The notes beneath the pieces are model-generated. The model was not told where the DNA came from, did not search any database, and saw only the letters and a program-made list of their open reading frames with translations. From a virus (Duplodnaviria > Caudoviricetes), in the IMG/VR virus record IMGVR_UViG_2738541225_000002, positions 1 to 64,000 of that record: a stretch of DNA of 64,000 nt. The stretch is one strand, 5' to 3'. The position numbers and the translations under genes are program-made. Of this stretch, positions 1-64,000 are shown one piece after another; position 1 is the stretch's first letter; every line of letters starts with the position of its first letter.

Positions 1-19
1 TTATTGAATAAAATCAATG

Positions 20-57
20 ATAAGCAGTGTCGTAAAACCACCTACGGGTGGTTTTTT
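20..57 (+). terminator. tRNA-downstream terminator, copy 1 of a 38-bp repeat
   Basis: AAACCACC-TACG-GGTGGTTTTTT hairpin plus T tract; one mismatch to 36255-36292. Confidence 0.8.
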
Positions 58-76
58 CATTTCTGTAATCTGCATT

Positions 77-98
77 TCCGAAGATGCATCCGAAGATG
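77..98. repeat. Putative integrase arm-type sites of prophage 1
   Basis: TCCGAAGATG twice (77-86, 89-98) between att and the integrase stop; related inverted copy ATGTTCGGA at 36121. Confidence 0.5.
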
Positions 99-122
99 AT
101 TTTTCCACGGACGCATAGCGAT

Positions 123-1139
123 TCATTTTCTCTGACCGCCGACAACCGGCACAATTTTAGTTTTCCTGTCATAAATCGCGGTTTGCCTCGAGTTTTTATG
201 CCCTGAAATAGCCTGTTTCTCCTCGAGGCTTCCTTCCAGATCAGAGACACCTTTCGCCTTCAGATCGTGAAATGTGAAATCTATCTGCAGGTGAGGGTGT
301 TTTTCCTGCGCTGCGATTTTGGCGTCGCGCCAGCGTGAGTTAAAACCGTCGCGGGTGTATTTGCTGCCGGCGGGTTGGTGAATGACGAAGAGGCTACGAA
401 TACCCGGCTTTAATGGCAGGGAGCGGGCCAGCGCCACCGCAGCGCGCAGGCGAGGCGACCACGCCTTGATTTGCTTAACGCCTGTTTTACCCTGGCGAAT
501 AAAGATCCCGGTGTCGCGCAGCTGGTCTTCCGTCAAAGACAGTACATCGCTTTGCCTGGCCAAACACAAATAAGCGATTTCCATAGTGGCGCGCACAACG
601 TCAGGAGCAACGTCATAAACCGCCTGGTATTCTTCATCGGTGATGTAGCGCTCGCGGGAGACCTCTTTAAACTGCTTAACACCCTGGCAGGGGTTGCGCT
701 CGACATAGCCGCGTTCATAGCCCCAACGGAATACACGCGAAAGAAAACTCTTTTCCCGGTTGGCCTGGGTGCGGCTGGACAGGCCCCGCTGATCCATATA
801 GCGGCGGATGTGCTCAGGCTTAATTTTGTCCGGGTGCACCTTCCCAAAGACCGGTAAAACTTTACTCGCGTATTTCGTATAGTCTTTCCTGGTTTCAGCT
901 GCTAAATCCATAAAATCGGGGGAGCACATGAACCGCTCGGCCAGCACCTGAAATGTCTTTCTCTCGGCTTCCTCGCCCATTACTTTTTCGTAGGCCAGCC
1001 ATACGGCTGATTGTGGTTCAGTCAGCGCGCAAAGGCGTACAGCTTTGTTATCCTTACTCCTGAATTCAAAGGCTGCTTTGCCCCGATATACGCGGGGCGG
1101 CATCCAGTTATCGGCGGGGTTTTTACGCTTTCCGGCCAT
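123..1139 (-). CDS. int: Tyrosine integrase
   Basis: R...FHDLKAKG...SGH...Y catalytic motifs; start taken at MAGKRKNP. Confidence 0.95.
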   Translation of the reverse strand: MAGKRKNPADNWMPPRVYRGKAAFEFRSKDNKAVRLCALTEPQSAVWLAYEKVMGEEAERKTFQVLAERFMCSPDFMDLAAETRKDYTKYASKVLPVFGKVHPDKIKPEHIRRYMDQRGLSSRTQANREKSFLSRVFRWGYERGYVERNPCQGVKQFKEVSRERYITDEEYQAVYDVAPDVVRATMEIAYLCLARQSDVLSLTEDQLRDTGIFIRQGKTGVKQIKAWSPRLRAAVALARSLPLKPGIRSLFVIHQPAGSKYTRDGFNSRWRDAKIAAQEKHPHLQIDFTFHDLKAKGVSDLEGSLEEKQAISGHKNSRQTAIYDRKTKIVPVVGGQRK

Positions 1140-1368
1140 TAAAGATAGCTCCGAAGTCTGGTTCGTCATCCTCCCGTAAAGGCTCTTCCTGATTGCGATA
1201 CTTGATCGGGTTCAGGAAATGCCCCCACGTCGTTTTAGGGTGGCCGTCTGCTCGTTCCATGAAGAAGATACCAGCCCGGCGCAATGCGTCGCATTGTTTC
1301 GATTTAAGTGGGGTCCCCGTCAGTTCGATCATTTCTTCCCGGGTGATGATGTCGTGATCGTGTCTCAT
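1123..1368 (-). CDS. Excisionase-like protein (DUF4224-type)
   Basis: 81 aa overlapping the int start; homologous to 37354-37584; RBS AGAGGAAAGACC. Confidence 0.8.
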   Translation of the reverse strand: MRHDHDIITREEMIELTGTPLKSKQCDALRRAGIFFMERADGHPKTTWGHFLNPIKYRNQEEPLREDDEPDFGAIFNGRKA

Positions 1369-1528
1369 GGTCTTTCCTCTGCACGCGGGCTATAGCGCTG
1401 TCTGCCTCTTCGCAAGCGCGTTGAATGTCGGACTGGGTCAATGTCCGTTTTCTGACGCTGGCCGATAGCCTGCCAATTTTGATATCGAAATCTGAAAGTA
1501 GAATGGTACCTGGTTGCCATCGCAGCAT
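1304..1528 (-). CDS. Hypothetical early protein
   Basis: ATG at 1528 preceded by GGAGACCACA RBS; 74 aa. Confidence 0.5.
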   Translation of the reverse strand: MLRWQPGTILLSDFDIKIGRLSASVRKRTLTQSDIQRACEEADSAIARVQRKDHETRSRHHHPGRNDRTDGDPT

Positions 1529-1577
1529 TGTGGTCTCCGTTGATAGGGTGAACCACAATGCTAACGACAGCTGCGGG

Positions 1578-1763
1578 TTATTTCTGATTAGGCTTAATCA
1601 GGTTTGGTTTGTTGAGAAATGCACCTTTCTCCCGGGTTATCTTCACGTTCCGGGGAAAGTGCATGCCGAGCTCGCTGCGTGCGAACGCTTCGATTATGGC
1701 GTTGGTGCCGTCTGGTAGAACGACATGCACCGCATCGCCTTGCTTCAGGGAGAGTTTCAGCAT
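1578..1763 (-). CDS. CsrA/RsmA-like small RNA-binding protein
   Basis: 61 aa. MLxLxxxxG start and GxxxPxxVxxxRE end align by eye with CsrA (MLILTRRVGE...GVNAPKEVSVHRE). Confidence 0.65.
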   Translation of the reverse strand: MLKLSLKQGDAVHVVLPDGTNAIIEAFARSELGMHFPRNVKITREKGAFLNKPNLIKPNQK

Positions 1764-1764
1764 A

Positions 1765-2328
1765 TCAGCGCACCTGCAGTGAACGTTCGCCGATCTCCAG
1801 ATGGGCGCCCGGTACCGGATTTAACAGCTCTGCTGGCACCTCTCCGCCCTCGGCGGTGATTTGTGCGGCTGCGGCCTGTGCAGCTTCCAGCGCCTCTTTG
1901 ATGGCCTGTTTATCGGGAGCGATTACAACCTGAGTGGTCACCAGTTCATCAGGGATCAGATCGGTATTATCGATCACCACGCTGACGCTACCTTTGCGAG
2001 CGGTGAACGTGTTTTTTGCCGTTTTCAGCTTATCCAGTCCGGCGGCCATCAGGCAGGACAGAATATACTTACGCAGGGCCTTATCTTTATTCTCAAAGGA
2101 TTTCTTGCGCTCGGCCAGGCGCTTCATTTCATCATCGCAGGTGCTGGCCTTGCCCAGGTTATTGCGTGCGATCACCATGACAGCATCCAGTTTGTCAGCC
2201 AGCGCGCCTTCAAGACCTTCCAGCGTATCGGCAATCATTTCCGGGGTCAGGTCATCAGAGCTTTCCAGCAGCTGCAGCAGGTTCTGGTAGTCGGCAGCGA
2301 TAGCAATAGCAGTAGTAGTGGAAGTCAT
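1765..2328 (-). CDS. Siphovirus Gp157-family protein
   Basis: Coiled-coil N-terminus; SVVIDNTDLIPDE...PDKQAIKEAL...VPGAHLE pattern. Confidence 0.8.
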   Translation of the reverse strand: MTSTTTAIAIAADYQNLLQLLESSDDLTPEMIADTLEGLEGALADKLDAVMVIARNNLGKASTCDDEMKRLAERKKSFENKDKALRKYILSCLMAAGLDKLKTAKNTFTARKGSVSVVIDNTDLIPDELVTTQVVIAPDKQAIKEALEAAQAAAAQITAEGGEVPAELLNPVPGAHLEIGERSLQVR

Positions 2329-4490
2329 TATGCTTTCTCCTCGGATTTGTTCAGTTCGGCGATACGTGCATTTTTGATATCTGTCAGGCGGCGCAGGCGG
2401 CTGCTGAGATGGCGGGAGTGCTGAGTGTCTCCTTTTGATTCTGCATCCTTGCGGTGTATCTCCAGCTCCCGGGCGATAGGGGCAAACACCTTGTTAACTT
2501 CATTGGCCGATACGGCGGTGGCGAGCGTGTTGGCTACACGGGTCAGTTTGTCGTCAAACTCCTGGCGCAAGCGCGCTGCATCCTCGGCGGTTTCGCTGGC
2601 GTTTTTGAGGTCAAACTCAGCTTTGTTTTTCTGGCGGTACTCCAGATTGTCGTAAAGGCCCATGAAAATATCGCCGCTGAATCCGAGGCCGGATAACGCC
2701 TTTTTGGTGGCGTCCGTCAGCGATTTTTTAGCAGCTTCGCCGTCGCAGATCGGGCCGTATTTGCTGCCGTAAATATATGGCGTGGAACCGTACGCGTATT
2801 CCTCACCGCGAACGCCGTTCACCAGAAACCACAGGCGAATTTTGATTACGTGGTGTTTTTCAGTGAGGAGGCCGCCATTGCCGTCGGAGATCACTTCCCA
2901 TGCCTGGTTGTTTTCGCTACCCTGGGTCTTACGAGTTATCGGCGCGCCATTGTCGAAACGCTCTTCGATGATATCCACGCCCCAGCCGATCCCCTTCATG
3001 CCAAACTCTTTGGTCGCCATCATGGTCAGATACGTGCCGTTGATCGAGGTGCCGCCGCCGTTTTGCGTGAAGGCTTTGGTAAAGCGCTCATCGGTTTTGA
3101 AGACGCGCTTCCACAGCGCCAGGTTGTCCTCTTCGGTGCCTGGCTTACCGACTGACTGTACGACCTCTTCAGCGCTCGGTAGCACTTCTTGCTGATTTAC
3201 CTGCACAACCAACTGAGCGGCATCACCAGCAATCTTTTCCGCTTTAACGCTTAACTTTTCCTCGGGTTCGCTGGCGTTGTCTTTGTCGGACGCATAAACG
3301 CCATAACCCATATCGTTAAGCGCCTCACGCGCCTGTTTCGCTTGGGTATCCGTTACAACCGGCGGCGCTACTTCCGCTTTTTCGCCTTCATTTGAGGCAA
3401 TATTTTGCGTTGCTTTAACTTCTGACTGCTTAACGGATCCGGTTTCGCCTTCTTCAAAACGGCCGTTAGCTTCCAGCCATGAAGCGATGTGGCGGCGCAG
3501 GCTTTCGGGGAAATGGTAGGTATCTTTTGCCGGCGCGTTCTGCACAACGCCAAAGATGCTGGCGCGGTCGTATTTGAGGATCTCCGGGGTAGTGCGCAGA
3601 GATGCAGACCAGCGTTTAAAGTCTTCCCGCTCCTCGGCAATAATCTTTTCTGCATCGCGGAGGTTGCCGGATAACACCGGCGCTGCAGGCGCGATAGGGA
3701 GGAGGGCGACGGCTATTTCCTGATCCAGTGTTGCGTAGGTGTGTTTGTAACCGCGCTGGGGCGCAACGGTAAAACTGGCCGCATCATCGCCAGAATTACT
3801 GGCAGCCAGTGAAGATGATTTATTAGCTGATGCGAGTATTTCGTCGCGCTTGCCCGGATTTTCAAGCCAGCGTTTTACAAACTGAGAAATAGCCGCTTTG
3901 CCCGGCGACTGGTTTTCAAAGTTGGTGAAGATCCCCTGAATCAGGTTATTCAGCCCTTCAACGTGCATGTGTTGAACCGGCTCGTTATTGTGCAGGGCAC
4001 ACAGTACATTGTGGTTAAATCGGTCCTCGTCTTCCAGGGGGTCGTCGTGGTTATTCAGGTCGTCCAGATAATCAACAACCTGCGAATAAAGATGACCGTT
4101 CATTTCTGCGTTGCTGAAGAGCAGTACGGCAGCGAAACGCTCCTTGGGCGATACCGTCATCAGATCGATGATTTCATCACCGCCAGGCAGATCCGACATT
4201 TCCGCGCCCTGGCTGTTAACCACCCATTTTTCACCGTCGAAGGTATTCTCTTGGGCGAATTGCTCATCGAACTGGCCGACGGCGGGGCGCGGCTGCCCCA
4301 CGGAGTCTTCCCAGATTTTAGGTTTGAAATAGTTATCGCCGTTTGCCGGGTAAAACTCCCACAGTTTGCCAACCATAATGCTTTCGGCAACCTTCTTATT
4401 TGGCGCATCGATGGCGATGGCCAGCGGCACGGCGCCGCTGTCTTTGATGGCTGATTTTTTCGGCTCAAACAGGCCGTGGTAGATGGTCAT
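2328..4490 (-). CDS. RecE-like N-terminal region fused to a Rad52/Sak-like single-strand annealing domain
   Basis: C-terminal GTSINGTY...FGxxGxGWG...AAKKSLTDATKKALSGLG motif. Confidence 0.65.
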   Translation of the reverse strand: MTIYHGLFEPKKSAIKDSGAVPLAIAIDAPNKKVAESIMVGKLWEFYPANGDNYFKPKIWEDSVGQPRPAVGQFDEQFAQENTFDGEKWVVNSQGAEMSDLPGGDEIIDLMTVSPKERFAAVLLFSNAEMNGHLYSQVVDYLDDLNNHDDPLEDEDRFNHNVLCALHNNEPVQHMHVEGLNNLIQGIFTNFENQSPGKAAISQFVKRWLENPGKRDEILASANKSSSLAASNSGDDAASFTVAPQRGYKHTYATLDQEIAVALLPIAPAAPVLSGNLRDAEKIIAEEREDFKRWSASLRTTPEILKYDRASIFGVVQNAPAKDTYHFPESLRRHIASWLEANGRFEEGETGSVKQSEVKATQNIASNEGEKAEVAPPVVTDTQAKQAREALNDMGYGVYASDKDNASEPEEKLSVKAEKIAGDAAQLVVQVNQQEVLPSAEEVVQSVGKPGTEEDNLALWKRVFKTDERFTKAFTQNGGGTSINGTYLTMMATKEFGMKGIGWGVDIIEERFDNGAPITRKTQGSENNQAWEVISDGNGGLLTEKHHVIKIRLWFLVNGVRGEEYAYGSTPYIYGSKYGPICDGEAAKKSLTDATKKALSGLGFSGDIFMGLYDNLEYRQKNKAEFDLKNASETAEDAARLRQEFDDKLTRVANTLATAVSANEVNKVFAPIARELEIHRKDAESKGDTQHSRHLSSRLRRLTDIKNARIAELNKSEEKA

Positions 4491-4522
4491 TGGTCTTTCC
4501 TCATTCGTGATTAATTCGCTGG

Positions 4523-4807
4523 TTAGGCGTTTTGTTTAATTTCAGGAAGCAGCCCAGAGATCACACGATCTGCGGTGTTTTTTGCTTCTTGCAGCCGTTC
4601 CAGTTCACTTTCTAGTTGAACCTTCTGTCTTTCCGCCAGCTCTTTAATTTCTGAGCTATCGACCTTGAGATAGCACTCGCCATTTCCTCCACCTGCTAAA
4701 ATCCCGGAGGAACTGCATTCGTTACCGCAAATTTTGATGATCCTGTTTGCACGTTCTAAGCCGTCTTTAACTTCTTTAATTCTTTCCAGTAAATTTTTAA
4801 TATCCAT
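4523..4807 (-). CDS. Hypothetical coiled-coil protein
   Basis: 94 aa ORF with AGAGGAAAGACC RBS. Confidence 0.7.
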   Translation of the reverse strand: MDIKNLLERIKEVKDGLERANRIIKICGNECSSSGILAGGGNGECYLKVDSSEIKELAERQKVQLESELERLQEAKNTADRVISGLLPEIKQNA

Positions 4808-4850
4808 GGTCTTTCCTCTTGGTTACTGGCGCTGGTCACGCGCCGGGTCT

Positions 4851-5174
4851 TTAAAACGGAACGTCGTTTTCTTCAATCGGAGTGTGATCTATGCATAGCA
4901 ACTGCTGAATCTGGTCTTCAATAACACCCAACTCCTTCTTAGCTTCGGCAGAGATTTTCTCTTTCTTCGCGCGAAGGGCATGGACCTGCATACCAACAAT
5001 GTCGATGGGTTCTAAAGCCGGAATGGCAACCTCCACCGTTTTAGTCGTAACGAGAACGTACAGATCAGGGTATTGCTGTGACATATCACAGGTGAATGAG
5101 TGATAAGACGTCGGAAGATATGGGTTTGTTGTTGCGAGAACGTAGATAGTTACGGGGATGGTAAGCGCTTCCAT
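4851..5174 (-). CDS. Hypothetical protein, first gene of the pL operon
   Basis: ATG 5174 with AAGGAG RBS; 107 aa. Confidence 0.7.
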   Translation of the reverse strand: MEALTIPVTIYVLATTNPYLPTSYHSFTCDMSQQYPDLYVLVTTKTVEVAIPALEPIDIVGMQVHALRAKKEKISAEAKKELGVIEDQIQQLLCIDHTPIEENDVPF

Positions 5175-5295
5175 AGCGACTCCTTGATGATATATACTCA
5201 GAGCCGATCGGCGACTCTGTCGTTGGTCTTTCCTCGCTGCAGGGTTGGTCCCCTGTAGCATTCCGGGCGGTTTGGTCACTGTCCCGGGTAAATTA

Positions 5296-5317
5296 GCCCA
5301 CTTCGGTGGGCTTTTTT
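5296..5317 (+). terminator. Intrinsic terminator (T tract on the + strand)
   Basis: AGCCCAC-TTCG-GTGGGCT-TTTTT. Confidence 0.65.
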
Positions 5318-5397
5318 ACGCCTGAAGATTGCCGGTCTTTCCCGGCTGTCAGGGCTGGTCAGGCCGCTGGTCTTTCCTCGCGTTGCGTGAATGCTTG

Positions 5398-5565
5398 AAA
5401 AAAATGCCCGGGGCGCCCGGGCCAAGACTACACACAGCAATTTTGGATTCGTTGCGGTCTTTCCCGCATGTCATCGTACTGTCGGCGACCCGAAGAATTC
5501 GCGCCCGTCTTTCCGGACTGTCAGAACTTTCTGAACAACTGCCGCGTGGTTAGTGCGTCGTTGAT
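5398..5565 (-). ncRNA. Putative ~170-nt pL-derived small RNA/leader
   Basis: Runs from the predicted pL start (ATCAACGACGCAC, lambda pL-like) to a GC hairpin plus U7 at 5422-5398; contains two GAAAGA-loop hairpins and an RprA-like segment. Confidence 0.55.
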
Positions 5566-5572
5566 GTGTGAT

Positions 5573-5623
5573 AAATTAGTCATGACTAACATCATAGTCA
5601 AGATTAAAATAAGTCATGACTAA
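5573..5623 (-). promoter_or_regulatory. pL promoter and oL operators, prophage 1
   Basis: TTGACT-17-TAATTT (5601-5573); perfect palindrome TTAGTCATGACTAA at 5576-5589 and near-copy at 5610-5623. Confidence 0.8.
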
Positions 5624-5668
5624 CAAAAAGGTTAAAAGAAAAGATAACTAATTGAGTTATAACTTAAA

Positions 5669-6067
5669 TTATTTTTTGAGTGTTTTTCGTGTGGTTAGAA
5701 GTTCTTCGAATAATTTGTTGAAACCATCTACTTTTTCACGCAATTCATTCAAATGGCGTTCTTTCTCTGATGCTGGTAGCTGATCAAATAATTCTAAAAG
5801 CTCCTGCTGATGGGGGGTTAGTTCAAGCGGCAAATCTTCTACTGAGGCGGGGATTTGATCATCATCTCCGAAAAGAATCCAGGTGGGAGAGCACCGCAAC
5901 ACTTTGCTAAGCCGGAAAAGATTTTTTCCTGTGGGTTCACTATCATCTCTTTCCCATTGGGAAACGGAGACGTGAGAAATCTGCAGCGCCTGTGCCAAAG
6001 AGCGCTGTGTAAAATTCATTTCTTTTCTGCGGTTACGGATCCGCGATCCCGGGGATTCTATCGTCAT
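5669..6067 (-). CDS. Phage repressor (DicA-like XRE HTH, no S24 peptidase domain)
   Basis: TQRSLAQALQISHVSVSQWERDDSEP HTH; 132 aa; divergent from cro. Confidence 0.88.
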   Translation of the reverse strand: MTIESPGSRIRNRRKEMNFTQRSLAQALQISHVSVSQWERDDSEPTGKNLFRLSKVLRCSPTWILFGDDDQIPASVEDLPLELTPHQQELLELFDQLPASEKERHLNELREKVDGFNKLFEELLTTRKTLKK

Positions 6068-6069
6068 CG

Positions 6070-6133
6070 TTAGCTAATACTAAATTCTCTTGACTTAGTT
6101 TGCATTAACCCCTAATTTGTTAGTTATGGCTTA
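6070..6133 (+). promoter_or_regulatory. pR promoter and three oR operators, prophage 1
   Basis: TTGACT-17-TAATTT at 6090-6118; TTAG-N6-YTWA sites at 6070, 6095 and 6120. Confidence 0.75.
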
Positions 6134-6150
6134 CAAAAGGGGAGGCTTAA

Positions 6151-6348
6151 ATGTATAAATCTGACGCAATTAAATACTTTGGCAGTTTAACCAAGTTGGC
6201 GACCGCCGCTGGCGTGCGGTTGCCATCTGCCAGCGCTTGGGGAGATATCATCCCAGAGCGTAGAGCTGCAAGGCTGGATCGAATTACAGAAGGGGAGTTG
6301 AAATACGACCCCGCTCTGTACGACTCCACCCGTTCAAAACAAAGTTAA
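6151..6348 (+). CDS. cro: Cro/DicC-like regulator
   Basis: AIKYFGSLTKLA...W.DIIPERRA pattern and position. Confidence 0.85.
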   Translation: MYKSDAIKYFGSLTKLATAAGVRLPSASAWGDIIPERRAARLDRITEGELKYDPALYDSTRSKQS

Positions 6349-6408
6349 CAACTAGCGTGATCGAAATCTGATTACGCTTAATCAATTTTCAGCGACAGGA
6401 GACGCGAA

Positions 6409-6855
6409 GTGGAAAACCTCGATGAACTGAAACGAGAGATTTTCAACTGGGCAGCGGAAAGCGGGCAGGAGTTTGTCGCCATCGAGATCAGCCGTATGTG
6501 GTTTCGTCTCGGCGGCAATACCGGCGCGCTGAAGCTGCACCAGATTGAAGACGCAGCAGGTAACGCCGACTGGCGGGCCATCAACAACAATCGTCAGCAG
6601 ATCTTTCGCTGGCTGCGTGGCGAGACAAAAGCTGCGCGGGCAAAAACCATAGCCCTTTCCAGAGCGATGGAATCGGCGCTACCGGCGGAACGTTACGCGC
6701 GCTTGGGTATGTCCACCCAGTATTTGATTTGTGTAGCCATACGCGAGTTCGCCGCGGCGATTATAGCGCTGCTGCTGGAGGCAAGAGACGGCCCGCAGCA
6801 GGTGAACAGGGCATTGCAAGCTATGCGGGAAACACAGCGCCTGACCAGCGTTTAA
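6409..6855 (+). CDS. CII-like / YdaT-type regulatory protein
   Basis: Position after cro; NRQQIFRWL...MESALP motif. Confidence 0.65.
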   Translation: MENLDELKREIFNWAAESGQEFVAIEISRMWFRLGGNTGALKLHQIEDAAGNADWRAINNNRQQIFRWLRGETKAARAKTIALSRAMESALPAERYARLGMSTQYLICVAIREFAAAIIALLLEARDGPQQVNRALQAMRETQRLTSV

Positions 6856-6875
6856 CCTGTACCGAGGAAAGACCA

Positions 6876-7097
6876 ATGAGAACACAAGATCGCATCACCT
6901 GGCGAAACGGGTTTCGCCGGAACGGGGTACAAGTCCCGATTGAAGATATCGAATCGATTTTCGAGGAGCGTCGCGCTGCTGCGCTGACGATCTGGGAACG
7001 CTACGAACTGCGCAAAGCGGCCCTGCAGGAAGCGGGACTCTCTCAGAAAGAATACGAAATCGCCTGCCGCCAGCTGGCTGACTCGCTGGGGATCTGA
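6876..7097 (+). CDS. Hypothetical protein
   Basis: ATG 6876 directly after GAGGAAAGACCA; 73 aa. Confidence 0.7.
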   Translation: MRTQDRITWRNGFRRNGVQVPIEDIESIFEERRAAALTIWERYELRKAALQEAGLSQKEYEIACRQLADSLGI

Positions 7098-7099
7098 CG

Positions 7100-8092
7100 A
7101 TGAATATTTTGCCATTACTCGACAGGCCGATCGCCTTCCAGCGTAGTTTTATACGGCTGGATATTGGCGTAACGGCTGCGCTGTTCCTGTCACAAATGAC
7201 CTACTGGACGAACAGATCCGACGATGACGGGTGGGTGTATAAAACTCAGGAAGAATGGGAGGAAGAAACCGGCCTGTCTCGCTATGAGCAGGAGGGGGCG
7301 CGTAAGAAACTCCGTTCAATCGGTGTACTACTTGAAAAAAGAAAAGGCGTTCCAGCACGTCTTTTCTACAAGGTTGATAATGATGTTTTATTTCAGGCAC
7401 TTGTAGCCGCAAACAAGGATGCGGAAAAACCACATACTGGAGTGCGGAAAACCACCAAACAAGTTAGTGGAAAACCAGCAAACTTTCATACAGAGAATAC
7501 TACAGAGAATATAGATCCCCCTAACCCCCAGGAGGGGGAAGGCGATGAACATATTTTTTCTGATGCTCAGAAAGCCCTCGAGTTTTACAACCAGCAGACC
7601 GGTACTCGCTGCCGTGACCTGAAACCGTTTGTGGTGATGCTGACGGCAACGACAACGCGGGAAGGATACACACTGGCTGAACTGCAGCTGGTTATCCGCT
7701 GGGTATTAGCCACATGGCGCCGTCGCAGCAACAGCCTGCCGAAACCCGCGAACATCTGCCGGGTTAACCGCTTTGATGGCTATCTTGCCGACGCTGAGGC
7801 GTGGGCTGTTGTGGCAGCTGAGATCGACCCGGAAGCCGTTATGAACGGCTACAACGAAATTTTCTCTGACGTTCTGCCTGTTGCTGAACTGGACGCCGAT
7901 CGCCGCCGGATGATTACCCGCCTGGCGGCCCACATGAAAAATAAAACTACCGGGGCGTTCCTGGGATACTTCGAAAAATTCCGCGCTGAAGCATCCGATT
8001 TTTATTTCGGTGAAAACGGCGGGTGGCGCGCCAGCTTTGACTACCTGATGAAACCAGAAACGTTACGCAATACCCGGGAAGGTTCGTTATGA
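7100..8092 (+). CDS. Replication initiator (O-like)
   Basis: N-terminal winged-helix GWVYKTQEEWEEETGLSRYEQ; internal repeats; upstream of dnaB. Confidence 0.85.
   Translation: MNILPLLDRPIAFQRSFIRLDIGVTAALFLSQMTYWTNRSDDDGWVYKTQEEWEEETGLSRYEQEGARKKLRSIGVLLEKRKGVPARLFYKVDNDVLFQALVAANKDAEKPHTGVRKTTKQVSGKPANFHTENTTENIDPPNPQEGEGDEHIFSDAQKALEFYNQQTGTRCRDLKPFVVMLTATTTREGYTLAELQLVIRWVLATWRRRSNSLPKPANICRVNRFDGYLADAEAWAVVAAEIDPEAVMNGYNEIFSDVLPVAELDADRRRMITRLAAHMKNKTTGAFLGYFEKFRAEASDFYFGENGGWRASFDYLMKPETLRNTREGSL
7421..7511. repeat. Probable ori iterons, prophage 1
   Basis: Three GYGGAAAA(A)CCA units followed by ACAGAGAATA twice, inside the initiator gene. Confidence 0.55.
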
Positions 8093-9477
8093 GTCCGCAG
8101 GAACTGGAAGCGTGTGTACTGGCTGGCCTTCTGAACGGCGGCGCCACTCCGGATGCATTCGACGTGATCGCCTCTACGCCTGAAGAATCTTTCAGCATTG
8201 GGTTTCACCGTCGCGCGTTCTCAGAAATTAAAAAACAGGCGCTAGCGAATGGCCTGATCGACATGCTGTTTGTCAGTGAATCTCTGGGGGGGAGCAGCCT
8301 GGCGGATTTATCAGAAATTACGCGTATTCCTGCCACGGTATCGAACCTGAAGGGTTACGCAGGGAAAATGGTCAAGGCGTGGCGCAGCCGCCGTATGGCC
8401 GAGTTGCTTCAAAACGGGGCTGATGGTATCCGCCAGGCCAATAATCAGGAGCAACGCGATCAGGTTGTCGAAAGTGCCGTGGCACAGCTGCTGGACATGA
8501 CAGGCGATACCGGTGACGTGCAACCGGTTCACATTAGCGATTTGCTGCCGACCTACATGGAAACGGTACAGAAGCGCATGGATGGCGAAGAGGGGACCCG
8601 TAACCTGAAGACGGGGATCGCAGAGCTCGACGACGCTACCGGCGGTATTAACCTGCAGGATTTAATTGTCGTCGCTGGCCGCCCTGGTATGGGGAAAACG
8701 GAATTTGCGCTGAAGCTGGTTGATGGTGTTACTGCTTCCGGCGGCGGCGCGCTGATATTCAGTATGGAAATGGCCGCTGCGCAAATCGTAGAACGCTCCC
8801 TGGCTGGCTCTGGCAACATGTCGGTGTCACGCCTGCGTAATCCCCTAGATATGCAGGATGAGGACTGGGCGCGCTTTACTGCGGCGATGGAGACCATGAA
8901 CGGGCGTGATATCTGGATCGTCGATGCTACAGACCTCACGATTGAGCAAATCCGCGCGGTTGCAGAGACGCATAAACGCCGGTATCCGCATCTGGCAATG
9001 ATTGTGGTTGATTATCTCGGCCTGATTAAAAAACCGAAGGCAGAGCGTAACGACCTCGCGATCGCCCACATATCCCGAAACCTAAAAACTATGGCTATGC
9101 GCCTGCATACGCCGACATTCGCGCTTAGCCAGCTTTCCCGTGCCGTGGATTCCCGCCCGGCGACCCAGCGCCGCCCTGTCATGTCAGACCTGCGCGATTC
9201 CGGATCCATTGAACAGGACGCCGACAGCATCATGTTCCTGTACCGCGATGAGGTCTACAACCCGGAGAGCCCGGCCGCTGGAATTGCCGAAATCATTCTG
9301 GGGAAAAGTCGCTTCAGCGCCGCCGGCGCCGTTATCTATCAGGAGTTCAAAAACGGCCATTTTCTGCACGTCGATCAACATGTCGGCAAAGAAAAAACAC
9401 GCATTCAACTGGAGGCCACAAAACCACGAAAACAACCACGTAAATACTCTGAGAAATTCAATACCGATGCATTTTAA
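8089..9477 (+). CDS. dnaB: Replicative DNA helicase
   Basis: AGRPGMGKT Walker A, VDYL, LSQLSR, DLRDSGSIEQDAD. Confidence 0.95.
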   Translation: MSPQELEACVLAGLLNGGATPDAFDVIASTPEESFSIGFHRRAFSEIKKQALANGLIDMLFVSESLGGSSLADLSEITRIPATVSNLKGYAGKMVKAWRSRRMAELLQNGADGIRQANNQEQRDQVVESAVAQLLDMTGDTGDVQPVHISDLLPTYMETVQKRMDGEEGTRNLKTGIAELDDATGGINLQDLIVVAGRPGMGKTEFALKLVDGVTASGGGALIFSMEMAAAQIVERSLAGSGNMSVSRLRNPLDMQDEDWARFTAAMETMNGRDIWIVDATDLTIEQIRAVAETHKRRYPHLAMIVVDYLGLIKKPKAERNDLAIAHISRNLKTMAMRLHTPTFALSQLSRAVDSRPATQRRPVMSDLRDSGSIEQDADSIMFLYRDEVYNPESPAAGIAEIILGKSRFSAAGAVIYQEFKNGHFLHVDQHVGKEKTRIQLEATKPRKQPRKYSEKFNTDAF

Positions 9478-9515
9478 CCGCGCCTGACCAGCGCTACATA
9501 ACCGAGGAAAGACCA

Positions 9516-10166
9516 ATGACCACGAATTTAAATTACCCAAAACCAGTGAATCCTGATGATGGCTGCGACTGGCTGCCCGTTATTTTATGGCGCATGAACG
9601 CTGGCGCCCGAGCTCGTAGCCGTTCCGTGTTTGTTTCGGCTCCACGCCCGGCTCCTGTTGACGGCATTACTCCACAAAAACCGGTTAAGCGTGAAGTAGC
9701 AGCGCCCGTAGTATCCGGCCGCCAGCGCAAAACGCATATCGGGACTGTGATTTATTCCAGAGGCGAAAAAAGCGTTCGCCTGAGCGAAGGCGCGACCGTC
9801 TGGTCTGCTGGCTCCAATGAGCATTTTGATAAAATAACAGGCCAGCGCGTCGGCAGTATTGGCCGGCATCGCCTGGTGCTGGAGAGTATTAAGCCCCTGA
9901 GAAAGACTACCCAGGAAGTATCCGCCCAGCAGCTTGTTGCGCTGATGAAGGGTAAAAAGCTGTCGTACCAGAACATCCTTTCAGCCATTAAAAAACATCA
10001 TCCCGGTGCTGAAATCACCTTACGCGATCTGCAAAAACGTATCGCAACGATGCTCGCATCGAATCACGTCGGAATTATTCGACATGATGACATGCCGGTG
10101 CCGCATTTCACACTCACCAGCGTGGATCCCCGCTATTACGCCAACTCAGAAAAAACGGGGGTTTAG
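9516..10166 (+). CDS. Hypothetical protein
   Basis: 216 aa; RBS GAGGAAAGACCA. Confidence 0.75.
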   Translation: MTTNLNYPKPVNPDDGCDWLPVILWRMNAGARARSRSVFVSAPRPAPVDGITPQKPVKREVAAPVVSGRQRKTHIGTVIYSRGEKSVRLSEGATVWSAGSNEHFDKITGQRVGSIGRHRLVLESIKPLRKTTQEVSAQQLVALMKGKKLSYQNILSAIKKHHPGAEITLRDLQKRIATMLASNHVGIIRHDDMPVPHFTLTSVDPRYYANSEKTGV

Positions 10167-10169
10167 GGC

Positions 10170-10403
10170 ATGTCCGGGCAATCAGATTATCTGCCGCCCG
10201 GCTTACCGCTCAATCGCGCCAAATGGCCGCAGGAGTGCCAGATCAAAGAGCACTACGACATGCGGGCCTCAGCACTCATACGCCAGCTGTTCGAGAAGAA
10301 AGTTACTCGGCAGTACATCGTAGAGTCGATTGCTGCGACGCCGGAAAGCTACCGGGAGTTTTTCAAAGAACGATTAAATTTTTGGCGGGAGAAAAGGGCA
10401 TGA
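10170..10403 (+). CDS. Hypothetical protein
   Basis: 77 aa, tightly packed in the operon. Confidence 0.65.
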   Translation: MSGQSDYLPPGLPLNRAKWPQECQIKEHYDMRASALIRQLFEKKVTRQYIVESIAATPESYREFFKERLNFWREKRA

Positions 10404-10546
10404 AGAACTTATTTTCACTCGAGGTTGAGCATTACAGCAAATATACCCTGCGTTGGTTTGCCGCGGCGATAAACGCAATTGGCCTGGTTGCATTTGGCAT
10501 AATTACTTATGGCATCTGCATGATGATCGAATGGTGGACAGCATGA
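10400..10546 (+). CDS. Small membrane protein
   Basis: 48 aa, ATGA overlaps at both ends, one hydrophobic helix. Confidence 0.55.
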   Translation: MKNLFSLEVEHYSKYTLRWFAAAINAIGLVAFGIITYGICMMIEWWTA

Positions 10547-11307
10547 ACATCGATACAGTAAACGAACTCATTCAATCACTGGTGTCGGCTGGCGCGCTGT
10601 TTGTCTCCAACCATTCTGGCGGCAAAGACAGCCAAGTGATGCTCATCAATCTGCTTGAGGTCATCCCGCCGAGTCAGCTTGTCGTCGTGCATGCATCGCT
10701 TGGCGCGATGGAATGGCCAGGAGCGCTGGAGCTGGCCCAGAAGCAGGCAGAGGCCGCAGGCATACCGTTCATCGTCGCCCGTGCACACAAGACCCTGCTG
10801 GAGATGGTAGAGCGTCGATTCGTGAACCGCCCAGAGGTTCCGAGCTGGCCTTCTGCCAGTACCCGGCAGTGCACCAGTGACCTGAAGCGCGGACCTATCC
10901 AGCGCGAGGTTAGAGCCTATGCGAAGGCCAACGGGTTCAAGGTCATCGTTAACTGCCTGGGCCTGCGGGCTCAGGAGTCGCCTGGTCGCGCAAAGCGGCA
11001 GGCGTTCCGGAAGAACGAGACGGACTCCAACTCAGTTCTGACCTGGTATGAGTGGCTGCCGGTTCATGAGATGAAGGCCGACGAAGTGTTCACCACCATC
11101 CGCGAGACTGGTCAGGAACCGCATTACGCTTACGCGCTGGGTAATGAGCGTCTTAGCTGCGTGTTCTGCATCATGGCAAGCCGCAACGATCTGAAGAACG
11201 GCGCAACGCATCACCCTGACCTGCTGGAGCAGTATGCGGCACTGGAGGCTCGTACTGGCTACACCATGCACATGAATCGCATACCAATTAAGGAGCTTGC
11301 AGCATGA
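10543..11307 (+). CDS. PAPS-reductase-family (PP-loop) protein
   Basis: SGGKDS, RQCTSDLK, GLRAQES and RLSCVFC motifs. Confidence 0.85.
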   Translation: MNIDTVNELIQSLVSAGALFVSNHSGGKDSQVMLINLLEVIPPSQLVVVHASLGAMEWPGALELAQKQAEAAGIPFIVARAHKTLLEMVERRFVNRPEVPSWPSASTRQCTSDLKRGPIQREVRAYAKANGFKVIVNCLGLRAQESPGRAKRQAFRKNETDSNSVLTWYEWLPVHEMKADEVFTTIRETGQEPHYAYALGNERLSCVFCIMASRNDLKNGATHHPDLLEQYAALEARTGYTMHMNRIPIKELAA

Positions 11308-11624
11308 CTTATATCACCGAACTGGCGCAGAAACGCAACGCTGCAATTTCTCAGCTAAGTGGCGCATTTGAACCATGACACATTAACCATCGTGAAGTTG
11401 ACGCACTGTCATACGTCGCCGATGTGATGAATGAGCTGGTAGAGTCTAGGAATCCTTCCGTACGGCATACATGGAGTGGGGCAATGAAACAGGCTGGGGG
11501 CAGGCGGATAAGACGGTATTGATTTTTTGATGGTTATGTGTGAGACATAAAGTGTAGATATAGAACATTTGCATTACATGTCATACAATAGAATATCAAT
11601 ATTGATAATAATTTGAGGGGATAT

Positions 11625-12521
11625 ATGGATAATCGAGATGCTAGTTGCGAATCATCTCTTGATGAGGGTTCGCACAAGGACTTAAAAAAACCCATTTGCG
11701 GTATAATTATGCCTATATCTGATACGGATGGATATCCTGTCGGGCACTGGAATGATGTTTACTCTATATTATGCGAGTCAGCAAGGTGGGCCGGTTTTGA
11801 GCCAAAGTTAGTAAGCATAGATAAAAATGAAAGTGTTGTGGTTATTCATAAAAGTATTGTTCAGAATATATATGATAACCCTATTGTTATTTGCGATATT
11901 AGTAGCAGGAATGCTAATGTTATGTTGGAGTTAGGGATGCGCCTAGCATTTGACAAACCAGTAATCATTGTTAAAGATGATAAAACCCCATTCAGTTTCG
12001 ATATTTCCCCAATAGAACATTTACACTACCCTAGTGATTTAAGATATAAAAAAATAAATGAATTCGAGTTATTGTTAAAAGAGAAAATAGTAAATACTTA
12101 CAAGGCGTCGCAGAGTGATATAAATCACTCTACATTCTTGAAAAACTATGGAACTTTTGTAACTGCAAAGATAGATGAAAAAGAAGTTAGTATGGATAAT
12201 TTCATTCTCAATGAGTTGGGAGAGATGAAAAGAATGTTGTTAAGTGCATCATCGTTAAATAGGGGAGTGTTGGCGCCGCCAGAAAATACCCTCCCTAAAG
12301 ATGTTATGTTTGTAAGTGTTAGTAATTATGATGATTACAACTTAAGGAGGTTATATTCTTTCTTGGTTGAGGAAGGAGTTCCGGTTAAAGATGTAACGTC
12401 TTACGATGAAGGGACTCTTAGTGTAAGATTTAAACATGATATAACAACAGAACTAAAAGATAGGATGGATAGCTTAATTATTAAGTTTAAGAATGAACAT
12501 GCGTTTTATTCAATTTTTTAA
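11625..12521 (+). CDS. AT-rich moron, nucleoside 2-deoxyribosyltransferase/TIR-like domain protein
   Basis: CGIIMPI...ICDISSRNANVMLELGMRLAFDKPVIIV...FDI motif; GAGGGG RBS; low GC. Confidence 0.7.
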   Translation: MDNRDASCESSLDEGSHKDLKKPICGIIMPISDTDGYPVGHWNDVYSILCESARWAGFEPKLVSIDKNESVVVIHKSIVQNIYDNPIVICDISSRNANVMLELGMRLAFDKPVIIVKDDKTPFSFDISPIEHLHYPSDLRYKKINEFELLLKEKIVNTYKASQSDINHSTFLKNYGTFVTAKIDEKEVSMDNFILNELGEMKRMLLSASSLNRGVLAPPENTLPKDVMFVSVSNYDDYNLRRLYSFLVEEGVPVKDVTSYDEGTLSVRFKHDITTELKDRMDSLIIKFKNEHAFYSIF

Positions 12522-12589
12522 TATGAGTAATTGATAGGTGTTTTGGACTTTAAATTCTGAACAGTTGCTGTGCCAAAAGTGGATAACCA

Positions 12590-12776
12590 ATGGCGCAGTT
12601 TTTTTGTGAAATCACCCTGCGGCGTATTAATTCCGTTAAATCATTACGCCGCGCGAATTATCAGAAAAAAAGTCCGTATGGGCGGTATTTTGTATGCGGA
12701 TTTTAAGCAGGCTCGAAACCCGGCGTTCCATCGTAAATTTTTCGCCCTCCTGAATCTGGGCTTCGATTACTGGCAA
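12590..12776 (+). pseudogene. Frameshifted 5' fragment of a DUF1367-family gene
   Basis: Resembles the start of 13495-14088; 12699-12776 is identical to 13603-13680. Confidence 0.8.
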
Positions 12777-13068
12777 TTGAACTGGTGTTGGATGAGCAGG
12801 AGCAGGAGATGCTGGCGCGTAACTGCGCCGCCCGGCGCCCTGGTCGTGCGCCGCCCGGCGCCCTGGTCGTGCGCCGTACGAAATGGCCGAGTGCATCGCG
12901 CTGCTGATCCGCCAGGATGATGCGCGGGTGAGCGGCCGTATTAAATCCAACAGTAAACGCCAGTGCGGTAAGTGCGGTGACCGGCTTCCAGTTGAAGCGT
13001 GCCCGTGCGCCGGTGACTCACAGTGCTGGGTTACCTCCGGGTGGCATGAAACCAAATTGACGGCGTGA
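12777..13068 (+). pseudogene. 5'-truncated, frameshifted lambdoid Cys-rich protein gene
   Basis: ELVLDEQEQEMLARNCAARRPGR...CGKCG...CPC reading is broken by a 23-bp tandem duplication at 12824-12876. Confidence 0.65.
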
Positions 13069-13194
13069 CACTTCACTGCAATAAATATTTTATTTCTCAT
13101 GTTTAACAATTAGATAGGTTGTTGCATAGGCAACTAAATTTAACGTTTTGTGCTCTTAAAGGTTTGCGATTTAGTACAGATGGGAGTATATATA

Positions 13195-13210
13195 CTGTAA
13201 TTATATACAG
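13195..13210 (+). promoter_or_regulatory. LexA (SOS) box
   Basis: taCTGTAATTATATACAGta fits CTG-N10-CAG with an AT-rich spacer. Confidence 0.8.
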
Positions 13211-13225
13211 TAAATCGTTGAAGGG

Positions 13226-13426
13226 GTGGGGGTTGTGGTTGATAAGCATAAGGCAGGCGATCTGCTCCCCGACGATGGCACTGTTTTATTCACATGCGAA
13301 AACGGTCAAATCAAGAAGACAAGATGTGTCCATGATAACGAGCATGTGGCATCTATTAACTCGTTGATTGAATTAGCAAAACTATCTGGTTACACCATTA
13401 TAAAACCGGATGGGACTGTGCTATAA
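13226..13426 (+). CDS. Small SOS-regulated hypothetical protein
   Basis: ~63-66 aa ORF directly after the LexA box; start codon uncertain. Confidence 0.65.
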   Translation: MGVVVDKHKAGDLLPDDGTVLFTCENGQIKKTRCVHDNEHVASINSLIELAKLSGYTIIKPDGTVL

Positions 13427-13494
13427 TTACAGCGTTGGACTGAACACCCAACACACTGTATTTCTGAACAATTGCTGCGCTAAAGGGGAACCCA

Positions 13495-14088
13495 ATGGCG
13501 CAGTATTCTTTTGTAAAAGCACCCGGTGATGTGTTAATTCCCGCATCGCCAGACGCTCGCGATTTTGTGAAGAAAATTAAACTGGGTGCCGTCCTGTATT
13601 CCGATTTTAAGCAGGCTCGAAACCCGGCGTTCCATCGTAAATTTTTCGCCCTCCTGAATCTGGGCTTCGATTACTGGCAACCTTCCGGCGGTGCAATATC
13701 GCCAGCCGATAAAAAACTGGTGCGTGGCTATGTGCAGCTGGTGGCCCACTATGCCGGGCATGCCGACACATTGCAGGAACTGGCGGTTCAGTATCTGCGC
13801 GATGAAGCAGAAAAACGCGCCGGGAATATCAGCGCGGTAAAATCGTTTGAAGCATTCCGTTCCTGGGTAACCATCGAAGCCGGTTTTTATACCGAATACC
13901 AGATGCCGGATGGCACCATTCGCAAAGAACCCAAATCCATATCGTTCGCAAAAATGGACGATGTAGAATTTTCCCAGCTGTATAAATCCGTATTAGATGT
14001 CCTCTGGAATTTTATTTTATTCCGCACCTTCCCAACGCAGCAGGCAGCAGAAAACGCAGCCTCGCAATTATTCAGCTATGCCGCCTGA
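13495..14088 (+). CDS. DUF1367-family protein
   Basis: RNPAFHRKFFALLNLGFDYW...PKSISFAKMDD. Confidence 0.85.
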   Translation: MAQYSFVKAPGDVLIPASPDARDFVKKIKLGAVLYSDFKQARNPAFHRKFFALLNLGFDYWQPSGGAISPADKKLVRGYVQLVAHYAGHADTLQELAVQYLRDEAEKRAGNISAVKSFEAFRSWVTIEAGFYTEYQMPDGTIRKEPKSISFAKMDDVEFSQLYKSVLDVLWNFILFRTFPTQQAAENAASQLFSYAA

Positions 14089-14099
14089 GAATTATCGCC

Positions 14100-14402
14100 A
14101 TGACCAAAGACGATAAACGCTGGCTGGAAGACGTTGCATCACTGGGTTGCGTCGTATGTAGAAATCTTGGCTATGGCGCCACACCCGCAGAAGTTCATCA
14201 CATACGTAAAGGGCAGGGCACAGCCCAGCGCGCCAACCACAAAGAAACTCTCCCGCTTTGCCCGCCACACCACAGAACCGGCGGACACGGCGTAGCTATC
14301 CATGCAGGGCAAAAAACGTGGGAAGAAAACTATGGTACTGAATCTGAATTACTCGATCAGGTAATTGCTGAAGTGGGGGAATTACGTTTATGCAGAATTT
14401 AA
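14100..14402 (+). CDS. Ref-family HNH nuclease
   Basis: CVVC...AEVHH...PLCPPHH. Confidence 0.8.
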   Translation: MTKDDKRWLEDVASLGCVVCRNLGYGATPAEVHHIRKGQGTAQRANHKETLPLCPPHHRTGGHGVAIHAGQKTWEENYGTESELLDQVIAEVGELRLCRI

Positions 14403-14557
14403 TTCCGTCCTTAGGAGCAGCAGATAAATCCAAAAACTGTCATATCTCCCCGCGGGCAGTAAGAACAATATTCTGTTTCGGCTCCTTTTCCATTCCGGCT
14501 GCCGGCGATTTTGCTCCTTCCTATGCTCGCGCACGCGCGCGTTTAGGGGGCTGATTT

Positions 14558-14854
14558 ATGCCGCTGGTCGCCACCTTCCGCACCGACTGGTTTCGGGTCA
14601 TCACCGACCTGACCAGAAAAAACCTCACCACTCAGCAAATAGCCGATGAGCTCGGCGTTTCAAAATCCGCCGTCCTCGGGTGGAAATCCGGATCCGAGCC
14701 TCGCCACGGCCACGGTGAATCGTTGATCGCGCTATGGTGCCTGGCTACCAGCTCAGACAGAAAAAAACTCCCTACCGTGCTTTACCGGCAGTGGTGGACG
14801 TTCCGCCGCCCTGCATTTGGTCGGGAAACTGACCAGAACGGCAACACACAATGA
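14558..14854 (+). CDS. HTH protein, candidate late-gene activator
   Basis: TTQQIADELGVSKSAVLGWK HTH; last gene before the virion genes, where Q normally sits. Confidence 0.7.
   Translation: MPLVATFRTDWFRVITDLTRKNLTTQQIADELGVSKSAVLGWKSGSEPRHGHGESLIALWCLATSSDRKKLPTVLYRQWWTFRRPAFGRETDQNGNTQ
14819..14852 (+). promoter_or_regulatory. Late-promoter box 1
   Basis: GGTCGG-GAAA-CTGACC, 12 nt, CACAAT. Confidence 0.7.
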
Positions 14855-14882
14855 CGATTCACTAATTCAGGAGTGAAAGAAA

Positions 14883-15362
14883 ATGGCTCGACCGAGAAAA
14901 ACCGTTGAAACACCGGGGCAGGAAAAAACGGCGCCGAATGGCGGTGTGCTAGCTAATGAGGGGCAGTTAATTACCTTAAATACCGCTAAGAATACCGTAT
15001 TTACAGCCACCGAAGCTGTGTCGCTCAACGAGCAGGGCGCTCAACGTGACGTAGGTGATCTGGTAGTACAGCAGAACGTTTCGACGCTGCTTGATGGTAC
15101 TCAGCTGGCCGAACGTAACGCCATCCTGGGCACACTCAATGCGCAGGGAGCGGCTATTGTCGCGCGCTTTGAAGAATATGCATTCTCTGACTCTATCGGC
15201 CACCCACTGACCAACAACCTCGACTTCCTCAACCTCGTACGCAAAGCCACCGACGTTGTAACTGGCGGCACCGGCCCGATGGTGACGAACGAAGAGGGCA
15301 AGAAACAACCGGCGCCGGGTAAACCGGTATTAACCGAACACGGCTGGCACGTTCCAGGCTAA
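14883..15362 (+). CDS. Hypothetical late protein
   Basis: 159 aa, AGGAG RBS. Confidence 0.75.
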   Translation: MARPRKTVETPGQEKTAPNGGVLANEGQLITLNTAKNTVFTATEAVSLNEQGAQRDVGDLVVQQNVSTLLDGTQLAERNAILGTLNAQGAAIVARFEEYAFSDSIGHPLTNNLDFLNLVRKATDVVTGGTGPMVTNEEGKKQPAPGKPVLTEHGWHVPG

Positions 15363-15372
15363 GGAGATTGCT

Positions 15373-15597
15373 ATGTGTGGTGGCGGTACACCGAAAGTCG
15401 TTGAGACAGACCCGCAAGCAGAAGCCGACGCAGCAGCCGACGCAGCAGCGAAGGCCGCGAACGCCGACGCAGCAGCGCGGAAGAAGCGTAAGAAAGGCTC
15501 CTCGTTGCTGGCGAGCGGTGCTGAAGGTGCAACGGATACAGGCTCTTCCCTGCTGTCCACTGGCGCGCAGGCAGCGAAAAACACCTTAGGGGCATAA
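15373..15597 (+). CDS. Small basic virion-associated protein
   Basis: MCGGGTPK...RKKRKKG..LL directly before the portal gene; AAGGAG RBS. Confidence 0.7.
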   Translation: MCGGGTPKVVETDPQAEADAAADAAAKAANADAAARKKRKKGSSLLASGAEGATDTGSSLLSTGAQAAKNTLGA

Positions 15598-15600
15598 CCG

Positions 15601-17223
15601 ATGGAAGAACTGGCCGTACGGCTGATTAAGCGTGTCGATTCCCTCAAAGCGGCCCGCCAGGTGCACGAAAGCGTCTGGCGGGAGTGCTACGACTACACCT
15701 ACCCGCTGCGCGGTGCAGGGCTATCCGAAACGGTTCTCGATGCGCAGAGCGCAAAATCTAAAGTGGCTAAGCTGCTCGACGGCACGGCCACCGACAGCGC
15801 CCGTATGCTGGCTTCTGCGCTCATGTCCGGCATGACCCCGGCAAACGCGCAGTGGCTGAATCTGGATAGCGAGCTGCTGCCGGACGATGCCGCTGCGTGG
15901 TTGTCCACCTGCGCGACGCTGGTCTGGGAGAATATCCACGCCGCTAACTTCGACGCAGAGGGCTACGAGTCCAATCTCGATGTGGTGTGCGCTGGCTGGT
16001 TCGTGCTCTACATCGATGAGGACCGCGAAGAAGGCGGCCTGTCGTTCCAGCAATGGCCGCTGGCGCAGTCCTACGTTGCATCCACCCGCCGCGACGGCAT
16101 CGTGGACACGATTTATCGCTGCTACCAGCTCACCGCCGCGCAGGCTGTGAAAGAGTTTGGCGAGAAGAACGTCAGCGAAAAGATCCGTGAGACAGCGAGA
16201 AAATCCCCTGACGATAAATTCGAGTTCATGCACTGCATTTTTCCGCGTGAAACCTACGTTGCGAATGCGCGCCTGGCGAAAAATCTGCGCTTTGCATCGT
16301 ACAACATCGAGGTGAGCGGCAAGCGCATCGTGCGCGAGTCCGGCTATCACGAGTTCCCGTGCTGCGTTCCGCGCTGGATGAAAATACCCGGCACCTCGTA
16401 CGGCATCGGCCCGGTATACGACGCGCTGCCCGACTGCAAGGAGCTGAACGAAACCAAACGCATGGAGAAGGCCGCGCAGGATCTGGCGATTGCGGGCATG
16501 TGGATTGCCGAAGATGACGGCGTGCTCAACCCGCGCACGGTCAAGGTAGGGCCGCGCCGCATCATCGTGGCGAACAGCACGGACAGCATGAAGCCGTTGC
16601 TTACCGGCGCCGATTTCAACGTGGCGTTTTCCGCTGAGGAACGTCTACAGGCTTCTATCCGCAAAATCATGATGGCCGACCAGCTGCAGCCGCAGGACGG
16701 CCCAGCGATGACCGCTACCGAAGTGCACGTGCGCGTCGCGCTCATCCGCCAGCTGCTGGGCCCGGTCTATGGCCGATTCCAGGCGGAGTATTTGCAGCCG
16801 CTGGTCGAGCGCTGCTTTGGCCTGGCGTACCGCGCTGGCGCATTCCCACCGGCGCCAGAGAGCCTGCAAAACGCCAATTTCAACGTGCGCTACATCTCGC
16901 CGCTGGCCCGCGCGCAGCAGCTGGAGAACGTCACGGCAATCGAACGCCTGGGCGCCAACGTGGCGAATCTGGCGCAGGTGGCACCGGAAGTGACCGACCT
17001 TATCGACGCGGACGAAGCTACCCGCGTAATTGCCGATGCGCTGGGCGTACCGGCGAAAGTCATCCGCACCTCTGATGCGGTCGATCAGCTCCGTCAGCAG
17101 CGCCAGCAGGCGCAACAGCAACAGGCAGGGCAGACGCTGATGATGCAGGCTGGCAGCGAAGCGGCAACCACCGCTGGGCAGCAGGTCGGTGCAGCACTGG
17201 GCCAACGAGTAGCGGGGGGCTAA
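15601..17223 (+). CDS. Portal / head-tail connector (T7/BPP-1 type)
   Basis: YGIGP, MTATEV and YISPLARAQ motifs; 540 aa. Confidence 0.92.
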   Translation: MEELAVRLIKRVDSLKAARQVHESVWRECYDYTYPLRGAGLSETVLDAQSAKSKVAKLLDGTATDSARMLASALMSGMTPANAQWLNLDSELLPDDAAAWLSTCATLVWENIHAANFDAEGYESNLDVVCAGWFVLYIDEDREEGGLSFQQWPLAQSYVASTRRDGIVDTIYRCYQLTAAQAVKEFGEKNVSEKIRETARKSPDDKFEFMHCIFPRETYVANARLAKNLRFASYNIEVSGKRIVRESGYHEFPCCVPRWMKIPGTSYGIGPVYDALPDCKELNETKRMEKAAQDLAIAGMWIAEDDGVLNPRTVKVGPRRIIVANSTDSMKPLLTGADFNVAFSAEERLQASIRKIMMADQLQPQDGPAMTATEVHVRVALIRQLLGPVYGRFQAEYLQPLVERCFGLAYRAGAFPPAPESLQNANFNVRYISPLARAQQLENVTAIERLGANVANLAQVAPEVTDLIDADEATRVIADALGVPAKVIRTSDAVDQLRQQRQQAQQQQAGQTLMMQAGSEAATTAGQQVGAALGQRVAGG

Positions 17224-17456
17224 TGACCACGAAAAAAGTATCACCAGCGGATTACAAACGCATTTTTGAGGAGATGCCAGGCGGCGCCGAGGTGCTGGAC
17301 GAAATCACCCGCCGTTTTGGGCGTGAGGCTTACGTGAAAGGCGGCACTGAGGGTGACCGCGAAACCTGTTACCGGGCCGGGCAGCGTTCCGTGCTCGATT
17401 TCATTCTGATGCAAATCAACCGTGCTGATGGAGTAAACGACGATGTGGAAGATTAA
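17223..17456 (+). CDS. Bbp19-like protein
   Basis: Y..IF....G..VL......F...T.Y..GQRSV pattern after the portal. Confidence 0.7.
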   Translation: MTTKKVSPADYKRIFEEMPGGAEVLDEITRRFGREAYVKGGTEGDRETCYRAGQRSVLDFILMQINRADGVNDDVED

Positions 17457-18291
17457 ACACCTATTCATGAACGCCGAGCAGGGCGCCGAAGCGCCAGCAG
17501 GCAGCACAGGGGGCAACGATGGTGGCAATGGCGGTGGTGCTGAAAATCCGGGCGCTGGTAATCCTGCTGGTACTTCACTGCTTAGCACCGGCAGCGGCGA
17601 ACCGGGCGCGGATGACTGGATACCTGAGAAATACCGCGTTGTGGGCGAGGACGGAAAGCTCAACGTTGAGGGCTCGGCCCGCAAACTGGCGGATGCTTAC
17701 ACGCACCTTGAAAAGCGCATGGGCAGCGGCGACGCGCCGCCGAAAACGGCTGATGATTATGCACCTGAGGTGAAAGCCGAGGGCTTTAACTGGGACGAGT
17801 TCAAGGCCGATCCCCGCATGCAATCGTTCATGAAGTCAGCGCACTCCAAAGGCATCACCAACGACCAGATGAGCTTCATCATCAGCGAATACGCGCAGAT
17901 TGCGCCGGAGCTGGTTAACGGTGCTGCAGCGCTGGATTCAGAGGCGGCTACTACGCAGCTGCGCGAGACGTGGAAAACTGATGCCGAATTTAAAAAGAAT
18001 ATCGGCCTGGCCTTCCGTGCGTTTAACACCCTGGCGGATGACGGCGACAAAGGGCGCATGGACGAAATCGGCAACAACCCGTTGGTGATCCGCATGCTGG
18101 CAAAAATCGGCGCGGAGATGCAGGAGGATTCGCCGATTGGTGGTGAGGGTAATCCTGAAGAGCAGCAGACAATTCGCGACCTGATGAAGTCCCCGGCGTA
18201 CATGGATTCAAAACACGCAGACCACGAACGCGTTTCTGCACAGGTCAAAGCGTACTACCAGAAGCGTTACGGCGATCAAACAGTAGCTTAG
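17443..18291 (+). CDS. Capsid scaffolding protein
   Basis: Low-complexity N-terminus, acidic and helical; precedes the capsid gene. Confidence 0.7.
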   Translation: MWKIKHLFMNAEQGAEAPAGSTGGNDGGNGGGAENPGAGNPAGTSLLSTGSGEPGADDWIPEKYRVVGEDGKLNVEGSARKLADAYTHLEKRMGSGDAPPKTADDYAPEVKAEGFNWDEFKADPRMQSFMKSAHSKGITNDQMSFIISEYAQIAPELVNGAAALDSEAATTQLRETWKTDAEFKKNIGLAFRAFNTLADDGDKGRMDEIGNNPLVIRMLAKIGAEMQEDSPIGGEGNPEEQQTIRDLMKSPAYMDSKHADHERVSAQVKAYYQKRYGDQTVA

Positions 18292-18296
18292 TATTC

Positions 18297-18319
18297 AGGC
18301 CTCCTTCGCTGGAGGCCTT
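18297..18319. terminator. Hairpin terminator between convergent genes
   Basis: AGGCCTCC-TTCGCT-GGAGGCCT. Confidence 0.6.
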
Positions 18320-18324
18320 ATATT

Positions 18325-18618
18325 TTATTTACGTAAAAAATCGCATTGATAATTACTTGGAAATTCTTTTTGCAAAACAACCATTACTTGCCCGTTACTT
18401 CCTCTAACTGGTGGGATTGTTTCAGAAATTAACCAGCCATCTTTCCACAATGCTTCGAGAGCCGTGCCGGCATAAGGTGATTTTGCTCGGTTAATGTCCC
18501 CTGCACTTAATGTAGATGTACCGTCCATTATGACAAAGGAAATTACCCTTTGGCAGATAGTTGCGTGTGCATTTAAAGCAAAACAATAAGTTAATAAAAA
18601 AAAGATTATTTTTCTCAC
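18325..18618 (-). CDS. Antisense AT-rich moron, secreted protein
   Basis: GTG start with GAGG RBS; MRKIIFFLLTYCFALNAHA signal peptide; 97 aa. Confidence 0.7.
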   Translation of the reverse strand: MRKIIFFLLTYCFALNAHATICQRVISFVIMDGTSTLSAGDINRAKSPYAGTALEALWKDGWLISETIPPVRGSNGQVMVVLQKEFPSNYQCDFLRK

Positions 18619-18673
18619 AGTAACCTCGAAGAAAAACAGTTGTGCCGTATTAAGAGTAGCAGCTGTTTTATTT

Positions 18674-18707
18674 GGTCGGGATTCCGACCGCATACCTCGA
18701 TAACAAT
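18674..18707 (+). promoter_or_regulatory. Late-promoter box 2
   Basis: GGTCGG-GATT-CCGACC, 12 nt, AACAAT. Confidence 0.75.
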
Positions 18708-18789
18708 CTCCCCACAACCAGCCCGGCGGGGACGCCGGATACCTGATTTTCCCGCAATGCGTCAGCGCCAACCGCATTGTGCAGATTTG

Positions 18790-18823
18790 GGCCGGGAAAC
18801 CGACACCCCGCAGGCGATACTTT
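18790..18823 (+). promoter_or_regulatory. Late-promoter box 3 (degenerate)
   Basis: GGCCGG-GAAA-CCGACA, 12 nt, TACTTT. Confidence 0.5.
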
Positions 18824-18838
18824 TCTGGAGTGAATGTT

Positions 18839-19744
18839 ATGGCATTTGATGCAAACAAGAACATGATCACCGCTGCGTTTGTCACGCAGTTTCATGATTC
18901 TTTCGAAATCGCCGCGCAGCAGAAGGATTCCCGCCTGCAGGCTGCGGTAAGCGATCGCGGTCGTATCACCGGCGCATCGTTCACCATCAACGATATGGGC
19001 ACCATCGAGATGACCCAGATCACCGAACGTTTCGGCGATACCGTCTGGGATTTACCAGAAGCGGGCACCCGTAACGCGCTGATGGCGGACTATGCCGTAT
19101 TTGTGCCGGTTGAAAAGCGCGACCTGCGCAAGCTGATCGCCGACCCGCAAGGCCCGTACCTGCAGCTCACCCTGGCAGCGGCCAACCGCAAAAAGGACGA
19201 TGTGATCTACCGCGCGCTGCTGGATACCGTACTGCGTAAGACGTCGAACGCTGGCGCCTACGCACCGGTTGCTCTGCCCGCTGCACAGAAAATCGTTGCA
19301 GGCGGTACCGGCATGACCAAAGCCAAACTGATTGCGGCTAAGGCCATGTTCCGCCGTAACGAGTGCGACGAGCAGAACGGCGAAGAACTGTTCATGACGT
19401 ACAACGCCGACATGCTGACGCAGATCCTCAGCGATACCACGCTGACCAGCGCCGACTTTATGGCGGTGAAAATGCTGCAGGAAGGCGCGGTAAACGGTAA
19501 CTGGCTGGGCTTTAAATGGCTGGCCTACGAGAAACTGGATTCGGTCACCGCCGAAAGCGTCACCACCAAAACCGCAGCAGCCTGGTGTAAATCCGCAGTG
19601 CATTTCGGTACCGGCGAAGAATACAACGTCGATATCGGCCCGCGCCGCGATAAGAACAACACCATCCAGATTTCCGTTGATGCGTCCTATGGTGCTGGCC
19701 GTGCCAACGAGAAGAAAGTCGTTGCCATCGATTTTGTAGCTTAA
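18839..19744 (+). CDS. Major capsid protein
   Basis: ITAAFVTQF...LTSADF...G.WLGFKW; GGAG RBS; biased codon use; followed by a terminator. Confidence 0.88.
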   Translation: MAFDANKNMITAAFVTQFHDSFEIAAQQKDSRLQAAVSDRGRITGASFTINDMGTIEMTQITERFGDTVWDLPEAGTRNALMADYAVFVPVEKRDLRKLIADPQGPYLQLTLAAANRKKDDVIYRALLDTVLRKTSNAGAYAPVALPAAQKIVAGGTGMTKAKLIAAKAMFRRNECDEQNGEELFMTYNADMLTQILSDTTLTSADFMAVKMLQEGAVNGNWLGFKWLAYEKLDSVTAESVTTKTAAAWCKSAVHFGTGEEYNVDIGPRRDKNNTIQISVDASYGAGRANEKKVVAIDFVA

Positions 19745-19760
19745 AGCCGCTGGTGCCTTT

Positions 19761-19785
19761 GCCGGGGTCGCCCCCGGCCTTTTTT
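19761..19785 (+). terminator. Terminator after the capsid gene
   Basis: GCCGGGG-TCGC-CCCCGGC-CTTTTTT. Confidence 0.75.
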
Positions 19786-19801
19786 CATCTGAGGTTAGGC
19801 T

Positions 19802-20365
19802 ATGGCTTCCAGTGTATCCATCTGCTCAAACGCATTGCTGGCGCTTGGCGCCAACCCGATTAACAGCTTCGATGAGGCCAGCGAAAACGCACGGCTTTGC
19901 TCGAACCTTTACCCCACCGTCCGTGACGACCTGCTGCGTAAACACCCGTGGAACTGCGCGGTAAAGCGCGTTGTGCTTTCCCCCGAAACGACCGCACCGG
20001 CTTTCGGCTTCCGCTATCGTTTCCCGCTCCCTGGTGATGTGATCCGCATTTTATCCGTTGGCAACGAGTACGACGACGTGCGCTACCGCATCGAAAACGG
20101 TCGCGTGATGGCAAATGAGAACGTCGTTTACCTGCGCTACATCTTCCGCAACGAAGACGAATCCTCCTGGGACGCTGCGCTCGTCAATCTGGCTGAGGCG
20201 TTTATGACGGCGAAGCTAGCCTATGCGGTCACCGGCTCCGCCAGCCTGCGCGATAGCCTTACACAAGAGGCAGCGTTTTTGCTGCGCCAGGCGAAAGCGA
20301 TCGACGGGCAGGAAGATCCGCCGGAAGAGCTGGGCGGCTATCCAACCTACGAATCGAGGTTCTGA
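19802..20365 (+). CDS. Tail adaptor (tubular protein A-like)
   Basis: ICSNALLALG...HPWN...LP.D pattern. Confidence 0.8.
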   Translation: MASSVSICSNALLALGANPINSFDEASENARLCSNLYPTVRDDLLRKHPWNCAVKRVVLSPETTAPAFGFRYRFPLPGDVIRILSVGNEYDDVRYRIENGRVMANENVVYLRYIFRNEDESSWDAALVNLAEAFMTAKLAYAVTGSASLRDSLTQEAAFLLRQAKAIDGQEDPPEELGGYPTYESRF

Positions 20366-20366
20366 T

Positions 20367-22355
20367 ATGCGCGCCAACCTGATAAAAACGAATTTTACCG
20401 CGGGCGAAATTTCCCCGCGCCTGATGGGGCGTGTCGATATCGAGCGCTACGCAAACGGCGCAAAAATTATCGAAAATGGCCTGTGCGTGGTGCAGGGTGG
20501 GGTTATGCGCCGCCCGGGTACGCGTTATGCCGCAGCCGCCAAATATGGCGACCGCACCGCCCGGCTTATCCCCTACGTGTTCAACCGCTCGCAGGCGTAC
20601 GTCCTCGAGTTCGGCGACGGCTACGTGCGTTTCTACCAGAACAGGCAGCAGCTGGTTAACGGCGACAACACCCCGTACGAAATCGCCAGCCCGTACAGCG
20701 TCGGCATGCTGCCAGAAGTGAACTACGTCCAGGGCGCCGATACGATGTTTCTCGTACACCAGAGCGTGCCGCCGCAGCGACTTCAGCGCCGCGGGCAACT
20801 CGACTGGGTGCTTGAGCCTGCGCCGTTCATCGTCGAGCCGTTCGACGAAATCCGAGACACGCCGGATAAATGGTGCAAGCCTTCCGTTAAAGAGTTTGTA
20901 GGCTCCGAAATTACCCTGACGCTCAGCGACGAAGAACCGCCGACAGACGACGACGGCGATTTTACCGGTGCGGGATGGGTTGCTGAAGACGTGGGCTCAT
21001 ACGTCCGCATTAACAGCGGACTGGTGCTGATTAAGAGCATCACCAGTGCGCAGGTTGCCGTCGGCACAATCCGCACGGACCTGAGCGCCACGCAGGCCGC
21101 GTCGCCGGGAGCGTGGACACGCGAGGATACTGTCTGGACTGCTGAGTTTGGTTACCCCGGCGCAGTGACGCTTTACCAGCAGCGGCTGGTGCTGGCCGGG
21201 TCGGTGAAATATCCGCAAACGATCTGGTTCAGCGAAACAGGCCTGTATCTTTCCTTTGAGCTGGGAACCAACGACGACGACGCGATCAGCTTTACGCTTT
21301 CCTCTGACCAGCTCAACCCGATTGTGCACCTGGCGCAGATGAATACGCTTATTGCGCTGACGTACGGCGGCGAGTTCACTATCACCGCCGGCAGCGACGC
21401 GGCGATCACCCCGACCAATATTTCGGTGAAAAACCCCAGCCCGTACGGCTGCAACAGTATCCGCCCCGTGCGCGTCGGTACCGAAATCCTGTTCGTGCAG
21501 CGCGCCGGCCGAAAACTCTACGCAGTGGCGTACGACCCCGACAGCTACGTCGCGTATTCGGCCAACGATTTGACCGTACTGGCCGAGCACATCACCACCG
21601 GCGGCGTGCTGGATATGGCCTATCAGCAGCAGTCCGATTCCGTTATCTGGATGGTGCGTGCCGATGGTGTGCTAATCACCATGGGGATCGACCGCTCGCA
21701 GAACGTTGTCGCCTGGTCACGCCAGCTCACTAACGGGGCGTTTGAGTCTGTTGCGAGTATTCCGTCCGATACCGACGATGTGGTGTATGCGCTGGTGCGC
21801 CGAACGGTGAACGGGCAAATCGTGCGTTACGTCGAGGTATTCGACAGCGTGCTGCACACCGATGCGGCGGTTACCGGCTGGAGCGAACCGGGCGCTGCTG
21901 TGTGGTCTGGATTCTCGCATCTCGAGGGGCAGACGGTCGATGTACTGGCCGACGGTTCAGTGATGCCGCAGCAGGTCGTTACCGGCGGCCAGGTCACGCT
22001 TAAGCGCAACGCGCATCTTATCGAAGTCGGCCTGCATTACGACACCACGATCGAGACCCTAACACCTGAGGTTTCCACCACCGAAGGCACCACGCAGAAC
22101 GCGCGCAAGCGCACCAGTGAAGTAACCCTGCGGTTTATGGACACCACCGGCGCGGAGTGCAACGGTCAGGTGATCCCGTTCCGCACGTTCGGCCCCAAAA
22201 TCCTCAACCAGCCGGCACCGCTTTTCACGGGCGATCACAGTATCGGGAAACTGGGGTGGGATCGTGGCGAGGATACTCTGACCATCCAACAGCGGCAGCC
22301 GCTGCCGTTCCACCTGCTCGCAATAATTATCACGTTTACCAGCAACGGGGGCTAA
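20367..22355 (+). CDS. Tail nozzle (tubular protein B-like)
   Basis: NFTAGEISP...RRPGT; YQQRLVLAG; beta-rich. Confidence 0.8.
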   Translation: MRANLIKTNFTAGEISPRLMGRVDIERYANGAKIIENGLCVVQGGVMRRPGTRYAAAAKYGDRTARLIPYVFNRSQAYVLEFGDGYVRFYQNRQQLVNGDNTPYEIASPYSVGMLPEVNYVQGADTMFLVHQSVPPQRLQRRGQLDWVLEPAPFIVEPFDEIRDTPDKWCKPSVKEFVGSEITLTLSDEEPPTDDDGDFTGAGWVAEDVGSYVRINSGLVLIKSITSAQVAVGTIRTDLSATQAASPGAWTREDTVWTAEFGYPGAVTLYQQRLVLAGSVKYPQTIWFSETGLYLSFELGTNDDDAISFTLSSDQLNPIVHLAQMNTLIALTYGGEFTITAGSDAAITPTNISVKNPSPYGCNSIRPVRVGTEILFVQRAGRKLYAVAYDPDSYVAYSANDLTVLAEHITTGGVLDMAYQQQSDSVIWMVRADGVLITMGIDRSQNVVAWSRQLTNGAFESVASIPSDTDDVVYALVRRTVNGQIVRYVEVFDSVLHTDAAVTGWSEPGAAVWSGFSHLEGQTVDVLADGSVMPQQVVTGGQVTLKRNAHLIEVGLHYDTTIETLTPEVSTTEGTTQNARKRTSEVTLRFMDTTGAECNGQVIPFRTFGPKILNQPAPLFTGDHSIGKLGWDRGEDTLTIQQRQPLPFHLLAIIITFTSNGG

Positions 22356-22357
22356 TC

Positions 22358-22807
22358 ATGATCCGCAACGCGACAACCGGGGATATCCCGGCGCTCATCG
22401 AACTTGGAACCCGCATGTATCTGGAGTCCCGTTATTCGCAAAACTCGCCCTTCGACGCGGATAAATGCGCCGAGCTGGCGCACTCCGTGATTATGTCGCC
22501 CGCCGGCTGTGTGCTGGTTGCAGAGAAAGACGGCGAGGTAATCGGCTGGCTTGGCGGCGGGATTGCTGAACAGTTTTTTTCCCGCCAGCTGATGGCCTTT
22601 GAATATGGTCTGTTTGTGGCGCCTGAGCACCGCGGCGGCAGCGCCGGTCCGCGACTGGCCCGCGCGTTTATTGGCTGGGCGAAAGAGCATGGCGCCGTGG
22701 TCATCAACATGGGTATCACCACCGGCGTGCATGCAGAACGTACCGGCGAACTGTATTCCCGCCTCGGCCTGCAGCAGACAGGCCTGCTTTATTCGATGGA
22801 GGTTTAA
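22358..22807 (+). CDS. GNAT acetyltransferase-fold protein
   Basis: IRNATTGDIP...FVAPEHRGGSAG...LYSRLG. Confidence 0.8.
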   Translation: MIRNATTGDIPALIELGTRMYLESRYSQNSPFDADKCAELAHSVIMSPAGCVLVAEKDGEVIGWLGGGIAEQFFSRQLMAFEYGLFVAPEHRGGSAGPRLARAFIGWAKEHGAVVINMGITTGVHAERTGELYSRLGLQQTGLLYSMEV

Positions 22808-22809
22808 CG

Positions 22810-23307
22810 ATGTGTACTGGCGTAGAAATTGCCGCAATCGGTGCTTCCGTCCTCGCCGCTGGCGGGGCGGTGTACAGCGGCCAGCAGCAGAAAAAAATGT
22901 CCAACTATCAGGCCGCCCAGGCGGAAGCCGACGCCGAAGCATCGCAGAAAGCGGCCCGCGTGGAAGCCGACCGTATCCGCAAAGCTGGTGCACGGCAGGC
23001 GGCTGCAGCGAACGCAGCGATGGCTGCCTCCGGCGTCGAGACTGGCGAAGGTACCGCGCTGCGGATCACGTCTGGCATAACGGAGGATGCGGAGCAGGAC
23101 GCCTATCAGACCATCCTAAACGGTGTGAACTCCGCCAGCCGGTTGCAGGCGCAAGCGCAGGCGGACCGCATCACTGGGAGCAATGCCGCTACAGCGGGAA
23201 ATATAAGCGCCGGCAGCTCGTTATTGTCAGCTGGCGGAACTGCGTACGATGGCTGGAAAAAGGCTAAAACGGGCGGCTATGGATTGTACGCGGGGGCCAA
23301 AAAATGA
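22810..23307 (+). CDS. Internal virion (ejection) protein
   Basis: Ala/Gln-rich; AMAASGV motif; position. Confidence 0.7.
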   Translation: MCTGVEIAAIGASVLAAGGAVYSGQQQKKMSNYQAAQAEADAEASQKAARVEADRIRKAGARQAAAANAAMAASGVETGEGTALRITSGITEDAEQDAYQTILNGVNSASRLQAQAQADRITGSNAATAGNISAGSSLLSAGGTAYDGWKKAKTGGYGLYAGAKK

Positions 23308-26018
23308 GAATACCAACGGGTAATTTTGGCAATGTAACCCCGCAGGCACAGCAAACGCGTGTTTCTGTGGGGAATGTGGGTGCAGTTGGTAACGCCATTG
23401 CAGGCGTTGGCGCCGCGGTAGGACGGGTGGCTGATCAGGTTCAACGGGAGCAGGATAAAGCCGACGTGGCGGCCACACAGGCGATCCTTACCGACCTTGA
23501 ATCGAAATCTAACGACCGCTGGGAAAACCCGCAGACAGGGGTAACGGTGACGCGCCAGGGCTTTAAATCGTCAGGCGTGGTCACCGATATGGATAAGGCG
23601 GATTCTGCCGATTATGAGGAAGCCCGCAAACGTGTACCACCGAGCCAGATGGTTTATTTTGATGCGCAGTGGAAGGCCGGGCAGGTACGCCGGACCAGTA
23701 CCTATAGTGGTTTTGAACGCGCACAAACGGATGAGGCCCAGCGCCAGCAGCTCAACGCTACGGTAGCGACCTCAGTAGATCAGGAGGCCAGCGCCTACGA
23801 CGACCCAGACCAGGCCAATCTGATACGCAGCGCCCGTAAGCACTCAATCGAGCTTTACGGCCAGGCACGCGGCTGGGCACCTGAGCGGATCGAGGGTGCG
23901 ATAACCGAAGCCAATCAGAAGGCGATGGAGCAGCGCGCGCAGAACTACGCGGTAACGGACCCGGTTGGTTGGCTTAAGGGCGATTTTCCCCTAGTTAACA
24001 GCAACACCGGGGAGCTTGATATGCGTGCCGTTGGGATTGTTGAATCAGGTGGCAGACACCGTAATGCCGACGGAAGCCTGGTAACATCGTCCGCCGGTGC
24101 GCAGGGGCAGTTCCAGCTGATGCCTGACACAGGGAAAGAGCTGGCCGCCAAACGTGGCGTGGCGTACAACCCTGATGACCCCGAGCAGCATGCGCAGCTG
24201 GCGCGCGACTATGCCGGTCAGTTGAGTAAAAAATATCAGTCTGAAACCCTGTCCGGCGCGGCGTACAACTGGGGGATGGGTAACGTCGATAAGCTGATCG
24301 CAAAAGTCGGCGACCCGCGCAAAGGCGAAATCTCTATGGCCGATTTCGTTAAACAGCTCCCCAGTGAGACGCGCGGTTGGTTATCTCGCTATAACAAAAA
24401 CAAAACCGGCCTCGACCCGGTAGCGGTAAACAAAATAGACAATATCGCAGAGGCGCAGATCCGTGAGCAGCGTACGGCGCTGCGCCAGCAGGTAGACCCT
24501 ATCCTCAACAACACTATGGCGCAGTTGTACAACGGCGAGGTACCGGATGCGATGCCGAACGCGTCCACCATCCTGTTTGCCTATGGCGAACAGGGGCAGA
24601 AGGCGGTCAAGCAACTGGATATTGCCATCGACAATGCCAGAACCTTCCAGGCGATCCAGTACGTATCCCCGGCGGAGCAGCAGACCGAGCTGGCTAAAGT
24701 GAAGCCGCAGGCAAACGACCCTGATTATGCGTTGAAACTCGACGCGTACGGCAAACTCAGCGCGCTGGTACAGAAAAGTAACGCGAATATCCAGGCGCAG
24801 AGCGATGCACGCCGCTTTAATGACGCGCTGATCTCTGGTGAGAAACTAGACCCGAGCAATAAATCCATGCAGAAGGCAGCCGACAATACGCCATCGGCGC
24901 TTAATTTCCGTATTAACGATGCCACCACGCACGACGCTATCGTGCAGCAGGTTAGCCAGACCGGCATTATTCCGTCGCAGGTTTCTTCACAGCTGAATGC
25001 TATTTCCCGATCCAGCAGCCCTGATGTGGTGAAGCAGGGCTCTACCTTGTTTAACGCCATTTACGACACGGATCCCGCGTCGGTGGGGGACATGCCGAAG
25101 GATATGCAGAGTTTTTATCTAACGGTAAAACAGCTGACCGATGCGGGCATGGCGTCCGATGAGGCAGTGAAGCAGGCGCAGAACGTGACCTATAACCAGA
25201 CTGATGCCCTAAAAGCGCAACTAACCTCCACGCAAAGCACCAAAGAATATAAAAAAGAACGCAGCAGCGCTTTGGACTCGGCCGTCAGTAATATGTCGCC
25301 GTGGTACAGCTTCGGCGGGCCTGGTGCGGATGACCAGAATATTAACGCCGTCAATTTCCGCAATGACTACCAGTCACTTTACGATATCAATTATCGCAAT
25401 TCTGGTGGTAATGCTGATGTTGCCAAAAAGATGACCAATACCCAAATCGCTCGCACGTGGAGTCTCAGCGATGTAAACGGCAGCGCCCAGTTTATGAAAT
25501 ACGCACCTGAAGCGCTCTATAACTACGGGCCATCAGGTTGGCAGGCTTCGCAGTGGAAAGAGGAAAAAGAGCGCCTTTCCTATGGCGATCGCAGCGATGA
25601 AATATCGACCAGTCCGACCCAATTAGGGATCACCTCAGGTTCAGCACCCGTTATCACTTCTAATACCCCTGAATCCAGAATCGGTGGCGAGCTGGAAATT
25701 ACCCCTGATGTTTTAACCACGCACAATGGTGACTACGCCATTATGGTCCGCATGAAGGATAAAGAGGGTATCGAGAGCGTACAGCCGTATTACGATAAAT
25801 TCGGTCGGCCTATGCGCTGGAAACCGTCGTTAGAAGAGTGGGAGCCTTACAAAAAAATGCAGCAGGAGAGGGCACAGCAAGAGGAAGCCGAGATCTCCCG
25901 CGGTAAAGATATTCGCGGGTTTAAGGCAAAACATCGCGCGCTCGATGAGCAGTACCAACGTTTGCATGATGAACGAGTGGATCGCTTTAAAAACTATTTC
26001 TCGTGGAGCAATGAATAA
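23304..26018 (+). CDS. Ejection protein with lytic transglycosylase (SLT) domain
   Basis: VESGG, GAQGQFQLMP and AAYNWG SLT motifs. Confidence 0.85.
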   Translation: MRIPTGNFGNVTPQAQQTRVSVGNVGAVGNAIAGVGAAVGRVADQVQREQDKADVAATQAILTDLESKSNDRWENPQTGVTVTRQGFKSSGVVTDMDKADSADYEEARKRVPPSQMVYFDAQWKAGQVRRTSTYSGFERAQTDEAQRQQLNATVATSVDQEASAYDDPDQANLIRSARKHSIELYGQARGWAPERIEGAITEANQKAMEQRAQNYAVTDPVGWLKGDFPLVNSNTGELDMRAVGIVESGGRHRNADGSLVTSSAGAQGQFQLMPDTGKELAAKRGVAYNPDDPEQHAQLARDYAGQLSKKYQSETLSGAAYNWGMGNVDKLIAKVGDPRKGEISMADFVKQLPSETRGWLSRYNKNKTGLDPVAVNKIDNIAEAQIREQRTALRQQVDPILNNTMAQLYNGEVPDAMPNASTILFAYGEQGQKAVKQLDIAIDNARTFQAIQYVSPAEQQTELAKVKPQANDPDYALKLDAYGKLSALVQKSNANIQAQSDARRFNDALISGEKLDPSNKSMQKAADNTPSALNFRINDATTHDAIVQQVSQTGIIPSQVSSQLNAISRSSSPDVVKQGSTLFNAIYDTDPASVGDMPKDMQSFYLTVKQLTDAGMASDEAVKQAQNVTYNQTDALKAQLTSTQSTKEYKKERSSALDSAVSNMSPWYSFGGPGADDQNINAVNFRNDYQSLYDINYRNSGGNADVAKKMTNTQIARTWSLSDVNGSAQFMKYAPEALYNYGPSGWQASQWKEEKERLSYGDRSDEISTSPTQLGITSGSAPVITSNTPESRIGGELEITPDVLTTHNGDYAIMVRMKDKEGIESVQPYYDKFGRPMRWKPSLEEWEPYKKMQQERAQQEEAEISRGKDIRGFKAKHRALDEQYQRLHDERVDRFKNYFSWSNE

Positions 26019-28906
26019 TGCCTATCTATCCGCAAGCAGACGCGCCGAGTGTTATGGATAACGTACTTCAGGCCCCTACGGGCTTTGACGTTTCTCTGCC
26101 CGAGGGTACCAACCCGGAGCTGCAGCAGGCTGAGCCTTCCGTATGGAATGCTGCATTCCGCCAGAATAACCTACTGGCGGGAATGTTTCGCCCGGCTAAA
26201 CAATTCGATCCTGCCGACGGCTACAATCCTTATTCTGATAAAAATGAGATTAAGGGCTATGAGCAGTGGGGGTCGGCTTTCGCGGATTCTCAGTCACCGG
26301 AGGAAACCGCCTGGATTAAAAGTCAGATTGACGATGAAAACGAAGACCGCCGGGTACTTGGGGAAGCAGGTGCCGAAGGCACGCTGGCGAGTATCGCCGC
26401 CGGTGTTATCGACCCGGTTACCGTCGCATCAATGTTTATCCCCGGCGCGCAGGGCACCCTTGCCGCACGTATCGGCTCGCAGGTCGCGATTGGAGCCGCT
26501 GGTACCGCAATTAGCGAAATTGCGCTCAACCAACAGCAGTACACCAGAACAGGCAGAGAAAGCGCGGCACATATAACCGCCGGTGCGCTTCTTAGTGGTG
26601 TGTTCGCAACAGCTGGCGCAATGCTCACACCTTCGGTTAGAACAGCGGCCACCCGTGAAGTGGCGAACGCCCTTGATAACATGAGCGCATCACCTGCGAT
26701 TAACAGTGCAGCTGATGCGCTGGCGGATCTACCGAACGGTGGTAGCGTCGGCGCTATGCGTATTCGCGAAGCGACGCTGGAAGACCTTACGCCGGTGTCC
26801 GGCGGCCCGGTTGGCAAGCTGGCCCGCAAAGCTGGTAGCTATCTGACGCCGATTACCCGCCTGATAGAATCACCATCGAAAGAAGCGCGCCGCACGGCGC
26901 TGGAACTGGCTGAGAATAACTTCACGCTGGAAGGAAACCTGCGCGGTATCGAAACACCGGTGGCGGCAGAAACCCGCGTACGTGGCTGGCGCCGGGAAGA
27001 GGCTGCCGTCGTCACAGCGAATAAGCAGGCGTACACCCAGTATAAAGCCGATGGTGGCGATCTGGGATATGCAGCCTTTCGTGAGCAGGTTGGCGAAGCG
27101 CTGCGCAACGGCGACGTGCATATCAATGCTAAAGTGCAGGAAGCAGCGCAGGCAATGCGTACGATTATCAACCGCGTGAAAGTGGCCCAGCAGGAGCTGG
27201 GATTGCTGCCGCCGGATGCTGAATTGAAAGCGATGGGGCAGACCAGCTATTTCCCTCGCGTGTATCGGGTCGGGAAAATCGTCAGCGAGCGGGATAAATT
27301 CCGCAACATGCTGGTTGACTGGTGGTCGCGCGGCGAGAAAACTATGTCACGTGAGGATGCCGAAATCGCGGCGGATACGACGATTAACCGCATCGTGGGC
27401 GCAAAAATCCCGCAGGAGTTTGCTAACGTCTTTATGGTGAAAGCCCCTGGCAGCACCAAAGAACGTACCCTGAGTGTTCCCGATCGCCTGATGAAAGATT
27501 ATCTGGAGAGTGACGCTAACTACGTCCTGCAGCGCCATATCCGCGAAGCTTCGGCAGAGATCGAGCTTACGCGCACCTTTGGCAATAAGTCGATGGACTC
27601 ACAGCTCGCAGCTATCCAGGACGAATACGACGCGCTGATGCGTGCCCGCCCGGCAGAACAGGAAAAGCTGGCTAAGGCCAGGGAGGCCGACCTTCGCGAT
27701 ATTCTGGCGCTTCGGGACCGCCTTGTCGGTACGTACGGTATGCCAGACGACCCGTCGTCATTCTTCGTTCGCGCCGGCGCGTTTCTGCGTAGCGCCAACT
27801 TTGTCACTAAGCTGGGTGGCATGACGGTATCGGCTATCCCCGACCTGGCGCGCGGCATGATGGTTAACGGCTTCAGCAATAGCATGCGCGGTTATGGCGC
27901 GCTGATCACCCGTTCGCCGGCGTATCTCGCCAGCCGGGCGGAACAGAAGAAAATGGCCGTTGGTCTCGAAACCATACTGCACACCCGTGCGCGCACAATG
28001 GGCGACCTGGTAGATAGCTCTTCGCGCACCACCGCCATCGAAGCAGGCATGGAGCGTGTTGCCGACGTGTTCGGCAAGTTGACCCTGATGGGCCATTTTG
28101 ACGACATGAACAAATCGGTAAACGGAATGATCACTTCCGACGGTATTCTGTCTGGCGCGTTCCCTGCCAAACGCCTGGCTAAGCTCGGCATAAACGAGCA
28201 GATGGCCACGCGTATTCAGACGGAATTCGGAAAGCATGGCGAGGTTATCCAGGGCTGGCATATTGGTAACTTCGAAAAATGGGATGACCAGTACGCCGCC
28301 GGCCTGCTGCAATCTGCCGTACTGAAGGACGTCAATAACACCGTAATCACCCCCGGGATAGGCGATACGCCGTTGTGGGCCAGCACGCCATTAGGAAAAA
28401 CAGTATTCCAGTTTAAGTCCTTTGCTACCGCATCCTATAACCGCGCGACGCTGGGCGGCCTGCAGGAAGGCACCGCACAATTCTATTACGGTACCGCTTT
28501 CCAGATTGGATTGGGCTCTTTGACTTATGCGCTTAAGCAGGCAGCCAATGGTCGGGAGGTTGATTTGACGCCGCAGAAGCTGGTACTCGAGGGTGTAGAC
28601 CGGTCCGGTATCCTCGGCCCGTTGATGGAATACAACAACATGGCGGAGAAGGCCACCGGCGGGATGTTTGGCTTAGGGCCGCTGCTCGGTACCGGTACGC
28701 AATCCCGCTACGCCAGCCGCGGCTTTATCGGGTCAGCGCTGGGGCCAACGTTCGGCTTGCTGGATACGGTCACCGATGTGACCGCTGGCGTGTTAAATGG
28801 CGACGCCGGCGACCGTGTTCTACATAGCGTGCGTACGTTACTCCCCGGCAATAATCTGTTCTGGATCGCGCCGATGATTAACCACGTAGACCCCGGGATG
28901 CGATAG
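26018..28906 (+). CDS. Large internal virion protein
   Basis: 962 aa helical ORF with YFPRVY and FQFKSF motifs. Confidence 0.75.
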   Translation: MPIYPQADAPSVMDNVLQAPTGFDVSLPEGTNPELQQAEPSVWNAAFRQNNLLAGMFRPAKQFDPADGYNPYSDKNEIKGYEQWGSAFADSQSPEETAWIKSQIDDENEDRRVLGEAGAEGTLASIAAGVIDPVTVASMFIPGAQGTLAARIGSQVAIGAAGTAISEIALNQQQYTRTGRESAAHITAGALLSGVFATAGAMLTPSVRTAATREVANALDNMSASPAINSAADALADLPNGGSVGAMRIREATLEDLTPVSGGPVGKLARKAGSYLTPITRLIESPSKEARRTALELAENNFTLEGNLRGIETPVAAETRVRGWRREEAAVVTANKQAYTQYKADGGDLGYAAFREQVGEALRNGDVHINAKVQEAAQAMRTIINRVKVAQQELGLLPPDAELKAMGQTSYFPRVYRVGKIVSERDKFRNMLVDWWSRGEKTMSREDAEIAADTTINRIVGAKIPQEFANVFMVKAPGSTKERTLSVPDRLMKDYLESDANYVLQRHIREASAEIELTRTFGNKSMDSQLAAIQDEYDALMRARPAEQEKLAKAREADLRDILALRDRLVGTYGMPDDPSSFFVRAGAFLRSANFVTKLGGMTVSAIPDLARGMMVNGFSNSMRGYGALITRSPAYLASRAEQKKMAVGLETILHTRARTMGDLVDSSSRTTAIEAGMERVADVFGKLTLMGHFDDMNKSVNGMITSDGILSGAFPAKRLAKLGINEQMATRIQTEFGKHGEVIQGWHIGNFEKWDDQYAAGLLQSAVLKDVNNTVITPGIGDTPLWASTPLGKTVFQFKSFATASYNRATLGGLQEGTAQFYYGTAFQIGLGSLTYALKQAANGREVDLTPQKLVLEGVDRSGILGPLMEYNNMAEKATGGMFGLGPLLGTGTQSRYASRGFIGSALGPTFGLLDTVTDVTAGVLNGDAGDRVLHSVRTLLPGNNLFWIAPMINHVDPGMR

Positions 28907-29428
28907 CTATTTCGAATTACATGATTCGGGAGAAACCCCAAACCCAAATATAAGGGTTTTTCCCGAATCACTATAATAATTGATCATTATTATCTTATGT
29001 TCTTTCCGTGTTTCATTAAATATCCTCTTCTGTGATGACAAAGGATAAAAATCATCAGGCGTACAATATAATTTTTTTAAGTCTTCTTTTGTCGAGTTTA
29101 GAGCGGCTTCTGAGGAGAATTTTTTAAAATCCTCTGTGTAAACGTTATCGCCGTAACTGAATACGGTTTTACTTCCTTCTGCATAATTTTTATTAGATTC
29201 GCTTAGGTCTGCATTTTCTTTGTAGGTACGTAAATGCAATACCGACACATTCACTTCAATTCTTTTACCGTTGTCGATACCGCTAATGATCTTATAGTCA
29301 GTATGTGGGTTGGCGGTTTGTATACCCGGACCTGATATCGGGACGATATATCGTGACCCATCAACTAAATCTGTTGAAGCAAAGGCTATAAAGGGAAAAA
29401 TCAGCAATAACGGAATTAGTATTTTCAT
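28907..29428 (-). CDS. Antisense AT-rich moron, secreted protein
   Basis: AAGGAG RBS; MKILIPLLLIFPFIAFA signal peptide; two Cys. Confidence 0.75.
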   Translation of the reverse strand: MKILIPLLLIFPFIAFASTDLVDGSRYIVPISGPGIQTANPHTDYKIISGIDNGKRIEVNVSVLHLRTYKENADLSESNKNYAEGSKTVFSYGDNVYTEDFKKFSSEAALNSTKEDLKKLYCTPDDFYPLSSQKRIFNETRKEHKIIMINYYSDSGKTLIFGFGVSPESCNSK

Positions 29429-29446
29429 TCTTATGCTCCTTGTGAT

Positions 29447-29480
29447 GGTCAGGATTCCGACCTAAAAAAGCATACATCAT
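29447..29480 (+). promoter_or_regulatory. Late-promoter box 4
   Basis: GGTCAG-GATT-CCGACC, 12 nt, CATCAT. Confidence 0.75.
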
Positions 29481-29509
29481 AGCCCTATGGATAACCACGG
29501 GGCTTTTTT

Positions 29510-29851
29510 ATGCATTCAGATTACAAAACCCGCCTTACTGCTCTTAGCGATAAGCTCACCGATGTAGTTCTGGAAGAAGCTGATCCGGACAACTGGCCGG
29601 GGGCAGGGAAGGAAATCACAAAGCACACCAAACAGGAACGCGGTGATCGGTACTGGCATAAGAAGAACGCGGCCGCATCGCTCACGCTGCTGGTAAAAGT
29701 CCATTCTCTGATTGGCATGCATACGCGCGGGGGGACACCTAAACCCGGCGAGGATCCGGACGATGAAGCATTCCGACTGGGCCAACAGGTATCTGCCGCT
29801 GAACGTGCAGCACAGGAAGTTATCGAACGTCTACAACAGCGGAAAAAATGA
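29510..29851 (+). CDS. Probable terminase small subunit
   Basis: 113 aa, overlaps the terL start; call by position. Confidence 0.55.
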   Translation: MHSDYKTRLTALSDKLTDVVLEEADPDNWPGAGKEITKHTKQERGDRYWHKKNAAASLTLLVKVHSLIGMHTRGGTPKPGEDPDDEAFRLGQQVSAAERAAQEVIERLQQRKK

Positions 29852-31458
29852 TTTCATTCGTCGCCTTTTTCATCATATGGGCAGAGCGGATGGGGTGGGA
29901 GGTTCCCGACTGCCATTATCGAGCCTGCCACTGGTTGGAACACCGCGGGGATCTCGCGGTGCTTCGCTGTTTCCGTGGCTTCGGAAAATCCACCATTCTG
30001 GCGGTGTATAACGCCTGGCGATATTACCAGAACCGCCAGTACCGCATTCTTCACCAGTCTGAAGCAGATGGCACCGCGTACAAAACCAGCCGCGATACGC
30101 AGAACGTTTTACGCAATCACCCGCTTACCAGAGGCATGCTGCCGGACGGACAAGGTACCGTTGAACAATGGTGGGTTAACGGCTCGCTGGATATGCGTAA
30201 CGGCAGCATGTACGCAAAGGGGATCCTCTCTAACGTCACCTCGGCCCGTGCCGATGAATGCCAGAACGATGATGTAGAGGTCCCGCGCAATATCCAGACG
30301 CCAGAGGCGCGCGAGAAGCTACGTTATCGTCTCGGTGAGCAGACGCATATTCTTGTCCCCGGTGGGCGAAAGCTGTTTATCGGCACACCGCATACCCACG
30401 ATAGCCTTTACGATGAGGTTGAATCTATGGGCGCCGACTGTCTGACCATCAAACTTTTCGGAAAAGAATTTCGTATCGAGGAAAAGCAGGCGACCGCGAG
30501 CCGTTATCCTTTACCGTTCCGGCCTGAATATGTTTTCGTCGGTATTCACATTGGCGCTCGCCTGCTGGTCGAAGGCGTTGATTATCGCCTCATTGATGAT
30601 GGTATCGAGTTTTCCGAGGCTCCCGGTACCACCGTAGATTGTTACGCCGATTGCGAATGGCCGGAGAGGTTCACCCCGGAGGAAATGACAAAGCGCCGTC
30701 GTGAGACTCGCACAATTAATGAGTGGGACAGCCAGTACCAGCTGCACAGCAAACCGGTTGGCGAGGTTCGTCTCGATCCCGACCGCATCCGCGAGTACAA
30801 CGTCCAGCCAGAAATTCGTTACGCAAACCGCGCCTGCTCGATGTGGCTCGGCCAGACGCAGATCGTCGGCGCCGTCGCCTGGTGGGATGTCGCAACCGGC
30901 AAGGTTAAAGCTGACGCCTCGGCGTTCTCCCTGATTTTCACCGACGCCCGCGGGCACCTTTACTGGCACGTTTGCCAGGGGCTGACCGGCGAGCTGGCGG
31001 AATTTGACGAGAATGACAAAATTACCGGCGGTCAGGTGATGCAGATTAAAGAGCTGGTGCTGAAATATCAGATCCCGCTGGTCTGCGTCGAGGTTAACGG
31101 CCCTGGCAGCTTCGCGGGCAAGCTGCTTATTCAGGCGCTGAAGGGTACCGGCTGCGGCGTGCGGGAAGAGTTCAGCGTCACCAACAAGCAGAAACGCATC
31201 CTCGACGCCTTCGAAGCGCCGCTCTCGTCGCGATTCCTTTGGGCGCATACCGACGTGCTCGACGGCCCGATGTACGACCAGATGCGCGACTTTAACCCGG
31301 CGTTGACGAGTCAACCCGATGACTATATCGACTCGGGGTCCGGCGCAATCGGCGCTACGCCGGTGCGTATCGGTAAATTAGTCGGGATTCCGACCGCGCA
31401 GGCGCGGGAACATTGGCAGCCTAATGATGGCGATCACGTGGTCGCCGTGGATTACTAG
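29848..31458 (+). CDS. terL: Terminase large subunit
   Basis: FRGFGKST, NDDVE, IGTP, WWDVA and DDYIDS motifs. Confidence 0.9.
   Translation: MISFVAFFIIWAERMGWEVPDCHYRACHWLEHRGDLAVLRCFRGFGKSTILAVYNAWRYYQNRQYRILHQSEADGTAYKTSRDTQNVLRNHPLTRGMLPDGQGTVEQWWVNGSLDMRNGSMYAKGILSNVTSARADECQNDDVEVPRNIQTPEAREKLRYRLGEQTHILVPGGRKLFIGTPHTHDSLYDEVESMGADCLTIKLFGKEFRIEEKQATASRYPLPFRPEYVFVGIHIGARLLVEGVDYRLIDDGIEFSEAPGTTVDCYADCEWPERFTPEEMTKRRRETRTINEWDSQYQLHSKPVGEVRLDPDRIREYNVQPEIRYANRACSMWLGQTQIVGAVAWWDVATGKVKADASAFSLIFTDARGHLYWHVCQGLTGELAEFDENDKITGGQVMQIKELVLKYQIPLVCVEVNGPGSFAGKLLIQALKGTGCGVREEFSVTNKQKRILDAFEAPLSSRFLWAHTDVLDGPMYDQMRDFNPALTSQPDDYIDSGSGAIGATPVRIGKLVGIPTAQAREHWQPNDGDHVVAVDY
31380..31413 (+). promoter_or_regulatory. 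Late-promoter box 5 (inside the terL 3' end)
   Basis: AGTCGG-GATT-CCGACC, 12 nt, GAACAT. Confidence 0.7.
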
Positions 31459-31475
31459 CCGCCGGAGCTTCCCTT

Positions 31476-33692
31476 ATGTCGGTACCCAGCCAGACACCCT
31501 ATAACATTTACGCCGCTAACGGCCTGACCACCGTTTTTGCTTATCAGTTCATGATTATGACGGCTGGCGACCTCGACGTTTCCATTAACGGAACCTCGAT
31601 AACCGGCGGCTTTACCGTCCAGGGGGCCGGGCAGACCGGCGGCGGTCAGGTTGTCTTTACCGCACCGCCTGCGAATGGCGATACCGTCATGCTGTTGCGC
31701 AAGCTGACAATTAAGCGTGATACCGATTACCAGGACAACGGCGATCTGCTGGCGGAGACTATCAACGCAGACTTCGATCGTTTGTGGCTGGCCATGCAGC
31801 AGGCCTTTTTGAGCGATAGCCTTTCGCTCAAGCGCCCTCTACTCGGCGGACCGTACAACGCTGGCGGTCTCAAAATCATTAACCTGCAGGACCCGACAAA
31901 CCCGCAGGATGCCGCAACAAAAGCATGGGTAGACCTGCAGTATTCCGTTCCAACCTCGGAAGCAAAGCAGGCCGCCGCAGAGGCTAAAGAAGCGCGGGAC
32001 GAATCGAGGGAGATTGCGGATAAGTTCGGTGATGTGGATGGCGCGATAACTGCCGCTGAAGCTGCAAGGGACGCGGCGCAGTCCTCTGCCAGTAGCGCGG
32101 AGGGTGATGCAGATCGGGCAGAGGCGGCAGCTGAATCTGCCGAAGCTGTTATTGATGTTAAAGGTACGTATCCAGATATCGCACAGGGTCTTGCGGATAC
32201 TGTCGATGGCGATTACTTCAGGGTTATTGTCCCTGCAACAGCGGGGACAGGGATATTATTTATCTGGTATCGCAACGTTGCCGGCAGCGCTGTTTATATA
32301 AACACAGAAATCTCAGAAGGGTTTGTTCGCGATATAGCGTCCCGCATTCCTAAAATTCAACGATCAGGATACTGGGGCGGGATTACCGCTGCCGACGGGA
32401 CATTAGGTGTTGCATTCAGGGAAAGCGATAACCGGCCCATATTTGGCAATGGCGGGGATATCTTTTCAAAAATAGCCGACTTAAAGCGCTCAGGATACTG
32501 GGGCGGGATTACCGCTGCCGACGGGACATTAGGCGTCGCATTCAGAGAGAGCGATAACAGACCTATATTTGGCAATGGTGGCGATATCCTTTCTATATTT
32601 CCCCAGCATCTCCGGACGGGATACTGGGGCGGTATCGTCGCCAAAAATGACGCTGTGGGTGTTGTTTTCCGGGAATCTGATAACAGACCGCTTTTCGGAA
32701 ATGGTGGGGATGTTGTAGGCCGGATTGAAAAGCTGGAACAAATAAACCCGATCTCTGCATCGATAGCGCATGCGTTCGGCAACTCTAAAACAGCGGGAAC
32801 GGGTGGCACTCCTTATCCGACACAACTCGCCGGCCTCATTGGTGGCGATTTTTCCGTTGTAAACTACGGTATCGGCGGCCAGAAATCCGGTCAGATTGCA
32901 ATGCGCATGGGGGCTGTTCCCACTTTTATCACAGTCTCAGGGAATGCGATTCCTGCTGCCAGTGGTACCGTCAGCATTACGCAGATTAACGGAGTCAGCG
33001 CCACCGCCGCACCAGCCTACCCCAGCCAGGACGTCCGGCTACTGAGTACCAATGCGGATAATGACACCAGAACTATCGACGGCTGGTTATGTGGCGTGAA
33101 ATGCCGAATTACCCGCACGGCGAGCGGCGCTAATAATAATACGAAAGTCGAGGTTTATACACTGACCGCCTTAACCGGGACTGGCGTTCGTTGCCTGCCT
33201 GGTTCGCTGTTCGTGCCGGATTATGCACTTCAGGATTATTCAGGTGTTGAAGCGTGGATCGATGCCGGAATAAACGATTTTCGCTCTGGTACCGATGCGG
33301 ATTTAACGGATGACGTTGAGGCAATCCGTGCAAATGTTGACGCGATGGTAGATTTCGCCGAACGCAGCGGGAGAAACATTATTTTGCTCAGCCTGACAGC
33401 GGATAACTATTCTACTGAGTTTATAGGTGGGATCCGGTATGTGAGAATTCTGGAACTGAACAACCACTGGTCACAAAAATATCCTAATTATTACGCGCGT
33501 GGCAATGACGGTCTGGACCTGCGCGAAACACTGGTTGCAAATTACAATCCTGCTATAGCCCAGGATGTTATTGATTATGGTAACGATATAACGCCTTCCT
33601 CACTGCGCAGTGATGACAGGCATCCCAATACAACCGGCTACGGCATATACGCATCTGTGGCCTATGAATTCCGGCAGAGACGAGGTTATTAA
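31476..33692 (+). CDS. Tail fibre/spike: T7-type N-terminal anchor, three internal repeats, SGNH hydrolase domain
   Basis: F.Y.F...FTAPPANG...R.TDYQD anchor; GNS, GQKS, GIND and DDRHP SGNH blocks. Confidence 0.85.
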   Translation: MSVPSQTPYNIYAANGLTTVFAYQFMIMTAGDLDVSINGTSITGGFTVQGAGQTGGGQVVFTAPPANGDTVMLLRKLTIKRDTDYQDNGDLLAETINADFDRLWLAMQQAFLSDSLSLKRPLLGGPYNAGGLKIINLQDPTNPQDAATKAWVDLQYSVPTSEAKQAAAEAKEARDESREIADKFGDVDGAITAAEAARDAAQSSASSAEGDADRAEAAAESAEAVIDVKGTYPDIAQGLADTVDGDYFRVIVPATAGTGILFIWYRNVAGSAVYINTEISEGFVRDIASRIPKIQRSGYWGGITAADGTLGVAFRESDNRPIFGNGGDIFSKIADLKRSGYWGGITAADGTLGVAFRESDNRPIFGNGGDILSIFPQHLRTGYWGGIVAKNDAVGVVFRESDNRPLFGNGGDVVGRIEKLEQINPISASIAHAFGNSKTAGTGGTPYPTQLAGLIGGDFSVVNYGIGGQKSGQIAMRMGAVPTFITVSGNAIPAASGTVSITQINGVSATAAPAYPSQDVRLLSTNADNDTRTIDGWLCGVKCRITRTASGANNNTKVEVYTLTALTGTGVRCLPGSLFVPDYALQDYSGVEAWIDAGINDFRSGTDADLTDDVEAIRANVDAMVDFAERSGRNIILLSLTADNYSTEFIGGIRYVRILELNNHWSQKYPNYYARGNDGLDLRETLVANYNPAIAQDVIDYGNDITPSSLRSDDRHPNTTGYGIYASVAYEFRQRRGY
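32361..32714 (+). repeat. Three 126-bp (42-aa period) tandem repeats in the tail spike
   Basis: Copies start at 32361, 32487 and 32613: R(S/T)GYWGGI...FRESDNRP.FGNGGD. Confidence 0.9.
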
Positions 33693-33693
33693 T

Positions 33694-34539
33694 ATGGGTA
33701 TTTTTGTTGTATCAGATGCGTCGCCAAAACAAAGCGGTAATAACGCCATGTATCTTGAAAAGGATTCTATTATTATCCGTGGCGCTACGCTTGGTCTTCT
33801 GGATTTCAGCAATGACCAGTGCTATTCGGCCGGCTCTCCGGTGGCCGCATATGCAAATATGAAAAATCTGGTTCATAACGGTTCGAATGCAACAAATGGA
33901 CCGAATGCCCGCGTGCTGGAAACCGGCATGCTGAAATTTGATGGTACCGAACCTAACACCAACGATTACGTGCTGCTGCCGACAGATGAATTTTCGTTAC
34001 CTACCGGCTGTAAACGCGCGCTGATCAGTGTTGCGTTAAAACTCCCCGCGTCGGGTTATGGAACGCCGGCGGCTACCCGTTACCCAATGTTATTTGGCCG
34101 TATGAATAACACGGCTGCGGCAAACGTCAACTTCGGGGTGTGGGGGATCGTCAGTACCGATGGAGTTCTCACATCGGTGCAGGGCGCCGCATTGGGCAGT
34201 GTGGCTATTTCGGCAACGGCGCAGCTCGCATTACTCACGAACGGCAGCGTGCATGTGGTTTCCGTATACGCTGATGGGGAGACCACCGCCGGGACGCTGG
34301 TAACGCGTATTTACGTCGATAATATTCTGGTAGCGACGGCGACAAACAACGCATGGGATGGTGTTGTGCCCCAGCCAACCAACCTGCCGAGGATCGGTAG
34401 TTACCCCGCCACAATCCACGGCCCGTGGAACGGCATGAAAGTAGGCCGGCCAATGGTTATGAATCTGACCGGTAAATCAGCGGTAGCAACGGATATCATC
34501 TCGCAATCCGTTGAGTTGGCTAAACAGTATCTGGTTTAA
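33694..34539 (+). CDS. Second tail-associated protein, possible lectin/LamG-like fold
   Basis: Beta-rich; HVVSV...RIYVDNILVA...RIG pattern. Confidence 0.6.
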   Translation: MGIFVVSDASPKQSGNNAMYLEKDSIIIRGATLGLLDFSNDQCYSAGSPVAAYANMKNLVHNGSNATNGPNARVLETGMLKFDGTEPNTNDYVLLPTDEFSLPTGCKRALISVALKLPASGYGTPAATRYPMLFGRMNNTAAANVNFGVWGIVSTDGVLTSVQGAALGSVAISATAQLALLTNGSVHVVSVYADGETTAGTLVTRIYVDNILVATATNNAWDGVVPQPTNLPRIGSYPATIHGPWNGMKVGRPMVMNLTGKSAVATDIISQSVELAKQYLV

Positions 34540-34551
34540 TGGGGTGAAATA

Positions 34552-34740
34552 ATGGCGATCAAATACTTATCAAATCTCAAAATTGAGAACGAGATCGACG
34601 GCTCTGTAACTCATCTGTTCGATGTTGATGGCGTTATTTTTGGAGTGGTTGTATCTGGCTCCTCCAGGCAGGTAGTCGATAACGATTACGCGGCTTCGAA
34701 TGCCTGGCAGGTCGCGGATTTTCCTCTTCCCGTTTCATAA
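34552..34740 (+). CDS. Hypothetical protein
   Basis: 62 aa, GGGGTG RBS. Confidence 0.6.
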   Translation: MAIKYLSNLKIENEIDGSVTHLFDVDGVIFGVVVSGSSRQVVDNDYAASNAWQVADFPLPVS

Positions 34741-34774
34741 GGTCAGGATTCCGACCTGATTAACGCCTTACCCT
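34741..34774 (+). promoter_or_regulatory. Late-promoter box 6 (lysis cassette)
   Basis: GGTCAG-GATT-CCGACC, 12 nt, TACCCT. Confidence 0.75.
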
Positions 34775-34810
34775 CGCTTCACTACACAGTGAACCCCGCG
34801 GGGGTAAGGC

Positions 34811-35041
34811 ATGCGAATGAACAACCTTTCAGACGTAGCGGCGGGGGCCTCCTACGTCACTTCTATTGGCAGCGGTGGTTACTGGCTGCTGCAACTCCTC
34901 GATAAAGTCAGCCCGAGCCAGTGGGCGGCGATCGGCGTTCTTGCCAGTATCGTTTTCGGGCTGCTGACCTACCTCACTAACCTTTATTTCAAAATCAAAG
35001 AAGACCGGCGGAAGGCGCGCGACTATGAGCAACAAAGCTAA
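34811..35041 (+). CDS. Phage-21-type class II holin with dual start (M-R-M)
   Basis: [15 protein letters not shown]...[14 protein letters not shown]. Confidence 0.92.
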
Positions 35042-35561
35042 GCTCAGCGCCGCGATGCTGGCGCTTCTGGCCGCCGGCGCGTCGGCACCGGTATTAATGG
35101 ATCAGTTTCTGACTGAAAAAGAGGGGAGCAGTCTCACCGCCTATAAAGACGGCTCTGGCATCTGGACCATTTGCCGCGGCGCCACGCGTGTTGACGGTAA
35201 ATCCGTCATTCAAGGTATGCGGCTGACGCAGACCAAATGCGACCAGGTAAACGCCATCGAGCGCGATAAGGCGCTGGCGTGGGTGGAAAAGAATGTGCAT
35301 GTGCCGCTGACGCCACCGCAGAAGGTTGGCATAGCTTCGTTCTGCCCCTACAACATCGGCCCTGCTAAATGTTTTCCCTCGACTTTCTATCGCAAGCTGA
35401 ACGCCGGCGACCGCAAAGGGGCGTGCGCGGAGATCCGCCGGTGGGTTTTCGACGGCGGCCGGGATTGCCGGTTAACCAAAGGGAAGGTCAACGGCTGCTA
35501 CGGGCAGGTTGACCGCCGGGATCAAGAGAGTGCGCTGACGTGCTGGGGGCTATACGAATGA
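35025..35561 (+). CDS. SAR endolysin (GH24 lysozyme)
   Basis: Hydrophobic N-terminus; EG...YKD..GIWTIC.G.T triad. Confidence 0.9.
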
Positions 35562-35917
35562 ACGGGAAAATCAAACTGGTGATTGTGAGTGGTGTGCTGG
35601 CGGTGGCCGCCGGCATTTTCTGGGCGGGATATCTGAAGGGCTGGTACGCGCATTCGGAGCACGTAAACAGCCAGGCTGAGAAGAAGAGCAAAAAGCAGGG
35701 GCAAGCCGTAGCAGCTGGTGAGCAGAAGGCGGCGACGGCGAACGCCGAAGCCAAAGTGATTTACCGTACCGTTTATCGTGATGTGGTGAAATATGTCAAC
35801 GACCCGAATCATATTAAGTGCCAGTTTGATCCTGCTGCTGTGCAGCTGCGCCAGCGAGCAATCGACGCGGCCAACAATATCCCCGGATTTGATGAACCCG
35901 CCGTGCAAGCTAAGTGA
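35558..35917 (+). CDS. i-spanin (Rz-like)
   Basis: N-terminal TM helix plus coiled coil after the endolysin. Confidence 0.75.
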   Translation: MNGKIKLVIVSGVLAVAAGIFWAGYLKGWYAHSEHVNSQAEKKSKKQGQAVAAGEQKAATANAEAKVIYRTVYRDVVKYVNDPNHIKCQFDPAAVQLRQRAIDAANNIPGFDEPAVQAK

Positions 35918-36032
35918 CGCCGGCGCCGACAGCGACGCCGATCTACTGGCGGATACCCAATTAGCGGAGTGCGGGCGGGAACTGCGTACGAACATCTACC
36001 GCTGGCAATCGTGGTATCGCGCGACTGAATAA
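35793..36032 (+). CDS. o-spanin (Rz1-like lipoprotein)
   Basis: Overlaps Rz in another frame; LLLCSC lipobox. Confidence 0.7.
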   Translation: MSTTRIILSASLILLLCSCASEQSTRPTISPDLMNPPCKLSDAGADSDADLLADTQLAECGRELRTNIYRWQSWYRATE

Positions 36033-36170
36033 ATATTGGATTTGGGGTATGATAAGTGTCAGAAGATAGCCTAAAATATAGCCGTAACTTATTGTTTTCA
36101 CAGTGCTCATTTATTGATGTATGTTCGGATTATTTTTGTATCTAATTGATATTTAAAATAATCACCACCA

Positions 36171-36226
36171 ATTTAAAATCCCTCGGCGTTCGCGCTGTGT
36201 GGGTTCAAGTCCCACTCCGGGTACCA
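36171..36226 (+). other. leuZ: att core: 3' half of tRNA-Leu(UAA) at the prophage 1/prophage 2 junction
   Basis: ATTTAAAATCCCTCGGCGTTCGCGCTGTGTGGGTTCAAGTCCCACTCCGGGTACCA runs from the anticodon loop to CCA; the 5' half is absent. Confidence 0.92.
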
Positions 36227-36254
36227 TTGGGATAAAAGCAGAATAATCAAAGCA

Positions 36255-36293
36255 ATAAGCAGTGTCGTGAAACCACCTACGGGTGGTTTTTTT
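36255..36293 (+). terminator. tRNA-downstream terminator, copy 2
   Basis: Same hairpin as 20-57. Confidence 0.8.
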
Positions 36294-36310
36294 GTTGCAA
36301 AACCACCCAT

Positions 36311-36333
36311 TTCATAATATCACTTCATAATAT
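36311..36333. repeat. Putative integrase arm-type sites of prophage 2
   Basis: TTCATAATAT twice (36311, 36324). Confidence 0.5.
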
Positions 36334-37354
36334 TTTTCCTTTCCACCTGTCCATCTACAACCGGAACTACCGCGATTTTCCTGTCATACCGGGCAGTTTG
36401 CTCAACGTTCTTGTGCCCTGATATTGCCTGTTTCTCGTACAGATTGCCCTTGAGATCGGATATCCCTTTTGCTTTTAGATCGTGGAACGTGAAGTCAAAG
36501 GAAAGGTGAGGGTACTGCTCCTGCGCCTCAATTTTTGCCTTTCTCCAGCGACTGTTAAAGCCGTCCCGTGTGTATTTTCCACCTGCTGGTTGATGGATGA
36601 CATACAGACTGCTCATGCCAGAGTTAAGAGGCAATTTTTTTGCCAACTCAAGTGCAGCGTTCAAGCGAGGGCTCCATGCTTTTATCTGAGCAACAGACGT
36701 TTTACTTTGCTTTATCAGGATACCTTCTTCCATAAATTGGCTTTTTTTCATCTCCAGTACATCGTTCTGTCTGGCACAGCAGAGGTAAGCGAGTTCCATG
36801 GCGATTTTCACAATGTCTGGAGCTACAGAGTACAGCGCTTGGTATTCCTCATTTGTAATATAGCGATCTCGGCTAACCTCTTTATATTGGCGAACACCCT
36901 TTGTTGGGTTCCCTTTAACGAATCCGCGTTCATAAGCCCAGCGATACACGCGTGACATAAAAGCTTTTTCTCTATTAGCTTGTGTCCTGCTTTTTATTCC
37001 CCGCTTGTCCATATAACGCCGAATATGTTCAGGTTTGATAGCGTCCGGCGGCATTTTCCCAAATACATCAATAATTTTTTTTGAATACTTTCTATAGTCT
37101 TTCTGGGTTTCCAGAGCCAGTTCGAAAAATTCACCAGATTTAAAGAAGCGTTCAATAAGCCCTTCCAGCATGGAGTAGTCCGGGCGATCGTTCATTAGTG
37201 CTTCCCATGCACTCCATACCTGAGCCTGTGTACTGGTTTTGTCACAGAGGCGGATATTGCCGCCTCCTTTGGGATGATATTCATATGCTGACCTCCCGAG
37301 GTAAACCCTCGGTGGCATCCAGGCATCGTCTTTATTTTTTCTCGGACGTGGCAT
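36320..37354 (-). CDS. int: Tyrosine integrase
   Basis: FHDLKAKG...SGH...RY; clear homologue of 123-1139. Confidence 0.95.
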   Translation of the reverse strand: MPRPRKNKDDAWMPPRVYLGRSAYEYHPKGGGNIRLCDKTSTQAQVWSAWEALMNDRPDYSMLEGLIERFFKSGEFFELALETQKDYRKYSKKIIDVFGKMPPDAIKPEHIRRYMDKRGIKSRTQANREKAFMSRVYRWAYERGFVKGNPTKGVRQYKEVSRDRYITNEEYQALYSVAPDIVKIAMELAYLCCARQNDVLEMKKSQFMEEGILIKQSKTSVAQIKAWSPRLNAALELAKKLPLNSGMSSLYVIHQPAGGKYTRDGFNSRWRKAKIEAQEQYPHLSFDFTFHDLKAKGISDLKGNLYEKQAISGHKNVEQTARYDRKIAVVPVVDGQVERKNIMK

Positions 37355-37584
37355 TAATCAAGCGCTCCAAAATTGGGCTGCAGCAAATTATCGACGTTAT
37401 TCTGTCGTAATCTCTGAGCTAAAGGATTATTGAAATGCGCCCAGGTTGTACGTGGTCTTCCGTCTCGTCCTTCAACAAAGAAAATCCCGGCATCACGTAA
37501 ACACTGTGATTGCTTTGAGGGGATCTTGTATCCAGTAATTCGTTCGAGGTCTGCGTTTGAAATGATCTCGTTATCAAGATTCAT
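37354..37584 (-). CDS. Excisionase-like protein (DUF4224-type)
   Basis: Homologous to 1123-1368; TGGAGA RBS. Confidence 0.8.
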   Translation of the reverse strand: MNLDNEIISNADLERITGYKIPSKQSQCLRDAGIFFVEGRDGRPRTTWAHFNNPLAQRLRQNNVDNLLQPNFGALD

Positions 37585-37649
37585 AGTGTATCTCCACAAG
37601 TCCGGCTGCAACCGGCTTAACTTCTACAATTCTTTTCTCCGGCCAGTCG

Positions 37650-37848
37650 TCACTCGATAGGCTTGATGGTGTCGAGCAGCAGCCGGCAGCCGGCGGCGCG
37701 TATTTTCTGCAAAATGACGGCATCCGGTCGCTTTGTGGTAAAACTCGTTTTTGCCAACGACCCACATCCGCTCTGTCTGATGCAGTTTTTTAACCTTCGG
37801 ACCGTCTTTGGTGATCACGGTACCGGTATGGGTTTTTATGATTGTCAT
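37650..37848 (-). pseudogene. Small early gene frameshifted by a 7-bp duplication
   Basis: AGCCGGC twice at 37681-37694; removing one copy gives a 63-aa ORF ending RRRLLLDTIKPIE at 37650. Confidence 0.55.
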
Positions 37849-38630
37849 ACGGACTCCCCAAGCACCCAACGGAGTGCGCTTGCATACTCACCCTCGGCAG
37901 ATTCCAGGGCTTTAGTAATTTCTTTGCGGGTTTTCAGACGCGGCTTTTCCTCACCGAGAATTTTACGCTGACGCCGGGCTTTTTCATGGCCGGTTATACC
38001 AGCTGTCGCCAGCTCGATTGCTGACACTTTTGCACGCTGCTCTTCAGGTGGGAGCGCAACAAGCTGACGCGCCTGGGTAACGGTGACAGTTCCAGACTCC
38101 ACTGCATCGCGGACAGCCTGGGTGGCATCCAGCAGCGACAGCGTTGCACGTACTGTCTGAACACTCACGCCAAACATCAGCGATAAATCGTCCTCGTCGT
38201 GCCCGCGGTCCAGCGCATCAGCCATTTTCTTTGCTCGGCCCAGCGGCGTATCAGCCTGGCGGATTTCGTTAGCACTTACCATCGCCTGCGCCATGCGAAC
38301 GGCAGAGCCACGTTTAGCGACTGCCGGAACCAGTAACGGTTCTTTGCCCTCTTTCGACAGACGCTTGTTGGCTTCCAGTGTATGGCGCACACGCTGGCGA
38401 CCATCAACTACACAAGACAGACCTGTCTCCGGGTCTTTCCAGACGATAATCGGCTCAAGAACGCCCTGGTCCATGATGTTCAGCACCATTGCCTCGCTGA
38501 TAGGCAGGTGGATACGCTCATCGTAAAGCGGGTGCGTTTTGTCGGTAACTAGGTGCAGGTTTTCAGGTTCGAACGTCAAAACGTTCGTTTTGCCACTGGC
38601 GCCGTATACAAGTTTTGAGTCTTTAGCCAT
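37845..38630 (-). CDS. ParB-like N-terminal domain protein
   Basis: GVLEPIIV...VVDGRQRV...AN..R motif followed by an HTH. Confidence 0.85.
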   Translation of the reverse strand: MAKDSKLVYGASGKTNVLTFEPENLHLVTDKTHPLYDERIHLPISEAMVLNIMDQGVLEPIIVWKDPETGLSCVVDGRQRVRHTLEANKRLSKEGKEPLLVPAVAKRGSAVRMAQAMVSANEIRQADTPLGRAKKMADALDRGHDEDDLSLMFGVSVQTVRATLSLLDATQAVRDAVESGTVTVTQARQLVALPPEEQRAKVSAIELATAGITGHEKARRQRKILGEEKPRLKTRKEITKALESAEGEYASALRWVLGESV

Positions 38631-38929
38631 CAGAGTGCCTCCACGTTACGAAAGCTGGTGGGGCAAATTGCTTTCAAATCGCGCATTGCTTCGAGGACAT
38701 GCAGATTTGTGCGCTTCTTGGTATGTCGCTCAGTAATACGATCACACTCCTTCGCCCATGATTTGACTTCGATGAGAAGAGCGTCTCGTTCGATACGAAC
38801 CTGGCGAAGAGCTACGTTCGAAACATCGAGGATAGCCGCCAGTTCTTTGACAATCGTTCCCTGAGCTGGTGGCATATCTCTGGCAATTTCGTATGCCTCT
38901 TTAATTAGTTGATTTGCTGTCTTAGCCAT
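38630..38929 (-). CDS. Hypothetical early protein
   Basis: 99 aa, TGGAGA RBS. Confidence 0.7.
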   Translation of the reverse strand: MAKTANQLIKEAYEIARDMPPAQGTIVKELAAILDVSNVALRQVRIERDALLIEVKSWAKECDRITERHTKKRTNLHVLEAMRDLKAICPTSFRNVEAL

Positions 38930-39219
38930 CTCTTGTTCTCCATCTGACGCGCTGCAACGCGTGAATTTAGGATGCAGCAATCCGACCCATGAAAGTGGGT
39001 GAATAGCTTGTTAAAATTTCTTGATGATGGGTTAGCCGCCACTGCAATGGCGGCACGTTAGTTCTCCACACAACTGGAAGCGCACTCCTTCAGTTACAAA
39101 CCGATCCCCACGACCGATGGAAGATGGAATGCGCTTTCATGATGTATGCCTGTCTTTTATCCACATCAGGCTCGGTGGTGGTATATTGGGAGTTCTCACA
39201 CAACCAATAAGGCAAATCC

Positions 39220-39453
39220 ATGAACAACGAAATTATGGAGTTAAGGATTTCCGCCATTGAGGCTGCAATTAAAACTATTTCAGCAGCCATATGCGCTAAT
39301 GAAGGCCCGGTCTCCGAAGACTTGCAAAACCAAATAAAAATTCTACGTAATCAACTTGCTAGCCCAGGAAGGACAGTGAATCAGGAGGCAATTACTTATC
39401 AGGTTATTAAGCTTCTCGATCCGCTTCATTGCGATCCTTGGGAGCCGTTTTAA
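39220..39453 (+). CDS. Small antisense moron within the pL operon
   Basis: 77 aa; upstream TGGTATATT extended -10 and TAAGG RBS. Confidence 0.55.
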   Translation: MNNEIMELRISAIEAAIKTISAAICANEGPVSEDLQNQIKILRNQLASPGRTVNQEAITYQVIKLLDPLHCDPWEPF

Positions 39454-39628
39454 AAACCGTCTCATTTAGGCGCGCCATCTTCGATTTTGCGCGCTCCCTA
39501 CGCTCTGTCTCATGTCGTAACTGCATACCAGAGAGCGCATTAAAAACAGCTGCTTGAAAAGCCAGAAACTCCACCTCACTGTTGCATTCAGCGGTGGGGC
39601 ATCCGTCCACGACTAACTCGATCTTCAT
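39407..39628 (-). CDS. Hypothetical protein
   Basis: 73 aa, GAGGAG RBS. Confidence 0.6.
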   Translation of the reverse strand: MKIELVVDGCPTAECNSEVEFLAFQAAVFNALSGMQLRHETERRERAKSKMARLNETVFKTAPKDRNEADREA

Positions 39629-39745
39629 TTTTTCTCACTCCTCTTCAGTTACCCGCTTAAGACCCAGCCAGCTAATCATCTTGGTATTCCCATGCTGCAT
39701 GATTCTGTTTAGCGAGCGTTCTACCTGTTCGCTGTTGATGAACGA

Positions 39746-39798
39746 AATCTAACTTAACTTAGTTTTATGGTCAAGAAAAAACACCAAGCTTTTCTTAG
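39746..39798 (-). promoter_or_regulatory. pL promoter and oL operators, prophage 2
   Basis: TTGACC-17-TAGATT (39774-39746); CTAA-N6-TTAG at 39749 and a variant near 39785. Confidence 0.7.
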
Positions 39799-39826
39799 CC
39801 TGGTGTTGATGGACGACTATTTCTGG

Positions 39827-40453
39827 TTAGAGTTCGTACTGAACGCCTTTGACTACACCGATAATGGTGCAGTTGCCATTAATGACAAGGTTAGGGTAAC
39901 GGGGATTTAGAGGGACAAGAAATTTTTGTGAGCCGTCTATAACTAATTTTTTTACTGTGGCTTCGTTTGTTCCATCAATACGGGCAACAACAATTTTACC
40001 ATGCAGTGGCTCGATTTCAGGATCAACAATCACTGTCGCGCCTTCAGGTATGGTAGGTAAACCATTGGGATTAGTCATTGAGTCGCCCTTAACTTCGAGT
40101 GCGAATGAGTTATCACTGATACGAAGTGATGTTTCAACCCACTTCTCCGCATCTTGCAGCACATCTTCAGCTTTTGACTCTGTAAATAATCCAGCTTGTA
40201 CCCATGAAATGACAGGTACTCTCCGCATTTTCGTTATTAGATTACCTTCAAACTCTGTGCCGTAAAGAATGTAATCTATTGATGTATTGAAGAATTTTGC
40301 AAGTTTTGATAATGATTCACCGCCAGGGACGTTTACATCTTTTTCCCAATACCCCACCGCAACATCACTAACCCCACAAAATTTACCTAGTTCCTTTTGA
40401 GAGGTTTTAGTGATGCGTCTGAGTGATTTTATTCGTTGCCCGACAGTTTCCAT
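39827..40453 (-). CDS. cI: CI repressor with S24 autopeptidase domain
   Basis: HTH, VQAG cleavage site, GDSM and TVKKL. Confidence 0.93.
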   Translation of the reverse strand: METVGQRIKSLRRITKTSQKELGKFCGVSDVAVGYWEKDVNVPGGESLSKLAKFFNTSIDYILYGTEFEGNLITKMRRVPVISWVQAGLFTESKAEDVLQDAEKWVETSLRISDNSFALEVKGDSMTNPNGLPTIPEGATVIVDPEIEPLHGKIVVARIDGTNEATVKKLVIDGSQKFLVPLNPRYPNLVINGNCTIIGVVKGVQYEL

Positions 40454-40476
40454 AAGTGCACCCGTAGTCAATTAAG

Positions 40477-40539
40477 CTAAGCAATCTTAGTTTTTATTGA
40501 CCTAAGATGGATTGATAATTAATATCTAACTAAACTTAG
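40477..40539 (+). promoter_or_regulatory. pR promoter and oR operators, prophage 2
   Basis: TTGACC-17-TAATAT at 40497-40525; CTAA-N6-TTAG at 40477 and 40526. Confidence 0.75.
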
Positions 40540-40553
40540 TAATGGGAGCCATT

Positions 40554-40766
40554 ATGACCACCGATGATGTTGAAAAGTACTTTGGTAACGCTGAAAAGGT
40601 AGCCGAGTTCTTTGGCATAACCAGCGAAGCAGTTTATCAGTGGAGGAATAGGCCCGGTCGCTTAATCCCCAAGGGGAGGGCGGCGGAGGCAGCGTACCGC
40701 ACAGGAGGCAAACTGATTTTTCATCCTGAACATTACAAAAAGTCTAACGGTTCAGTCAGCAAGTAG
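40554..40766 (+). CDS. cro: Cro-like regulator
   Basis: YFGNAEKVAEFFGITSEAVYQW. Confidence 0.85.
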   Translation: MTTDDVEKYFGNAEKVAEFFGITSEAVYQWRNRPGRLIPKGRAAEAAYRTGGKLIFHPEHYKKSNGSVSK

Positions 40767-40864
40767 AAACTACAAATCGAATTGCCTAGGGGTAGGTATG
40801 AACCCGGAACAGTTCTTAAGCACGCCAAAAGAAAGGCATCAGTAAAAATGGGGATCTGATTTAA

Positions 40865-41320
40865 ATGACAAATATGAAAGAAGTTGTGAAGGCTATGTGC
40901 AAATCATATCCGGGTGGCCGCGAAGCAATGGCTGGCGCCTTGGGTATGACCGTGACGCAGTTCAACAACAACCTCTACGAGAAAAACGGCTGTCGATTTT
41001 TTGAAGTATCGGAGCTGGAAGCGATGGAAGACATTTCCAACACGTCGCTACTGGCAGACTACTTCGCCCGCCGTCGTGGTGCTCTGCTGGTGGATGTGCC
41101 GCACCTGGAAGAACTCGATCGCGTGGACCTGTTTAGTCGAGCAATGCGTACCTCGGCAGCCAGAGGTCAGGTTGACCAGATTATCGAACAAGCACTTGAA
41201 GATGGGGTAATCGAAAGGCATGAGGCAGAAGAAATCATGGTGCATCACCGCCGCCATCTGGCAGCTCGCGAAGAAGAGATTGCCGCAATTATCACGTTAT
41301 TTTCACGCAAAAAGAAGTGA
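40865..41320 (+). CDS. YmfL/CII-like regulatory protein
   Basis: YPGGREAMAGALGM...ALEDGVIE..E pattern. Confidence 0.8.
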   Translation: MTNMKEVVKAMCKSYPGGREAMAGALGMTVTQFNNNLYEKNGCRFFEVSELEAMEDISNTSLLADYFARRRGALLVDVPHLEELDRVDLFSRAMRTSAARGQVDQIIEQALEDGVIERHEAEEIMVHHRRHLAAREEEIAAIITLFSRKKK

Positions 41321-41557
41321 CGCCAGCGAGTTGCAGCTCCTGGCGTCGTGGCGTGTCGTTATCAGTGGAGATTACTAACGCATGAACAGTCTACCAACAC
41401 AGTACCGCAGGTCGCAACTTGTGGCGCGGCCGGTTCCTGGTGGAGCAGGGCCGGTGCAGTTCGTGTATGGGGTAAGAGTACCCGGTGGGATAGAACCTGT
41501 CTGCTACCAGTTTGCTCAATGGGCGGTAGATGACTTTAGAAGTCAGGCGGAAAGCGT

Positions 41558-41770
41558 ATGCGAGAACTTAACCGATGGTTCAGAGATCACTACGGCGTCC
41601 CGGTCAGGGTCATACGCTGGGACTCCAAAACACAGCGCGTTATATACCTGCGCGAAGGGTATCAGCACGAGTGTTTCAGCCCACTTGAACAGTTCAAACG
41701 AAAATTCAGGGAAATAGAGGGGTCTTATGAGCCTGTTAATGCCATCAAGGCCGATAGTCATAAATCCTGA
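41558..41770 (+). CDS. DUF4222-type protein
   Basis: RDHYGVPVRVIRW...VIYLREGY...F.RKF. Confidence 0.75.
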   Translation: MRELNRWFRDHYGVPVRVIRWDSKTQRVIYLREGYQHECFSPLEQFKRKFREIEGSYEPVNAIKADSHKS

Positions 41771-42641
41771 CCTTGCATACAGCATTGGCCTGAATGAAGC
41801 CATTGCGCTGCAGCAGGTTAACTACTGGCTGCAGGAAACTAACTCAGGGCTGGAGCGTGACGGCGTACGCTGGATCTACAACACAACAGAGCAATGGCTG
41901 GAACAATTCCCGTTCTGGTCTGAGTCCACTCTGAAGCGCACCTTCACCCGGCTGAAGAGCCTGGGCGTGCTTAAAGTTGAGCAGCTTAACAAGTCGCAGC
42001 GTGACATGACGAACTACTACACGATCAACTACGAGAGCGAGCTTTTAGATGAGGTCAAAGTGACCAAATCGAAGAAGTCAAAATGCGCCGTTCCATCAGT
42101 TCAAAATGACACGATGGAAGAGGTCAATGTGAAACGCTCCACCAGGTCAAAACGAACCGCTGTCATCAGGTCAAATTGGCACGATGATCTTACAGAGAAT
42201 ACAACAGAGAGTACTACAGAGATTACAGGTAAAGACTCTTGTCCGGTTGCGCTGCAACCAGACCAGACCGATCCGGCTGCACTCGTTCTGGATCATTTTA
42301 ATCGAGTAACTAATTCGACCTATGGCAAGGGGGGACGAACCAAAACGACGCTGGGTTATATTCGGGGACGGCTGGCCGAAGATTACAGCCCTGAAGACCT
42401 GATGCTGGTGGTTGACTACCTGAACGAAAAATGGGCTCAGGATCCGAAGATGAGCGACTACCTGCGGCCCAAAACGCTGTTTGCTCCCGAGAACTGCGTC
42501 GAGTATTTCGACAAGGCCAAAAAATGGGAAGCAGCCGGGCGCCCAGCCTGGACTGGCGGAAAGTGGGTTAAACAAGACACGGCGTTCAAGTCCAGTTATT
42601 CCGACGTGGATTATTCAGTGCCAGCGGGGTTCCGTTCATGA
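41727..42641 (+). CDS. Replication initiator with conserved phage C-terminal domain
   Basis: IGLNEAIALQQ..YW...WIYNT; YLRPKTLF. Confidence 0.88.
   Translation: MSLLMPSRPIVINPDLAYSIGLNEAIALQQVNYWLQETNSGLERDGVRWIYNTTEQWLEQFPFWSESTLKRTFTRLKSLGVLKVEQLNKSQRDMTNYYTINYESELLDEVKVTKSKKSKCAVPSVQNDTMEEVNVKRSTRSKRTAVIRSNWHDDLTENTTESTTEITGKDSCPVALQPDQTDPAALVLDHFNRVTNSTYGKGGRTKTTLGYIRGRLAEDYSPEDLMLVVDYLNEKWAQDPKMSDYLRPKTLFAPENCVEYFDKAKKWEAAGRPAWTGGKWVKQDTAFKSSYSDVDYSVPAGFRS
42052..42226. repeat. ori iterons, prophage 2
   Basis: Six AGGTCAAA-like units about 23 bp apart, then three ACAGAGA units. Confidence 0.65.
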
Positions 42642-43447
42642 GCAAGCCATTTCTGAAATGGGCTGGTGGAAAGTATACCCAGCTGGCTGACCTGTTCGTG
42701 CATATCCCGGCAGGGAAACGCCTGATAGAGCCATTCGTTGGTGGTGGGGCGGTATTCCTGAACAGCGACAAGCACGCAGAGTACCTGCTGGCGGACGTTA
42801 ACCCGGACCTGATTAATCTGTATCAGATGTTAGCGGTGGTGCCGGATGAAGTGGAATTAAAGGCCCGCTGGATGTTTGAGCACATGCGGTCATCAGATGG
42901 CTATGAGCTGATCCGTTCCGAGTTCAACGCTCAGACGCTGGATGCTACTGAACGCGCAGCTGCATTCCTGTATCTCAACCGGCATTGCTTCAATGGCCTG
43001 ATGCGCTACAACCAGGCGAACAAGTTTAATGTGGGTTGGGGAGGCTACAAGGCCCCGTATTACCCGATGGATGAGATGAAAGCCTTCGCGGCTATGGCGC
43101 ATAACTGCGTCTTCATGACTGCTGACTATCGCCGAACTATCAGCCTGGCCGGGAAAGGGGATGTGGTTTACTGCGATCCGCCTTACGAACCGATGCCGGG
43201 AACAACCGGATTCACCGCCTACGCCGCTGGTGGTTTTAGCTGGGAGAACCAGGTAGACCTGGCGAAGCAATGCGTATCTGACTTTCACCGTGGGGCTCGG
43301 GTAGTAATTTCAAATTCATCTGCACCGAAGGTTCTCGACCTGTACCGGGAGCATGGTTTTAACCTGGAGTTCATCAAGGCGCGCCGTTCGATCTCCTGCA
43401 AAAGCAGTACGCGGGAAGTCGCAAAAGATGTCGTGGCTATCCTGTGA
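42638..43447 (+). CDS. dam: Dam-family DNA adenine methyltransferase
   Basis: LKWAGGK, EPFVGGG, DPPY. Confidence 0.92.
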   Translation: MSKPFLKWAGGKYTQLADLFVHIPAGKRLIEPFVGGGAVFLNSDKHAEYLLADVNPDLINLYQMLAVVPDEVELKARWMFEHMRSSDGYELIRSEFNAQTLDATERAAAFLYLNRHCFNGLMRYNQANKFNVGWGGYKAPYYPMDEMKAFAAMAHNCVFMTADYRRTISLAGKGDVVYCDPPYEPMPGTTGFTAYAAGGFSWENQVDLAKQCVSDFHRGARVVISNSSAPKVLDLYREHGFNLEFIKARRSISCKSSTREVAKDVVAIL

Positions 43448-43471
43448 GTTACCTGCCGTGGAGAAAATGAC

Positions 43472-44452
43472 ATGAGAGCATTACTGACTCCTGAAATTGC
43501 CCCACGCATGGGCATTGTTCTGCTACGCCCTGGCGCCGATCTGATGCCGATGTTCAGGAGAGGGCGGGTATTGGTTGAGCCGGCACCGGAAAAATACAGT
43601 GACTATGCAACCGGCGCTATCCCTCCTGCCAAACAGTCACTGGAAGAAGACCCGGTTTTGAAACCAGTCTTCGAAAACAAAGACGTCATTCTGCGCGCGG
43701 GTGGTATCAGCGCACTGGAGGCCGAGCTGGAGCGTCGGTTTGAATGCCAGTACCCGCACGGTTCGTGGCACAGCGAAAATTTTACATTGTTCCGTCATGA
43801 GCCTGGCAGCATCCGGCTTTGCTGGGCCTGCGATAACCTGGTGCGTGACCAGTACACAGAGACGCTGGCAGGCATTGCTCGTCAGAACCTGGTATCCTGG
43901 CTGATAACGGTTATTCGCTCACAGCTGGGGTTCAACGAAGACCATCAACTGACGATCCCAGAGTTGTGCTGGTGGCTGGTTATAAACAATCTGGCGCACG
44001 TGATCCCTGAATCGCTGGCCCGGAAAGCCTTGAGATTGCCGGAAATAAAGCATCAACCGGTGATGAAGGAGAGCGATATTGTGCCGGAGCCAGCGGCGAG
44101 CGAAGTGGTGCAGAAAAAGATTCTCGGTCTTCGCGTAGATCCTGAAACGCCGGAATCATTCATGCTGCGACCAAAGCGCCGCCGCTGGGTTAACGAGAAC
44201 TGGACTCGCTGGGTTAAGTCCCAGCAGTGTGTCTGCTGTAACAAACCAGCAGATGATCCCCATCACCTGATAGGCCACGGACAAGGTGGGATGGGAACGA
44301 AAGCGCACGACCTGTTTGTGTTGCCGCTTTGCAGAGCGCATCACGACGAGTTGCACGCTGACACCGTGGCATTTGAGGAGAAGCACGGCTCACAGCTTGA
44401 GCTGCTGTTTCGATTTTTGGATCGTTCGCTAGCAATTGGCGTGCTGGCTTAA
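43472..44452 (+). CDS. DUF968 (YdfU-like) protein
   Basis: MRALLTPEIA...ADDPHHLIGHGQGGMGTKAHDLFVLPLCR. Confidence 0.88.
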   Translation: MRALLTPEIAPRMGIVLLRPGADLMPMFRRGRVLVEPAPEKYSDYATGAIPPAKQSLEEDPVLKPVFENKDVILRAGGISALEAELERRFECQYPHGSWHSENFTLFRHEPGSIRLCWACDNLVRDQYTETLAGIARQNLVSWLITVIRSQLGFNEDHQLTIPELCWWLVINNLAHVIPESLARKALRLPEIKHQPVMKESDIVPEPAASEVVQKKILGLRVDPETPESFMLRPKRRRWVNENWTRWVKSQQCVCCNKPADDPHHLIGHGQGGMGTKAHDLFVLPLCRAHHDELHADTVAFEEKHGSQLELLFRFLDRSLAIGVLA

Positions 44453-44470
44453 TTCAGTGGAGATGAGTTA

Positions 44471-44815
44471 ATGCGTGATATGTATGAAATTTTAGACCGC
44501 TGGGGTGCATGGGCTGTTGCTGATAGTAGTGGTGTTGGCTGGCAACCCATTGCAGCTGGGTTTAAAGGTTTGCTACCTCATGGAAAGAAAACACGCCAGC
44601 AATGCGATGATGATGAAGGTATCATGATCGACGGATGTGTAGCGAGATTGCGGAAATATAAGCCGGAAGAGTATGAGTTGATTATCGCTCATTTTGTTAT
44701 CGGTATATCATTGCGTAGTATAGCTAAGAAACGCAAATGCTCTGATGGGACCATCAGGAAGGAACTGCAAACAGCGCTTGGGTTTATTGATGGCTGTTTA
44801 TGTGTGTTGAAGTGA
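44471..44815 (+). CDS. Q: Antitermination protein Q
   Basis: RWGAWA...CDDDEGIMID...SDGTIRKELQTA.GF. Confidence 0.88.
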   Translation: MRDMYEILDRWGAWAVADSSGVGWQPIAAGFKGLLPHGKKTRQQCDDDEGIMIDGCVARLRKYKPEEYELIIAHFVIGISLRSIAKKRKCSDGTIRKELQTALGFIDGCLCVLK

Positions 44816-44834
44816 AATAAGCCGCTTTTGCGGC

Positions 44835-45320
44835 TTATTTTTTATTCAGTTGACGTTTTTCTTTGAAAAGCTCTTTTATTTTTAAAGGTATAAATGTTGA
44901 TTGGATGAAAGAAAAGCATGTTAAAAACGAAATGGCATGACCAATATAGAGTTTAGCTATGCCTTTGTATGGTTCAATAATTACATTATCTTTTGATAAG
45001 AGATAAAAAATGAAAATTAAAACAAGTGTGAATATGTAAAGTAAAAATAATGCATAGTATTTATTAAAACGCATAATAAATCTTTTTTCTTGGTTTGCAA
45101 TATCTAAGTCGCTTAGGTTTAATATCAGCGAAGAGTTTTCACCCGACATTGTAATAACTAGTAACAAGAAACCAGAAAGGATTGAGAAAACATTTGCAAC
45201 AAGATTTAGTGCATCTGTATTATTTGTTAAACTATTAGTTAGAAAGTATGAAAAACAGCCAGAGGCTATAAGGTTCACAAGTGTGATTGATATACCTTTA
45301 ATGTTATAGTTGCTCGCCAT
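44835..45320 (-). CDS. AT-rich 4-TM membrane protein
   Basis: GGAGG RBS; four hydrophobic segments; 161 aa. Confidence 0.8.
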   Translation of the reverse strand: MASNYNIKGISITLVNLIASGCFSYFLTNSLTNNTDALNLVANVFSILSGFLLLVITMSGENSSLILNLSDLDIANQEKRFIMRFNKYYALFLLYIFTLVLIFIFYLLSKDNVIIEPYKGIAKLYIGHAISFLTCFSFIQSTFIPLKIKELFKEKRQLNKK

Positions 45321-45343
45321 TTTAGCCTCCTTTTTACCCTTCA

Positions 45344-46165
45344 TTATAGCTCTTTAGCTGCAAAGTCCTCTAGTATTTCTTTAGCATATTTTGCATTGAT
45401 TGTTTTTGAACCATAAGGTACTGTAAAGTAAGTACTAACAACTTTTAAATCATCCCCTTTTATAGTTTCTCCTTTTTTAGTTTCTAAATAAAAATCGCTA
45501 TCTAAATCATTTATCCAAACATTTGTATTATTTTCAATAGAAGATGCAAGTTCAGTGTTTCCTTTCGCATCAATAGTTAAATGACCTGTAATTCCTTTGG
45601 CTTTTATAGCTGGTTCATTTTTTAACATAGAATCAAAGAAAGATGGGGTTTTTACAAAGTCAGATTCATCAACGGCTACATTAACATGCAAGGCCTTAAA
45701 TCCATCTTGTTTGATTCGTTTTATTACGTCTTTTTTGAGAATAGCGGATGGCTTAACTTGAACACCAAATTGCTCAAGAAGGGTTGCTATCTTTACTTCA
45801 GAAAAGTTCATTGAGATTTGCATCAGGGATGCAATAGAATTTCCCTTGATAAGTAAAAACGCATGCAGACTATCGAGGTTCTCGACATCCAAGAGATCGT
45901 TTGATGTTGGAAGTTTGGGGGTAATTGAAACTTGTTCTTTCGGATTATACATAGCAAAGTGTAGATAATGCATGTTTCCACTTGTGGAAAAATCTTTGAG
46001 TTTTATATGCTTACTAGAGGAAACCGGAACTATTGCTCCCACAACAAACTTACTGCTACTAGCAATTTGATCGAAGAGGATATTGGTAGAAGAAGTATTC
46101 ACCTTAAAAGCTCTCACAACGCATTTCTTGGTTAACCCATTCTGCTTAGTTGCTGAAAAGTTCAT
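45344..46165 (-). CDS. AT-rich soluble hypothetical protein, co-transcribed with the 4-TM gene
   Basis: 273 aa, AAGGA RBS. Confidence 0.8.
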   Translation of the reverse strand: MNFSATKQNGLTKKCVVRAFKVNTSSTNILFDQIASSSKFVVGAIVPVSSSKHIKLKDFSTSGNMHYLHFAMYNPKEQVSITPKLPTSNDLLDVENLDSLHAFLLIKGNSIASLMQISMNFSEVKIATLLEQFGVQVKPSAILKKDVIKRIKQDGFKALHVNVAVDESDFVKTPSFFDSMLKNEPAIKAKGITGHLTIDAKGNTELASSIENNTNVWINDLDSDFYLETKKGETIKGDDLKVVSTYFTVPYGSKTINAKYAKEILEDFAAKEL

Positions 46166-46576
46166 GCTGATTCCTTTGGTAATTTTTTATAACAATATTA
46201 TACAAATGCTAACGCGTACGCAAAAACTATCGTAATCTGTTAGGAGTGGTCACTTCGACACACAGCCTAATCATCAAACCTCCCCAAGCGGCGTTTCTTT
46301 TGCTTTTCATGAATAGATGTTAACCTATTGATTGTATTGATTATATTGGTCTTAAGCCTATCCTTTATCTGTTCGCGCCCCTGATATCCCGGAGATGGAT
46401 ATAATGAAAATGATCAACAGCTGGTTTGAGATACTGAGTTGAAGAGTTAGTAGTATGGAGATCCCCCCTCTGTGCATCTTGCTGGGTTCTACTGTTAAGG
46501 CTTGGGCGTTTATCAAACACAGGTAGTTATACACCTGACATTGACGCTTTGAATGTTTGGAACATAAATTATTGAT

Positions 46577-46685
46577 GTGGTGAATCCCCCTGTGCGGAGG
46601 GGCGACCAGTCAGTTACAGACACCTGTAAATGCAGCGCGGGCCATGCCGACTGGGGCATGCTCACCGGGAGGCACCCGGCACCAC
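46577..46685 (+). ncRNA. Structured GC-rich RNA element in the late leader
   Basis: Closing GTGGTG/CACCAC stem with several internal hairpins, set in AT-rich DNA. Confidence 0.45.
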
Positions 46686-46846
46686 ACTGCCACTAAACTT
46701 ATTTAAGATTTATGGCAGGTTTACTTTTGCGGTTGCCCTTCTATGTTTATAGAACGTAACGGCAAAAGTGAATGCTTCCTGGTAAATCGGTAGCTCGGAC
46801 TATTAGGAGTGCCTTCGTTTCGTTACTACCTAGAATGCCTACTTTC

Positions 46847-46871
46847 AGCCCGCCTTCAGGCGGGCTTTTTT
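46847..46871 (+). terminator. Intrinsic terminator upstream of the lysis genes
   Basis: AGCCCGCC-TTCA-GGCGGGCT-TTTTT. Confidence 0.8.
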
Positions 46872-47050
46872 ACGCCATCAATAGGGCGCTTCAGAAAGAA
46901 AAGGTAAACATCATTTGAAGGCAGCGCTTTGCGTGGCCTTTCTTATTTCAGGCTCACGGGAATCATCATCGATACGGCTCGTTGTTAAATCAGCCCGATG
47001 GGCCTGGCCCCCTACACGCACAAAGCACCCCGTTAACCCGGAGGTGGAGT

Positions 47051-47266
47051 ATGTATCGAATGGACAAGCTAACAACAGGTATTGCCTACGGAACGTCCGC
47101 AGGTAACGCGGGGTTTTGGATGTTGCAATTGCTCGACAAAGTATCCCCATCTCAGTGGGCCGCTATCGGTGTTCTGGGAAGTCTGGTATTTGGCTTGCTG
47201 ACATACCTGACGAATCTGTATTTCAAAATTAAAGAAGACCGGCGAAAAGCTGTGCGAGGTGAATAA
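47051..47266 (+). CDS. Phage-21-type class II holin with dual start (M-Y-R-M)
   Basis: [11 protein letters not shown]...[13 protein letters not shown]. Confidence 0.93.
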
Positions 47267-47763
47267 TGTCTCCGACACTACGTAAAAGTGTTCTTGCGGC
47301 AGTCGGCGGCGGGGCCCTGGCGATTGCCTCTGCTCTCATAACTGGCCCAATGGGTAATGATGGGCTTGAGGGAGTGCGATACGACCCTTATCAGGATGTG
47401 GTAGGTGTCTGGACGGTTTGTTACGGCCACACAGGTAAAGACATCATGCTCGGCAAAACCTATACCGAGGCAGAGTGTCGGGCGCTACTAAATAAAGACC
47501 TGAATACCGTAGCTTGGCAGATCAACCCTTACATCAAAAAACCGATCCCAGAAACAATGCGTGGGGCTCTGTACTCATTCGCCTATAACGTCGGAGCCGG
47601 GAACTTCCAGACCTCTACTCTGCTTCGCAAAATCAACCAGGGTGACCAGAAAGGTGCGTGTGATCAGCTGCGCCGCTGGACCTATGCCAAAGGTAAGCAG
47701 TGGAAAGGACTTATTACTCGGAGGGAAATTGAGCGTGAAGTGTGTTTATGGGAGCAAAGATGA
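47266..47763 (+). CDS. SAR endolysin (phage 21 R-like lysozyme)
   Basis: [13 protein letters not shown] segment; EG...[15 protein letters not shown]. Confidence 0.93.
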
Positions 47764-48110
47764 GTCGCTTAACCGCCGTTATCATCGCAATAGCAATCCT
47801 GCTAATGTCCTGTGCCATTTCATGGCGTATGGGATGGAGTTCCCACGCTGATCACATCAATGCTCAGGCTGCGAAGAAGAGAGATAAGGCCGAGAATGCC
47901 ATTAAGCCTGTAGAGGAAAAGGCCGCTACTGCTAACGAAGCGGGTAAGGTCATCTACAAAACAATAACCCGCGACGTGGTGAAATATGTTCAGTCTCCGA
48001 ATCGTACTGTGTGTAGGTTTGATGATGCTGCTGTGCAGTTGCGTCAGCGCGCCATCGATGCTGCCAACTCCATCCCCGGATTTGATGAGTCCGCCGTGCA
48101 AAGCAAGTGA
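47760..48110 (+). CDS. i-spanin (Rz-like)
   Basis: TM plus coiled coil; homologue of 35558-35917. Confidence 0.75.
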
Positions 48111-48228
48111 CGCAGGGAATGACAGCGATGAAGATTTACAGTCTGATATAGAAACCGCTCAATGCCTGCGCCAGCTCCGTTTGGATAAGTATCGCTGGCA
48201 GGCGTACTATCGGGCGGTGAGTAAGTAA
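47986..48228 (+). CDS. o-spanin (Rz1-like lipoprotein)
   Basis: LLCSC lipobox; overlaps Rz. Confidence 0.7.
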   Translation: MFSLRIVLCVGLMMLLCSCVSAPSMLPTPSPDLMSPPCKASDAGNDSDEDLQSDIETAQCLRQLRLDKYRWQAYYRAVSK

Positions 48229-48377
48229 CAGGCATAGCACATGAAATAAGTGGCCTTAAGTGAACAAAAAATCTGAAAACAAGACATTCAAGCTTTCAGC
48301 ATCGAAATGTTTGTATCTAATTCAGGGGGTGTCATGCACTATAGGATCTCAAACCACTCTTAACTAAGTAGCCACTC

Positions 48378-48575
48378 ATGACAGTAAACTTACTACCACA
48401 ACTACCATGCGGTTATCGTTACGGCATTGAGCGCTCGATCCGGCCCCAGACTGGTGCGGAATTTTTTCCGCCACAAGGGTGTGTTATCAAATCTGTTAAC
48501 TTTGGGGATGGTGTGGTTATTTGTGTGCCCATCCAATGGTACATTAAACAATTAGATTTATGGGTCACTGTCTAA
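48378..48575 (+). CDS. Hypothetical protein
   Basis: 65 aa ORF in AT-rich post-lysis DNA; weak RBS. Confidence 0.4.
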   Translation: MTVNLLPQLPCGYRYGIERSIRPQTGAEFFPPQGCVIKSVNFGDGVVICVPIQWYIKQLDLWVTV

Positions 48576-49243
48576 GGAACCATCGAATAATATGTTAGTT
48601 ACCAGCCTCGTTAGGGCGAACTGATAATTGCTCTCAAAAGACCAGCATAGAAGCCTGTTGCTCTGGTTGAATGTTCCGGCAAGTTGAAAATGATTGGTTC
48701 AATGAGCTCTTTCGATATTTAAATGCTATCGATAACTTAAATGAAGCTATCATCACGTTATCACTGCCAGCCAACACCGAAACGGCAGTGGTCAGTTAAA
48801 AAGCAGAAAAGCCTCTCTTGGGTGGCTCCTGAGAGATTTTAGTTTTCTAACTGGTACTAACCAAAGGTCGCATATCTATGCGGCCTTTTTTTTAGCCGGT
48901 TTCATGGCTTGAGGACATCCTGGACGAGAATATGTGACAAAACCAATCAGGGGAAACAGGAATGCCCTGTGAGCGGATTTACGAATCAGTAAGAACGTTT
49001 ATCCCCACAAAAGGATAAGATGGCTTTTATCCCTTTGTGGGGGTAAAAACCGTATGGCCTCGCATCTGCGGGGCTTTTTTATTCGCAAAGGTAAAACGAT
49101 GAAGAGCTTAGATATTGAATCCATAGGCGGGAGGCTGATGGCGATTGAGTATGACGGTTTGTCATGCGCATCGTTGCCAGTTTCAGAGTTCCCCATCGAC
49201 AGTACACCTTTAACTCTCCCTCAATTCATGCTCAAGGATGTGT

Positions 49244-49606
49244 ATGCCACCACGAGCTAAACGACCTTGCCGTCACAGAGGATGCGCGGCAGTGACGAAT
49301 GATGTCGGTGGATACTGTGAGATCCACCGGCAGCAACACGCCGGCGATGGCTGGCGTAACTATCAGCCAGGAAAAACTCGACAAGACCGTGGTTACGGTC
49401 GTCCGTGGGAAATTAAACGGGCCCGTATCATGAAAAGAGATAAATACCTTTGTCAGAACTGTAGACGAGACGGTATTGCCACGAAAGCCACAAGCGTCGA
49501 CCACATCATTCCCAAAGCTCATGGCGGTACCGATGATGACTTTAATCTCGAGTCATTGTGCTGGAGCTGCCACAGCAAGAAAACAGCAACAGAGAGGACC
49601 CGATGA
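49244..49606 (+). CDS. HNH endonuclease (terminase cofactor type)
   Basis: RDKYLCQNC...VDHI...NLESLC..CH..KT. Confidence 0.9.
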   Translation: MPPRAKRPCRHRGCAAVTNDVGGYCEIHRQQHAGDGWRNYQPGKTRQDRGYGRPWEIKRARIMKRDKYLCQNCRRDGIATKATSVDHIIPKAHGGTDDDFNLESLCWSCHSKKTATERTR

Positions 49607-49881
49607 AGAATTTCAAAATTGAATACGTTGATGGCGCTTTGACCGTTCTGGAGACGGATGGTCAGTCACGGATGAATGAAGCCGTACATGGCATCCATTT
49701 TGAGCATGTTCAGGGCGGCCGCCCCCTGCTTAAACTGACGATTGCACATGATATTGCTCCGGCCCCTGCCTCATCAAGTGCACTGGATCAGGAGCCTTTA
49801 GAGGGTGAGCTGGTAACGGAACAACAGACGAAGGCTCCCGTTGGTCGCCGCTCACGTCATCGTCGTGGAGGTAAGCAATGA
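49603..49881 (+). CDS. Hypothetical protein
   Basis: GAGGA RBS, ATGA overlaps; Arg-rich C-terminus. Confidence 0.65.
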   Translation: MKNFKIEYVDGALTVLETDGQSRMNEAVHGIHFEHVQGGRPLLKLTIAHDIAPAPASSSALDQEPLEGELVTEQQTKAPVGRRSRHRRGGKQ

Positions 49882-50309
49882 TGTATCAGCGCACGGATCT
49901 GACACTCTCAATGTTCTATGCATCCAGCGCTGATGCAGAGGGAAACAAAGTGGCTACTTTGACGATGCAGGTTATCGCTGCAGAGGCTGGCTCCGTCCAG
50001 ACCAGCCAGTTGCGCTGTATTACCGATAGCGCGAAGAAAAAAACGTATAGCGTAGGCGAACAATCTGTCAGTAATGGTTCCGATCCGTTGCTGGTCGCGA
50101 TTGAGAATTACTGGCGTCAGAATACAGATGTCGTCGTTAAAGGATTGATCGCCGAAGTGACCGACTTCATCGCAGGGAACATCAACTCAGTCAGCACCTG
50201 GATCGGCCAGTTTGGGATGAAGGTGTTCGAGAACCAGCCATTGGCTGAACGGCTACCAGAAAGCGTACTGCAGGCCGATGGAGGCTCCGCTACAGCGACA
50301 GGGTCCTGA
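49878..50309 (+). CDS. Hypothetical protein
   Basis: 143 aa, GGAGG RBS. Confidence 0.7.
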   Translation: MMYQRTDLTLSMFYASSADAEGNKVATLTMQVIAAEAGSVQTSQLRCITDSAKKKTYSVGEQSVSNGSDPLLVAIENYWRQNTDVVVKGLIAEVTDFIAGNINSVSTWIGQFGMKVFENQPLAERLPESVLQADGGSATATGS

Positions 50310-50558
50310 CAGCAGGCATTACATAAGGTGCTCACAAAGAGCCTGGGATTTTCCGGACCACGCAATGTGAACCGTATTCGCCGCCGGCGAAGCCGGAATG
50401 ACGATATCCACCTCGACTGAGGCAGCTGCTGGCAGGGGGGAGGGGGGATCAAATCCCTGACCCCTTTCGCGCTTCGGGACTGCCCGTTGAAGTCTATTTT
50501 TACACGCCAGAAATAAGAAATTTTTTTCCGGAAGGTTTCATCTATCAAAGGAACGTTT

Positions 50559-50993
50559 ATGGCCGGAGGAATTCGATCGTCCGGTGGTGGCCGAAAACCT
50601 ACTTTACCCACCGGGCAAAAAAGCAAATTAACACGTATTGCGCCCCCCGCTGAGTTAATGGGGGAGGCGGCAATAAGAATGTGGAAGACGCAAAGCAAAA
50701 TACTCATCGACCGAGGGGTGTTTGAGCTGGAGGATGCACCTTTGTTGCTGGCTTACTGCAATGCTTTTCATCTGATGCTCGAAGCCGAAAAAATGCTGGC
50801 CAGCGGACTGACCTCAGAAAGTGAAATGGGGGGCCTGAAAAAACACCCTGCAGTTAATGTCCGGAATGACTCGGTTTCCCAGCTTGCCCGCCTCGGCTCT
50901 CTGTTGGGGTTAGATCCGCTCAGTCGTCTTCGCATGACCAGCGGACAAAAGGATCCGGACGATGACGGGAATGAATTCGATGAGTTTGACTGA
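50559..50993 (+). CDS. terS: Terminase small subunit (P27 family)
   Basis: GGRKP...YC...KKHPAV...LGLDP.SR. Confidence 0.9.
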   Translation: MAGGIRSSGGGRKPTLPTGQKSKLTRIAPPAELMGEAAIRMWKTQSKILIDRGVFELEDAPLLLAYCNAFHLMLEAEKMLASGLTSESEMGGLKKHPAVNVRNDSVSQLARLGSLLGLDPLSRLRMTSGQKDPDDDGNEFDEFD

Positions 50994-52714
50994 TGGCTAC
51001 CTATCCGAACGTCAATGCGGCGAACCAGTATGCGCGGGATATCGTTGGCGGGAAGATTCTGGCGTGTCAGTTAACGGTACTTGCCTGTCAGCGACATCTG
51101 GACGACCTCGAACGAGCAAAGGATCCCCACTGGCCCTACCGCTTCGATAAAAACAAAGCAGAACGATTTCTTCGTTTTGCCCAGAAAATGCCTCATACCT
51201 CAGGGGAATGGGCCCGGCGTAAACTCCGGATTGAATTTGAAGCCTGGCAGAAGTTCGCTCTTGGCGTACCGTTTGGATGGGTACACAAGAAGACAGGCCT
51301 GCGTCGTTTCTCTGAAATCTATATCGAGGTGCCCAGGAAGAACGGGAAATCCGCTATTGCCGCTGCTGTAGGAAATTATATGTTTTGTGCAGATGGCGAG
51401 CATGGTGCAGAAGTCTATTGCGGCGCCACGACTGAAAAACAGGCATGGAAGGTATTTTCTCCGGCGCTGCAAATGGTGAAAAAGCTGCCGGCATTGCGGC
51501 AAAAATTCTCGATAAAACCCTGGGCAAAAAAAATGACGCGCCCTGACGGTTCGGTTTTTGCGCCTGTGATCGGTGACCCGGGGGATGGTGATTCGCCATC
51601 ATGCGCCATCATTGATGAATATCACGAACATACTACTGATGCGCTTTACACCACCATGACCACCGGTATGGGGGCTCGTGAACAACCGATGACACTGATC
51701 ATCACCACCGCTGGCTATGACATTACATCCCCTTGCTATGAAAAGCGTACTCAGGTTGTCGAGATCCTGCGGAGAACCCGTAATGGCGAGGAAAATGAAA
51801 CCATATTTGGGCTGATTTATGGCCTTGATGACGATGATGACTGGACGACTCCTGAGGCATTAATCAAGGCAAACCCCAACTATGGCATTTCGGTAAAAGC
51901 AGATTTTCTCCGGGCTAAACAATTATTGGGTATGTCGACGCCCGGGCAGACAAACAAGATTCTGACCAAGCATTTCAATCGCTGGGTAAGCGCAAAATCA
52001 GCTTATTACGACTTGAGAAAATGGATGGATGCAGCCGATAAAAACCTTAAGTTGTCAGATTTTGAAGGGGAAGAATGCTGGCTGGGTATCGATCTGGCCT
52101 CGAAAGTTGACCTCAATGCCGTGGTTCCAGTTTTTCGTCGTGAAATAGACGGAATAACACATTTTTACTGTGTTTCTCCTCTGTTCTGGGCACCCGAAGA
52201 AACCATTTACTCGCAGGAGACCGCGCTGAAAAGTACCGCAGAACGTTATCAGTCCTTTGTCCGGCAGGGTAAGTTGATCCCGACCGATGGTGGCGAAGTT
52301 GATTACAGGCTGATATTTGAAACGATCCTGAAGCTGCGGAATACCGTAAAAATTGCCCAATGCCCCATTGACCCTTATGGCGCGACTTCATTACGTCACA
52401 TGCTCGAGGAAGAGGGGCTTGAGCCTGTCGAGATAAGACAAAATTTTACCCATATGAGTGATCCTATGAGAGAGATTGAGGCTGCGCTCATCTCGGGGAG
52501 ATTCCATCATGACGGACACCCTGTCATGAACTGGTGTATTTCCAATATCGTCGGCCAGTACCTTCCCGGAAGTGACGATATTGTGCGTCCCGGGAAAGAA
52601 GGGCGGCAGAACAAGATAGATGGTGCGGTTGGTTTAATGATGGGGCTGGGGCGCGCCATGCTTAACAGTTCAGTGATGACATCCGTATACGATGAGGAAG
52701 ATATAGCATGCTAA
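50993..52714 (+). CDS. terL: Terminase large subunit
   Basis: PRKNGKS, IIDEYH, ITTAG, GIDLA, KIDG. Confidence 0.95.
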   Translation: MATYPNVNAANQYARDIVGGKILACQLTVLACQRHLDDLERAKDPHWPYRFDKNKAERFLRFAQKMPHTSGEWARRKLRIEFEAWQKFALGVPFGWVHKKTGLRRFSEIYIEVPRKNGKSAIAAAVGNYMFCADGEHGAEVYCGATTEKQAWKVFSPALQMVKKLPALRQKFSIKPWAKKMTRPDGSVFAPVIGDPGDGDSPSCAIIDEYHEHTTDALYTTMTTGMGAREQPMTLIITTAGYDITSPCYEKRTQVVEILRRTRNGEENETIFGLIYGLDDDDDWTTPEALIKANPNYGISVKADFLRAKQLLGMSTPGQTNKILTKHFNRWVSAKSAYYDLRKWMDAADKNLKLSDFEGEECWLGIDLASKVDLNAVVPVFRREIDGITHFYCVSPLFWAPEETIYSQETALKSTAERYQSFVRQGKLIPTDGGEVDYRLIFETILKLRNTVKIAQCPIDPYGATSLRHMLEEEGLEPVEIRQNFTHMSDPMREIEAALISGRFHHDGHPVMNWCISNIVGQYLPGSDDIVRPGKEGRQNKIDGAVGLMMGLGRAMLNSSVMTSVYDEEDIAC

Positions 52715-52887
52715 TTTCAGTTTTGAGTTTTATTGTCGGCCTCACTGGTGCTGGATTGTTATCCGCAGGTGCCTGGCTTATTTCTCCATCAGTGGGATTG
52801 ATAACAGGAGGGGTTATTTGTCTGGGCTGGTCATATATGACAACCCGGGCCTTTTCCTCCGGCGTCAGCAATGGCGGAGGTGAATAA
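52708..52887 (+). CDS. Small membrane protein between terL and portal
   Basis: 59 aa hydrophobic ORF (MLISVLSFIVG...) with GAGGA RBS. Confidence 0.65.
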   Translation: MLISVLSFIVGLTGAGLLSAGAWLISPSVGLITGGVICLGWSYMTTRAFSSGVSNGGGE

Positions 52888-54146
52888 TGTTCCTACCCCA
52901 GATGTTCAGGGGCCGACAATACTCGGGAAATGGCTTCTGGGAAGCCATGCTGGGCGGGGTTCGTTCAAGCCAGAGCAAAACTGGCATCATAATCACGCCG
53001 GAAACTGCTCTGGGACTTTCTGCGATCCGGGCCTGTGTTACCCTCCTGGCGGAGTCCGTCGCGCAGCTGCCGTGCGAACTTTACCGGCGGGATAATAATG
53101 GCGGGCGCCAGCGTGCGACGGATCACCCGGTTTATGACCTGATTCACTCCCAGCCTAACAGGAAAGACACCTCATTCGAGTATTTCGAGCAGCAGCAGGG
53201 GTTGTTGGGGCTGGAGGGAAATTGCTACTCGATCATCGAACGGGACGGAAAAGGCTACCCGAAAGAGCTGATCCCCATTAACCCGAAAAAGGTCATTGTG
53301 CTGAAAGGGCCGGACGGTATGCCGTATTACCAACTCCCGGAAGTCGGCGAAATTCTGCCGATGCGCATGATGCACCATGTGAAGGTCTTTTCTCTGGATG
53401 GCTATATCGGCAGTTCCCCCATTCAGACGAACGCCGATGTTCTGGGGCTGAATCTGGCGGTTGAGGAGCATGCGGCCGCGACATTCCGGCGCGGGACAAC
53501 GATGAGCGGGGTGATAGAGCGTCCGAAAGAGGCCGCGACCATTAAAAGCCAGGATGCTATTGATCGCCTGCTGGCGAAATGGACCGAGCGCCATTCCGGT
53601 ATTCACAATATGTTCTCTGTGGCATTGCTGCAGGAGGGCATGAGCTATAAACAACTGTCGCAGGATAACGAAAAGGCGCAGCTGCTACAGTCGCGGCAGT
53701 GGGGCGTGGAAGAGGTCTGCCGGCTCTATAAAATCCCGCCACATATGGTGCAGATGCTGGCGAAAGCGACCAACAACAACATCGAGCACCAGGGCCTGCA
53801 GTTCGTGATGTATACGCTGCTGGCCTGGCTGAAACGCCATGAGGGTGCGCTGCAGCGCGATCTGCTTCTGCCCAGCGAACGCCGCGATTTGTACATCGAG
53901 TTCAACGTTTCCGGGCTGCTGCGAGGCGATCAGAAATCACGCTATGAATCTTATGCGCTGGGCCGCCAGTGGGGATGGCTATCCACTAACGATATCCGGC
54001 GCATGGAGAATCTGCCGCCAATTGCTGGCGGGGACAAATACCTGACGCCGCTCAATATGGTCGACAGCGCGAAGATCCTTCCTGGCGATAAGTCGCCGAC
54101 AGCAAAACAGCTGGCCGAAATCGAAACCCTTCTGGCCAGAGCCTGA
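52887..54146 (+). CDS. Portal protein (HK97 family)
   Basis: ACV.LLAESVAQLP...GN.Y...NDIRRMENLPP. Confidence 0.93.
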   Translation: MFLPQMFRGRQYSGNGFWEAMLGGVRSSQSKTGIIITPETALGLSAIRACVTLLAESVAQLPCELYRRDNNGGRQRATDHPVYDLIHSQPNRKDTSFEYFEQQQGLLGLEGNCYSIIERDGKGYPKELIPINPKKVIVLKGPDGMPYYQLPEVGEILPMRMMHHVKVFSLDGYIGSSPIQTNADVLGLNLAVEEHAAATFRRGTTMSGVIERPKEAATIKSQDAIDRLLAKWTERHSGIHNMFSVALLQEGMSYKQLSQDNEKAQLLQSRQWGVEEVCRLYKIPPHMVQMLAKATNNNIEHQGLQFVMYTLLAWLKRHEGALQRDLLLPSERRDLYIEFNVSGLLRGDQKSRYESYALGRQWGWLSTNDIRRMENLPPIAGGDKYLTPLNMVDSAKILPGDKSPTAKQLAEIETLLARA

Positions 54147-54182
54147 TTATTTCCCGCTGCGCGGGATGACCTGGAAGACAAC

Positions 54183-55103
54183 ATGACAACGAGATTAATT
54201 AACCTGCCGCACCTGGCAGATATGGTCTTTGGTGTGCCGCATTACGTTACGCGGCAAACAATGGACTCCGTGAAAGCAGTGCTCATCCCCCGCATTCAGG
54301 GGGGCACCGAAGATGCCGTCATTCAGATGGCGCTGAATCCGGGTAAATCACCTGCTGCTGAGCAGGTCCAGCCCACCGGCGGGGTGGCGGTGATCCCCGT
54401 TCACGGCATTCTTGTTCCACGCCGGGGGCAGATTACGGCGATGTGCTCCGAGCTGACCAGCTACGAGCGGATCCGCGGGCAGTTGCAGGTGGCGTTAAAC
54501 GACCCCTCAATCAGCGAAATCGTTCTGGATATTAACTCCGGCGGCGGCGCAGCGGTGGGGTGCAAGGAGCTGGCCGATTACATTTATCAGTCTCGCGACA
54601 CGAAACCCATCACGGCGATTGTGAACTACAGCGCGTATTCCGCCGCGTATTTCATCGCGTCGGCCTGCAGCAAAATCATCGTCAGCCAGACCAGTGGCGT
54701 GGGGTCGATTGGTGTGATCATGGAGCACCTCGATACGTCGAAGATGGAAGAAAAAATGGGGCTGACGTTCACCACCATTTACCGGGGAGATAACAAAAAT
54801 AACGGCACCCAACATGAACCACTGAGTGAAGAGTCGCTGGGTATGTTCCAGGACATGATCGACGAAATGTACGAGACGTTTACGGGGTCGGTGGCCGAAT
54901 ATCGCGGCCTGAAGCAGCAGGCCGTCATTGATACGCAGGCGGGGCTGTATTTTGGCCCTGGCGCTGTGTCAGCCGGCCTGGCGGATGAAGTCTCTGACCC
55001 CCAGGCGGCGATCAATGCTATCGCGGCAAAGTATCAGCAACCCCGTCAAAAAACCTCCATTCAGATGCAGGCAGCCGCGATGGATCTGCAAACCAAAATG
55101 TAA
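54183..55103 (+). CDS. Prohead protease (S49 family)
   Basis: LDINSGGG, AYSAAYFIAS, VGSIGV. Confidence 0.9.
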   Translation: MTTRLINLPHLADMVFGVPHYVTRQTMDSVKAVLIPRIQGGTEDAVIQMALNPGKSPAAEQVQPTGGVAVIPVHGILVPRRGQITAMCSELTSYERIRGQLQVALNDPSISEIVLDINSGGGAAVGCKELADYIYQSRDTKPITAIVNYSAYSAAYFIASACSKIIVSQTSGVGSIGVIMEHLDTSKMEEKMGLTFTTIYRGDNKNNGTQHEPLSEESLGMFQDMIDEMYETFTGSVAEYRGLKQQAVIDTQAGLYFGPGAVSAGLADEVSDPQAAINAIAAKYQQPRQKTSIQMQAAAMDLQTKM

Positions 55104-55180
55104 CCCGGCGCAAACACAAACCGCGTCACCTTAAGCAGCCAGCAGGCTGCTTTTTTTATGTCTAAAAAGAGAGAAATCAA

Positions 55181-56467
55181 ATGCCACAGATTGAAGAATT
55201 GCGTCGTCAGCGTGCGGGTATCAACGAACAGGTTCAGGCCCTGGCAACCATTGACGCCAGCGGCAGCACGCTGACTGCGGAGCAGCTGACGGAGTTTGCG
55301 AACCTGCAGCAGCAGTTCACTGATATCAGCGCCAAAATTGAACGCCTGGAAGCCGCCGAACGTGCTGCGGCGCTGGTCGCAAAACCCGTTAAAGCGACTC
55401 AGCAGGCCCCCGGCATTATTGTTAAGCAGGAGCCTAAACAGTACACCGGTGCTGGCATGACCCGACTGGTTATGTCTGTCGCCGCAGGCGCAGGGAATCT
55501 GCAGGACGCGGCAAAATTCGCTTCAGAAGAGCTGAATGATCAGTCCGTATCGATGGCCATTTCCACCGCAGCGGCGTCCGGTGGTGTGCTTATTCCGCAG
55601 AACCTCCACAGTGAGGTGATCGAGCTACTGAGCGACCGAACCATCGTCCGCAAGCTGGGTGCCCGTCCCGTTCCGCTGCCTAACGGTAATATGACGCTAC
55701 CACGCGTGGCCGGTGGAGCAACGGCAAGCTACACAGGAGAAAACAAAGACGCCAAGACATCAGAAACACGCTTTGATGATGTAAAACTTACGGCGAAAAC
55801 TCTGATTGCGATGGTGCCTATTTCCAATGCACTGATTGGCCGCGCCGGATTCAACGTCGAGCAGCTGGTCCTGCAGGATATTCTGACCGCCATCTCAGTG
55901 CGTGAGGATAAAGCCTTTATGCGCGATGACGGTACCGGCGATACACCGATTGGTATGAAGGCGCGCGCGACGCAGTGGAACCGCCTGCTGCCGTGGGAAG
56001 CTGATGCAGCGATCAACCTGAACACAGTTGACGAGTACCTGGACAAGATCATTTTGATGGCGATGGACGGCAACAGCAATATGATCAGCAGCGGCTGGGG
56101 CATGTCGAACCGTACCTATATGAAGTTGTTTGGGCTGCGTGACGGCAACGGCAACAAAGTCTATCCGGAAATGGCTCAGGGATTACTTAAAGGATATCCG
56201 GTTCAGCGTACCAGCGCGATCCCTGCGAATCTGGGGACCGGGGGTAAGGAGACTGAGATTTACTTTGCTGACTTCAATGATGTGGTTATCGCTGAAGACG
56301 GCAATATGAAAGTCGACTTCTCGAAGGAAGCCTCTTACATCGATGCCGATGGCACCCTGGTATCTGCGTTTTCCCGTAACCAGTCGCTAATCCGCGTTGT
56401 TACTGAGCATGATATTGGCTTCCGTCATCCGGAAGGCCTGGTGCTGGGTACCGGCGTCCTGTTCTAA
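55181..56467 (+). CDS. Major capsid protein (HK97 fold, delta domain)
   Basis: Coiled-coil N-terminus; GGVLIP; ED.AF..DDGT. Confidence 0.93.
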   Translation: MPQIEELRRQRAGINEQVQALATIDASGSTLTAEQLTEFANLQQQFTDISAKIERLEAAERAAALVAKPVKATQQAPGIIVKQEPKQYTGAGMTRLVMSVAAGAGNLQDAAKFASEELNDQSVSMAISTAAASGGVLIPQNLHSEVIELLSDRTIVRKLGARPVPLPNGNMTLPRVAGGATASYTGENKDAKTSETRFDDVKLTAKTLIAMVPISNALIGRAGFNVEQLVLQDILTAISVREDKAFMRDDGTGDTPIGMKARATQWNRLLPWEADAAINLNTVDEYLDKIILMAMDGNSNMISSGWGMSNRTYMKLFGLRDGNGNKVYPEMAQGLLKGYPVQRTSAIPANLGTGGKETEIYFADFNDVVIAEDGNMKVDFSKEASYIDADGTLVSAFSRNQSLIRVVTEHDIGFRHPEGLVLGTGVLF

Positions 56468-56525
56468 CCCATCCCTCAGTAAATACGGCCCGCATATGCG
56501 GGCTTTTCCCTTTCAGGAGAATGTT

Positions 56526-56786
56526 ATGGCTGCGAAAAATAAAGCAGTGGAGCCGGAAGAAACAGGCACACAGGACAACCATGCGACCGTGGTCGCACAG
56601 GCAGAGCGTAAATCCGTTGTGTTCCTTGGGCCGCACCACCGTTATTCCCGTGGAGATATCGCGTGCTTTGAAGGATCGCGCGCCGAAGAACTGGTTAAGC
56701 GGCGTATCGCGGTATGGCCGGAGGATGCCGAACGTGCGCTGAAACCGAAGCCGGGAGACAGCGATTTTGATACTGACATTGGATGA
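56526..56786 (+). CDS. Hypothetical head-associated protein
   Basis: AGGAG RBS; 86 aa. Confidence 0.65.
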   Translation: MAAKNKAVEPEETGTQDNHATVVAQAERKSVVFLGPHHRYSRGDIACFEGSRAEELVKRRIAVWPEDAERALKPKPGDSDFDTDIG

Positions 56787-57084
56787 TGTGAAAACCCAGC
56801 TACGCCTGGAACTGGACTTCACGGAGCATGATGCCATGCTCACGCAAATGGTGAACGCCGCGCAGCGGAGCATCGAGCGTGATTACTACTGCAAGCTGGT
56901 CACCAGTGATGAAGAGCTGCAGGCGCTCCCGGAGACCGTCCGCGGATTTATCGCGGATGAAGATATCCGGCTGGCTATTCAGTTTCTGGTCAGCGATGCG
57001 TATCTGAATGGCCATACCGGACAGTGGCTGGAAACCGCTGCGGTGAGGCATCTTCTTTTCCCCCTGCAGGAGCATACGCTATGA
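56767..57084 (+). CDS. Head-tail connector (gp6-like)
   Basis: LTLDDVK.QLR...D..L...V.AA. Confidence 0.85.
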   Translation: MILTLDDVKTQLRLELDFTEHDAMLTQMVNAAQRSIERDYYCKLVTSDEELQALPETVRGFIADEDIRLAIQFLVSDAYLNGHTGQWLETAAVRHLLFPLQEHTL

Positions 57085-57419
57085 GCCTGAAACCGGGTGA
57101 TATGAACTGTCGCATTGCGATTAGCTACGTTCAGTCCGGTCGGGGGCCGCTGGGCGAACCGCTACCGGAAAAGCAGGTTGAATCGGGAAAAGCGTGGGCA
57201 AAACGGGAGCTGGTATCGGGGCGGAAAGTCCGCACGCTGGATCAGCAGCAGGTGGTGGAAACCTGCCTGTTTACGGTCTATCCGGGTGTGCTGGTTGATA
57301 TTGACTGGAAAATCACGACGAAAAATCTGGTTTATACCGTCCGGAATATCGACCGCAAAACGGACCGGATCATTATCACGGGGGAGGCTGACGGGCGGCA
57401 TGATAGAGCTGGCGATTAA
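57081..57419 (+). CDS. Head closure protein
   Basis: GDMNCRI...G.LGE...WA; position. Confidence 0.8.
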   Translation: MSLKPGDMNCRIAISYVQSGRGPLGEPLPEKQVESGKAWAKRELVSGRKVRTLDQQQVVETCLFTVYPGVLVDIDWKITTKNLVYTVRNIDRKTDRIIITGEADGRHDRAGD

Positions 57420-57789
57420 GGGTGCGCTGGAGCGCATCACCGGCATGAATGCGTATCCGCTTTTACTGCCGGACACAGTCCAGGAAGGAGCGACCTTTCA
57501 GCGTATCTCTGACCCGGAAATGGTCTCGGGAATGTTGCGAACGGGGATCGTCTCTGCCCGTATCCAGGTGAACCTATACCTTCTCGATAATTACACCTCA
57601 CTGCTGCAGCTGGATAAAAAAATCTGGGCGGAACTGAAGTCAGTCGTTCATGGCCAGCTGGAGGGTATCCCGGTTCAGTATGTGGAGCGAGGCGGTATCC
57701 ATCAGGATAAAAACCAGCTGACGAATCGTCGCATTCAGTATCGCCTGACCCGCGATTTCATCATTCACTACGTGGAGGACTCCTCGTGA
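57400..57789 (+). CDS. Tail completion protein
   Basis: YPLLLP...TFQRIS...RIQV pattern. Confidence 0.7.
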   Translation: MIELAIKGALERITGMNAYPLLLPDTVQEGATFQRISDPEMVSGMLRTGIVSARIQVNLYLLDNYTSLLQLDKKIWAELKSVVHGQLEGIPVQYVERGGIHQDKNQLTNRRIQYRLTRDFIIHYVEDSS

Positions 57790-58187
57790 TCCGAATGGAA
57801 GTTAAAGGGCTGGATGAGCTGGAGCGGCAGTTAATGGCCCTGGGCGAAAAAGTGGCGACGAAGGTATTGCGGGATGCCGGGCGCGAAGCGCTAAAGGTCG
57901 TCGAGGAAGATATGAAGCAGCATGCCGGCTTTGACGAAACGTCTGCCGGGCCGCACATGCGGGACTCAATCAAAATCCGCTCTTCCACCCGCAAGGGTAA
58001 AGGGAACGCGGTTGTAACGCTCCGTGTTGGCCCCAGCAAGCAGCACCATATGAAGGCGCTGGCGCAGGAGTTTGGCACGGTTAAACAGGTTGCAGACCCC
58101 TTTATCCGACCCGCCCTGGATTACAACCTCCAGACCGTTTTGCGCGTGTTAACCGTGGAAATCCGAAACGGCATTGAAAACAGGTAG
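57786..58187 (+). CDS. HK97 gp10-family neck protein
   Basis: GLDELERQL...EFGT....PFIRPA. Confidence 0.88.
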   Translation: MIRMEVKGLDELERQLMALGEKVATKVLRDAGREALKVVEEDMKQHAGFDETSAGPHMRDSIKIRSSTRKGKGNAVVTLRVGPSKQHHMKALAQEFGTVKQVADPFIRPALDYNLQTVLRVLTVEIRNGIENR

Positions 58188-58218
58188 CATCCGCTGCCGT
58201 ATAAAAAGAGAGAGAAAC

Positions 58219-58680
58219 ATGGCTGATAAAACTTCGCCTGAATATGCGATGTTGCCGGCGGGCACCATTGTGAAATACGGGGAGCCTGGCGCTGCCACGT
58301 CAGCGCTGAAACCGCTGATTAACTGTAAAGCGCTGGGTGCAATGGGGCAGACGGGGGGCTTTGTCGACTGCACCACGTTACTGGATAAGCAGAAACAGTC
58401 CATCAGCGATCTGCCTGACGGGCCTGAAAAGTCACTGGGCTTCATTGATGATCCGGGCAACACCGATTTTGCCGCGCTGCTGAACGCAGCAGAGGCCCGC
58501 AAGACCATCCAGTTATACGTCGAATTACCCAACAAGCGAACAGCGACGATGCTCCTGGCGCTGTCCGGGTGGCAGATGAATGAAATCGCCGCTCCGGCGA
58601 ATGAGGTCATCCAGATCACTGTTCAGGGTAAACAGAACAAGATCGCCTGGGGAACCGTCGCTGTCTCCGGCGGCGCCTGA
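58219..58680 (+). CDS. Major tail tube protein
   Basis: VDCTTL...I.DLPD; followed by a terminator and the chaperone gene. Confidence 0.85.
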   Translation: MADKTSPEYAMLPAGTIVKYGEPGAATSALKPLINCKALGAMGQTGGFVDCTTLLDKQKQSISDLPDGPEKSLGFIDDPGNTDFAALLNAAEARKTIQLYVELPNKRTATMLLALSGWQMNEIAAPANEVIQITVQGKQNKIAWGTVAVSGGA

Positions 58681-58737
58681 TTAACTTAACCTTTAAACAG
58701 CCACCTTCGGGTGGCTTTTTATTTTTAAGGACTACCT

Positions 58738-59103
58738 GTGAAAGATAAAGATTACCTGTCCACGCTGAAATCCGCGTTGCTTAAATCGGAGCCAACCGTC
58801 ATTAAAACCGAGTTATTTGGCGCCACCGTATTCATCCGCCGCCTGACCGGGGATTACCTCATCAGCTACGAAGAGAAAATGGCTGAAACCGCAAAAGCTG
58901 GCGCAGCGCGCGAGGCATCGGAGCAAGTCATCCAGATCGTCATCGATGCACTGGTTCAGCCGGATGGAACGGCCATTCCGGATGAATTTAAACCCACGGC
59001 AGCCGAGCTGCTGAAGGCCCATGAAAACCCCGAACTGCTGGCCGCTGTGGAAAAAGTGAAGCAACACGCAATCGGCAAGCTGGAGGAAGCAGAAAAAAAC
59101 TGA
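58738..59103 (+). CDS. Tail assembly chaperone G
   Basis: Ends AEKN over a slippery site. Confidence 0.85.
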   Translation: MKDKDYLSTLKSALLKSEPTVIKTELFGATVFIRRLTGDYLISYEEKMAETAKAGAAREASEQVIQIVIDALVQPDGTAIPDEFKPTAAELLKAHENPELLAAVEKVKQHAIGKLEEAEKN

Positions 59104-59336
59104 GTGACTCGCCCTGGCTGGAGCTGATCTTCTGGCTGGCCGACCGCTGGGGCGAGCCTGACCCATCCAAAATTGCCGCATTGCCGGCCAACACTCTGTA
59201 CCACTGGCGAGCCTACTTCCTGAAACAGGGCACTTTCCGCCGTCCTGGCGATGAAAACGCGCCACCTACCGAAACCACACCTGCGCCATCCCGGGTCGAT
59301 GATGAATGCGCGGCAGTCATGAGGGCATTAATGTAA
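59094..59336 (+). CDS. Tail assembly chaperone GT extension via -1 frameshift
   Basis: A-AAA-AAC heptamer at 59094-59100; the -1 frame is open to TAA 59336, overlapping the tape measure ATG. Confidence 0.8.
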   Translation, partial: KKLSDSPWLELIFWLADRWGEPDPSKIAALPANTLYHWRAYFLKQGTFRRPGDENAPPTETTPAPSRVDDECAAVMRALM

Positions 59337-62300
59337 TGGCAGACGTCGCATCTTTAGCGGTCGGGCTGCACCTGAACGCAGCCAGTTTTAAATCCCAGCT
59401 GCTGGGAGCGTATGGCGATGCGGAGAACCAGTCACGACGGTTTAACCGTAATGCCCAGGCGGACGCGAAAAAGACGGAGGACGCCTATAAGAAGGTCGGT
59501 CTGTCGATATCCGGGATGGCCAGCCGGCTGGCGGGGCTGGCAGGAGCCGGCCTTTCCATCGGCACGATCGTCACCACGTCCAGACAATATGGACAGGCAT
59601 TATCAGACCTGCAGGCCATCACCGGTGCGACTGCAGCTGAAATGAAAGCGCTGGATCTGGCTGCGCAGGAAATGGGACGCACGACAGAGTACAGCGCCAG
59701 CCAGGCCGCCGAAGCGCTAAAGCTGATGGCGTCGGCTAAACCGGAACTTTTAAAAACGTCCGATGGACTGCAGAAGGCTACGAACAGCGCCCTTATCCTG
59801 GCGCAGGCCGCCGGCACAACGTTGCCCGATGCGACCAGAACGCTGGCGCTCTCCTTAAACCAGTACGGGGCGAGCGCGCAGGAGGCGGATCGTTATATCA
59901 ACGTGCTGGCCGCCGGCGCGAAGTACGGGTCGTCGGAGATTGTGGATACGGCGGCTGCCATTAAAAATGGTGGCGTCGCAGCCGCACAGGCCGGCGTTGG
60001 TTTTGAGCAGCTGAATGCCGCGATTCAGGTGCTGGCAGAGCGTGAAATTAAAGGCGGTGAAGCCGGCACGGCGCTGCGTAACGTCATCCTGAATCTGGAA
60101 AAGGGCACGGACAAGAGCCTCAAGCCGTCCGTGGTTGGTCTCAGCCAGGCGCTGACCACTCTTTCCGGGAAAAATCTCTCCACGGCCCAGGCCGTAAAAC
60201 TGTTTGGCGTGGAGAACCTGAATGCGGCGTCTATCCTGGTCCAGAACCGTTCAAAGCTTGATGAGCTAACCGCTTCCCTGACCGGTACCAAAACGGCGCA
60301 TGAGCAGGCATCCATCAGGGTTAACAACCTGAACGGCGATTTGCTGGGGCTGAGCAGTGCGTTTGAAGGGATGGTCATTAAGATCGGCCAGAGCAGTAAC
60401 GGGCCACTCCGCAGCGGGATTCAGGTTGCCACGGAGGCACTGAACAGCCTGGCAGACAATTTCAACACCGTCTCCAGCGTGGCGCTTTACAGCCTGATCC
60501 CCGTGTTATCCACGAAACTGACTGCAGGGCTGCGGGAGAATATCGCGGCCTGGCGGGAAAGCCAGGCGGCGGCAAAAGCGCGGGCGCAGGCTGATGCGGA
60601 TATTGCCCGCAAAACGCTGGATTCGACAGCGGCCATCCTGAAACAGAACGACGCTGAGTTTGGCCACTACCGGCAGATGGAGCGGACGGCTAAACAGTAC
60701 GGGATGAATATCAGTTACCAGGATGAGTTTACCCGGCTTATCCGGCAGGAAACTGAGCAAACGAACCTGGCCAGCCAGGCGAAACTGAAACTGGCAGCGG
60801 CAAACCGGCAATTGTCGATATCAGCCCGTGCGGCCTCCGTTGCGGTGGGCCTGGCAAGAGGCGCCCTGGCTTTTGTTGGTGGTCCGGTTGGCGCGGCGAC
60901 GCTGGCTGGCTCTGCATTACTGTATTTCCATCAACAGGCAAAAGAAGCCCGGCAATCGGCCATTGATTTAAAAGATGCCGTAGTGGAAACCAGTGAAGCG
61001 CTGATGCGCCTCTCGCTTAACCAGTTAAATGTGAAGCAGTTCGACCTGGAGGATAAGTACGAAAACCAGGTCGTGCAGCGTAACCAGCTGATAAAAGAGA
61101 TTCAGGATGCCGACAGTCGTATCGACAGCCTGAAAGGGTTTGACCCCTTCGGCCAGCTGGAAGGGGTGACAAAAGACCAGACGCGGGCGCGGGCGGATCT
61201 CGATAGCGTTAACGAGGGACTCCGCAAAACCGAGGAAAACATTAAGCGTGTCAGTGATGCAAAAACACTGGCTCAGCTGGGTTTATCGGGAAAAATAACC
61301 TCCCTTACGGACGATCTGAAAGGAGCGTTAAGCACGCCCCCCAAAGAGACCGGAGAGGGAAATCCCTGGGGCGGCGATGGCGGTACCGGCACGGGGAAAG
61401 GCAGTAAGTCCCAGGTCGACCAGTTCAAAACGCTGCGGCAGCAAATTGAAGAAGCCCATGCATCCAGCCTGGCCAGAATTAACCTGCAGGAAAAGGACAG
61501 CAACAGGGAGCTGCAGGAAGCGGCGAAGAAAAATGGCGCCAGTGATGCTGACCTGCAGCGCGCGCTGTTAATGAATGCAGAGAACTACCAGAAACAGCGA
61601 CTGGATCTGGCCGCGCAGTATTCCCCCGCCCAGGAAACCCTGCGAAAAGAGCAGGAAGCCAGCCGGGACCTGGCTGAGCTTTTCAAAGCCCGCCTTCTTG
61701 ATGAAAAAGAGTACCAGGCCGCACGAATAACGCTGGCCAGAGATACTGCGAAAGAGCTGCTGCAGGCGCATGCCGATGAAATCGCTGCGCCGGCACTGGA
61801 TATCGCCGGCGAAGTTGATCCACTGGTCTCGCTGCGCAATCAGCTTGCGCAGCGGCAGGCATTGCTGCAGGCGTACTACCAGGGCAGCGCGATCAGCAAA
61901 GAACAGTACGAAATGCTGATGCAGAAGGCGACGAAAGAATCCGCCGATGCGCAGTATCAGACGTCACTGGAGTTATACCGATCACAGGGAGAATTCCAGA
62001 GCCTGGCCGTCGGGTTATTTGAAACGGCCCATGAGCGCTCGGGCAACTTCCTGACGAGCATGCTGACGCGGACGAGAAGCTTTAAGGAGAACATGGCTGA
62101 TCTGTTTTCCTCGCTCACGCAGTCGATCATAAAAAACCTCGTTGATATGGCCGCTCAGGCGCTGGTCACCAGTACCGTCATGCAAACCATTATGGGCGTG
62201 GTGGGAGCTGGAGTGAGTATTGCAGGTGGTGTTTCTGGAGCGGCTGATGTCGGCGCAGGAACTGCGATTCAGAATGCGGGTAATAACTTTAACTTTCAAA

Positions 62301-62692
62301 TACCGGGTTATGCCAAAGGCGGTGTCTTCGATTCTCCTTCATTAAGTGCCTACAGTAACCAGGTCTACGACTCTCCGCAGTTCTTCGCTTTCGCAAAAGG
62401 GGCCGGCGTATTTGGCGAGGCCGGGCCGGAGGCCATCATGCCGCTGACGCGTGCCGGCGATGGTTCGCTGGGTGTACGCGCTGTCGGTGGTGGTCAGAAC
62501 GCCGGCGCGTCGGAAGGGCCAAAAGTCTATATCACGATTGAAGGCGGAAACACCTCAACGCAGGCGCCGTCTGGTTTTGAGCAGTTTGGCCAGCAGATCG
62601 GCTCGTTTGTGGAGAAAAAATACAGGGAGCTGATGGCGCAGGATATGCGCCCTGGCGGGATGGTCTGGAATGCAGTTAAAGGGCAACGTTGA
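59336..62692 (+). CDS. Tape measure protein
   Basis: ~1118 aa, Ala-rich helical; C-terminal GEAGPEAIMPL. Confidence 0.93.
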   Translation: MADVASLAVGLHLNAASFKSQLLGAYGDAENQSRRFNRNAQADAKKTEDAYKKVGLSISGMASRLAGLAGAGLSIGTIVTTSRQYGQALSDLQAITGATAAEMKALDLAAQEMGRTTEYSASQAAEALKLMASAKPELLKTSDGLQKATNSALILAQAAGTTLPDATRTLALSLNQYGASAQEADRYINVLAAGAKYGSSEIVDTAAAIKNGGVAAAQAGVGFEQLNAAIQVLAEREIKGGEAGTALRNVILNLEKGTDKSLKPSVVGLSQALTTLSGKNLSTAQAVKLFGVENLNAASILVQNRSKLDELTASLTGTKTAHEQASIRVNNLNGDLLGLSSAFEGMVIKIGQSSNGPLRSGIQVATEALNSLADNFNTVSSVALYSLIPVLSTKLTAGLRENIAAWRESQAAAKARAQADADIARKTLDSTAAILKQNDAEFGHYRQMERTAKQYGMNISYQDEFTRLIRQETEQTNLASQAKLKLAAANRQLSISARAASVAVGLARGALAFVGGPVGAATLAGSALLYFHQQAKEARQSAIDLKDAVVETSEALMRLSLNQLNVKQFDLEDKYENQVVQRNQLIKEIQDADSRIDSLKGFDPFGQLEGVTKDQTRARADLDSVNEGLRKTEENIKRVSDAKTLAQLGLSGKITSLTDDLKGALSTPPKETGEGNPWGGDGGTGTGKGSKSQVDQFKTLRQQIEEAHASSLARINLQEKDSNRELQEAAKKNGASDADLQRALLMNAENYQKQRLDLAAQYSPAQETLRKEQEASRDLAELFKARLLDEKEYQAARITLARDTAKELLQAHADEIAAPALDIAGEVDPLVSLRNQLAQRQALLQAYYQGSAISKEQYEMLMQKATKESADAQYQTSLELYRSQGEFQSLAVGLFETAHERSGNFLTSMLTRTRSFKENMADLFSSLTQSIIKNLVDMAAQALVTSTVMQTIMGVVGAGVSIAGGVSGAADVGAGTAIQNAGNNFNFQIPGYAKGGVFDSPSLSAYSNQVYDSPQFFAFAKGAGVFGEAGPEAIMPLTRAGDGSLGVRAVGGGQNAGASEGPKVYITIEGGNTSTQAPSGFEQFGQQIGSFVEKKYRELMAQDMRPGGMVWNAVKGQR

Positions 62693-63030
62693 TGGCTATT
62701 GAGATATTCACCTGGAGTCCGCGGGTTAATCCCCAGCAGACCGTTAACTTTCGTGTCCGGAAGGCGCAATTCGGTGACGGGTATGCGCAGGTATCCGGCG
62801 ATGGTATTAACACCCGATCACAGGATTGGGAGCTGAGCTTTGTCGGTACGGAGGACTATATCCGTCCGATTAAGCAGTTCCTTGACCGTCATGCCGGCAC
62901 CCGCGCGTTTCAGTGGACCCCGCCTCTGGAAGAGGTGGGGCTTTTCCGCTGCGAACAATACAAACCGGTTCCGCTGGGCGGCGGAAATTACTCACTTTCA
63001 GCCACTTTTATTCAGGCATTTAAACCATGA
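62692..63030 (+). CDS. Minor tail protein M-like
   Basis: QFGDGYAQ...GIN...FL..H.G..AF.W.PP. Confidence 0.88.
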   Translation: MAIEIFTWSPRVNPQQTVNFRVRKAQFGDGYAQVSGDGINTRSQDWELSFVGTEDYIRPIKQFLDRHAGTRAFQWTPPLEEVGLFRCEQYKPVPLGGGNYSLSATFIQAFKP

Positions 63031-63782
63031 GCCTTAACGCGAATTATCAGAAGTTAGAGCCAGGCGATGAGGTTCGTCTCCTGGAGATCGATGGCCAGGC
63101 GTTTGGCCTGGATGAGGTTTTGTATTTCCACGGCTATAACGTTCCCCATACTGCAGCCGAAATCCTCGCCGCTGGCGGCGACCTGGATAAGCTGCCGGCG
63201 AAAAGCATCTGGTGGCAGGGGCGGGAGTATAAAGCCTGGCCATGTGAAATCGAAGGGATCGAGTCCTCCACCACGGGCAGTGACGCGCAGCCAACGCTGC
63301 GGGTAGGGAACATCGACGGGAAGATATCCGCGCTCTGTCTTCATTACGACGATCTGGCTCTGGCGCGGGTTGTCATCCACGACACGCAAAAACAGTATCT
63401 CGATGCGAAGAACTTTCCGGACGGGAATGCCTCAGCTGATCCGACGCAGGAGAAACGGCGCCTTTTCTTCATTGACGTAAAGCATTATGAAGACGATGAG
63501 AAGGTGGAATTTACTCTCTCCAGCCCGTTTGCCCTGCAGGGGATGATGATCCCAACTCGCCAGCTGCATGCGATTTGCACCTGGTGTATCCGCAATCAGT
63601 ACCGCAGCGGTAACGGGTGCGACTATGCCGGCACCCGGTATTTTGACAGGAACAATCAGCCAGTTGATGACCCGTCGCAGGATGTCTGCAACGGAACGCT
63701 CACGGCCTGCAAATTACGTCATGGTGAGAATAGTGAACTGCCGTTTGGCGGGTTCCCCGGCACCTCATTAATCAGGAGCTGA
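63027..63782 (+). CDS. Minor tail protein L
   Basis: CTW...YRS..GCDY.G...C...L..C..R...FGGFP. Confidence 0.9.
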   Translation: MSLNANYQKLEPGDEVRLLEIDGQAFGLDEVLYFHGYNVPHTAAEILAAGGDLDKLPAKSIWWQGREYKAWPCEIEGIESSTTGSDAQPTLRVGNIDGKISALCLHYDDLALARVVIHDTQKQYLDAKNFPDGNASADPTQEKRRLFFIDVKHYEDDEKVEFTLSSPFALQGMMIPTRQLHAICTWCIRNQYRSGNGCDYAGTRYFDRNNQPVDDPSQDVCNGTLTACKLRHGENSELPFGGFPGTSLIRS

Positions 63783-63783
63783 T

Positions 63784-64000
63784 ATGCGTCAGAAAACGAT
63801 TAAGGCCATCCAGGAACATGCGGCCGCAGAATATCCGCGCGAGGCCTGCGGCCTCGTCGCCCAGAGGGGCCGAGCGGAGCGTTATTTCCCCTGCCGGAAC
63901 CTGGCCACAGAGTCGAAAGATAATTTTGTGCTGGCGCCGGAGGATTATGCGGAGGTTGAGGAATGGGGAACGATCACCGGTATTGTTCACAGCCATCCTG
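63784..64000 (+). CDS. Tail tip protein K (JAB/NlpC), 5' part only
   Basis: HA..EYPREACG...IVHSHP; truncated by the window. Confidence 0.85.
   Translation, partial: MRQKTIKAIQEHAAAEYPREACGLVAQRGRAERYFPCRNLATESKDNFVLAPEDYAEVEEWGTITGIVHSHP

What the first reader, a model, noticed from the sequence alone, without database searches (positions are those of the whole stretch)
1369..9515. Candidate phage-encoded Csr-like translational regulon: a CsrA-like protein plus a private RNA motif on early-gene RBSs
Seen: GGAAAGAC occurs ten times in the sense strand of prophage 1's divergent early transcripts. Five copies form the RBS (GAGGAAAGACC[A]-ATG) of xis (1369-1380), the recombinase (4491-4502), 4523-4807 (4808-4819), 6876-7097 (6864-6875) and 9516-10166 (9504-9515). 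A variant GGAGACCA lies at 1531-1538. Five copies lie in the non-coding pL leader (5224, 5331, 5368, 5453, 5503). At five sites the motif is preceded 5-12 nt upstream by a hairpin with a GACCA-containing loop: GCGC-CTGACCA-GCGC (9480), GCGC-CTGACCA-GCGT (6837), GGCGC-GTGACCA-GCGCC (4828-4844), GGC-CTGACCA-GCC (5353-5365) and CAGGG-GACCAA-CCCTG (5240-5255). The same operon encodes a 61-aa CsrA-like protein (1578-1763). Established: CsrA/RsmA dimers bind two motifs, often a hairpin loop plus the Shine-Dalgarno, and block translation. Inference: the phage has its own Csr-type switch, perhaps with specificity shifted towards GACC, controlling excision, recombination and replication genes on both arms. 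Alternative: the hairpins are boxB-like antitermination signals, but no obvious Arg-rich N protein was seen.
Basis: partly seen in the sequence, partly recalled or inferred. Interest (0 to 1): 0.9.

Follow-up and report, generated by a model that had tools for sequence, protein, structure and literature searches.

The report
Prophage small RNA matching early-gene ribosome sites
A family of enterobacterial prophages puts the same 12-base ribosome-binding sequence in front of several early genes, and a small antisense RNA encoded in the early-left leader carries its exact complement, so the phage probably silences these genes with an RNA rather than with the CsrA-like protein first suspected.

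Summary
GGAAAGAC occurs 14 times in the window against 1.8 expected. Seven exact copies of GAGGAAAGACCA lie in the early region, and five sit directly on start codons. About 170 related loci keep this layout.

The 61-aa protein is only weakly CsrA-like. Pfam gives 15 bits against a cut-off of 27, and profile comparisons are not significant. Even so, the best structural matches in both libraries are CsrA/RsmE.

A better candidate for the factor that reads the motif lies on the opposite strand of the leader, at about 5205-5318 (+). It is an isrB-like small RNA with these features:
- a conserved -10 element;
- an invariant stretch UGGUCUUUCCUC, the exact complement of the motif;
- two hairpins with covarying stems and invariant UUGGUC loops, complementary to the GACCA loops on the mRNAs;
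- its own terminator.

Its stems keep G·U pairs only on this strand (17 against 0).

A second phage lineage has UGGUCUUGCCUC, and all its ribosome-site copies read GAGGCAAGACCA (38 against 0, versus 669 against 1 in the first lineage). In two recombinant phages the motif type follows the RNA, not the protein clade.

Best reading (confidence 0.6): the RNA blocks translation by pairing with the ribosome sites, giving an RNA-based second layer of immunity. The protein's role is open. Three leader hairpins with GAAAGA loops do not change between lineages and are unexplained.

The parts
5205..5318 (+). isrB-like small RNA gene, antisense to the pL leader. The 5' end is inferred from the -10 element; the 3' end is the T-run.
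   Evidence: Rfam isrB matches full length (1-87) over 5232-5316 at 29.7 bits, gathering score 35. The fold is -63.5 kcal/mol, z = -6.8. In 55 sequences (43 distinct), 94.3% of cells pair, against 45-52% for slid controls, and 15 of 24 pairs show compensatory changes.
5193..5198 (+). Putative -10 element (TATACT) of the small RNA
   Evidence: It is TATACT or TATAAT in most of the 72 unique relatives, and some have a TG upstream as in an extended -10, even where the flanks differ. RNA contigs break at 5197 (run X1) and at 5188-5209 (run X9), but these contigs are unstranded.
5224..5235 (+). Seed TGGTCTTTCCTC, the exact complement of the ribosome-site 12-mer
   Evidence: TGGTCTTTCCTC is invariant in all 55 aligned sequences. 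It reads TGGTCTTGCCTC in a second lineage, whose ribosome sites change with it.
5236..5259 (+). Small-RNA hairpin 2, with loop UUGGUC at 5245-5250
   Evidence: 8 of 9 pairs show compensatory changes. The non-Watson-Crick positions are 17 A·C on the sense strand, which are G·U on this strand, against 0 G·U on the sense strand.
5263..5288 (+). Small-RNA hairpin 3, with loop UUGGUC at 5272-5277
   Evidence: The loop is invariant, 4 of 5 inner pairs are compensatory, and there are many G·U pairs on this strand. It is the element shared with Gifsy-2 IsrB.
5295..5318 (+). Rho-independent terminator of the small RNA
   Evidence: A stem followed by TTTTTT on the + strand only. The stem sequence differs between relatives but the hairpin and T-run are kept.
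9480..9515 (+). Cassette before the 216-aa ORF: hairpin GCGC-CTGACCA-GCGC, then GAGGAAAGACCA, then ATG
   Evidence: Cofolding with the small RNA gives a net -16.9 kcal/mol and pairs from the Shine-Dalgarno sequence to the A of AUG.
6837..6875 (+). Cassette before the 73-aa ORF: hairpin GCGC-CTGACCA-GCGT, then the 12-mer, then ATG
   Evidence: The stem has a G·U pair on the mRNA strand, and this is the commonest variant, with 104 instances. Cofold net -14.9 kcal/mol.
4807..4844 (-). Cassette before the 94-aa ORF: hairpin GGCGC-GTGACCA-GCGCC (4828-4844), then the 12-mer (4807-4818)
   Evidence: Cofold net -15.4 kcal/mol.
4491..4530 (-). Cassette before the 720-aa exonuclease gene: the 12-mer (4491-4502) and a weak hairpin CGC-CTAACCA-GCG (4518-4530)
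   Evidence: Cofold net -17.1 kcal/mol. PHROG exonuclease.
1368..1379 (-). The 12-mer on the xis start, with no GACCA hairpin upstream
   Evidence: Cofold net -11.5 kcal/mol. Xis is identified by DUF4224 and PHROG excisionase.
5335..5379 (-). Decoy cassette in the leader with no ORF: GAGGAAAGACCA (5368-5379), hairpin GGC-CTGACCA-GCC (5353-5365), CTGACAGCC, then hairpin CCGG-GAAAGA-CCGG (motif copy at 5335-5342)
   Evidence: The number of such units varies between relatives. Ribosome-site-like leader copies read GGCAAGAC in the second lineage.
5457..5514 (-). Two leader hairpins with GAAAGA loops: CCG-GAAAGA-CGG at 5507-5514 and GCGG-GAAAGA-CCGC at 5457-5464. Function unexplained.
   Evidence: Fold. 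There is a U·G wobble and a compensatory change on the sense strand (read directly). The pL-proximal hairpin type stays GGAAAGAC in the lineage whose seed and ribosome sites changed.
5396..5498 (-). RprA-like 3' part of the short pL transcript, ending at the intrinsic terminator (stem 5406-5422, T-run to about 5400)
   Evidence: Rfam RprA 40.2 bits, gathering score 70. Terminator. It shares 19 identical bases with host RprA. It is the second-best RprA match in a 5.4-Mb host genome.
5560..5625 (-). Putative pL promoter (TTGACT, 17 bases, TAATTT) and TTAGTCATGACTAA operators
   Evidence: Read directly. Not confirmed by the consensus scan on this strand.
1578..1763 (-). The 61-aa basic beta-protein (phrog_2482). 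A CsrA-like fold is possible. It is translationally coupled to the Gp157-family gene upstream.

Best explanation
The motif is the target of a prophage small RNA.

**The RNA (shown by comparative analysis).** A transcript of about 115 nt, related to Salmonella IsrB, is made from the + strand at about 5205-5318, convergent with pL. It has a 5' hairpin, an exposed stretch UGGUCUUUCCUC, two hairpins that each present UUGGUC, and a terminator.

**The targets (shown).** Five early genes on both arms (xis, exonuclease, and the 94-aa, 73-aa and 216-aa ORFs) start with GAGGAAAGACCA followed by AUG. Most are preceded by a short GC-rich hairpin with GACCA in its loop.

**The mechanism (inferred).**
- The RNA's seed pairs across the Shine-Dalgarno sequence up to the start codon.
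- A UUGGUC loop kisses the GACCA loop.
- This blocks ribosome entry, giving a post-transcriptional second layer of immunity. It keeps excision, recombination and replication-arm genes silent when the RNA is present.

**More speculative.** The ORF-less cassette copies in the pL leader may act as decoys. When pL fires, they could soak up the RNA while transcription runs through its gene. The two seed types, A and C, could work like heteroimmune specificities.
For: 1. **The RNA is a real, selected structure on the + strand.**
   - 94.3% of cells pair, against 45-52% in slid controls.
   - 15 of 24 pairs have compensatory changes, and 0 of 500 shuffles reach the covariation score.
   - In hairpin 2 all 17 wobble-type positions are G·U on this strand and A·C on the leader strand.
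   - Among 72 unique sequences from 151 instances, most keep the -10 element, and those of the family keep the terminator.
2. **It is related to a known prophage RNA.**
   - It gives a full-length match to Rfam isrB at 29.7 bits.
   - Gifsy-2 isrB scores 99 bits and sits likewise antisense in the early-left operon, with a UUUGGUC loop.
   - Salmonella IsrB is an expressed RNA of 88/94 nt, antisense to both neighbouring genes (PMC2330248, Table 1 and passages). It is listed as ProQ-associated (PMC5391140, passage).
3. **Complementarity.**
   - The seed is the exact complement of the 12-mer.
   - Cofolding gives a net -11.5 to -17.1 kcal/mol for the 5 motif sites, against -1.4 to -6.0 for 8 other early start regions.
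4. **The cassette hairpins are mRNA-strand structures** (8 G·U against 2 A·C in 41 unique stems). Their loops complement the RNA's invariant loops.
5. **Concerted change between lineages.**
   - In 155 loci with seed ...UUUCC..., ribosome-site copies are 669 A-type against 1 C-type (187 against 1 unique contexts).
   - In 17 loci with seed ...UUGCC..., they are 0 against 38 (0 against 27 unique contexts).
6. **Motif type follows the RNA, not the protein.** Protein clades I and II both have 100/100 support. G049 has a clade I protein with C-type sites, and G013 has a clade II protein with A-type sites. This includes the xis site next to the gene.
7. **The motif is early-specific.** Only 2 of the 14 copies lie beyond 10 kb in the window.
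Against: - No stranded expression data. The RNA contigs cover 5197-5531 only at depth 10 and cannot give strand or ends.
- The 5' end is inferred. If transcription started downstream of 5235, the seed would not be in the RNA. The Rfam model, and the 88-nt Salmonella form, begin at the equivalent of 5232.
- The seed lies opposite one leader copy of the motif. Its invariance and its A/C change would therefore also follow from selection on the sense strand alone. The lineage split may be a single historical event.
- In the window's own variant the UGGUC part of the seed is predicted to pair within a 5' hairpin, which leaves only UUUCCUC free.
- The loop-loop match is only 4-6 bp, and some cassettes have loops such as CUAACCA or GACCU/C.
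- Gifsy-2 IsrB has no such seed, and I saw no trans targets in the first 14 kb of Gifsy-2.
- The gene for the 61-aa protein accompanies the regulon in both lineages, and protein clade matches motif type in 13 of 15 cases.
- The pL-proximal GAAAGA-loop hairpin type does not change with the seed, so the RNA does not explain it.
Confidence: 0.6

Rival explanations
1. The 61-aa protein is a divergent CsrA-type dimer. It binds the hairpin loop and the ribosome site of each cassette and represses translation. The leader copies act as its sponge or as an autoregulatory site. This could coexist with the small RNA.
For: - CsrA is the only Pfam match, with residues 1-45 on model positions 1-45.
- Foldseek's top PDB hits are RsmE 2mfc, CsrA 5dmb_D and RsmE 2jpp, with TM 0.40-0.55 and probability up to 0.96. 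The top BFVD hit is a phage 'carbon storage regulator', probability 0.97.
- The ESM Atlas places a CsrA cluster third, at 0.88 with 198 shared features.
- The ungapped register against host CsrA gives 9 of 47 identities, including L2, L4, G9, P37, V40, R44 and E45; 0 of 20000 shuffles reach its score.
- The AF2 monomer shows only strands 2-4. That is what an intertwined dimer would give (this is inference).
- The gene is present in 26 of 32 and in 14 of 15 motif-bearing records.
- Protein clade matches motif type in 13 of 15 cases.
- CsrA genes are known in phages: 30 of 2517 genomes (PMC7366521, passages).
Against: - 15 bits against a gathering score of 27, and only 9.8 bits in the six-frame search.
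- In three whole host genomes the CsrA model did not list the prophage gene at E up to 1, while unrelated proteins scored 13 bits.
- No CsrA among PDB profile hits at E up to 10.
- A profile search of 1.84 billion proteins found only 19 hits; I did not check what they are.
- hhalign probability 0.6%, and BLASTP found nothing.
- All Foldseek E-values are 0.1 or higher.
- The position aligned with R44 is S, E or N in clade II.
- C-type motifs have GGC where CsrA sites have GGA.
- The two phages with discordant protein clade keep the motif type of the RNA.
- Three complete prophages have the gene but no array.
- The strongly conserved C-terminal LIKPNQK has no counterpart in the host CsrA sequence compared here.
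- Co-occurrence is confounded: the gene sits in the xis-int module of one phage lineage.
Confidence: 0.17
2. There is no dedicated phage factor acting in trans. The cassette is a portable insulating hairpin plus a strong ribosome site, reused at gene junctions. It may also serve as a short linker for module exchange, or be read by host CsrA or the ribosome. The small RNA would then act only in cis on the leader and the 107-aa gene it overlaps.
For: - GAGG followed by 7-8 bases before AUG is an optimal Shine-Dalgarno arrangement (read directly).
- The motif appears exactly where a new ribosome site is needed after an intergenic gap. Translationally coupled genes lack it.
- Gifsy-2 IsrB looks purely cis-antisense.
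- The xis copy persists in prophages that lack the array.
Against: - A ribosome site does not need 12 invariant bases.
- Late genes do not use it.
- Copies without any ORF are kept in the leader.
- Within each phage every ribosome-site copy has the same A or C (669:1 and 0:38). This implies that one common lineage-specific reader reads that base.
- 12-base repeats are too short for homogenisation by recombination (inference).
- The loops of two separately folded RNAs are complementary and invariant.
Confidence: 0.15
3. The hairpins are nut/boxB-like or put-like antitermination signals for pL and pR transcription.
For: - A strong intrinsic terminator lies about 150 nt into the pL leader, so read-through must be achieved somehow.
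- A GAAAGA-loop hairpin sits about 50 nt downstream of the putative pL start and is invariant in both lineages. From memory, lambda boxB loops are GAAAA and GAAGA.
Against: - No N-like protein among the early ORFs scanned against Pfam, PHROGs or NCBIfam.
- The GACCA hairpins sit at ribosome sites far down both operons, for example after dnaB at 9480, not once per operon.
- No GAAAGA hairpin lies between cro and the cII-like gene.
- This could at most explain the three GAAAGA hairpins, not the cassettes.
Confidence: 0.05

Closest known systems
IsrB small RNA of Salmonella Gifsy-1/Gifsy-2 prophages (Rfam RF01386)
   Same: - It lies antisense within the early-left operon on the exonuclease side.
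- It has a hairpin with a UUUGGUC loop followed directly by a terminator.
- It gives a full-length alignment to the model.
- It is expressed from the prophage (PMC2330248 passages).
   Different: - The score is below the family's gathering score (29.7 against 35).
- This RNA has an extra UUGGUC hairpin and a 5' stretch complementary to a ribosome-site motif that recurs across the early region.
- Gifsy-2 IsrB has neither the stretch nor such a motif.
- No function or target of IsrB appeared in the papers I searched.
Immunity RNAs of P1/P7 (c4) and P4 (CI RNA), which pair with repeated target sites including a ribosome site (recalled, not from a call)
   Same: - A small structured phage RNA whose loops or seed complement several short repeated sites in early transcripts.
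- One of those sites covers a ribosome site.
- Specificity types differ by a few bases, as between P1 and P7.
   Different: - Those RNAs are processed from the same strand as their targets. This one would be a separate convergent transcript.
- Here at least five dispersed genes on both arms carry the target.
- No Rfam C4 match was found at E up to 1 in 1-12000.
CsrA/RsmA with the CsrB/RsmXYZ sponge RNAs
   Same: - A small basic beta-protein with the same length and register as CsrA.
- A purine-rich motif containing GGA on ribosome sites and repeated in a non-coding RNA.
- Some copies sit in hairpin loops.
   Different: - The protein fails all family thresholds.
- One motif lineage lacks GGA.
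- The rsmX match is weak (24 bits against 56) and on the opposite strand.
- An RNA complementary to the motif has no counterpart in Csr systems.
T4 RegA, a phage translational repressor of many early mRNAs (recalled)
   Same: A phage-encoded factor that shuts off translation of a set of early genes through a shared sequence at their start sites.
   Different: RegA is an unrelated protein that recognises AU-rich sites. Here the best candidate is an RNA.

Membership tests
CsrA/RsmA (PF02599), for the 61-aa protein | Score at or above the Pfam gathering threshold | tested here: not met
   15.0 bits, E = 0.025, against a cut-off of 27. 9.8 bits in the six-frame search. Not listed at E up to 1 in three whole host genomes.
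CsrA/RsmA (PF02599), for the 61-aa protein | Detectable profile or sequence similarity to genuine CsrA | tested here: inconclusive
   No CsrA among PDB profile hits at E up to 10. hhalign against host CsrA gives E = 0.09, probability 0.6%. BLASTP finds nothing. However, the ungapped residue-1 register gives 9 of 47 identities with a score above 20000 of 20000 shuffles, and an ESM Atlas CsrA cluster scores 0.88.
CsrA/RsmA (PF02599), for the 61-aa protein | Five-stranded beta fold | tested here: inconclusive
   The AF2 monomer has pLDDT 81 and shows three strands. Top Foldseek hits are RsmE/CsrA with TM 0.40-0.55 and E 0.28-0.74. The BFVD top hit is a phage 'carbon storage regulator' at E = 0.11.
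CsrA/RsmA (PF02599), for the 61-aa protein | Intertwined homodimer | not testable with these tools
CsrA/RsmA (PF02599), for the 61-aa protein | Conserved RNA-binding arginine in strand 5 (R44 in E. coli CsrA; its importance is recalled) | tested here: inconclusive
   R44-E45 is present in 6 of the 7 clade I proteins (G049 has NRP at this place). It is replaced by S, E or N in clade II, which serves the same regulon.
CsrA/RsmA (PF02599), for the 61-aa protein | Binds GGA-containing RNA | not testable with these tools
   Needs a gel-shift or CLIP experiment. C-type motifs read GGC.
IsrB small RNA (RF01386) | Covariance-model score at or above the gathering score | tested here: not met
   29.7 bits against 35, with a full-length alignment (1-87) and E = 0.0018 in the 501-base search. 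Gifsy-2 control: 99.3 bits.
IsrB small RNA (RF01386) | Antisense position within the early-left operon of a lambdoid prophage, next to the exonuclease-side genes | tested here: met
   Window 5205-5318 (+) lies among - strand genes. Gifsy-2 5993-6080 (+) lies between STM1010 and the exonuclease VIII gene. Orientation '<- -> <-' in PMC2330248 Table 1.
IsrB small RNA (RF01386) | Hairpin with a UUUGGUC loop, then a Rho-independent terminator | tested here: met
IsrB small RNA (RF01386) | Expressed as a discrete small RNA | tested here: inconclusive
   RNA-library contigs cover the region and break at 5197 and at 5188-5209, but they are unstranded and flat in depth.
Csr-type sponge RNA (CsrB, RsmX/Y/Z), for the pL leader | Match to a family model on the transcribed strand | tested here: not met
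   The only hit is rsmX at 24.2 bits against 56, on the opposite strand.
Lambda-type N/nut antitermination | An N-like protein as the first pL gene, and one nut site per operon | tested here: not met
   The first pL ORF (107 aa) is phrog_2479, of unknown function. No N family appears in the Pfam, PHROGs or NCBIfam scans of the early ORFs. The hairpins recur at ribosome sites.
P1/P7 C4 antisense RNA (Rfam) | Covariance-model match | tested here: not met
   No C4 hit among matches at E up to 1 in window 1-12000.

The most novel reading that the evidence does not exclude
A three-part, type-specific RNA immunity switch.
- The prophage's isrB-like RNA silences its own early genes through a private ribosome-site sequence. 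It would also silence those of incoming relatives that share the sequence.
- The pL leader carries ORF-less copies of the target. These titrate the RNA when the prophage is induced.
- The A and C seed types are escape variants that create heteroimmune classes independent of the cI repressor.
- The small CsrA-like protein, itself preceded by the motif in one lineage, and/or the invariant GAAAGA hairpins form a further protein-RNA layer. One example would be stabilising or resolving the kissing complexes.
Probability: 0.15. Interest if true: 0.88.

Novelty: new variant of a known kind. Interest (0 to 1): 0.74.

Why it matters
Antisense RNAs of temperate phages usually control one gene or one transcript. 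Here a single prophage RNA would control a set of unlinked early genes on both arms: excision, recombination and replication-arm genes. It would do so through a ribosome-binding sequence that the phage reserves for them. Two natural specificity types differ by one complementary base pair.

- That is a ready-made compensatory-mutation experiment.
- It would give IsrB-type RNAs, known since 2008, a concrete function; the papers found by my searches gave none.
- It suggests that lysogeny in common Klebsiella, Raoultella, Enterobacter and Citrobacter prophages has a post-transcriptional layer that may also act on superinfecting relatives.
- Short private ribosome sites paired with a matching RNA could be useful as orthogonal translation switches.

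Tried and rejected
**Protein tests**
The dimer was therefore left untested.
- PDB profile search, hhalign and BLASTP against CsrA gave nothing significant.
- NCBIfam gave nothing for the small early proteins.
I used the narrower A1 instead.

**RNA-family and structure tests**
- The rsmX, Trp-leader, AgvB and other weak Rfam hits in the leader are below threshold. They are on the wrong strand or driven by a terminator hairpin.
- A larger Rfam scan of four relatives at E up to 0.01 returned only the RprA-like element. The claim that the array-less prophages carry a Gifsy-type isrB therefore rests on my reading of L075, not on a model.
- The generic hairpin finder for GACC loops was too noisy to show trans targets in Gifsy-2 or in the late region.
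- RNA.duplexfold on full-length RNAs gave meaningless long duplexes. I replaced it with cofold minus monomer energies.

**Expression data**
- Only assembled, unstranded contigs could be laid.
- Run X11 (size-fractionated) laid nothing, and runs X9 and X10 come from relatives with an insertion.
- No transcript end, strand or level can be read from these, and parts without cover mean nothing.

**Distribution tests**
- Searching for motif-bearing phages that lack the gene found only fragments, plus one record cut off at the leader. This test could not separate the models.
I kept only those with a hairpin-2 stem of at least 6 pairs.

- Supplementary files of papers were not consulted. Table S1 of PMC2330248 and Supplementary Table 7 of PMC7366521 might bear on IsrB coordinates and on which phages carry csrA.
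- No paper describing this motif, an IsrB target, or an RprA-like prophage RNA turned up in searches. Those searches cover only the held library.

Full report
**What is in the sequence**

The window begins with the left end of a lambdoid prophage:
- integrase at 123-1169 (-);
- a DUF4224 excisionase at 1123-1368 (-);
- a 61-aa ORF at 1578-1763 (-);
- a Gp157-family gene;
- a 720-aa exonuclease;
- ORFs of 94 and 107 aa;
- a 390-nt untranslated pL leader;
- a cI-like repressor at 5669-6067 (-);
- cro, a YdaT-like cII analogue, a 73-aa ORF, replication genes including DnaB, and a 216-aa ORF on the + strand.

The record is an IMG/VR provirus of 79.6 kb. Relatives lie in Raoultella, Citrobacter, Enterobacter, Escherichia whittamii and Rosenbergiella genomes. 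Two phage records labelled as Stenotrophomonas phages are also relatives.

- GGAAAGAC occurs 14 times, against 1.82 expected; 0 of 100 shuffles reach that.
- Twelve copies lie in the first 9.5 kb, all in the sense orientation of the diverging operons.
- The 12-mer GAGGAAAGACCA has seven exact copies. Five sit directly on the start codons of xis, the exonuclease, and the 94-aa, 73-aa and 216-aa ORFs.
- Among 80 related loci fetched through the 61-aa protein, 72 have a cluster of at least four same-strand copies upstream. Medians are 7 copies on one arm and 2 on the other, against 0.35 expected.

**The protein**

Evidence against a CsrA relationship at family level:
- CsrA is its only Pfam match, but at 15 bits against a cut-off of 27.
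- The family is small: 8 close relatives, phrog_2482 of unknown function, and 19 hits among 1.84 billion representatives.
- Its profile finds no CsrA among PDB sequences even at E = 10.
- hhalign against the host's own CsrA gives probability 0.6%. BLASTP finds nothing.
- The CsrA model, run over three host genomes, does not list the prophage gene at E up to 1.

Evidence for a CsrA-like fold:
- An AF2 model (pLDDT 81) has RsmE and CsrA chains as its three best PDB matches, with TM 0.40-0.55.
- Its best BFVD match is a phage 'carbon storage regulator'.
- The ESM Atlas places a CsrA cluster third.
- The ungapped alignment from residue 1 shares L2, L4, G9, G33, P37, V40, R44 and E45 with host CsrA. 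Its score is reached by 0 of 20000 shuffles.

I take a CsrA-like fold as more likely than not, but unproven. The dimer could not be tested.

Rfam gives a near-threshold, full-length match to isrB at 5232-5316 on the + strand (29.7 bits, cut-off 35). The + strand from about 5200 to 5320 folds to -63.5 kcal/mol, z = -6.8. The fold has two hairpins that each present UUGGUC, and a terminator that has its T-run on this strand only.

IsrB is an expressed RNA of 88/94 nt in the Gifsy prophages of Salmonella. It lies antisense between the exonuclease VIII gene and its neighbour (PMC2330248, Table 1 and passages) and is listed among ProQ-associated prophage RNAs (PMC5391140, passage). In the Gifsy-2 record the model scores 99 bits at the equivalent place.

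Across 72 unique sequences from 151 instances, most keep the following:
- a TATACT/TATAAT element;
- a 5' hairpin with changing stems;
- the stretch TGGTCTTTCCTC;
- both TTGGTC loops;
- the terminator.

On an alignment of 55 sequences (43 distinct), the three hairpins and the terminator stem pair in 94.3% of cells, against 45-52% when partners are slid. Fifteen of 24 pairs show compensatory changes, and 0 of 500 shuffles reach the covariation score.

**Which strand is selected**

- For the hairpin next to the 12-mer (27 unique sequences), every wobble-type position is A·C on the leader strand and G·U on the + strand: 17 against 0.
- For the short hairpins in front of the ribosome sites (41 unique sequences), the balance is the other way: 8 G·U against 2 A·C on the mRNA strand. 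This includes the commonest variant, with 104 instances.

So there are two sets of RNA structures on opposite strands. One is a small RNA with invariant UUGGUC loops. The other is a set of mRNA hairpins with GACC(A) loops.

**Complementarity**

The invariant stretch of the small RNA is the exact complement of the ribosome-site 12-mer. Cofolding gives a net gain of -11.5 to -17.1 kcal/mol with the five motif-bearing start regions. It gives -1.4 to -6.0 with eight other early start regions. In the best cases pairing runs from the Shine-Dalgarno sequence to the A of AUG.

The order of elements also fits antiparallel pairing. On the mRNA the order is loop, then 12-mer. On the small RNA it is seed, then loop.

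**A natural compensatory pair**

A scan for the two-loop architecture, made without specifying the seed, found a second lineage in which the stretch reads TGGTCTTGCCTC. In those phages the ribosome sites on both arms read GAGGCAAGACCA.

| Seed type | Loci | A-type ribosome-site copies | C-type copies | Unique contexts (A / C) |
|---|---|---|---|---|
| A (...UUUCC...) | 155 | 669 | 1 (inside a coding sequence) | 187 / 1 |
| C (...UUGCC...) | 17 | 0 | 38 | 0 / 27 |

Whatever reads the motif therefore reads that base and differs between lineages.

Two cautions apply. The seed lies opposite one leader copy of the motif, so it would change with the motif under any model. The split may also be a single historical event.

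- The 61-aa gene is present in both lineages: 26 of 32 and 14 of 15 motif-bearing records. All misses are fragments or a record cut off at the leader.
- Its tree has two clades, each with 100/100 support. Clade I holds 6 A-type phages and 1 C-type phage (G049). Clade II holds 7 C-type phages and 1 A-type phage (G013).
- In both exceptions all ribosome sites carry the type of the small RNA, not the type usual for the protein clade. This includes the xis site about 200 bases downstream of the protein gene.
- Clade II proteins lack the arginine aligned with CsrA R44.
- C-type motifs have GGC instead of GGA.
- Three complete prophages (G033-G035) carry the gene and a motif-bearing xis site next to a Gifsy-like early region. 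They have neither the leader array nor the right-arm cassettes.

These points favour the RNA. With only two discordant phages, they do not exclude the protein.

**The leader**

The putative pL promoter and operators lie at about 5560-5625, which I read directly. An intrinsic terminator follows at 5400-5422. The leader holds two kinds of motif copy.
- Ribosome-site-like copies without an ORF: 5368-5379, plus 5224-5235, which is simply the other strand of the small RNA's seed. Their number varies between relatives, and they read GGCAAGAC in the C lineage. They could be decoys for the RNA. This is inference.
- Hairpins with a GAAAGA loop, usually preceded by CUGACAG: 5507-5514, 5457-5464 and 5335-5342. 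Their wobble and compensatory changes fit the leader strand. At least the pL-proximal type stays GGAAAGAC in the C lineage. The seed does not read them, and I cannot explain them. A boxB-like or protein-binding role is possible.

**Expression**

RNA-library contigs from a strain carrying the same prophage give these depths:

| Region | Depth |
|---|---|
| cI | 171 |
| 4725-5197 | 46 |
| 5197-5531 | 10 |

A contig break falls at 5197. A relative shows a break at 5188-5209. This fits transcript ends near the proposed -10 element. The contigs are unstranded and flat in depth, however, so this is only a hint.

**Verdict**

The finding is real and more interesting than an ordinary ribosome-site consensus, but its centre shifts. 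The best-supported reading is an IsrB-type antisense RNA that represses a set of early genes by pairing with a ribosome-binding sequence private to them. It comes in two natural specificity types.
- I put this reading at 0.6.
It may coexist with the RNA.
- A purely cis-acting RNA with generic cassettes: 0.15.
- Antitermination: 0.05.

CsrA genes in phages are already on record (PMC7366521, passages). In the held library I found no paper describing this motif or a target for IsrB.

Noticed in passing
window 5396-5498 (-); L001 6726-6845 (-); G037:C105:159881-159988: The first part of the pL transcript ends at a strong terminator and carries 19 bases identical to host RprA (AATTGCTGTGTGTAGTCTT) just before it. 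Rfam RprA scores 40-50 bits (cut-off 70). In a Raoultella genome the element is the second-best RprA match after the real gene. It could be a phage mimic of RprA's pairing region, comparable to StxS, which activates rpoS (PMC7547250, passages).
   Followed up: partly
window 5335-5342, 5457-5464, 5507-5514 (-): Leader hairpins with a GAAAGA loop, usually preceded by CUGACAG. At least the pL-proximal type stays unchanged in the phage lineage whose seed and ribosome sites switched to GGCAAGAC, so it is a separate element with an unknown reader.
   Followed up: partly
window 1526-1577 (-): A conserved inverted repeat (CATTGTGG...CCACAATG; CATGGTGG...CCACCATG in relatives) runs from just after the 61-aa gene's stop to the start codon of the next ORF (1307-1528). 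It encloses that ORF's ribosome site, which looks like a translational coupling or masking hairpin.
   Followed up: no
window 4725-5197: In RNA-library contigs of a strain carrying this prophage, the 107-aa ORF (phrog_2479, unknown function) has depth 46. The leader has 10 and cI has 171. The ORF may have its own promoter and be expressed in the lysogen. The contigs are unstranded.
   Followed up: no
window 5205-5215 (+) and relatives: A GATC (Dam site) is conserved near the 5' end of the small RNA. The stretch GAUC(A/G)G can pair with the UUGGUC part of the seed in several variants, which might mask the seed.
   Followed up: no
L001 (OM816835) and OM816834: Two records named Stenotrophomonas phages (BUCT708, BUCT709) are 86-87% identical to this early region, whose other relatives all lie in Enterobacterales genomes. 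The host label may deserve a check.
   Followed up: no
window 11500-12500: A low-GC island (GC 0.32-0.36 against about 0.53 around it) holds a 302-aa ORF (11613-12521, +) with no Pfam family. It is a likely accessory or defence gene inserted after the replication module.
   Followed up: partly
window 10555-11307 (+), 10170-10403 (+): A PAPS-reductase-domain protein (E = 2.5e-11) and a weak match to the DNA polymerase III theta subunit (20 bits, below cut-off) lie in the right-arm accessory region.
   Followed up: no
L305/L306 (G042, G053): In part of the C-type lineage the 61-aa homologue's own start is preceded by GAGGCAAGACCA and an operator-like palindrome (TGTGACATGTCACA). There the protein gene is itself a member of the motif set.
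   Followed up: no

What the first reader, a model, noticed from the sequence alone, without database searches (positions are those of the whole stretch)
5200..5565. About 390-nt non-coding pL leader built like a CsrB/RsmZ-type sponge
Seen: no credible ORF lies between the predicted pL start (~5565) and the first gene (5174). Three hairpins share the loop GAAAGA with different, compensating stems: GTCCG/CGGGC (5503-5518), TGCGG/CCGCA (5453-5468) and GCCGG/CCGGC (5331-5346). There are also two GCGAGGAAAGACCA copies with no start codon after them (5368, 5224) and an internal terminator (5398-5422). Established: CsrB/RsmZ RNAs display repeated GGA loops to titrate CsrA. Inference: the leader acts as a decoy or timer for the phage CsrA-like protein, or sequesters host CsrA after induction.
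Basis: partly seen in the sequence, partly recalled or inferred. Interest (0 to 1): 0.75.

Follow-up and report, generated by a model that had tools for sequence, protein, structure and literature searches.

The report
Phage leader RNA with antisense regulator
The long untranslated start of this prophage's early-left transcript is a conserved regulatory RNA region that carries decoy copies of the ribosome-binding element shared by the phage's early genes and encodes, on the opposite strand, a small RNA complementary to that element, so it looks like an RNA-against-RNA switch rather than a sponge for a CsrA protein.

Summary
GGAAAGAC occurs 14 times in the window against 1.8 expected. The leader is conserved and modular in 23 related proviruses.

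The CsrB comparison does not hold:
- GGA is not enriched, 9 observed against 8.4 expected.
- No CsrB/RsmZ model matches the sense strand.

Three things are actually there:
- **A pL-proximal sRNA-like unit, 5566-5398.** It ends in an RprA-like 17-mer plus terminator.
- **Decoy copies of the shared early-gene start-site element,** GAGGAAAGACCA(A)UG.
- **A structured small RNA of about 115 nt on the opposite strand, 5202-5317.** It is IsrB-like. Its exposed stretch is perfectly complementary over 12-14 nt to five early-gene start sites and to one leader decoy.

The sRNA stretch and the start sites co-vary across five genome groups.

The 61-aa ORF is a divergent CsrA-superfamily protein. However, the motif follows the sRNA and not that gene.

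Best reading: the leader is a sponge or target for the phage's own anti-start-site sRNA. This is inferred from sequence and has not been shown.

The parts
5573..5623 (-). pL promoter region: -35 TTGACT (5601-5596), -10 TAATTT (5578-5573), and two copies of the palindromic operator TTAGTCATGACT(AA) at 5623-5612 and 5589-5576
   Evidence: Read. The conserved leader starts at CATCAAC (5566) in 23 relatives whose promoters and operators differ. RNA-seq contigs leave 5532-5655 uncovered in 4 of 4 runs.
5398..5566 (-). pL-proximal sRNA-like unit (about 169 nt): 5' conserved start, hairpins H1 and H2, a variable linker, the RprA-like 17-mer and terminator T1
   Evidence: RprA model 40.2 bits against a gathering score of 70, E 0.011 over 3.5 kb and 0.00064 over 201 nt. 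93% mean column identity among 11 distinct sequences.
5503..5518 (-). Hairpin H1, GUCCG-GAAAGA-CGGGC
   Evidence: One compensatory variant, GUCUG/CAGGC, in L123 and L106. The U-G pair forms only on this strand.
5453..5468 (-). Hairpin H2, UGCGG-GAAAGA-CCGCA
   Evidence: Invariant in 11 of 11 sequences, so there is no covariation to judge the pairing by.
5424..5440 (-). 17-mer UUGCUGUGUGUAGUCUU, identical to the RprA consensus just before its terminator
   Evidence: alignment. In 77 of the 80 loci that also have a repressor-like hit, it lies downstream on the same strand.
5398..5422 (-). Intrinsic terminator T1
   Evidence: The stem covaries among relatives.
5368..5381 (-). Decoy D1, GCGAGGAAAGACCA, with no start codon
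   Evidence: 14-nt perfect complement of sRNA positions 23-36. In relatives an ATG follows, opening a 24-codon frame as read from the sequence printed; the ATG is absent here.
5331..5363 (-). CUGACCAGCC element followed by hairpin H3, GCCGG-GAAAGA-CCGGC
   Evidence: H3 has a compensatory variant, GCCCG/CGGGC, in L123, L025, L106 and L032. The unit is duplicated in L023, L034 and L089.
5295..5312 (+). Terminator of the antisense sRNA (stem), with its U-run on the + strand
   Evidence: The T-run is on the + strand in all 20 aligned relatives.
5202..5317 (+). Antisense sRNA, IsrB-like. It has a 5' hairpin pairing GAUCGG with UUGGUC, a single-stranded UUUCCUC, hairpin A (loop UUGGUC), hairpin B (loop UUUGGUCA) and a terminator.
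   Evidence: isrB model 29.7 bits against a gathering score of 35. 17 of 39 predicted pairs have compensatory changes. The + strand folds more stably in 20 of 20 sequences, by a mean of 11.4 kcal/mol. Own model R1 scores 128 bits here.
5193..5198 (+). Candidate -10 (TATACT) of the antisense sRNA promoter
   Evidence: TATA[A/C]T is kept in 20 of 20 aligned relatives: T, A, T, A and the last T are invariant, and the fifth base is A or C. The -35 is poor and its spacing is not conserved, so the promoter is inferred.
5224..5237 (-). Second GCGAGGAAAGACCA copy; it is the template of the sRNA's complementary stretch
4851..5174 (-). First gene of the operon (107 aa, phrog_2479, unknown function), with its own AAGGAG site
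4805..4818 (-). Start site of the 94-aa gene, GAGGAAAGACCAUG
   Evidence: 12-nt complement of the sRNA. An upstream hairpin has the loop GUGACCAGC.
4488..4502 (-). Start site of the 720-aa exonuclease gene, GAGGAAAGACCAAUG
   Evidence: 13-nt complement. phrog_2489 exonuclease.
1366..1379 (-). Start site of the DUF4224 gene, GAGGAAAGACCAUG
   Evidence: 12-nt complement. Pfam DUF4224.
6863..6878 (+). Start site of the 73-aa gene in the rightward operon, CGAGGAAAGACCAAUG
   Evidence: 14-nt complement. Preceded by a hairpin with loop CUGACCAGC.
9503..9518 (+). Start site of the 216-aa gene in the rightward operon, CGAGGAAAGACCAAUG
   Evidence: 14-nt complement. Preceded by a hairpin with loop CUGACCAGC.
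1578..1763 (-). 61-aa divergent CsrA-superfamily ORF (phrog_2482)
5669..6067 (-). Repressor-like HTH gene (132 aa, no peptidase domain found), upstream of pL on the same strand
   Evidence: Pfam HTH_3 and Phage_CI_repr. Highest RNA-seq contig depth in 4 of 4 runs.

Best explanation
The 390-nt leader is a conserved, non-coding, two-strand regulatory locus of a lambdoid prophage of Enterobacterales.

**What is shown from sequence comparison**
- The + strand encodes a structured sRNA of about 115 nt (5202-5317) related to Salmonella IsrB.
- Its stretch UUGGUCUUUCCUCG is perfectly complementary over 12-14 nt to the ribosome-binding and start-codon element GAGGAAAGACCA(A)UG. At least five early genes in both early operons share that element.
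- Many of those start sites are preceded by a hairpin with the loop YUGACCWGC. That loop can pair over about 7 nt with the sRNA's hairpin loops.
- The sense leader carries further copies of the same elements without start codons. Three of them (H1-H3) expose GGAAAGAC in hairpin loops.
- The first 169 nt of the leader end at a strong terminator preceded by an RprA-like 17-mer.

**What is inferred**
- The antisense sRNA is a translational repressor in trans of the shared-start-site early genes. The known parallels are P1 c4 and P4 CI.
- The pL leader, made in bulk when pL fires, either soaks this sRNA up or is captured by it. The repeats would then work as a sponge or timer for an RNA, not for CsrA.
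- The terminated 5' unit is probably a chaperone-bound sRNA carrying two of the decoy loops.

The direction of control (leader titrates sRNA, or sRNA shuts the leader down) is open.
For: **The antisense sRNA is real**
- Near-threshold isrB match on the + strand, 29.7 bits against a gathering score of 35.
- The -10 pattern TATA[A/C]T is kept in 20 of 20 relatives.
- 17 of 39 consensus pairs have compensatory changes.
- Whole hairpin stems are replaced while the loops UUGGUC and UUUGGUC stay.
- G-U pairs fall on the + strand. The + strand is more stable in 20 of 20 sequences.
- The terminator U-run is on the + strand.
- My model R1 finds the sRNA in 71 of 79 loci fetched through the CsrA-like gene. 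In every one it lies on the strand opposite that gene, starting about 3.1-3.8 kb before it.
- R1 also finds it in distant prophages: L009 at 49.5 bits, L057 at 44.8, L036 at 42.5, L110 at 34.0, L004 at 30.4 and L111 at 28.9.

**It matches start sites in trans**
- In the 64-kb window, 6 sites outside the sRNA gene match sRNA positions 22-36 over 12-14 nt. Five of them abut start codons of ORFs of 73-720 aa.
- About 0.008 copies of a given 12-mer are expected in this window (my own arithmetic).

**sRNA and start sites change together between genomes**
- The variants are GAGGAAAGACCA (window group), GAGGCAAGACCA (L205), GAGGCATGACCA (L009), GGAGCATAACCA (L057, L036) and CGAGTTTTGACCAAT (L004, L110, L111). 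Each is matched by the sRNA of its own genome.

**The shared start site goes with the sRNA**
- An 11-mer ending 0-4 nt before an ATG recurs 3 or more times in 19 of 30 loci with an R1 hit. It does so in only 3 of 90 loci without one, and 2 of those 3 carry the same kind of 11-mer; L070, the one I printed, is a 60-bp tandem repeat.

**The sense leader is a conserved RNA**
- 23 relatives with different promoters and operators keep the same leader start and modules.
- The number of decoy units varies between them.
- H1 and H3 have compensatory variants.

**Weak expression hint**
- RNA-library contigs of 4 runs cover the leader at low depth up to 5515-5531.
- They leave the promoter region uncovered.
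- In 3 of 4 runs they break at 5197-5234, where the sRNA starts.
Against: - No experiment or stranded read shows the sRNA, its ends or any regulation. The contigs carry no strand information, and one run bridges the break.
- The sRNA gene overlaps one copy of a repeated DNA element, so complementarity to the other copies follows automatically. Concerted change could also come from gene conversion of a recombination 'linker', or from a protein reader whose specificity shifted.
- The related loci share ancestry, so the counts are not independent.
- In the minimum-energy fold, the UUGGUC part of the complementary stretch is paired in the 5' hairpin. That leaves only UUUCCUC free.
- In L205 the one hairpin of this type I saw (the locus's only GGAAAGAC on that strand) keeps GGAAAGAC while the start sites read GGCAAGACC. 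The loop hairpins therefore do not simply follow the sRNA.
- H2 is invariant, so its pairing is untested.
- Gifsy-2 IsrB itself lacks the complementary stretch. The Gifsy-2 exonuclease start site lacks the motif, and R1 scores only 18.5 bits there.
- The -35 of the proposed promoter is poor.
- For the three weakest groups (L004, L110, L111) most matched sites are not next to an ORF by my simple test.
Confidence: 0.45

Rival explanations
1. The leader is a CsrB/RsmZ-like protein sponge that titrates the phage's 61-aa CsrA-like protein, or host CsrA. That protein represses the early genes by binding the GGA-containing start-site element.
For: - The 61-aa ORF is a divergent CsrA-superfamily member. 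Its family profile finds proteins of which 4 of the 10 small hits tested pass Pfam's CsrA cut-off.
- hhalign to those proteins gives 98.3% probability, E 2e-14.
- Leu2, Leu4 and an Arg at the position of CsrA Arg44 are present (the role of these residues is recalled).
- The AlphaFold model has five strands at CsrA-like positions, pLDDT 84.
- The start-site layout, a hairpin loop upstream plus a site over the Shine-Dalgarno, resembles CsrA targets (recalled).
- 71 of 79 loci with the gene also have the leader and sRNA module.
Against: - GGA is not enriched in the leader, 9 against 8.4.
- No CsrB/RsmZ model hits the sense strand.
- What is conserved is an 8-13-nt word, not GGA. L205 start sites read GGCAAGACC, without GGA.
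- The start-site hairpin loops (UGACCA) hold no GGA.
- L009, L057, L036 and L004 have the shared start site and the sRNA but no family member in the DNA held.
- 8 of 79 loci with the gene have no sRNA and 1-4 same-strand GGAAAGAC copies. In the three loci I printed, the only one at a start site is the DUF4224 gene.
- Several family members lack the Arg.
- Foldseek finds no CsrA structure; nothing reaches E 0.001. A swapped dimer may escape a monomer search.
- Pfam gives the ORF itself only 9.8 bits.
Confidence: 0.17
2. The repeats are leftovers with no function of their own. They are pseudo start sites and remnants of small ORFs left by modular recombination at conserved gene-boundary 'linker' sequences. 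The antisense RNA, if made, acts only in cis on the first gene.
For: - In many relatives D1 is followed by an ATG and a 24-codon frame, read from the sequence printed; that start is lost in the window.
- Leaders differ by large insertions that include ORFs.
- The same element sits at gene boundaries directly after stop codons.
- Lambdoid phages are known to recombine at such boundaries (recalled).
Against: - The 5' unit is 93% identical across different immunity types.
- H1 and H3 keep their pairing through compensatory changes.
- Decoy units are duplicated rather than decaying.
- The word is kept to 12-17 nt at several genes per genome, and it changes in step with the sRNA.
- Of 90 other lambdoid loci in the same set, only 3 show any repeated pre-ATG 11-mer.
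Confidence: 0.15
3. The GAAAGA hairpins are boxB-like nut sites. An antiterminator binds them so that RNA polymerase from pL reads through T1 and the second terminator.
For: - Each H hairpin has a 5-bp G+C stem and a purine-rich loop, like lambda boxB (GAAAA or GAAGA loop; recalled).
- H1 and H2 lie before T1, and H3 lies before the 5295-5312 terminator.
- A strong terminator stands between pL and every pL gene, so some read-through device is needed.
- The conserved CGCACUAACC near the transcript start loosely resembles boxA (recalled).
- The 73-aa rightward gene has an Arg-rich N-terminus.
Against: - No N-like family was found among the 10 early proteins scanned in Pfam, nor among the 6 scanned in PHROGs.
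- The loop has six bases, not five.
- No such hairpin follows pR.
- The same word is a plain ribosome-binding site elsewhere.
- There is no sequence likeness to the HK022 early region, which holds the put sites.
Confidence: 0.1
4. The main product is the terminated 5' unit, acting on the host as an RprA mimic or anti-sRNA. The phage-internal motif copies are incidental.
For: - RprA model 40.2 bits, with a 19-nt identity to its consensus plus CAACGAAU.
- The 17-mer plus terminator is found in at least 120 viral contigs with 107 different surroundings. It also occurs in virulent Erwinia and Dickeya phages.
- Lambda makes an Hfq-bound sRNA, LPR1/PreS, from a terminator of its early-left operon (passages read).
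- Prophage anti-sRNAs with conserved 3' parts and variable 5' parts are known (passages of PMC4104026).
Against: - The score is below RprA's gathering score.
- The 17-mer has no match in lambda's early-left region within 4 mismatches.
- It has no phage-internal target longer than 10 nt.
- Host targets could not be searched, because the record is a provirus alone.
- This reading does not explain the repeats after T1, or the shared start sites.
Confidence: 0.13

Closest known systems
P1/P7 c4 antisense RNA and P4 CI RNA (phage immunity by small RNAs)
   Same: In both, a small structured phage RNA carries exposed stretches complementary to several repeated sites on an early transcript. One such site lies over a ribosome-binding site (c4: a2/b2), and others are upstream copies (c4: a1/b1; P4: seqA/seqC). 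This description is recalled; I read no paper on it.
   Different: - Here the sRNA is transcribed from the opposite strand of the leader, not processed from the same transcript.
- Its predicted targets are the start sites of at least five genes in both early operons.
- There is no sequence relation.
- Regulation has not been shown here.
IsrB of Salmonella Gifsy-1 and Gifsy-2 (Rfam RF01386)
   Same: - Both are antisense sRNAs in the early-left region of a lambdoid prophage with a RecE-like exonuclease.
- They share hairpin B, with its UUUGGUC loop, and the terminator (alignment).
- IsrB was seen on Northern blots at 88 and 94 nt and overlaps its flanking genes (passages of PMC2330248).
- IsrB is listed among ProQ-associated prophage sRNAs (passage of PMC5391140).
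   Different: - The window scores 29.7 bits, below the gathering score of 35.
- IsrB lies directly before the exonuclease gene, whereas this sRNA lies before the first gene.
- Gifsy-2 IsrB lacks the GGUCUUUCC stretch, and the Gifsy-2 exonuclease start site lacks the motif.
- The passages I read give no function for IsrB.
RprA (Rfam RF00034)
   Same: - 19 nt, AAUUGCUGUGUGUAGUCUU, identical to the consensus, followed by a terminator.
- A preceding hairpin with a GGAAA-containing loop, then CAACGAAU.
   Different: - 40.2 bits against a gathering score of 70.
- A different 5' half.
- It lies behind a repressor-controlled phage promoter.
- The rpoS-pairing stretch is not kept, judged against the consensus shown.
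CsrB/RsmZ-type protein sponges
   Same: A non-coding RNA with repeated short motifs, some in hairpin loops, that mimic the ribosome-binding region of regulated mRNAs. A CsrA-superfamily gene lies in the same operon.
   Different: - No GGA enrichment.
- No model match on the sense strand.
- Five copies of an 8-nt word rather than many GGA loops.
- The motif array and the CsrA-like gene occur apart.
sRNA sponges and anti-sRNAs (AgvB and AsxR of EHEC prophages); lambda LPR1/PreS
   Same: - Prophage RNAs that carry a target mimic and pair with another sRNA (passages of PMC4104026).
- An Hfq-bound sRNA formed at a terminator of the early-left operon (passages of bioRxiv 2024.10.31.621285).
   Different: - AgvB and AsxR lie in the late region and target host sRNAs.
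- The AgvB model scores only 17.5 bits here. It is not found at gathering level in the 30 loci scanned.
- Lambda has no copy of the 17-mer.
- Here the proposed partner is the phage's own sRNA.

Membership tests
CsrB/RsmZ sponge RNAs (Rfam clan CL00106) | Many GGA motifs, well above composition, mostly in hairpin loops | tested here: not met
   There are 9 GGA in 392 nt against 8.4 expected; 948 of 2000 shuffles reach 9. A.GGA occurs once against 2.3 expected.
CsrB/RsmZ sponge RNAs (Rfam clan CL00106) | Match to a covariance model of the clan on the transcribed strand | tested here: not met
   No clan member matches the minus strand up to E = 10. The only match is rsmX at 24.2 bits (gathering score 56), on the + strand.
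CsrB/RsmZ sponge RNAs (Rfam clan CL00106) | Binds and titrates a CsrA/RsmA dimer | not testable with these tools
   This needs gel shifts or in-vivo titration.
RprA (RF00034) | Model score at or above the gathering score of 70 bits | tested here: not met
   40.2 bits at 5396-5498, minus strand.
RprA (RF00034) | Conserved single-stranded stretch before the terminator | tested here: met
   19 of 19 nt are identical to the consensus (alignment).
IsrB (RF01386) | Model score at or above the gathering score of 35 bits | tested here: not met
   29.7 bits at 5232-5316, + strand. None of the 15 related loci reaches the gathering score.
IsrB (RF01386) | Antisense sRNA in the early-left region of a lambdoid prophage next to a RecE-like exonuclease operon | tested here: met
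   Window layout. Gifsy-2 layout, with a weak R1 match at the IsrB site. Passages of PMC2330248.
CsrA protein family (PF02599), for the 61-aa ORF | Pfam score at or above 27 bits | tested here: not met
   9.8 bits, E 0.089. There is no sequence match to CsrA in the PDB.
CsrA protein family (PF02599), for the 61-aa ORF | Homology shown through profiles or intermediate sequences | tested here: met
   The family profile finds 61 proteins at E <= 0.001. Of the 10 small ones scanned, 4 pass Pfam's CsrA cut-off at 34.9-51.6 bits. hhalign gives 98.3% probability.
CsrA protein family (PF02599), for the 61-aa ORF | CsrA fold: five strands plus a helix, in an interlaced dimer | tested here: inconclusive
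   The monomer model has five strands and no helix, pLDDT 84.1. Foldseek against the PDB gives nothing at E <= 0.001, and no CsrA entry is among the matches shown. The dimer was not modelled.
Lambda-type nut site (boxA + boxB + N) | A phage N-like protein with an arginine-rich motif, and a 5-bp hairpin with a GNRA-like pentaloop shortly after boxA | tested here: inconclusive
   The hairpins have 5-bp stems but hexaloops. No N-like family was found among the early proteins. Binding is not testable.
Trans-acting antisense immunity RNAs (P1 c4 / P4 CI kind) | An sRNA with exposed stretches complementary to two or more sites on early transcripts, one over a ribosome-binding site | tested here: met
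   Six trans sites of 12-14 nt, five of them over start sites. The match is computational only.
Trans-acting antisense immunity RNAs (P1 c4 / P4 CI kind) | Represses the target genes in vivo | not testable with these tools
   This needs reporters and mutants.

The most novel reading that the evidence does not exclude
IsrB-type prophage sRNAs are master translational locks. Each phage keeps one short start-site word on a whole set of early genes in both operons, together with one antisense sRNA that matches it. Word and sRNA drift together between phages, which gives phage-specific RNA immunity. The pL leader is the built-in sponge that unlocks the set once pL fires, so the switch has an RNA-level threshold on top of the repressor. 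The CsrA-superfamily protein and the RprA-like 3' cassette would be further layers of the same post-transcriptional circuit.
Probability: 0.3. Interest if true: 0.85.

Novelty: new variant of a known kind. Interest (0 to 1): 0.68.

Why it matters
Control of lambdoid early genes is textbook transcription biology: repressor, Cro, N and Q. If this reading holds, it adds three things.

- **A post-transcriptional layer.** A shared start-site word across both early operons, read by a phage sRNA and buffered by a decoy leader, would sit on top of that switch.
- **A function for IsrB-type sRNAs.** None is given in the passages I read.
- **An explanation for a very long untranslated pL leader** in a whole group of Enterobacterales prophages.

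The five co-varying word and sRNA pairs make the idea directly testable with reporters and compensatory mutations.

Two further findings are new leads for phage-host RNA biology:
- The RprA-like 17-mer plus terminator is a mobile cassette in at least 120 viral contigs.
- A divergent CsrA-superfamily protein is encoded in phage early operons.

My searches found no paper describing this circuit. That is six full-text searches of the held library, not proof that it is unpublished.

Tried and rejected
- **AgvB/AsxR membership of the 17-mer cassette.** I first assumed it. AgvB scores only 17.5 bits here. A locus with a CACAAC-type 5' part (L007) again gives RprA, at 43.2 bits, and not AgvB. No AgvB, AsxR, RprA or isrB hit reaches gathering level in 30 loci.
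- **HK022 put-like antiterminator RNA.** Only chance matches of 9-17 nt to the HK022 early region.
- **Lambda LPR1/PreS identity.** No 17-mer within 4 mismatches in lambda 32.0-38.5 kb.
- **CsrA by direct routes.** A PDB sequence search gave only ribosomal protein L6 at E 0.16. A Foldseek PDB search gave no match at E <= 0.001.
- **More distant relatives of the 61-aa family with genomic context.** Single proteins P0046, P0021 and P0029 gave no locus. P0051 gave 4 loci.
- **Genome contigs with a 37-nt pattern.** 0 hits. The shorter gapped pattern gave 10 loci in Serratia, Citrobacter, Raoultella, Escherichia, Pseudescherichia and Rosenbergiella, plus one Pseudaestuariivita record that I take to be an oddity.
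- **A fixed-offset count of shared 12-mers before ATG.** It was uninformative, and I replaced it with the 0-4-nt offset count.
- **A phage-internal target of the 17-mer.** Only 9-10-nt chance matches.
- **RNA-seq.** Only contigs of 4 runs could be laid. Uncovered parts and contig ends are weak hints.
Full report
**1. Setting**

The window is part of a 79.6-kb provirus record. The region under study is the immunity region of a lambdoid prophage.

- A 132-aa HTH repressor gene lies at 6067-5669 on the minus strand. It matches Pfam HTH_3 and Phage_CI_repr, and no peptidase domain was found.
- A divergent P22-Cro-like gene (6151-6348) is followed by a YdaT-like gene, replication genes and a helicase.
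- Leftward, after the leader, come six genes:
  - a 107-aa gene (phrog_2479);
  - a 94-aa gene;
  - a 720-aa exonuclease (phrog_2489);
  - Gp157;
  - a 61-aa ORF (phrog_2482);
  - a DUF4224 gene, followed by an ORF that I take to be the integrase from the layout of BUCT708.
- The closest named phages are two records labelled Stenotrophomonas phages BUCT708 and BUCT709, at 84% identity.
- 453 of 5426 complete E. coli genomes match part of the leader, and 3 match at least 80% of it.
- The antisense-sRNA pattern occurs in species genomes of Serratia, Citrobacter, Raoultella, Escherichia, Pseudescherichia and Rosenbergiella.

**2.

- GGAAAGAC occurs 14 times in the window against 1.82 expected.
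- It occurs 5 times in the leader against 0.01 expected.
- The leader folds better than all 100 shuffles, z = -4.83.

**3. The motif is a real ribosome-binding element**

Five of the 14 copies sit 9-10 nt before the start codons of ORFs of 73-720 aa. Three are in the leftward operon (4816, 4500, 1377) and two in the rightward operon (6866, 9506).

- Across the window and 20 related loci I collected 65 such start sites. They read GAGGAAAGACC(A)(A)UG.
- Most are preceded, 12-16 nt upstream and directly after the previous stop codon, by a short hairpin. Its stem covaries (GCGC/GCGC, GGCGC/GCGCC, AACGC/GCGTT) and its loop is YUGACCWGC.
- The leader copies therefore mimic a two-part start-site element of the phage's own early genes. 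None of the 14 copies lies beyond 9.5 kb at a start site.

**4. The leader is conserved and built of modules**

In 23 related viral loci the same order holds: repressor, a 499-1274-nt gap, then the 107-aa gene.

- The promoters and operators differ between them, and the repressors are 37-67% identical to the window's.
- Yet the transcript always starts with CAUCAAC(G/A)(A/G)CGCACUAACC...GUUGUUCAGAAA.
- Eleven distinct versions of the first 170 nt are 93% identical.
- After the first terminator, relatives carry one to three units of GAGGAAAGACCA - GACCAGC - H3-type hairpin. Such copy-number change is what one expects of a titration array.
- H1 (GUCCG/CGGGC to GUCUG/CAGGC) and H3 (GCCGG/CCGGC to GCCCG/CGGGC) keep their pairing through changes on both sides. 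H2 never varies.

**5. It is not built like CsrB**

- GGA is at the level expected from composition.
- The only match to the CsrB/RsmZ clan is a 24-bit rsmX match on the opposite strand.

**6. The 5' unit is RprA-like**

Rfam's RprA model matches 5396-5498 on the minus strand at 40.2 bits (gathering score 70). This includes a 19-nt identity with the consensus just before the terminator.

- The 17-mer plus a terminator is present in at least 120 viral contigs, with 107 distinct surroundings among the 123 stretches I compared.
- In 77 of the 80 loci that also show a repressor-like gene, it lies downstream on the same strand. In 66 of those it is within 1.5 kb.
- It also occurs in virulent Erwinia and Dickeya phages.
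- It behaves as a mobile 3' cassette of pL-proximal phage RNAs. None of the 30 loci scanned reaches a gathering score for RprA, AgvB or IsrB.
- Lambda makes an Hfq-bound sRNA at a terminator of its early-left operon (passages), but it has no copy of this 17-mer.

**7. The opposite strand encodes a structured sRNA**

The second terminator (5295-5312) has its U-run on the + strand. Rfam's isrB model matches 5232-5316 (+) at 29.7 bits, against a gathering score of 35.

Aligning 20 relatives shows four things:
- the -10 pattern TATA[A/C]T is kept in all;
- the words GGUCUUUCCU, UGGU and UGGU are invariant;
- whole hairpin stems are replaced;
- RNAalifold predicts 39 pairs, 17 of them with compensatory changes.

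G-U pairs fall on the + strand. Every one of the 20 sequences folds more stably as + strand RNA, by a mean of 11.4 kcal/mol.

The RNA has five parts:
- a 5' hairpin in which GAUC(A/G)G pairs with UUGGUC;
- a free UUUCCUC;
- hairpin A, with loop UUGGUC;
- hairpin B, with loop UUUGGUCA;
- a terminator.

A covariance model built from 17 sequences (R1) finds the sRNA in several sets:
- in the window, at 128 bits;
- in 71 of 79 loci fetched through the 61-aa gene;
- in distant prophages that share little else: L009, L057, L036, L004, L110 and L111;
- weakly (18.5 bits) at the IsrB site of Gifsy-2.

IsrB itself was detected experimentally in Salmonella (passages). It is listed as ProQ-associated (passage).

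**8. The sRNA matches the shared start sites, and both change together**

In the window, sRNA positions 22-36 are perfectly complementary over 12-14 nt to six sites outside its own gene. These are the five start sites and the leader decoy D1.

| Genome group | Start-site word | Matches to own sRNA |
|---|---|---|
| Window group | GAGGAAAGACCA | 12-14 nt at six sites |
| L205 | GAGGCAAGACCAAUG, at the exonuclease gene and a rightward gene | 17 nt at both |
| L009 | GAGGCAUGACCA | 12 and 15 nt |
| L057, L036 | GGAGCAUAACCA | 13-16 nt |
| L004, L110, L111 | CGAGUUUUGACCAAU | 13-23 nt |

- Among 120 lambdoid loci, a pre-ATG 11-mer repeated three or more times occurs in 19 of 30 loci with the sRNA. 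It occurs in 3 of 90 without it, and 2 of those 3 carry the same kind of 11-mer; L070, the one I printed, is a tandem repeat.
- These loci are related to one another, so the figures describe the data and are not independent tests.
- The start-site hairpin loop can also pair over 7 nt with loop A or loop B. This comes from my own inspection.

**9. The CsrA-like protein**

- Directly, the 61-aa ORF scores 9.8 bits on Pfam CsrA. It matches no CsrA in the PDB by sequence or by fold. The monomer model has pLDDT 84.1 and five strands.
- Indirectly, a profile of 18 family members finds 61 proteins at E <= 0.001 among 1.84 billion. Many of these are giant repeat proteins that match a short GD..V..PDG stretch.
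- Of 10 small hits scanned, 4 pass Pfam's CsrA cut-off. hhalign between the two sets gives 98.3% probability.
- I accept it as a divergent member of the CsrA superfamily.

The modules separate, however:
- L009, L057, L036 and L004 have the sRNA plus shared start sites and no family member in the DNA held.
- 8 of 79 loci with the gene have no R1 match at E <= 0.001 and 1-4 same-strand GGAAAGAC copies. In the three of these loci whose copies I printed, the only one at a start site is the neighbouring DUF4224 gene's, which travels with the gene. Five of these eight loci hold the full 9 kb upstream.
- Several distant family members lack the Arg that corresponds to CsrA Arg44 (the role of that residue is recalled).

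**10. Expression hints**

Four RNA libraries of one organism label, dated 2018, hold the region as contigs.

- The repressor gene has the highest depth, 92-171.
- 5532-5655 is uncovered in all four runs.
- The leader is covered at depth 5-10 up to 5515-5531.
- In 3 of 4 runs the contigs break at 5197-5234, with higher depth (22-46) downstream.
- This fits separate transcription units and some discontinuity at the sRNA's 5' end. It shows neither strand nor ends.

**11. Reading**

- The best-supported partner of the repeated words is the phage's own antisense sRNA.
- The existence of that sRNA is well supported. I put it at about 0.85.
- Its action on the start sites in trans is plausible, at about 0.55.
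- The role of the leader as its sponge or target is an inference, at about 0.4-0.45.
- The CsrA-like protein, an antiterminator reading of the GAAAGA hairpins, and a host-directed role of the RprA-like unit all remain open. They need not exclude one another.

Noticed in passing
window 5424-5440 (-); loci L004-L123; phage records: The exact 17-mer UUGCUGUGUGUAGUCUU plus a terminator, the 3' part of the RprA consensus, is a widespread phage cassette. It occurs in at least 120 viral contigs with 107 different surroundings. It also occurs in N4-like and jumbo phages of Erwinia and Dickeya.
   Followed up: partly
window 6842-6849, 9485-9492 (+); 4838-4831, 5361-5354 (-): Early-gene start sites have two parts. 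A short hairpin with a covarying stem and the loop YUGACCWGC sits 12-16 nt before GAGGAAAGACCA. The loop is complementary over about 7 nt to the sRNA's hairpin loops.
   Followed up: partly
window 5206-5211 (+) and alignment A3 columns 47-52: A GATC (Dam site) is kept in 19 of 20 relatives at the start of the antisense sRNA. It pairs with the UUGGUC of the complementary stretch, so the stretch may be partly masked.
   Followed up: no
window 4720-5234: In 3 of 4 RNA libraries the contigs covering the first two leftward genes have 3-9 times the depth of the leader contigs. This could mean a second promoter or a processing site near 5200-5234. The data are contigs only.
   Followed up: no
window 1365-1556 (-): A 63-codon frame between the CsrA-like ORF and the DUF4224 gene contains that gene's GAGGAAAGACC start site within its last codons. 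There the word may be held by coding as well.
   Followed up: no
window 6876-7097 (+): The 73-aa protein (phrog_2465, labelled 'adenylate cyclase' in BUCT708) has an Arg-rich N-terminus, MRTQDRITWRNGFRRNG. An RNA-binding role is conceivable.
   Followed up: no
L209 (Gifsy-2) 6700-6760 (-): The Gifsy-2 pL leader start (GTTCCGCTGGCCGGCGATAAGGCAAA) resembles that of the L098-type leaders. The leader family therefore reaches the Gifsy phages.
   Followed up: no
L098, L114, L116, L108, L035 leaders: In these relatives the place of H1 and H2 is taken by a stretch with CCACCACAACC. That is the kind of C/A-rich word described as a GcvB target mimic in AgvB (passage of PMC4104026). It sits before the same 17-mer.
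   Followed up: no
window 48972-49079 (+): A weak second match of the sRNA model R1 (22.2 bits, E 0.0026) lies in the late region.
   Followed up: no
L207; L062 and L070: L207 has tandem repeats of a 9-mer, with the most frequent 9-mers occurring 13-14 times. L070 has a 60-bp tandem repeat with at least 5 copies; L062 shows the same kind of repeated 11-mer but was not inspected.
   Followed up: no
L009 437-584; L024 12230-12318: The L009 prophage lies next to the host SraC/SdsR sRNA locus. L024 holds an sRNA-Xcc1 match at 68.3 bits.
   Followed up: no
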